This document shows, in pieces, positions 1 to 13,442 of a DNA stretch of 13,442 bases. This DNA is from a virus. The first letter of the stretch is position 1; the number at the start of each line of letters is the position of its first letter. Under the pieces are notes generated by a model. It had not been told where the DNA came from. It made no database searches and was given only the letters and a program-made list of their open reading frames with translations. The stretch lies in the IMG/VR virus record IMGVR_UViG_3300045988_156009, positions 1 through 13,442 of that record, one strand, 5' to 3'. The translations under genes and the position numbers were made by a program.

Positions 1-27
1 GAGTTCAGACGTGTGCTCTTCCGATCT
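1..27. other. Illumina TruSeq-type adapter remnant (technical sequence, not biological)
   Basis: GAGTTCAGACGTGTGCTCTTCCGATCT is the 3' part of the TruSeq read-2 adapter. Its exact reverse complement closes the window at 13416..13442. Confidence 0.95.
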
Positions 28-303
28 GGGAAGGTAACAACAGAAAATTGTCACCCAGTTCCCCATGACCAGATTCGACAAACAACTGCTCCTTGTCATG
101 TCGTTTCTGGTATCCATCTATTGCCACAAGCACCGCTTGTCACGTCTACAATTGCACATTGTATCGCGCAACCATTCTATACCTTTCCCGTCAGTAGAGA
201 AAATTGTCCTCACAACTCAACTAACAGGGTATGTACATTAATAACAGACTGTGTTATTATGTATGTGTAAAGGGGAAGGAAACCTCAACAAACCAGAAAG
301 GAA
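28..303. repeat. Left inverted terminal repeat (ITR) of a linear protein-primed genome
   Basis: Reverse complement of 13142..13415. Positions 28..245 match 13198..13415 exactly (218 bp). Positions 246..303 align with a few substitutions and small indels (60 vs 58 nt). There is no convincing coding potential. Confidence 0.9.
232..260 (+). promoter_or_regulatory. Putative inward-facing early promoter in the inner part of the left ITR
   Basis: TGTACA (232..237), 17-nt spacer, then TGtTATTAT (extended -10, hexamer 255..260). A mirrored copy lies in the right ITR. It is followed by an SD (AAAGGAA) and the ATG at 309. Confidence 0.4.
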
Positions 304-308
304 CTAAA

Positions 309-536
309 ATGAACATTAAGAAGGTACTTCTTTCAGCTAACTGTTATCTCGAACTCGTTCGCATGGGCAGTACCGAAACTCCGAGTTATCGCTATTGCAT
401 CTGGTGGGACGAAGTAGACGGTTCCGAGTGCGTGAAGCGCATCCGCCGTTATTATATCGGAACGACCGCGGCAAACGGTGTTGCCAGCGAAAACAATCCG
501 AACGGATGGCAAGCCGTAGAGGTTGGGATGAAATAA
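309..536 (+). CDS. Hypothetical left-end early protein (75 aa), the only plus-strand gene
   Basis: ATG at 309 lies 5 nt after the SD AAAGGAA, which sits inside the ITR. The ORF ends in TAA at 534..536 and is followed directly by a hairpin terminator. The longer ORF-track form (231..) would start inside the ITR promoter. No recognisable motif. Confidence 0.55.
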   Translation: MNIKKVLLSANCYLELVRMGSTETPSYRYCIWWDEVDGSECVKRIRRYYIGTTAANGVASENNPNGWQAVEVGMK

Positions 537-537
537 G

Positions 538-566
538 AAGAAGACCTGCATGATGCAGGTCTTTTC
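538..566. terminator. Bidirectional intrinsic terminator between convergent genes
   Basis: Stem 539..550 pairs with 554..565 (core AGACCTGCA/TGCAGGTCT) around a 3-nt loop. A T-run (TTTTCTTATTATTT) follows on the plus strand and TCTTCTTATTT on the minus strand. It sits between the stop at 536 (+) and the stop at 570 (-). Confidence 0.65.
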
Positions 567-569
567 TTA

Positions 570-2000
570 TTATTTCCCGGTTGCAACCCAGTCAATAGGA
601 TAATATTCGCCAGTTGCGCCACTGGAAATTGTAATTTTGCACCCGGTGGTTGTCTTATCAAAAATCTTAATGACGCCAGTTGGTGCAGGGTTACTCCCAT
701 CGGTGGAATACGATGCAATCACTTGCGGAACAGCCGTAAATCCAGCATCTGCATAGTCAATTACTGTTTCCTTTCCAGTTGTAACTGTTACAGTATTTGA
801 GCCACTTACAATTTTCTGTTTTGCGCATAGTCTCTCAAGATCCGTCAAACGTGCGTTGATAGGTTCCTTATCCGTCGGATAATCTGCAGTCCCATTGATA
901 GCAGACCGATTGTTCCAGCTCCAATTATAGGCAGGGTTTATTCTCTGTGTCATCGGTACAGATTCCGCCCAGGCGCCGATGGTTGCCCACAAATTGGCAA
1001 AATTGACGGCTGATGACTTAGACCCGATTTGCTTCAGTGCCGCAGACGCATCGGATGCCGCCTTTATCGCATTAGTGCCTGCTGATTTCGCATTTTTGTC
1101 GGCCTCCTCCGCCTTGGTGTACGCCTCCTGTGCATCCGATTCAACGTTTCCCAACTCCGTTGTAAGTTGTTCGGTCTTATCGTTTACATATGAGACTGTC
1201 GCATATTGAGTGTCAGTCTGCCCCGTAACCATTGCGAACGCGAAAATTCTAATTTTAGCAACCACACCAATTTTTTCTTCGTCACTAAAGATTGTCACAT
1301 ATGCCTTATTATATAACGAAGTAGACGAGGACTTAGTGGGTGCAAGAGTTAGCGAATATGATATATTATCAGTTACGGGTGCCGCTTGTTCGCGGACAGC
1401 GATGGCGAAGTTACAAGGTGCAATATCATTACTGAGTATAGTACCGCTGACGGTATCCGCTCCGAAATATAACTTGTATTCGCCCACGAGCTTAACAGTA
1501 GAGCCGGGTAGCAACGCATTTTCGATCGAATCTAGTCGTGCCTGTATTGTCCCCTTGGTAATATCATACGTTCCGCCTGTCCCAGCAATCGAACGGCTGT
1601 TTGTCTGCTCGTTTGTTTGCACTTGTAGCAGTTTACTGCCTAACGTTTGTGTTGCATTGTAATCACCAATAATGCTCCACAAATTTCCAAAATTTGGCAC
1701 TTCGCCCTTTATGCCGATGCTTTTTTCTGCCGAATTGACACGGGTAGACAACTGCCCAATACTGGTTGTATGTGCGGTAATCTGATTTTGCAAAATCTGG
1801 TCGTTTGTTGTACGTGCCGAGCGTTCACCGGCTATTTTTTCATCAAGTACAGCGTCTTGTTCATCGACATACGTTTTGCTGACAGCGCCGCTATTTTCCA
1901 GCGTGTCCACACGTCCGTCAAGATTTTTGATGCTGTTCAGCACCCAGTCCAAATTTTCCTGATGGAAATTTGTAAAAGGGAACTGTTCCCAAATTGCCAT
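570..2000 (-). CDS. Tail fiber / receptor-binding protein (gp12 position)
   Basis: The probable start is the ATG at 2000 (MAIWEQFPFTNFHQENLDWVL...), with SD AGGAG 8 nt upstream and lying after the upstream gene's stop at 2015. The ORF track extends to 2057. The N-terminal F-x-N-F-H-x-x-N-L-D-W motif is typical of Firmicutes phage fiber N-termini. It has coiled-coil-like segments and two repeated modules, and it is the last gene of the structural operon. Confidence 0.6.
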   Translation of the reverse strand: MAIWEQFPFTNFHQENLDWVLNSIKNLDGRVDTLENSGAVSKTYVDEQDAVLDEKIAGERSARTTNDQILQNQITAHTTSIGQLSTRVNSAEKSIGIKGEVPNFGNLWSIIGDYNATQTLGSKLLQVQTNEQTNSRSIAGTGGTYDITKGTIQARLDSIENALLPGSTVKLVGEYKLYFGADTVSGTILSNDIAPCNFAIAVREQAAPVTDNISYSLTLAPTKSSSTSLYNKAYVTIFSDEEKIGVVAKIRIFAFAMVTGQTDTQYATVSYVNDKTEQLTTELGNVESDAQEAYTKAEEADKNAKSAGTNAIKAASDASAALKQIGSKSSAVNFANLWATIGAWAESVPMTQRINPAYNWSWNNRSAINGTADYPTDKEPINARLTDLERLCAKQKIVSGSNTVTVTTGKETVIDYADAGFTAVPQVIASYSTDGSNPAPTGVIKIFDKTTTGCKITISSGATGEYYPIDWVATGK

Positions 2001-2014
2001 ATTATCATCTCCTG

Positions 2015-2587
2015 TCAGTAAATCCAAATTAAGAAGCGTTTCTGGAAATCCTTGCAAATAATATCGTATATATTGAACATTGCCACATCGCGCTCAGACT
2101 GCAACATCTGTTGCGTTGTCGTTACGCCGATGTTGCCGTGGACTCTGCTATCATGCGTGGTTGTGCTTGTGTTTGTTCCGGCGCTGTCGCTGGTGGTGTT
2201 GCTTGCGCTGCTGGATTCGCTCGCACTGTCATCGGCAGGAGTAGTCAAATTATTGTAGCCGTAAACCTGTGTTTTGCCTGTTCCGTTGCCTGTTGCATTG
2301 CTGGTGGCGTTTGTTTTCGTCGTACCGGTAAACACATCGGTAGACGTTTCCGTTCTGTCATAATTTTCTATTGGATTATATTCAGCTTTAAGCGTTTTCG
2401 CCAAATGTGCCCATGTATATTGAGATATATTACTCCATGTTGCAATCAGCGACTTAAGCAAAGGCGGGTAGGAATAGAGGACAGGCATATCCCCATATTG
2501 TGCCATTAGCGTGTTGATAAAATCGGCTGCCGATAGATTATCAGGCAAGTCAATGCCGTCAAAAATCGACTTGTCAAAGTTGTACAT
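2015..2587 (-). CDS. Putative lower collar / tail tube connector protein (gp11 position)
   Basis: Lies between the portal and the fiber, as phi29 gp11 does. The ORF track gives 2015..2668, but that overlaps the portal by 95 nt. The ATG at 2587 (MYNFDKS...) is preferred and the ATG at 2614 is possible. It contains an AEYNPIENYDR motif and a long Ser/Thr/Asn-rich low-complexity segment. Function is assigned by synteny only. Confidence 0.4.
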   Translation of the reverse strand: MYNFDKSIFDGIDLPDNLSAADFINTLMAQYGDMPVLYSYPPLLKSLIATWSNISQYTWAHLAKTLKAEYNPIENYDRTETSTDVFTGTTKTNATSNATGNGTGKTQVYGYNNLTTPADDSASESSSASNTTSDSAGTNTSTTTHDSRVHGNIGVTTTQQMLQSERDVAMFNIYDIICKDFQKRFLIWIY

Positions 2588-3503
2588 CGTCACCAGCATT
2601 ACGCCCAACGTCATCACCTCCATTAAGCGGGTATCTGCGCTCACAAGTGATTGCAACATTGTATGCACTCTTTACCTCAGCAATACAATTTTGGATAGTA
2701 TCAAACCATTGCGCTACAATGCTGTCCGTCTCCACGTTATTGCGCTCTGCTTCTGCCGTAATCAAACGTTCCTTTTTGTCAACGTTACAAGTCGGAATAC
2801 CAATACGAGTGTCAAATTCCGCCTCAATTTGGCGCATGTTGGAAAGTATACGGTCAGCGATGTAGTTCTGCCCCACGTTTTGGGCGAACGGTTGCCATGA
2901 TGGTTTGCCGTCATCGTCAAAAAGTCCTTTGTCAACCCAGACAGCCAATTCGCCCGAATTAACTCTGTCCATGAGTTCCTTTCCCGTCTGCGCAGCGTTT
3001 TTGGAAGAGACCGCGAACACATAGGAAAGTTTAGAATTCATAATGTTCATGGCCAGCGATTCGACCGATGTTGCAAGTAAATCAGCATAATAATTTACAA
3101 GGTCAAGCGCTCCGTGGTAGTCTCTCTGGAGACGGAAAAGCACGCAGTCCTTGCCAATCTCCAGATGCATAGGCGGCAAAAGAGGGTTTGCAATCTGTAC
3201 GGTCGTAGGCTGATAGAATACATTGTACCCATACAGCGCTCCGGCCTGAGGAATCACGCCAAATTTGCGACTGTTAAAAATTGCCACGCTCCCCCATCCG
3301 TAAAGACATCCCAGGAAATATGTGTCGCTCCAGCCGTCCGGGAAAGTCCATTTGAATTGGCTTGTCAGCTTTTGGAATAAATAACGCTGATAGTAGCCGA
3401 AAATAGCTGTGTTTTTGGTGTGGCATGTGGAAGGGATAATAGAAGATTCATAGGCATTTATCTGATGATAATTAAAAGGCGGTTCACTCATCGTTGTTTT
3501 CAC
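2574..3503 (-). CDS. Portal (upper collar / connector) protein, phi29 gp10-like
   Basis: 309 aa, the same length as phi29 gp10. The segment IGIPTCNVDKKERLITAEAERNNVETDS resembles gp10 [28 protein letters not shown]. The ORF starts with GTG at 3503. The ATG at 3491 (MSEPP...) is an equally plausible start. Confidence 0.85.
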   Translation of the reverse strand: MKTTMSEPPFNYHQINAYESSIIPSTCHTKNTAIFGYYQRYLFQKLTSQFKWTFPDGWSDTYFLGCLYGWGSVAIFNSRKFGVIPQAGALYGYNVFYQPTTVQIANPLLPPMHLEIGKDCVLFRLQRDYHGALDLVNYYADLLATSVESLAMNIMNSKLSYVFAVSSKNAAQTGKELMDRVNSGELAVWVDKGLFDDDGKPSWQPFAQNVGQNYIADRILSNMRQIEAEFDTRIGIPTCNVDKKERLITAEAERNNVETDSIVAQWFDTIQNCIAEVKSAYNVAITCERRYPLNGGDDVGRNAGDDVQL

Positions 3504-5001
3504 TCCCCTCTATAAAAAATCCGTTTGTTAGATATTGCGACAATGCTGCTATTTCGGGCTGAGTTGCCAATACTGTATCAATATCAGGACGCATAACAGT
3601 TGTAAATCCTGATAGGTTAGATAACTTAAGTTTTTTACAACACGGCGTTCCCAGGTCATCGTTATCTGCAGGCACAATGCTTGCGAATTGATAGTATAGC
3701 GTGGGTGCAGCTCTATAATCAGCTAATCCGCCGTTTTGCCCTTTAACGGATAATTCAGCGTTCGCCGCCATTGCTGCTGAACCAATATTGGAAAAATCGC
3801 CTGTTGCAATGCCCTGTACTAAACCTGCTATTGCGCCCTGAGCCGTCGAGGAAGAAAGCAAGGCGGAAGAGGCGCCCAACACAGCTCCTACTTTACCTCC
3901 CGTCATTGCACCCTGCGCAATCGAACCTACTTCATTTTTAACGTCTGACAGAATAGACTTTGCAACGGATTGTTGCGCAAGTTGTATATCAACGCCTATA
4001 TTGCAATCAGCGGAATAAATAAGAGGGGCACCTCTACCTTGGCAAGATACCTGGAGATGGCCAATACCCGAAATGCAATCGATACGAACGAAAACATCAA
4101 GCGTCCTGTTCGCAGTTAGCTTTGATGCGTCAATAGAGAAGACCCCGAACGGCTGAAAAGAAAAGTAGAAATTCGAGTAAGGCCTAAAATCAAGCCAGTT
4201 CCCGCGCCCTATCTGAGGGTGCGAAGGAACTTCCACTGTAAATTGTTTGATGATAACTGCGGCAGACGCAAGTTTCGAGGCGCTCCCTCCTGTAAAATCC
4301 CAACCAGAAACAGAAATTGTGCTCACTTGTCCTGACGTTGGCGGTTTTTCCGGGAACCATTTGCAAGACACGATATATTGAAAAGGGTTGATTATAGCTC
4401 TTGAAAGTTCCTGCGAAATCTCTGCCGCGCTAATCCCCATATACGAATAATCTTTCATCAGCGCGGATCGCAAACCAGCGAATTGTGCGCTTGTCATCAC
4501 ATAATAAGATACGCAACCAACTGTATCAGTTGCCTTATTGATAATTCCCAACACATAATAGCCAGTTGTAAGCGAATCAAAGCTCCAGCCAGTAGTCAGC
4601 GTGTAGCCGTGTGAAATGGTAGATGTTACTGGATAAAGTGTGTCTACAATTGATAAATCGCCAGCGCTTGCGGAACGCAGGATATATTGCGTTGTCTCTT
4701 TGAGTGTATCCCAGTACGTTGCCAGCACATCACACGCCAGTGTGTACAGCACGCGATTTTGGGCAAACGTTATATCAGTAACAAAATAATATCTGTGAAA
4801 ATCTGGTATATACGCATAATTATAAGAAGAGGGGGAAAGAAGCCCCTGCGGAAAAATAAGTGTAATTTGAGGCGCAATAACGCTTGTGCTGTCTTTCAGT
4901 ACGCATTCCGCGAAAAAAGACAACTGCCCTTCCATGTCTTTTTGAGTAGGAATTTTCGTCGAATTTATACGCTTTCGATATGCGTAAAATCTCACTTGCA
5001 T
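3484..5001 (-). CDS. Tail knob / distal tail tube protein, phi29 gp9-like
   Basis: The N-terminal pattern NYAYIPDFHRYYFVTDITF...ACDVLATYW parallels gp9 ...YIMFQNADYGNKWFYAFVTELEF...EIDVLQTWMF. SD GGAGGTG lies 5 nt before the ATG at 5001. A Gly/Ala-rich hydrophobic segment (aa ~345-420) matches the relative position of the gp9 pore-forming loop. Confidence 0.65.
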   Translation of the reverse strand: MQVRFYAYRKRINSTKIPTQKDMEGQLSFFAECVLKDSTSVIAPQITLIFPQGLLSPSSYNYAYIPDFHRYYFVTDITFAQNRVLYTLACDVLATYWDTLKETTQYILRSASAGDLSIVDTLYPVTSTISHGYTLTTGWSFDSLTTGYYVLGIINKATDTVGCVSYYVMTSAQFAGLRSALMKDYSYMGISAAEISQELSRAIINPFQYIVSCKWFPEKPPTSGQVSTISVSGWDFTGGSASKLASAAVIIKQFTVEVPSHPQIGRGNWLDFRPYSNFYFSFQPFGVFSIDASKLTANRTLDVFVRIDCISGIGHLQVSCQGRGAPLIYSADCNIGVDIQLAQQSVAKSILSDVKNEVGSIAQGAMTGGKVGAVLGASSALLSSSTAQGAIAGLVQGIATGDFSNIGSAAMAANAELSVKGQNGGLADYRAAPTLYYQFASIVPADNDDLGTPCCKKLKLSNLSGFTTVMRPDIDTVLATQPEIAALSQYLTNGFFIEGSENNDE

Positions 5002-5005
5002 TTTA

Positions 5006-5764
5006 TCACCTCCAGTTTCTCGCCGCTTTGCAGATAAACCAAATTGGTAAAGGCTTTAGATTCACGTCTTTCAATTCATCATACCAGTATTTTGCCCACT
5101 TGATGCGGTTCGCGCCTGTTAAATCCCAGAGTCGTTTCCCTGCCTGCTCATAGCCAAAAAACCAGCACTGTGTCAGGTCTTCGATGTCATCCGCCGTTTT
5201 GTCAGCATTATAAAAATCCATCTCCAGCGGAAAATTATACGGTGGATTGTACCTGCTCCACTCGGTATCATTTTCCAGCTCCCACATTAGTTTGGCGATT
5301 TGCACTGTGCCATTATACCAACACGGCGTGTCAGCGTCATATGCCCCTACAGCCCCAAATACATCATTAGCCCACGGCGCAATATCCGCCGCTGGTGTCC
5401 ACTGCACCAGCCCGAAGCCGTGTGATTCTGGTATTTGCTGGTAGTCGCTTGCTGGTGTCGGTGCAAACGGCTTCCCCTTTGCCCTCTCCCACAATCCGGG
5501 GTTATATGTTGATTCTGACGCAATATTGCCCAGTATAGCACATATTTGCGGGAGTTTCCAGCCGTTCGCCGTCATCCCGATTGCAAATAATTTCGCGTTT
5601 GTCTCTGATTCTATCGATTTATTTGCATAATCGAAAAAAGCGTTCCCATAAATTTGGAAATACCATTCTTCCGGCAATTTGAAAGGCTTGTATAAATGAG
5701 GATATTTGGAAGATGAAGGGGCTACAATTGGCAATAGGTTAGAACCGTTTACCCTTAAAGCCAT
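5006..5764 (-). CDS. Virion-associated peptidoglycan hydrolase (phage tail lysozyme domain, gp13-like role)
   Basis: The motifs ILGNIASES and GFGLVQWT match the signature of the phage tail lysozyme family (GN..ES ... G.G..QWT). SD GGGAGGGG precedes the ATG at 5764. It is embedded among the structural genes. Confidence 0.65.
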   Translation of the reverse strand: MALRVNGSNLLPIVAPSSSKYPHLYKPFKLPEEWYFQIYGNAFFDYANKSIESETNAKLFAIGMTANGWKLPQICAILGNIASESTYNPGLWERAKGKPFAPTPASDYQQIPESHGFGLVQWTPAADIAPWANDVFGAVGAYDADTPCWYNGTVQIAKLMWELENDTEWSRYNPPYNFPLEMDFYNADKTADDIEDLTQCWFFGYEQAGKRLWDLTGANRIKWAKYWYDELKDVNLKPLPIWFICKAARNWR

Positions 5765-5782
5765 TGTAGCCCCTCCCTCTAA

Positions 5783-6958
5783 TTAGTCCATCAAAATGAC
5801 AATGCCTTTTTCCGTAAAGTCGATTGCATGGCGCTCGTTGTACTTCCAGAAAATATTGTAATACTCACCCTTAGCATTGGGTGGCGTGACTCGCTGTCGC
5901 GTCAGAATCGGGCTGTAACCAAAAGCGTCACGGTCGCAGATTACGCCAATTACATTGTCTTTAAGCACATTATTTGTCGCAGTTACAATCGTGCCATCGT
6001 TTGCAAGATACTGCGGCTTAACCACGTTGATGGTCTGAGGCTGTGTCAAAATCTGCCAATAGTTTACATATTCAACGTCACCTGCCAATTTGAGGAAATT
6101 GTCGTGGTATGTATCCGCGATTGCCATCATGTCAGCCTGATGCATAAATTGCGAATTCAAATAAACTCGCTGGTAACTCTTGGGCGTGTGCTGCAAAAAC
6201 ACACCATTGACGTTGTTGGTCTGGTACGCGCTGGAATATTCTTCCAGCATATCGGACAGCGCCGCAAGACGGGCAAACGACCACTGCATAAACGCCTTGT
6301 AATTGTTACCCTGCATAACGGTCGTAGCTGTAAGCTCCTGCCCCGTTGCGGCATTGTATTCCGTCAGCAGGTGGATAACATCCGCGTTTTGTGCAATCTT
6401 ACCAGCCATAAATCCTGCAATAGTTGCGCGTGCAGTTTCTTCATGCGTTTTTTCGATTTTGTTTGACATATTAGTTAGCACCATCGAAATGAAACTGCCG
6501 AACTCGTCTGCCGACTTGAATGCAGTATCCAACTGTGTTTCAAAAATTGTTTTTTCGTACTCATAAGCTTGCTGCCCGTAGAAATTAAGCTGCAACGCCT
6601 TAGGCTTGCGAACGGCGTACTGGTCAACACTCTCCCCGTCAGTAAGGTCACAATACGGGTTGTCGGTCAGGTCATTAGGGTCATCAATTGTCTTAATTTT
6701 CCTAACCCAGTTACCCCAACGGTCTGTAGGAATCCGCATCCCGGCGAACTTTGCACTGTAAGGGCGGCTAGAAAAAATCGTCCGCGAAAGCAGCTGCGAA
6801 ATCGCGCCCATAACAGGGTCAGCGCCCGTTTTCAGCGCCGTCTGCCCCAGCGTCAAAAGCTGCTTAGTATCAAGCGCCCCCGTTTCCTGTCCCGTCGCAT
6901 CCTTTAGCACTGCTTTGAGTAGCGTGCTAATCTTGTCGATTGTCAGCGTGTTAGCCAT
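5783..6958 (-). CDS. Putative major capsid protein
   Basis: 391 aa from the ATG at 6958 (MANTLTIDK...), with SD GGAGGTG 6 nt upstream. The ORF-track start at 6973 lacks an SD. It lies directly after the scaffold-like gene, as gp8 follows gp7 in phi29, and it is the largest non-tail structural ORF. Assignment is by position and size. Confidence 0.6.
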   Translation of the reverse strand: MANTLTIDKISTLLKAVLKDATGQETGALDTKQLLTLGQTALKTGADPVMGAISQLLSRTIFSSRPYSAKFAGMRIPTDRWGNWVRKIKTIDDPNDLTDNPYCDLTDGESVDQYAVRKPKALQLNFYGQQAYEYEKTIFETQLDTAFKSADEFGSFISMVLTNMSNKIEKTHEETARATIAGFMAGKIAQNADVIHLLTEYNAATGQELTATTVMQGNNYKAFMQWSFARLAALSDMLEEYSSAYQTNNVNGVFLQHTPKSYQRVYLNSQFMHQADMMAIADTYHDNFLKLAGDVEYVNYWQILTQPQTINVVKPQYLANDGTIVTATNNVLKDNVIGVICDRDAFGYSPILTRQRVTPPNAKGEYYNIFWKYNERHAIDFTEKGIVILMD

Positions 6959-7304
6959 TGACAACACCTCCATTACAAGGGCGGATAATTTCCGCCAGTA
7001 CTTCTTCAGCCGTCAGCGGTTTTTCGGTCGGCTGGTGAGCGCTTGCAATGTTACCACGCTGCACCAACCCCGTCAAATCAGCGATTTGCTTATAAATCTT
7101 GTCAAACTGCTCTTTATTGTCATCAGGTGCTGGTGCGGGTGCTGGTGCTGGTGCGGGTGCTGGTGCTGGTGCGGGTGCGGGTGCTGGTGCTGGTGCTGGT
7201 GCGGGTGCGGGTGTAGGTGCAGGTGCATCAATCGTCATCAGCTTACCAATCTGGTCTGCCGTAAAGCCAGCTTTTGCCAGCGTCAAAATGTCAGAAACAT
7301 TCAT
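6951..7304 (-). CDS. Scaffold-like protein with a central (Pro-Ala)n linker
   Basis: 117 aa. SD GGAGGT lies 8 nt before the ATG at 7304, with an ATGA overlap onto the endolysin stop. The layout is an N-terminal ~25-aa helix-rich segment (DILTLAKAGFTADQIGKLM), a ~35-aa AP/TP repeat and a helical C-terminal ~55 aa. The position immediately upstream of the capsid gene suggests a scaffolding role. Confidence 0.5.
   Translation of the reverse strand: MNVSDILTLAKAGFTADQIGKLMTIDAPAPTPAPAPAPAPAPAPAPAPAPAPAPAPAPAPDDNKEQFDKIYKQIADLTGLVQRGNIASAHQPTEKPLTAEEVLAEIIRPCNGGVVNG
7125..7229. repeat. Tandem hexanucleotide repeat (GGTGCK)n encoding (Ala-Pro)n on the minus strand
   Basis: About 17 consecutive GGTGCT/GGTGCG units are visible in the sequence. 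All three plus-strand frames are open here, which produces spurious repeat ORFs. Confidence 0.9.
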
Positions 7305-7789
7305 TGTTTGTTACCTCCATATTTATTTACCAGTGCGACAAGGTCGTTATACAGTGCGGTGCAACTATTTTCCTTTGCCGTCACATCCGCATCATAATCG
7401 AGGCAATTAGCTTTTGCGTGATGCGTCCAGCGCTTGCTTGTAATTTTGTCCATCTGCACACCGCCTGTAGTAGAGTGCATAACCTCTCCGTTGCCGATGT
7501 AGATGCCAACGTGCGCAGCATTCATGCCATCGGTATACCTCTTTGGCTCTTTTCCATCATGTTTGATGGTAAATACCCATTCGCCCACATCAACATTGTC
7601 AAAATTTTCGGATTTATCATGCACAGCGTTGCGCCACATATCATTTGAGCCGCGCCAGTCCTTTTTGATATTGGCATATTTCCTTAAACAGTATTCGACA
7701 AATGCTTGGCAATCAAGTGTGGCATATGGGATGCCGATTATATTGTTACGGTCATCGCTGATTTTTTCTGCCCATTCTGCCGCAATCAA
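7301..7789 (-). CDS. Endolysin, NlpC/P60-family cell-wall endopeptidase
   Basis: Catalytic Cys context LDCQAFVEY and His context AHVGIYIGNGEVMHS are typical of NlpC/P60. The TTG start at 7789 forms a TTGA overlap with the holin stop. 162 aa with no separate wall-binding domain. Confidence 0.85.
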   Translation of the reverse strand: MIAAEWAEKISDDRNNIIGIPYATLDCQAFVEYCLRKYANIKKDWRGSNDMWRNAVHDKSENFDNVDVGEWVFTIKHDGKEPKRYTDGMNAAHVGIYIGNGEVMHSTTGGVQMDKITSKRWTHHAKANCLDYDADVTAKENSCTALYNDLVALVNKYGGNKQ

Positions 7790-7980
7790 TTATCATCACC
7801 GCCCAACTTATCAATTAGCTTCTGCATTACAAGCGTGTTATTGTTAATTGCGTCTTTTAGCTCTTTTGTTTCACTCGCATGTTCTTCGCGCTCCCTATTC
7901 CAAAAGTAAAAAAGCGCGCAGGTGCAGGCAATCGGGAAACCAACTGCGCTAATCAGCTGAGCCAACGTGTTTGCATCCAC
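7786..7980 (-). CDS. Holin, BhlA/UviB-like (one TM helix plus a charged coiled-coil tail)
   Basis: The preferred start is the GTG at 7980, with SD GGAGG 7 nt upstream, giving 64 aa. TM segment LAQLISAVGFPIACTCALFYFW is followed by NREREEHASETKELKD..., resembling BhlA (…LLFYVMKTSKERESKL…). The ORF-track form (7786..8136, 116 aa) adds an N-terminal extension translated through a GC-rich structured region and upstream of the predicted TSS. Confidence 0.6.
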   Translation of the reverse strand: MDANTLAQLISAVGFPIACTCALFYFWNREREEHASETKELKDAINNNTLVMQKLIDKLGGDDN

Positions 7981-8000
7981 ACTACCACCTCCGTTAATGG

Positions 8001-8078
8001 TAGGCGTGGGGGGTCTCGTCGTACACCTACGACACGCGCGCCCTTCCGGGGCTGGTGTTTGCGCCTCCCCCACGCCCA
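8001..8078 (-). ncRNA. GC-rich three-way-junction RNA element (5' leader of the lysis/structural operon; pRNA-like candidate)
   Basis: On the minus-strand RNA, P1 is 12 bp (8078..8067 with 8001..8012, core GGCGUGGGGG/CCCCCACGCC). P2 is 8 bp (8064..8061 plus 8052..8049 with 8043..8036), with an 8-nt bulge AAACACCA and a CGGAA loop. P3 is 6 bp (GUCGUA/UACGAC) with a GGUG loop. The element starts at the predicted TSS of the promoter at 8084..8112. It is markedly more GC-rich than the flanking sequence. Confidence 0.4.
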
Positions 8079-8083
8079 TATTT

Positions 8084-8112
8084 ATAATATCATCTGTTTT
8101 CACAAATGTCAA
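8084..8112 (-). promoter_or_regulatory. Near-consensus sigma-A/sigma-70 promoter for the lysis and structural operon
   Basis: On the minus strand: TTGACA (8112..8107), exactly 17 nt of spacer, then TGaTATTAT (extended -10, hexamer 8089..8084). It lies just downstream of the ATPase stop (8120). The predicted TSS is ~8077..8079. Confidence 0.6.
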
Positions 8113-8119
8113 TACGTTA

Positions 8120-9136
8120 TTATCGGACAATGCCAAAATACTGACAGAATATTATTTCACAACCGGGATTCTCACAATATATATTTCTGTCAATGTATTC
8201 CATTAACAAATTCCGGTAAAGAGTGCGGAAGCGCAAAATGTCATTTTCGCTCGTCGTATATATCGGGCGTGTACCTCTCCCATGCGGGCTGATATAATAC
8301 TCTTTCCGCGATTTGTGTTTATAGATGGTTATTTCCCCCGCTGTAACTACAGGCTTATATTCATTAAGATTCGCGTTTTTCGTTTGCAAAACAGGTTTAT
8401 CAAGATACATATTTTTGAGCGACATATCAATAATACGGTTATCCTTTAGCAAGCGATAAAGCGCAGTTTCTGCCTTTTTCTGACTGATAGGACTGTTCCG
8501 CAAATTTATGATATATAGGCCGCGCTCTTTGTCCTTGTATTCCTGCACACCTTTTTCCGCCATTTCGTAGGCTGTTCCTATGATTCCCAATGATTGGAAA
8601 ATAGGGTTCGCAATTGTGTTGGTGTTTGATAGCAATAGACACTGCACAGGGTTTCGGCCTTGTAACTCCCTGTTACGGTTGATTGTTTCGTAAGCGTTAA
8701 AAAATGCATCACCCTCATTTTTGATTCTTCGTTCATGGGATTCTGGTATAAATTCGTCAAATATAATTGTGTCTATGTTTTCAGCGCTGAAACCGCGAAC
8801 GTTGGAAATGCCGGAAAGTGCCATCATATATCCTTGTGGCGTTTCCGCGCCGTCGATGTAAATGCCAACTGCTTCCTTGCTTAGCTTTACCGTTTCAACC
8901 TCTTTCCCCATATATTTACAGACCGGAACGAGAGGACACATATCGCCCATACTCACTTCAATCTGTGTTTTCGTTCGTCGCATGTATATAAAATTTTCTT
9001 CTTTTTCAATCATATCTTTAAGCGCTCCGAACGTTTTGCCAGTTCCGCGCGCCCCTGTAATAATTGTAAACGGGTATCCTTGTGAGCGAATATATGGTAT
9101 ATCAATATATCCGTTTTCCATGCATAGATTTTTCAC
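8120..9136 (-). CDS. DNA packaging (encapsidation) ATPase, phi29 gp16-like
   Basis: 338 aa against 332 aa for gp16. Walker A is TGARGTGKT (gp16 IGARGIGKS). Other shared motifs are FIYMRRTK (gp16 FIYVRRYK), Walker B IIFDEFI (gp16 IVFDEFI), RNRE and LLSN. The GTG start at 9136 has SD AGGAGG 7 nt upstream. Confidence 0.9.
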   Translation of the reverse strand: MKNLCMENGYIDIPYIRSQGYPFTIITGARGTGKTFGALKDMIEKEENFIYMRRTKTQIEVSMGDMCPLVPVCKYMGKEVETVKLSKEAVGIYIDGAETPQGYMMALSGISNVRGFSAENIDTIIFDEFIPESHERRIKNEGDAFFNAYETINRNRELQGRNPVQCLLLSNTNTIANPIFQSLGIIGTAYEMAEKGVQEYKDKERGLYIINLRNSPISQKKAETALYRLLKDNRIIDMSLKNMYLDKPVLQTKNANLNEYKPVVTAGEITIYKHKSRKEYYISPHGRGTRPIYTTSENDILRFRTLYRNLLMEYIDRNIYCENPGCEIIFCQYFGIVR

Positions 9137-9149
9137 AATGCATCCTCCT

Positions 9150-9180
9150 ACAAGAAAAGGGATGCTTCTGCATCCCTTTA
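9150..9180 (-). terminator. Intrinsic terminator after the SSB gene, abutting the ATPase RBS
   Basis: A 10-bp stem (9156..9165 with 9170..9179, AAAGGGATGC/GCATCCCTTT) with a 4-nt loop. On the minus-strand RNA it is followed by UUUUCUUG. The U-tract ends 1-2 nt before the ATPase SD. Confidence 0.6.
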
Positions 9181-9184
9181 TCCG

Positions 9185-9526
9185 TCACTGGAAAATCAAC
9201 TCGCAAGAGTTATATGGACGCCCCGACTTACTCTTGATGGACACAACCTTAAGCGAAAAACCCACATCGTCCATATCACACGCCTTGATGTAATTGACGA
9301 TATCCCCAAACCGTGCCGCAAATGCCGCCGAATTGGTGATATATGCAGTGCCGTCAGCGTCAATGATGCCAGTGCGCTGTTTAATTTCCGCGCCATCCGC
9401 AGTGTACTCGTTGAGCGCCCATGCTTTGACAGTCAGCTTCTTGCCAACGGCCTTGGTCATCGGACGCGCCTCGCTGGAAAGCGTCAACGCATACAGTTCG
9501 CTTGGGGTGATTCGTTCGTTATTCAT
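9185..9526 (-). CDS. Single-stranded DNA-binding protein, phi29 gp5-like
   Basis: 113 aa against 124 aa for gp5. TGIIDADGTAYITNSAAFAARFGDIV...FSLKVVSIKSKSGRPYNSCEL parallels gp5 TTIFAADGSLYSAISKTVAEAASDLI...FKVKVVQGTSSKGNVFFSLQL. SD AAGGAGG lies 6 nt before the ATG. The gene has its own consensus promoter and terminator. Confidence 0.55.
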   Translation of the reverse strand: MNNERITPSELYALTLSSEARPMTKAVGKKLTVKAWALNEYTADGAEIKQRTGIIDADGTAYITNSAAFAARFGDIVNYIKACDMDDVGFSLKVVSIKSKSGRPYNSCELIFQ

Positions 9527-9547
9527 GATTCGTCCTCCTTTATTGGC

Positions 9548-11623
9548 TTACCGCCTATATAGATTATAGCAGATTGCGCGGTCGGTGTCAATGGTTATTA
9601 ACGTGTTACTAACATCTGCAAGCAATGAGTGATACTTTTCTCCGATGGTCACCGTGTAGGTTGACGGGCACAAGCATACGTTACGAGTGACGTGCAAATT
9701 ATGTCCTTCTATTGTTGTCAAATAATCAGTTGTATCATTATAGATACTTTCAAGCCCTCCGGATTCGCGGAAAATATAACCAGGCTTAAATGCTTTCAGT
9801 CCTCCCGACTTTGCAAGTTCATCGTCTCCGCCCATTTCCACAATTTCGCCTTTTGCGTTCTTCGCGCTCCTTTTCCTCACTCCCGCAATTGTGATGCTTA
9901 TTTTTCCGTTTTCGTCCTCGCTTGCATACTTCTTTGCCCCCCATGTCAAGAAATGGTAATACTGCCCCTCATACTCTGCAACGCCCATATAATGCCGTTT
10001 GCCTTTAGGGTCATCAGCATATGCTCCGCTTGCTGTGCTTGCCAACTTGCAACGCTCGTTATATTCTGAAAAGTCTATACCTTCATCTGCTATATATTTA
10101 CAACTATCTGTGTCAGCATACACAAATTTACTACCAGCAATTTTTATCATTTCCTCTAATTCTCTTCGCGCGTATGCTGTCACCCACACACCCCATTGAT
10201 ATGGCAATAGCGCCTTTTTGATGTTCTTCGCCACATCAACCTCTACTTGCTTATAATCGCCAGCGTCAAATATTATATCGTCTTTCCCCGGATCCGTTGC
10301 GCACATCCCGTATAATGAATTTAATAAATTTTTACTTTTTATATAGTCATATTCTTCGCCCTCAACGCCTTTTAATCGCGTTTTTGCCGTGTAATATTTC
10401 CGTACCAATTCTCTATATTCCTTCGGCAAATAGTCCTTGTCTGCCGTATAAATATCGTAAAAATCAATAGCCCCTGTGTACTCGTCCAATATAATCTCTA
10501 TGTCAACGTCGGTAACCTCTATAACAAGCATATCTGCGCTTAATACTCTCCCGTTATCCTCTACAGCATTTTCCAAATATGTGCATTTTGATACCGGTAT
10601 ATATGGCGCCCCCCACTGTTTATTGCGCAACTCCGCGCCTGATATAGCCATCGTACACAAGATTGCAAGCCCTACACGCATAGCCCTTTTAATCGTTGCA
10701 TATCCATCGGGTACTTTGCGAAAAGGCTTCATTGGATATTTTTGGTTTAACATCACATCCGGGTAACTGCTGGAACGGTCGAATGATTGCACATTTCCCA
10801 GTATTTTTCCAACAAAAAATCTGTTGGCGTGTGTATTACCGCCGCGAAAAGCAAGGCGCAACTTGTGATATACGTCTACAGTTGGCTTGAGATAGCCAAT
10901 TGCAACGTTGGCTAACGCTTTGCGCGTGTCCCTGCGCACATACCCTGTTGCCGTTCGCGGCATGGTGTACACCGTGTCTCCGTCTTTTTCCAGCTTTTTA
11001 ACAGTAGCCTCTAATAGGCCAATAACATCATTTTGGCAATATCCTATTTCGGCTGCTGTCATCACAGTCCACGGATAGCGCTTTTTGGTATAATCATAAT
11101 CAGCACCGCTTTTCTTCTCGTGCTCCACGCCCATGTCACGCAGGAACATATTAAGCGCTTTATTTGTCCAAATGTAGCTACAACGGTATTCAATACACCC
11201 ACATGTCGCTGTTAAAATCTTACGCGCCTTAAGACAAAACACGTCTTGCATTTCGCAAAGCCCTGCCAAAAACTGAAATTCATACGACAGGTTATGTACC
11301 ATGCACACGATTTTTACAAGCCCCAACCTCTTGTTGATTGCCTCTTGTAATCGTATCCATTCCTCCCATGTGCGGCCGTATGTGACAAAATACTCACCAT
11401 CAACATACAGCCCACATTGCCAGATGTACATAACGGCGTTATCATCGCTTAGCCTTGTTGTTTCAATGTCAAATGCCAATATACCATTAGCATACAACTT
11501 CTTGCAACGCACGCTGTCAGGCGTTAATGCCATCAAATTATCAATACCGTCATATACACTACGCAAGTTACCATCTCCTAATAGTGTCGGCAGGGACAAA
11601 AGTCCCCGACCGTAAACGGTCAC
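9548..11623 (-). CDS. Protein-primed family-B DNA polymerase (phi29 gp2-like)
   Basis: Motifs seen: ExoI FDIETT, ExoII HNLSYEFQF, ExoIII YCQNDV and YxGG-like FRGG. Also motif A FDRSSSYPD, motif B KSKNLLNSLYG, motif C YADTDS and KxY (AKKYA). The ORF-track start is the GTG at 11623, which overlaps the upstream gene by 56 nt. Alternative starts are the TTG at 11566 (SD AGGAG 8 nt upstream, just after the upstream stop) or the ATG at 11533. Confidence 0.95.
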   Translation of the reverse strand: MTVYGRGLLSLPTLLGDGNLRSVYDGIDNLMALTPDSVRCKKLYANGILAFDIETTRLSDDNAVMYIWQCGLYVDGEYFVTYGRTWEEWIRLQEAINKRLGLVKIVCMVHNLSYEFQFLAGLCEMQDVFCLKARKILTATCGCIEYRCSYIWTNKALNMFLRDMGVEHEKKSGADYDYTKKRYPWTVMTAAEIGYCQNDVIGLLEATVKKLEKDGDTVYTMPRTATGYVRRDTRKALANVAIGYLKPTVDVYHKLRLAFRGGNTHANRFFVGKILGNVQSFDRSSSYPDVMLNQKYPMKPFRKVPDGYATIKRAMRVGLAILCTMAISGAELRNKQWGAPYIPVSKCTYLENAVEDNGRVLSADMLVIEVTDVDIEIILDEYTGAIDFYDIYTADKDYLPKEYRELVRKYYTAKTRLKGVEGEEYDYIKSKNLLNSLYGMCATDPGKDDIIFDAGDYKQVEVDVAKNIKKALLPYQWGVWVTAYARRELEEMIKIAGSKFVYADTDSCKYIADEGIDFSEYNERCKLASTASGAYADDPKGKRHYMGVAEYEGQYYHFLTWGAKKYASEDENGKISITIAGVRKRSAKNAKGEIVEMGGDDELAKSGGLKAFKPGYIFRESGGLESIYNDTTDYLTTIEGHNLHVTRNVCLCPSTYTVTIGEKYHSLLADVSNTLITIDTDRAICYNLYRR
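9563..9591 (-). promoter_or_regulatory. Perfect-consensus sigma-A/sigma-70 promoter driving the SSB gene
   Basis: On the minus strand: TTGACA (9591..9586), a 17-nt spacer, then TGcTATAAT (hexamer 9568..9563). It is embedded in the last codons of the polymerase gene. The predicted TSS is ~9556, about 30 nt upstream of the SSB ATG. Confidence 0.65.
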
Positions 11624-12233
11624 GCGCCTTCTTCCCTGCCTCCTCCGATTGCTGTTCCCAATAATCCCAGCGCTTTAACAGTTGTGCAATATCCTGCTTT
11701 CTAAATCCCTTCGCTTTCTCCGTTTCACCGTAAAGATTAGCTATATAATCCTGCAACACCTTATAATACCATGCTTCTTTGTTCGCCGCCTTGTAAATAC
11801 CAAAAAAACGCCTGAACTTATAAAAATCGCTGTATGAAAAACCGCTATCATCAAACCAGCCTTTTTTCATCAACCCCTCATACTCTTCATTATATTCCTC
11901 TTCCTGCCTCTGTAAAACCTCCCTTGCACTTCCCGTTTCGGTTATTGTCTTCCACATCTCCCGTATCTGCTTCACACCTTCCTGCACGCTCCAAATTGTT
12001 GACGGCTTATCCCAATATCCGCGCTCATACTTCTCGACGGCTACATGCTCCGCCCCTCCCTTGATGGCCGCTTTATAACGTTTTTCCATCAAGTCAATTA
12101 GCGCCTTTATTTCTTTTTTGACATCCGCCAGAGTGATTCCGGCGGATGCCTTGCCTTTCTCATATACGGATGCCGGTAATGGTCTGCTTGCTACACTGGT
12201 TATCTGTGCAAACTGTTTATTCCATCTTGCCAT
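11568..12233 (-). CDS. Candidate terminal protein (gp3 position)
   Basis: A 221-aa charged, aromatic-rich protein immediately upstream of, and translationally adjacent to, the protein-primed polymerase. This matches the TP-Pol synteny of phi29, Cp-1 and PRD1. The ATG at 12233 has SD GAGGA. No sequence motif shared with known TPs was recognised, so the assignment is positional. Confidence 0.45.
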   Translation of the reverse strand: MARWNKQFAQITSVASRPLPASVYEKGKASAGITLADVKKEIKALIDLMEKRYKAAIKGGAEHVAVEKYERGYWDKPSTIWSVQEGVKQIREMWKTITETGSAREVLQRQEEEYNEEYEGLMKKGWFDDSGFSYSDFYKFRRFFGIYKAANKEAWYYKVLQDYIANLYGETEKAKGFRKQDIAQLLKRWDYWEQQSEEAGKKARDRLRSGTFVPADTIRRW

Positions 12234-12450
12234 GCTTGTCCTCTCCCTTCAAGCGGTTAGTACGCTTAAGCTCCGCATAACAAGCGCCCACACACCGGCG
12301 AACTGTCTCGGAAAACGTCCATCCTGCCACGCTCATAATATCCCGTACCTGTTTCGTCTCTTCCTCCGTTACCGTGATACTTGTGATTTTTACGTTTCGC
12401 ATAACTTCCCTTTCTCCCCGTATGGCCGATAGGACAGCGACTTTCTTCAT
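12217..12450 (-). CDS. Ribbon-helix-helix (CopG/Arc/MetJ-like) DNA-binding protein, putative transcriptional regulator
   Basis: The RHH pattern is beta strand KITSITVTEEE, helix 1 TKQVRDIMSVAG, turn WTFSE and helix 2 TVRRCVGACYAELKR. The ATG at 12450 forms an ATGA overlap with the upstream stop. The internal ATG at 12402 (MRNVKITS..., 61 aa) would give a more typical RHH length. Confidence 0.5.
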   Translation of the reverse strand: MKKVAVLSAIRGEREVMRNVKITSITVTEEETKQVRDIMSVAGWTFSETVRRCVGACYAELKRTNRLKGEDKHGKME

Positions 12451-12650
12451 TCACCCCACGCAAACAGCTTTATTTGCCCTATGCAAGTTCCAACCCACCG
12501 CATTCCGCCAGCCCGCCGATAACGGTAAATCTTAGCAATATCTGCCCCGCCCTTTGTAGCGTAATACTTGGCAATAGCCACAGCGTCTTCGCGGTTTGAT
12601 GCATATGCCGTGGATTCAATGTTTTTGTAATAAATATCAATCCTGTACAT
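12447..12650 (-). CDS. Hypothetical early protein (67 aa)
   Basis: The ATG at 12650 (MYRIDIYYKN...) has SD AGGAGG upstream. The ORF-track start at 12704 lacks an SD and would overlap the upstream gene by 68 nt. No recognisable motif. Confidence 0.5.
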   Translation of the reverse strand: MYRIDIYYKNIESTAYASNREDAVAIAKYYATKGGADIAKIYRYRRAGGMRWVGTCIGQIKLFAWGE

Positions 12651-12864
12651 TATCTTTCCTCCTGTATACTCGCACATATTCAATACTTTGAAAAGGTTCA
12701 GCAATGCTCCTGCTCATAAACTCCGCTTTGGTAATTCGATTCGCCACATTTCCATCATAAACCATCCAATAATAGCTTTTTGCTGTGAATGTGTACCCTC
12801 TATCGTTTAATTCCTCGAATTGTTTCGCCGTCAATCGCGCCTGCTTCATTGCATCAGCCCCCAT
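12637..12864 (-). CDS. Hypothetical early protein (70-75 aa)
   Basis: The ORF has an ATG at 12864 and an alternative ATG at 12849 (MKQARLTAKQFEEL...). It is co-oriented and tightly packed with the neighbouring early genes. No recognisable motif. Confidence 0.5.
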   Translation of the reverse strand: MGADAMKQARLTAKQFEELNDRGYTFTAKSYYWMVYDGNVANRITKAEFMSRSIAEPFQSIEYVRVYRRKDNVQD

Positions 12865-12900
12865 CCTACTAACAAAATAGCTAACACCACCACAATCAAT

Positions 12901-13089
12901 TCACACATTCTGTTCACGCTCCTTCCTACACTTTTCGATAATTTCACGAGTGACAACCCGTGCAATGGCAAGTAGACATTCCCGCTCGTCAGACGTATAA
13001 CCCTTATAACTACGGTTAGCAAGTTCGCAAATGTCAGTTAGCGTTTTCGCCCTGAGATACTGCACTGCCAGAAATCGGAAATCAGTCAT
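12901..13089 (-). CDS. Hypothetical first early protein (62 aa)
   Basis: The ATG at 13089 has SD GGAGGG 9 nt upstream. It is the first substantial ORF downstream of the right ITR promoter. No recognisable motif. Confidence 0.55.
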   Translation of the reverse strand: MTDFRFLAVQYLRAKTLTDICELANRSYKGYTSDERECLLAIARVVTREIIEKCRKEREQNV

Positions 13090-13136
13090 TTCAATACACC
13101 CTCCATTCGTTCAGCCCTGAGTCGCTCCACAAACAT
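13086..13136 (-). CDS. Possible 16-aa leader ORF coupled to the first early gene
   Basis: The ATG at 13136 lies 5 nt after the ITR-borne SD AAAGGAA, the same SD and spacing used by the left-end gene. It encodes MFVERLRAERMEGVLK. Its TGA overlaps the ATG of the 62-aa gene (ATGA). It is very short, so translation is unproven. Confidence 0.25.
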   Translation of the reverse strand: MFVERLRAERMEGVLK

Positions 13137-13141
13137 TACGA

Positions 13142-13415
13142 TTCCTTTCTGGTTTGTTGAGGTTTTCCTTCCCCTTTACACATATATAACACGATTCGTT
13201 ATTAATGTACATACCCTGTTAGTTGAGTTGTGAGGACAATTTTCTCTACTGACGGGAAAGGTATAGAATGGTTGCGCGATACAATGTGCAATTGTAGACG
13301 TGACAAGCGGTGCTTGTGGCAATAGATGGATACCAGAAACGACATGACAAGGAGCAGTTGTTTGTCGAATCTGGTCATGGGGAACTGGGTGACAATTTTC
13401 TGTTGTTACCTTCCC
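13142..13415. repeat. Right inverted terminal repeat (ITR)
   Basis: Reverse complement of 28..303. Positions 13198..13415 are identical to 28..245, and 13142..13197 are a diverged copy. Confidence 0.9.
13183..13211 (-). promoter_or_regulatory. Putative inward-facing early promoter in the inner part of the right ITR
   Basis: On the minus strand: TGTACA (13211..13206), a 17-nt spacer, then TGtTATATA (hexamer 13188..13183). It is the mirror copy of the left element, with a slightly different -10. Confidence 0.4.
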
Positions 13416-13442
13416 AGATCGGAAGAGCACACGTCTGAACTC
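13416..13442. other. Illumina TruSeq-type adapter remnant (technical sequence, not biological)
   Basis: AGATCGGAAGAGCACACGTCTGAACTC is the canonical adapter read-through sequence and the reverse complement of 1..27. Confidence 0.95.

Follow-up and report, generated by a model that had tools for sequence, protein, structure and literature searches.

What does the short segment between the packaging ATPase gene and the holin gene of a phi29-like phage encode? On the minus strand of the stretch analyzed here (IMG/VR record IMGVR_UViG_3300045988_156009, positions 1 to 13,442, 13,442 nt in all; hereafter, the window), an original prediction had placed a promoter and, just after it, a three-way-junction RNA resembling the packaging RNA (pRNA) of phage phi29. 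The locus thus raises the question of whether such an RNA exists as a conserved structure, and whether it serves the packaging motor or the late mRNA in which it lies. We find that the late transcript opens with a genuine, conserved structured RNA of ~78 nt, a three-way junction with a pseudoknot. As to its function, the best single reading, to which we assign a probability of roughly 0.4, is a miniature pRNA-like RNA that oligomerizes; readings in which the RNA is a cis-acting leader, among them the 5' stabilizer and the regulatory leader that the original prediction gave as alternatives, are together about as likely. The features of the locus, in window coordinates and in the order of transcription, are as follows.

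8120 to 9136, minus strand: gp16-type packaging ATPase (PHROG terminase match, 2.8e-40), given for context only.
8084 to 8112, minus strand: late promoter (-35, spacer, TG, -10; 11/12 with TG).
8001 to 8078, minus strand: the entire three-way-junction RNA (P1-P2-P3), ~78 nt (fold, covariation and covariance model R2, described below).
8067 to 8078, minus strand: 5' strand of P1, U-G-GGCGUGGGGG, pairing with 8001-8012 (double compensatory changes at 8 of 12 pairs among close relatives).
8036 to 8064, minus strand: P2 arm, comprising P2a, the 5' bulge, P2b and an apical pentaloop (fold, family conservation).
8054 to 8057, minus strand: CACC in the bulge, the 5' half of a kissing pair (complements 8024-8027; covaries).
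8018 to 8033, minus strand: P3 hairpin GUCGUA/UACGAC, with loop GGUG (8027-8024) as the 3' half of the kissing pair (fold, covariation).
8013 to 8017, minus strand: J3/1 (GAGAC), the longest junction strand (J3/1 exceeds J2/3 in 68 of 70 members).
8001 to 8012, minus strand: 3' strand of P1, CCCCCACGCC-U-A (fold and compensatory changes).
7982 to 8003, minus strand: hairpin CUACCA/UGGUAG displaying the Shine-Dalgarno (SD) sequence and overlapping the last 2-3 nt of P1 (minimum-free-energy fold).
7786 to 7980, minus strand: holin, the first late gene, 64 aa (PHROG holin match; GFPI motif kept in relatives).

The consensus promoter that had been proposed after the ATPase stop codon (TAA, 8122-8120, upstream of the promoter) has every element where it was placed. 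Read from the sequence, these are a -35 TTGACA (8112-8107), a 17-nt spacer, a TG (8092-8091) and a -10 TATTAT (8089-8084), a combination that ranks among the four best promoter-like sites of the genome. The predicted start lies near G8077, at the base of P1. Among 70 distinct members of the RNA family described below, 55 have a late promoter scoring at least 10/12. The distance from the -10 to the first base of P1 is mostly 4-7 nt across the 70, so that the closing helix is predicted to begin at or within 1-2 bases of the transcript 5' end in nearly all of them.

The predicted fold likewise holds in every helix, bulge and loop, and refolding returns it exactly (-48.3 kcal/mol, z = -2.71, with 3 of 200 shuffles equally good). 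P1 consists of 10 bp (8076-8067/8012-8003) extended by G8077-U8002 and U8078-A8001. The P2 arm is built from P2a (GCGC 8064-8061/GCGC 8039-8036), a one-sided 5' bulge AAACACCA (8060-8053), P2b (GCCC 8052-8049/GGGC 8043-8040) and the apical loop CGGAA (8048-8044). The complementarity claimed between the bulge CACC and the P3 loop GGUG is present and covaries among relatives, and the element is more GC-rich than its surroundings, as had been noted (0.67-0.71 vs 0.38-0.45 in the flanks). A DNA cruciform or replication origin is ruled out, as G-U pairs occur in the sense orientation only (for example, the U-G pair closing P3 in 20 of 70 members), and no tRNA or tmRNA was found.

A coding explanation is also ruled out. 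Translation of a 116-aa ORF (7786-8136) that spans the element had been named as evidence that would count against the RNA. The PHROG holin match begins inside this ORF, at residue 56-57, the upstream extension is not conserved, and in 35 of the 51 relatives in which the frame could be placed it is closed within or after the RNA. The holin start is accordingly corrected to GTG at 7980-7978.

We searched 104 sources with a structure descriptor, using reversed-sequence decoys as a control. The motif was found in 91 of the 104, and the decoys gave 0 matches at the same score. A first covariance model (R1), drawn from two close clades, proved too sequence-specific and missed distant members; it was replaced by the descriptor and then by model R2, which yields 78 matches in 100 sources, one per genome. 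The sole R2 match in the window is the element itself (8006-8073, minus strand; 47.7 bits, E = 1.3e-10). R2 has no matches in phi29, asccphi28, CI644P6, CI55P2, susfortuna or AD70P3. The last of these, an Amedibacillus phage, fits weakly, and to the descriptor only, through a divergent candidate copy at OP172639 positions 6304-6365, minus strand. A relaxed descriptor permitting any apical loop is non-specific in AT-rich cultured Clostridium phages, where decoys score as well as real matches, so that absence of the RNA there is uninformative. Altogether, about 95-100 related phage contigs share the three-way-junction RNA. The window element is the founding example of a family with a single copy in each genome, spread over a large clade of phi29-like gut phages of ~13 kb that encode a protein-primed polymerase and a gp16-type ATPase. 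More than 540 relatives of the ATPase are available.

No Rfam family covers the element at E values up to 10, either in the whole window or in an isolated 161-nt segment (7960-8120); a match to sRNA-Xcc1 is on the wrong strand and is attributed to chance. Nor was a similar RNA found in Rfam or in the literature searched. The family is widespread, well supported and previously uncatalogued.

The pairing pattern is borne out by a sequence-only MAFFT alignment of 30 diverse members, in which 83% of cells pair, vs 55% in shuffles (0 of 500 reached this value). The covariation score is 0.70, vs 0.19 for shuffles and 0.13-0.20 for slid partners. Compensatory changes were sought in all three helices and occur in P1, P2 and P3. 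The bulge/loop pairing, whose complementarity was not a search requirement, covaries as strongly as the helices: CACC/GGUG becomes CGAC/GUCG, AGUCA/UGACU, GCACA/UGUGC and others, for a total of 31 distinct complementary pairs among 70 distinct sequences. The complement averages 4.26 nt, vs a null of 2.32 (maximum 2.64, 1000 permutations). In the sequence-only alignment, the kiss helix is 86.5% paired, with 14-18 double changes at each of three of its five pairs.

Conservation of unpaired bases is confined to the CNGAA apical loop, A residues flanking the bulge and an A-rich J3/1; the junction strands are short and, save for a few A residues, poorly conserved. All 70 distinct members have an apical loop of the form CNGAA, which in 64 of them reads CGGAA, while inspection by eye of loci missed by the descriptor revealed UGGAA (L035) and CGAAA (L049). 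So strongly conserved a loop points to a conserved partner acting in trans. P1 ranges from 6 to 14 bp across the family and has no conserved bulge. In two members only, L094 and L096, does the closing helix reach 17 bp, with single-base bulges.

Each arm of this layout has its counterpart in the prohead-binding core of phi29 pRNA, as seen when the phi29 RNA is fetched and folded for comparison. Both are three-way junctions closed by a helix of the 5' and 3' ends. In both, the first arm carries a one-sided 5' bulge (7-9 nt) that pairs through the 4-5 nt at its 3' end, and the arm ends in a 4-bp apical helix with a small loop; the second arm is a hairpin of 5-6 bp whose ~5-nt loop pairs with the bulge. 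The bulge/loop complementarity persists in both while its sequence changes from phage to phage. Transcription is predicted to start at the closing helix from a strong promoter, much as pRNA lies just after the -10 of promoter A1. The host phage is itself phi29-like in its protein-primed PolB, gp16-type ATPase and phi29-type portal.

The differences are also substantial. The family RNA measures 65-80 nt, whereas phi29-type pRNAs measure 120-174 nt. In place of the ~25-bp A helix of pRNA with its CCA bulge, the family has a P1 of 6-14 bp and no CCA-type bulge, and the equivalent of the 9-bp C helix is 4-5 bp. Among the junction strands, J3/1 (3-6 nt) is the longest, rather than the UUU between the arms, and the apical loop is an invariant CNGAA pentaloop rather than the 6-nt E loop. 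The RNA forms the 5' leader of the late operon, whereas pRNA is a terminated gene at a genome end. Finally, the window element has no RF00044 score: the covariance scan suggested with the original prediction gave no match in the window or in 7960-8120 at E values up to 10, and the phi29 control scored 145 bits. The claim of pRNA likeness survives for arm order, 5' bulge, hairpin partner and covariation, and finds no support in RF00044 similarity, P1 length or ATPase adjacency.

Proximity to the ATPase gene had been offered as support, and it proves incidental. The ATPase is of phi29 size (338 aa), with phi29 gp16 as its nearest solved structure (7jqq, E = 1e-13). Rearranged relatives, however, keep the RNA with the holin and not with the ATPase: in MT835998 and the L109-L115 clade, it heads the holin/late operon kilobases from the ATPase, on the other strand. 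In all three genome architectures (colinear, convergent and divergent) the RNA is co-oriented with the first late gene and directly 5' of it. The genome yielded no further RNA candidate, in agreement with the original prediction. The inverted terminal repeat, an alternative site for a pRNA, folds better than shuffles; it carries ORFs and lacks an outward promoter/terminator unit.

pRNA has been described as unique to Bacillus phi29-like phages (PMC5066667, PMC11476376). The statement that all characterized gp16-type motors need such an RNA was too strong, given the counter-case of Lactococcus phage asccphi28, for which no evidence of a pRNA was reported and whose ATPase, according to the authors, assembles into rings by itself (PMC7823558). 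A covarying bulge/loop complement, on the other hand, is a criterion for authenticating new pRNAs (PMC12670572, which quotes the pRNA criteria of Bailey 1990 and Jin 2025).

The sequence downstream of the element bears on every functional reading. In the window, the tail is CCAUUAACGG, with no U-run and no terminator after the element, consistent with the earlier remark that no U-tract follows; the element as an intrinsic terminator is ruled out on the same ground. U-run and terminator alike are missing after P1 from the window and its 97% relative, and roughly half of the relatives, like the window, lack a terminator there. A U-run, defined as 5 or more U in 8 nt, comes after P1 in 31 of 70 relatives (~44%). 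In L094 and L096, the 17-bp closing helix is followed by U6 and then by a weak second promoter-like site (9/12). In the L029 group, a separate terminator hairpin stands directly after the junction and before the holin, leaving no room for another promoter. These two kinds of members, and those with U-runs, look like discrete RNA units.

Across relatives, the SD lies 2-30 nt after P1 and the start codon a median of ~28 nt after it. In the window, the holin SD (GGAGG, 7992-7988) sits in the loop of the next hairpin (8003-7982), as had been predicted. P1 is kept in 63 of 70 minimum-free-energy folds of the leader plus 50 nt; across the 70 members the junction has a median of -33 kcal/mol, vs -9 for any tail structure, and no mutually exclusive partner for the P1 3' strand was found in these folds. 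In about one third of relatives, the window not among them, the CNGAA loop complements a segment 5-12 nt after P1, and a few of these cases covary. Such a complement just 5' of the SD occurs in 23 of 70 members, vs 0-4 in four controls lying outside the holin coding sequence. A further control, taken from within the holin gene, gives 15 of 70, from conserved GFP codons, so that such matches can arise without RNA pairing. From the sequences, a second pseudoknot is possible in this third of the relatives.

Under the miniature-pRNA reading, we infer that the bulge and loop would pair between molecules, that the RNA would be released and that it would act in packaging. The last 4-5 nt of the P2 bulge, on its 3' side, would pair with the P3 loop of a neighboring molecule, "hand in hand", so that several copies would form a closed ring on the portal vertex. 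The prohead would be contacted by the CNGAA loop capping P2, a counterpart of the E loop of pRNA, and the short P1 would point toward the ATPase. Free RNA could be produced by termination at the U-run after P1 in ~44% of relatives or at a separate terminator in some others. In the window, the very stable fold (about -43 kcal/mol) could outlast the rest of the late mRNA as a 5' remnant that resists decay.

According to the junction rules of Lescoute and Westhof, a J3/1 longer than J2/3 tends to swing P3 away from P2. On this basis the family leans toward pairing between molecules, since nearly all members (68/70) have that arrangement. P2a (4-5 bp) and P3 (5 bp) are nevertheless of similar height, and on a rough geometric estimate the bulge/loop pairing could also form within one molecule. 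Arm lengths do not separate the two, because the sum P2a+J2/3+P3 (10-12) and the difference P3-P2a (0 to +2) cluster equally tightly. Several observations weigh against a miniature pRNA. The element shows no RF00044 similarity, and a P1 of 6-14 bp is far below the A helix that docks the ATPase. Its constant place, just ahead of the first late gene, is where a cis-acting leader is classically found. As no terminator is present in the window or in roughly half of the relatives, release would need processing or decay, and the loop-tail complement in about one third of relatives links the fold to the mRNA that follows. Nor is the portal N-terminus basic; it lacks the RKR present in that of phi29 gp10. 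The gp16-type ATPase of asccphi28, moreover, forms rings with no known pRNA (PMC7823558).

Among the single alternatives, the least improbable, though we consider it doubtful, is a cis-acting transcription leader working by attenuation or processive antitermination, with the bulge/loop pairing formed inside one molecule. The CNGAA loop would then engage RNA polymerase or an early phage or host protein, and this contact would decide between stopping at the U-run or terminator and reading through into the holin-to-tail operon of ~7.5 kb. The near-consensus sigma-70-type promoter, which would otherwise be active as soon as infection begins, always has the RNA at the head of its transcript. The RNA remains with the late operon whatever the genome architecture, and its conserved apical loop suggests a conserved binding partner. 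The U-runs and the L029-group terminator fit such a switch, and a structured RNA behind a strong promoter at the head of a lysis/morphogenesis operon recalls HK022 put and the lambda pR'-6S RNA-tR' region with Q, as does the terminator-like signal before the holin in many relatives. Yet put consists of two stem-loops and tR' is a plain terminator, whereas the RNA here is a junction with a pseudoknot, and, unlike put and Q-type systems, the window has no terminator and no antiterminator gene was identified. Since the window and its 97% relative have neither U-run nor terminator after P1, termination control cannot be the shared function of the family. No alternative pairing competes with P1, and L094 and L096 seem to restart from their second, weak promoter after the terminator.

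Ranked after it, and also unlikely in our estimation, is a 5'-terminal stabilizer and translation leader of the late mRNA. A blunt-ended, tertiary-locked fold would block 5'-dependent attack (RppH, RNase J1 and RNase Y in Firmicutes), and the ribosome-binding site of the first gene would be held open or, in some relatives, partly masked by the loop-tail pairing. In its favor are a 5' end predicted to be fully base-paired in nearly all members, the stability of the fold, an SD soon after P1 that the window shows in a hairpin loop, and the excess of loop-tail complements over the four controls. The ermC and aprE leaders likewise carry a helix at the extreme 5' terminus of a highly expressed transcript, and cryIIIA STAB-SD is comparable. 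Known Gram-positive 5' stabilizers are, however, simple hairpins or SD-like sites, and the invariant pentaloop, junction geometry and covarying kiss of the present RNA are left unexplained. An efficient terminator immediately after a stabilizer, as in the L029 group and L094, makes little sense. The loop-tail complement is absent from the window and most members, and the holin-gene control weakens it further.

A riboswitch-like sensor of a ligand or protein, or a small self-cleaving ribozyme trimming the leader, is very improbable. The RNA does have the appropriate position, within the 5' UTR, immediately ahead of the first late gene and in the same orientation, and the downstream "platforms" differ among relatives (U-run, terminator or SD hairpin). 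Purine riboswitches and hammerheads are, like it, three-way junctions with arm-to-arm tertiary pairing. Unpaired segments of neighboring arms pair in purine riboswitch L2-L3, in the hammerhead stem I bulge and stem II loop and in the SRP Alu loops, and the possible pairing of apical loop and 3' flank in one third of relatives resembles that of flavivirus xrRNA. The conserved cores of these RNA families are missing here, though, and the two arms are connected by no more than 0-2 nt. There is no Rfam match at E values up to 10, the isolated 161 nt included, no ribozyme core sequence among those checked by eye and no mutually exclusive partner for P1, and the junction strands are short and poorly conserved.

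The packaging and leader functions could also be combined, an arrangement we regard as rather improbable, less so than a riboswitch or ribozyme. The first ~78 nt of each late transcript would serve both as protective cap and leader of the late mRNA and as the precursor of a minimal self-assembling packaging RNA, with the CNGAA loop again contacting the prohead. In some lineages, pairing of this loop with the 3' flank might keep mRNA-attached copies off proheads until termination or decay. Such dual use, if true, would extend RNA-dependent packaging well beyond the Bacillus phages, with an RNA half the size of phi29 pRNA.

The family brings two hallmark features of pRNA, the junction and the covarying interlocking loops, into a 65-80-nt format, and about 100 gut-phage genomes that carry it are now in hand, their phages being some of the smallest tailed phages. 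It bears directly on whether non-Bacillus phages with gp16-type motors use RNA. If the RNA is cis-acting, it would be a pseudoknotted leader of a new class, controlling or protecting an entire lysis and structural operon. If assembly is between molecules, as in the miniature-pRNA reading, it would be the smallest natural self-assembling RNA ring unit, a finding of interest both for how packaging motors evolved and for RNA nanotechnology.

The window spans the complete linear genome (13,442 nt) of a phi29-like podovirus of very small size and has inverted terminal repeats (ITRs) of about 276–300 bp. Illumina TruSeq adapter remnants (GAGTTCAGACGTGTGCTCTTCCGATCT and its reverse complement) lie at both window ends, 1-27 and 13416-13442, and mark the physical termini of the linear genome, whose true extent is about 28-13415 with adapter excluded. 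The repeats (1-303 and 13142-13442) match over 257 nt at 98%, have additional imperfect arms, and fold better than shuffled sequences (z = -2.4 and -3.6). Nearly every gene is on the minus strand, in the order small early genes, PolB, SSB-like, gp16-type ATPase, holin, lysin, major head, collar and portal, tail.

13-270, plus: inward-facing ORF in ITR
13176-13430, minus: inward-facing ORF in ITR
9548-11623, minus: protein-primed PolB
8120-9136, minus: gp16-type ATPase

Among solved structures the ATPase best matches phi29 gp16 (7jqq, E = 1e-13), and the portal most closely resembles phi29-type connectors. No close relative was found among deposited phages; those that come nearest are Amedibacillus phage AD70P3 (Guelinviridae) and contigs from human faeces that lack annotation. 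The minus-strand late operon and the plus-strand ORFs from the left ITR meet at a perfect hairpin (539-565, 12 pairs) that resembles a bidirectional terminator, with T-runs on either side. Directly after the major head protein gene, an inverted repeat (5711-5780, 18-nt arms, 89%) forms a strong hairpin ahead of the next gene; weak Rfam matches to RsaOG and mir-3051 arise from this repeat and are spurious.

The promoter and GC-rich element of about 78 nt described in the original prediction are both present. Positions 8112-8084 carry the promoter, TTGACA-17-TGaTATTAT (11/12 with TG), and the fold was reproduced at 8078-8001 (-48.3 kcal/mol, z = -2.7), with closing helix P1 and arms P2 and P3.

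P1, minus: 10+2 bp
P2, minus: 4+4 bp, interrupted by bulge AAACACCA, CGGAA cap
P3, minus: 6 bp, loop GGUG

As predicted, bulge CACC is complementary to loop GGUG, the next hairpin presents the holin SD, and no U-run follows the element; in the window the RNA is followed by this SD hairpin only. Sequence comparison shows that the 116-aa ORF is no gene: holin homology within it begins only at residue 56-57, the true holin start being GTG 7980, and of the 51 relatives in which the upstream frame could be placed, 35 have it closed. Two further near-consensus minus-strand promoters lie at 9563-9591, ahead of the SSB/ATPase block (12/12 with TG), and at 11889-11916, within the early region (11/12); the three strong promoters seem equally constitutive.

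Protein-guided searches of IMG/VR yielded 15, then 80, then 7 related loci, and seven further contigs came from GenBank; the ATPase relatives detected number more than 540 in total. The element aligns base for base in a 97%-identical relative and a 69% clade. Compensatory changes, sought in related contigs as had been proposed, here include double changes in 15/30 pairs, with 97.8% of cells paired. Compared with the closest relative, the window shows similar divergence in ATPase gene (88% identity) and RNA (86%), and the helix changes are compensatory without exception. A structure descriptor that fixed the helices and required CNGAA as the apical loop, leaving the bulge/loop relation free, matched 91 of 104 sources, 90 of them on the sense strand just after a promoter, and matched no reversed-sequence decoy at equal score; most misses are variants or truncated contigs. 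With 30 diverse members aligned on sequence alone in MAFFT, 83% of cells are paired against 55% after shuffling (0/500), and the covariation score is 0.70 against 0.19 for shuffled alignments and 0.13-0.20 for slid partners. R2, our covariance model built from this alignment, gives 78 matches over 673 kb, each in a different genome, and scores the window at E = 1.3e-10. A more distant relative (MT837693, 4080-4220) has a longer, different structured region, a multibranch fold of about 110 nt plus a strong hairpin, in the same place, downstream of the ATPase and between a promoter and the holin. Neither descriptor nor R2 matches it.

Anatomy of the family (70 distinct sequences).
J1/2 junction strand: 0-2 nt
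P2a: 4-5 bp
One-sided 5' bulge: 7-8 nt
P2b: 4 bp
Apical pentaloop: CGGAA in 64/70, CNGAA in 70/70
J2/3 junction strand: 0-2 nt, rarely 3
P3: mostly 5 bp
P3 loop: 4-7 nt
J3/1 junction strand: 3-6 nt, exceeding J2/3 in 68/70

Each helix position shows four to six pair types, and the apical-loop variants UGGAA and CGAAA occur in loci outside the descriptor matches. The bulge/loop pairing is genuine: its longest Watson-Crick run averages 4.26 nt, against 2.32 with loops reassigned between loci (at most 2.64 in 1000 trials), with 31 distinct complementary pairs. Across fixed alignment columns the bulge/loop helix is 86.5% paired, each of three positions showing 14-18 double changes; C-G and A-U predominate at the two pairs adjoining P2b.

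That the RNA borders the ATPase gene, a point emphasised in the original prediction, proves incidental. In MT835998 the RNA (1045-1125, consensus promoter upstream, holin downstream) is separated from an opposite-strand ATPase (9375-10439), and in another clade (L109-L115) the ATPase is the final gene of one strand, and about 4 kb off the RNA opens a holin operon that runs divergently. Genomes of the Amedibacillus type have a first late gene other than a holin, and there too it is preceded by the RNA. Promoter strength is high (10/12 or better in 55/70), and the spacing implies that transcription should start at the P1 base; the median distance from P1 to the start codon is about 28 nt. A U-run (at least 5 in 8) follows the RNA in 31/70. 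One group (L029) has a separate terminator hairpin after it, and in L094/L096 a 17-bp closing helix is followed by U6, beyond which lies a second, weak promoter-like site.

The apical loop may form a second pseudoknot with the tail. About a third of distinct members have, 5-12 nt after P1 and just upstream of the SD, a UUCCGG/UCCGG segment complementary to the loop and its closing base, C-CGGAA-G (for example L004, about 4139-4144; L058; L023, 1133-1137), and a few cases covary (A-CGGA/UCCGU in MT835998, U-CGGAA/UUCCGA in L088, CCUGA/UCAGG in L071). Complements of at least 5 nt occur in 23/70, against 0-4 in the four controls placed elsewhere than in the holin coding sequence. A holin-internal control also matches in 15/70, via conserved GFP codons; we regard the pairing as suggestive only. 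The window lacks this complement.

We fetched and folded phi29 pRNA and matched it to its Rfam family, RF00044. The two RNAs share kind and order of elements: in phi29, an A helix, a C helix, a one-sided 5' CE bulge GAUUAAACC with pairing 3' AACC, a 4-bp E helix with a small loop, and a D hairpin whose 5-nt loop UGGUU pairs. They nevertheless differ substantially: the new RNA is half as large, its short closing helix lacks the CCA bulge, its C-helix equivalent has 4-5 rather than 9 bp, and its long junction strand is located differently. Given these differences and no RF00044 score, it cannot be assigned to the pRNA family; no other Rfam 15 family matches. pRNA has been described as unique to Bacillus phi29-like phages (PMC5066667, PMC11476376), and the pRNAs added by a 2025 Infernal survey have Bacillus or Cytobacillus phages as their named sources (PMC12670572). 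Lactococcus phage asccphi28 (NC_010363), reported without evidence for pRNA (PMC7823558), has in each of its 577-bp ITRs (23-401 / 18362-18740) an annotated promoter-to-terminator unit of about 300 nt without CDS, a candidate non-coding RNA. Clostridium phage CI55P2 (OP172760) has a weak candidate three-way junction (4730-4799, plus; ACCA/UGGU bulge-loop complement, UAAC apical loop) in its 150-nt PolB-ATPase gap, scoring no better than decoys.

Explanations of what the RNA does divide about equally between a trans-acting, pRNA-like class and a cis-acting leader class. Within the latter, a transcription leader and a 5' stabiliser or translation leader, which in its plain stabiliser form explains too little, are nearly level, each with about half the weight of the leading single mechanism. 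The RNA's constant association with the 5' end of the late operon favours a cis role, although promoter sharing would also maintain it; the short P1, the lack of a release signal in the window, and the possible loop-tail pairing also point this way, as does the literature, which does not bear out the original claim that all characterised gp16-type motors need an RNA. A classical riboswitch is disfavoured; extended-leader folds revealed no competing downstream partner of P1, which was retained in 63/70. The single most likely specific mechanism, at roughly 40%, is a mini-pRNA, a pRNA-like RNA that would act in trans. The arm-for-arm match with phi29 pRNA and the covarying interlocking loops argue for this reading, as do the invariant apical loop, which implies a conserved partner, the expected transcription start at P1, lineages in which the RNA looks like a terminated unit, and the phi29-sized ATPase. 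The RNA would work like the oligomerisation core of pRNA, or at least resembles it.
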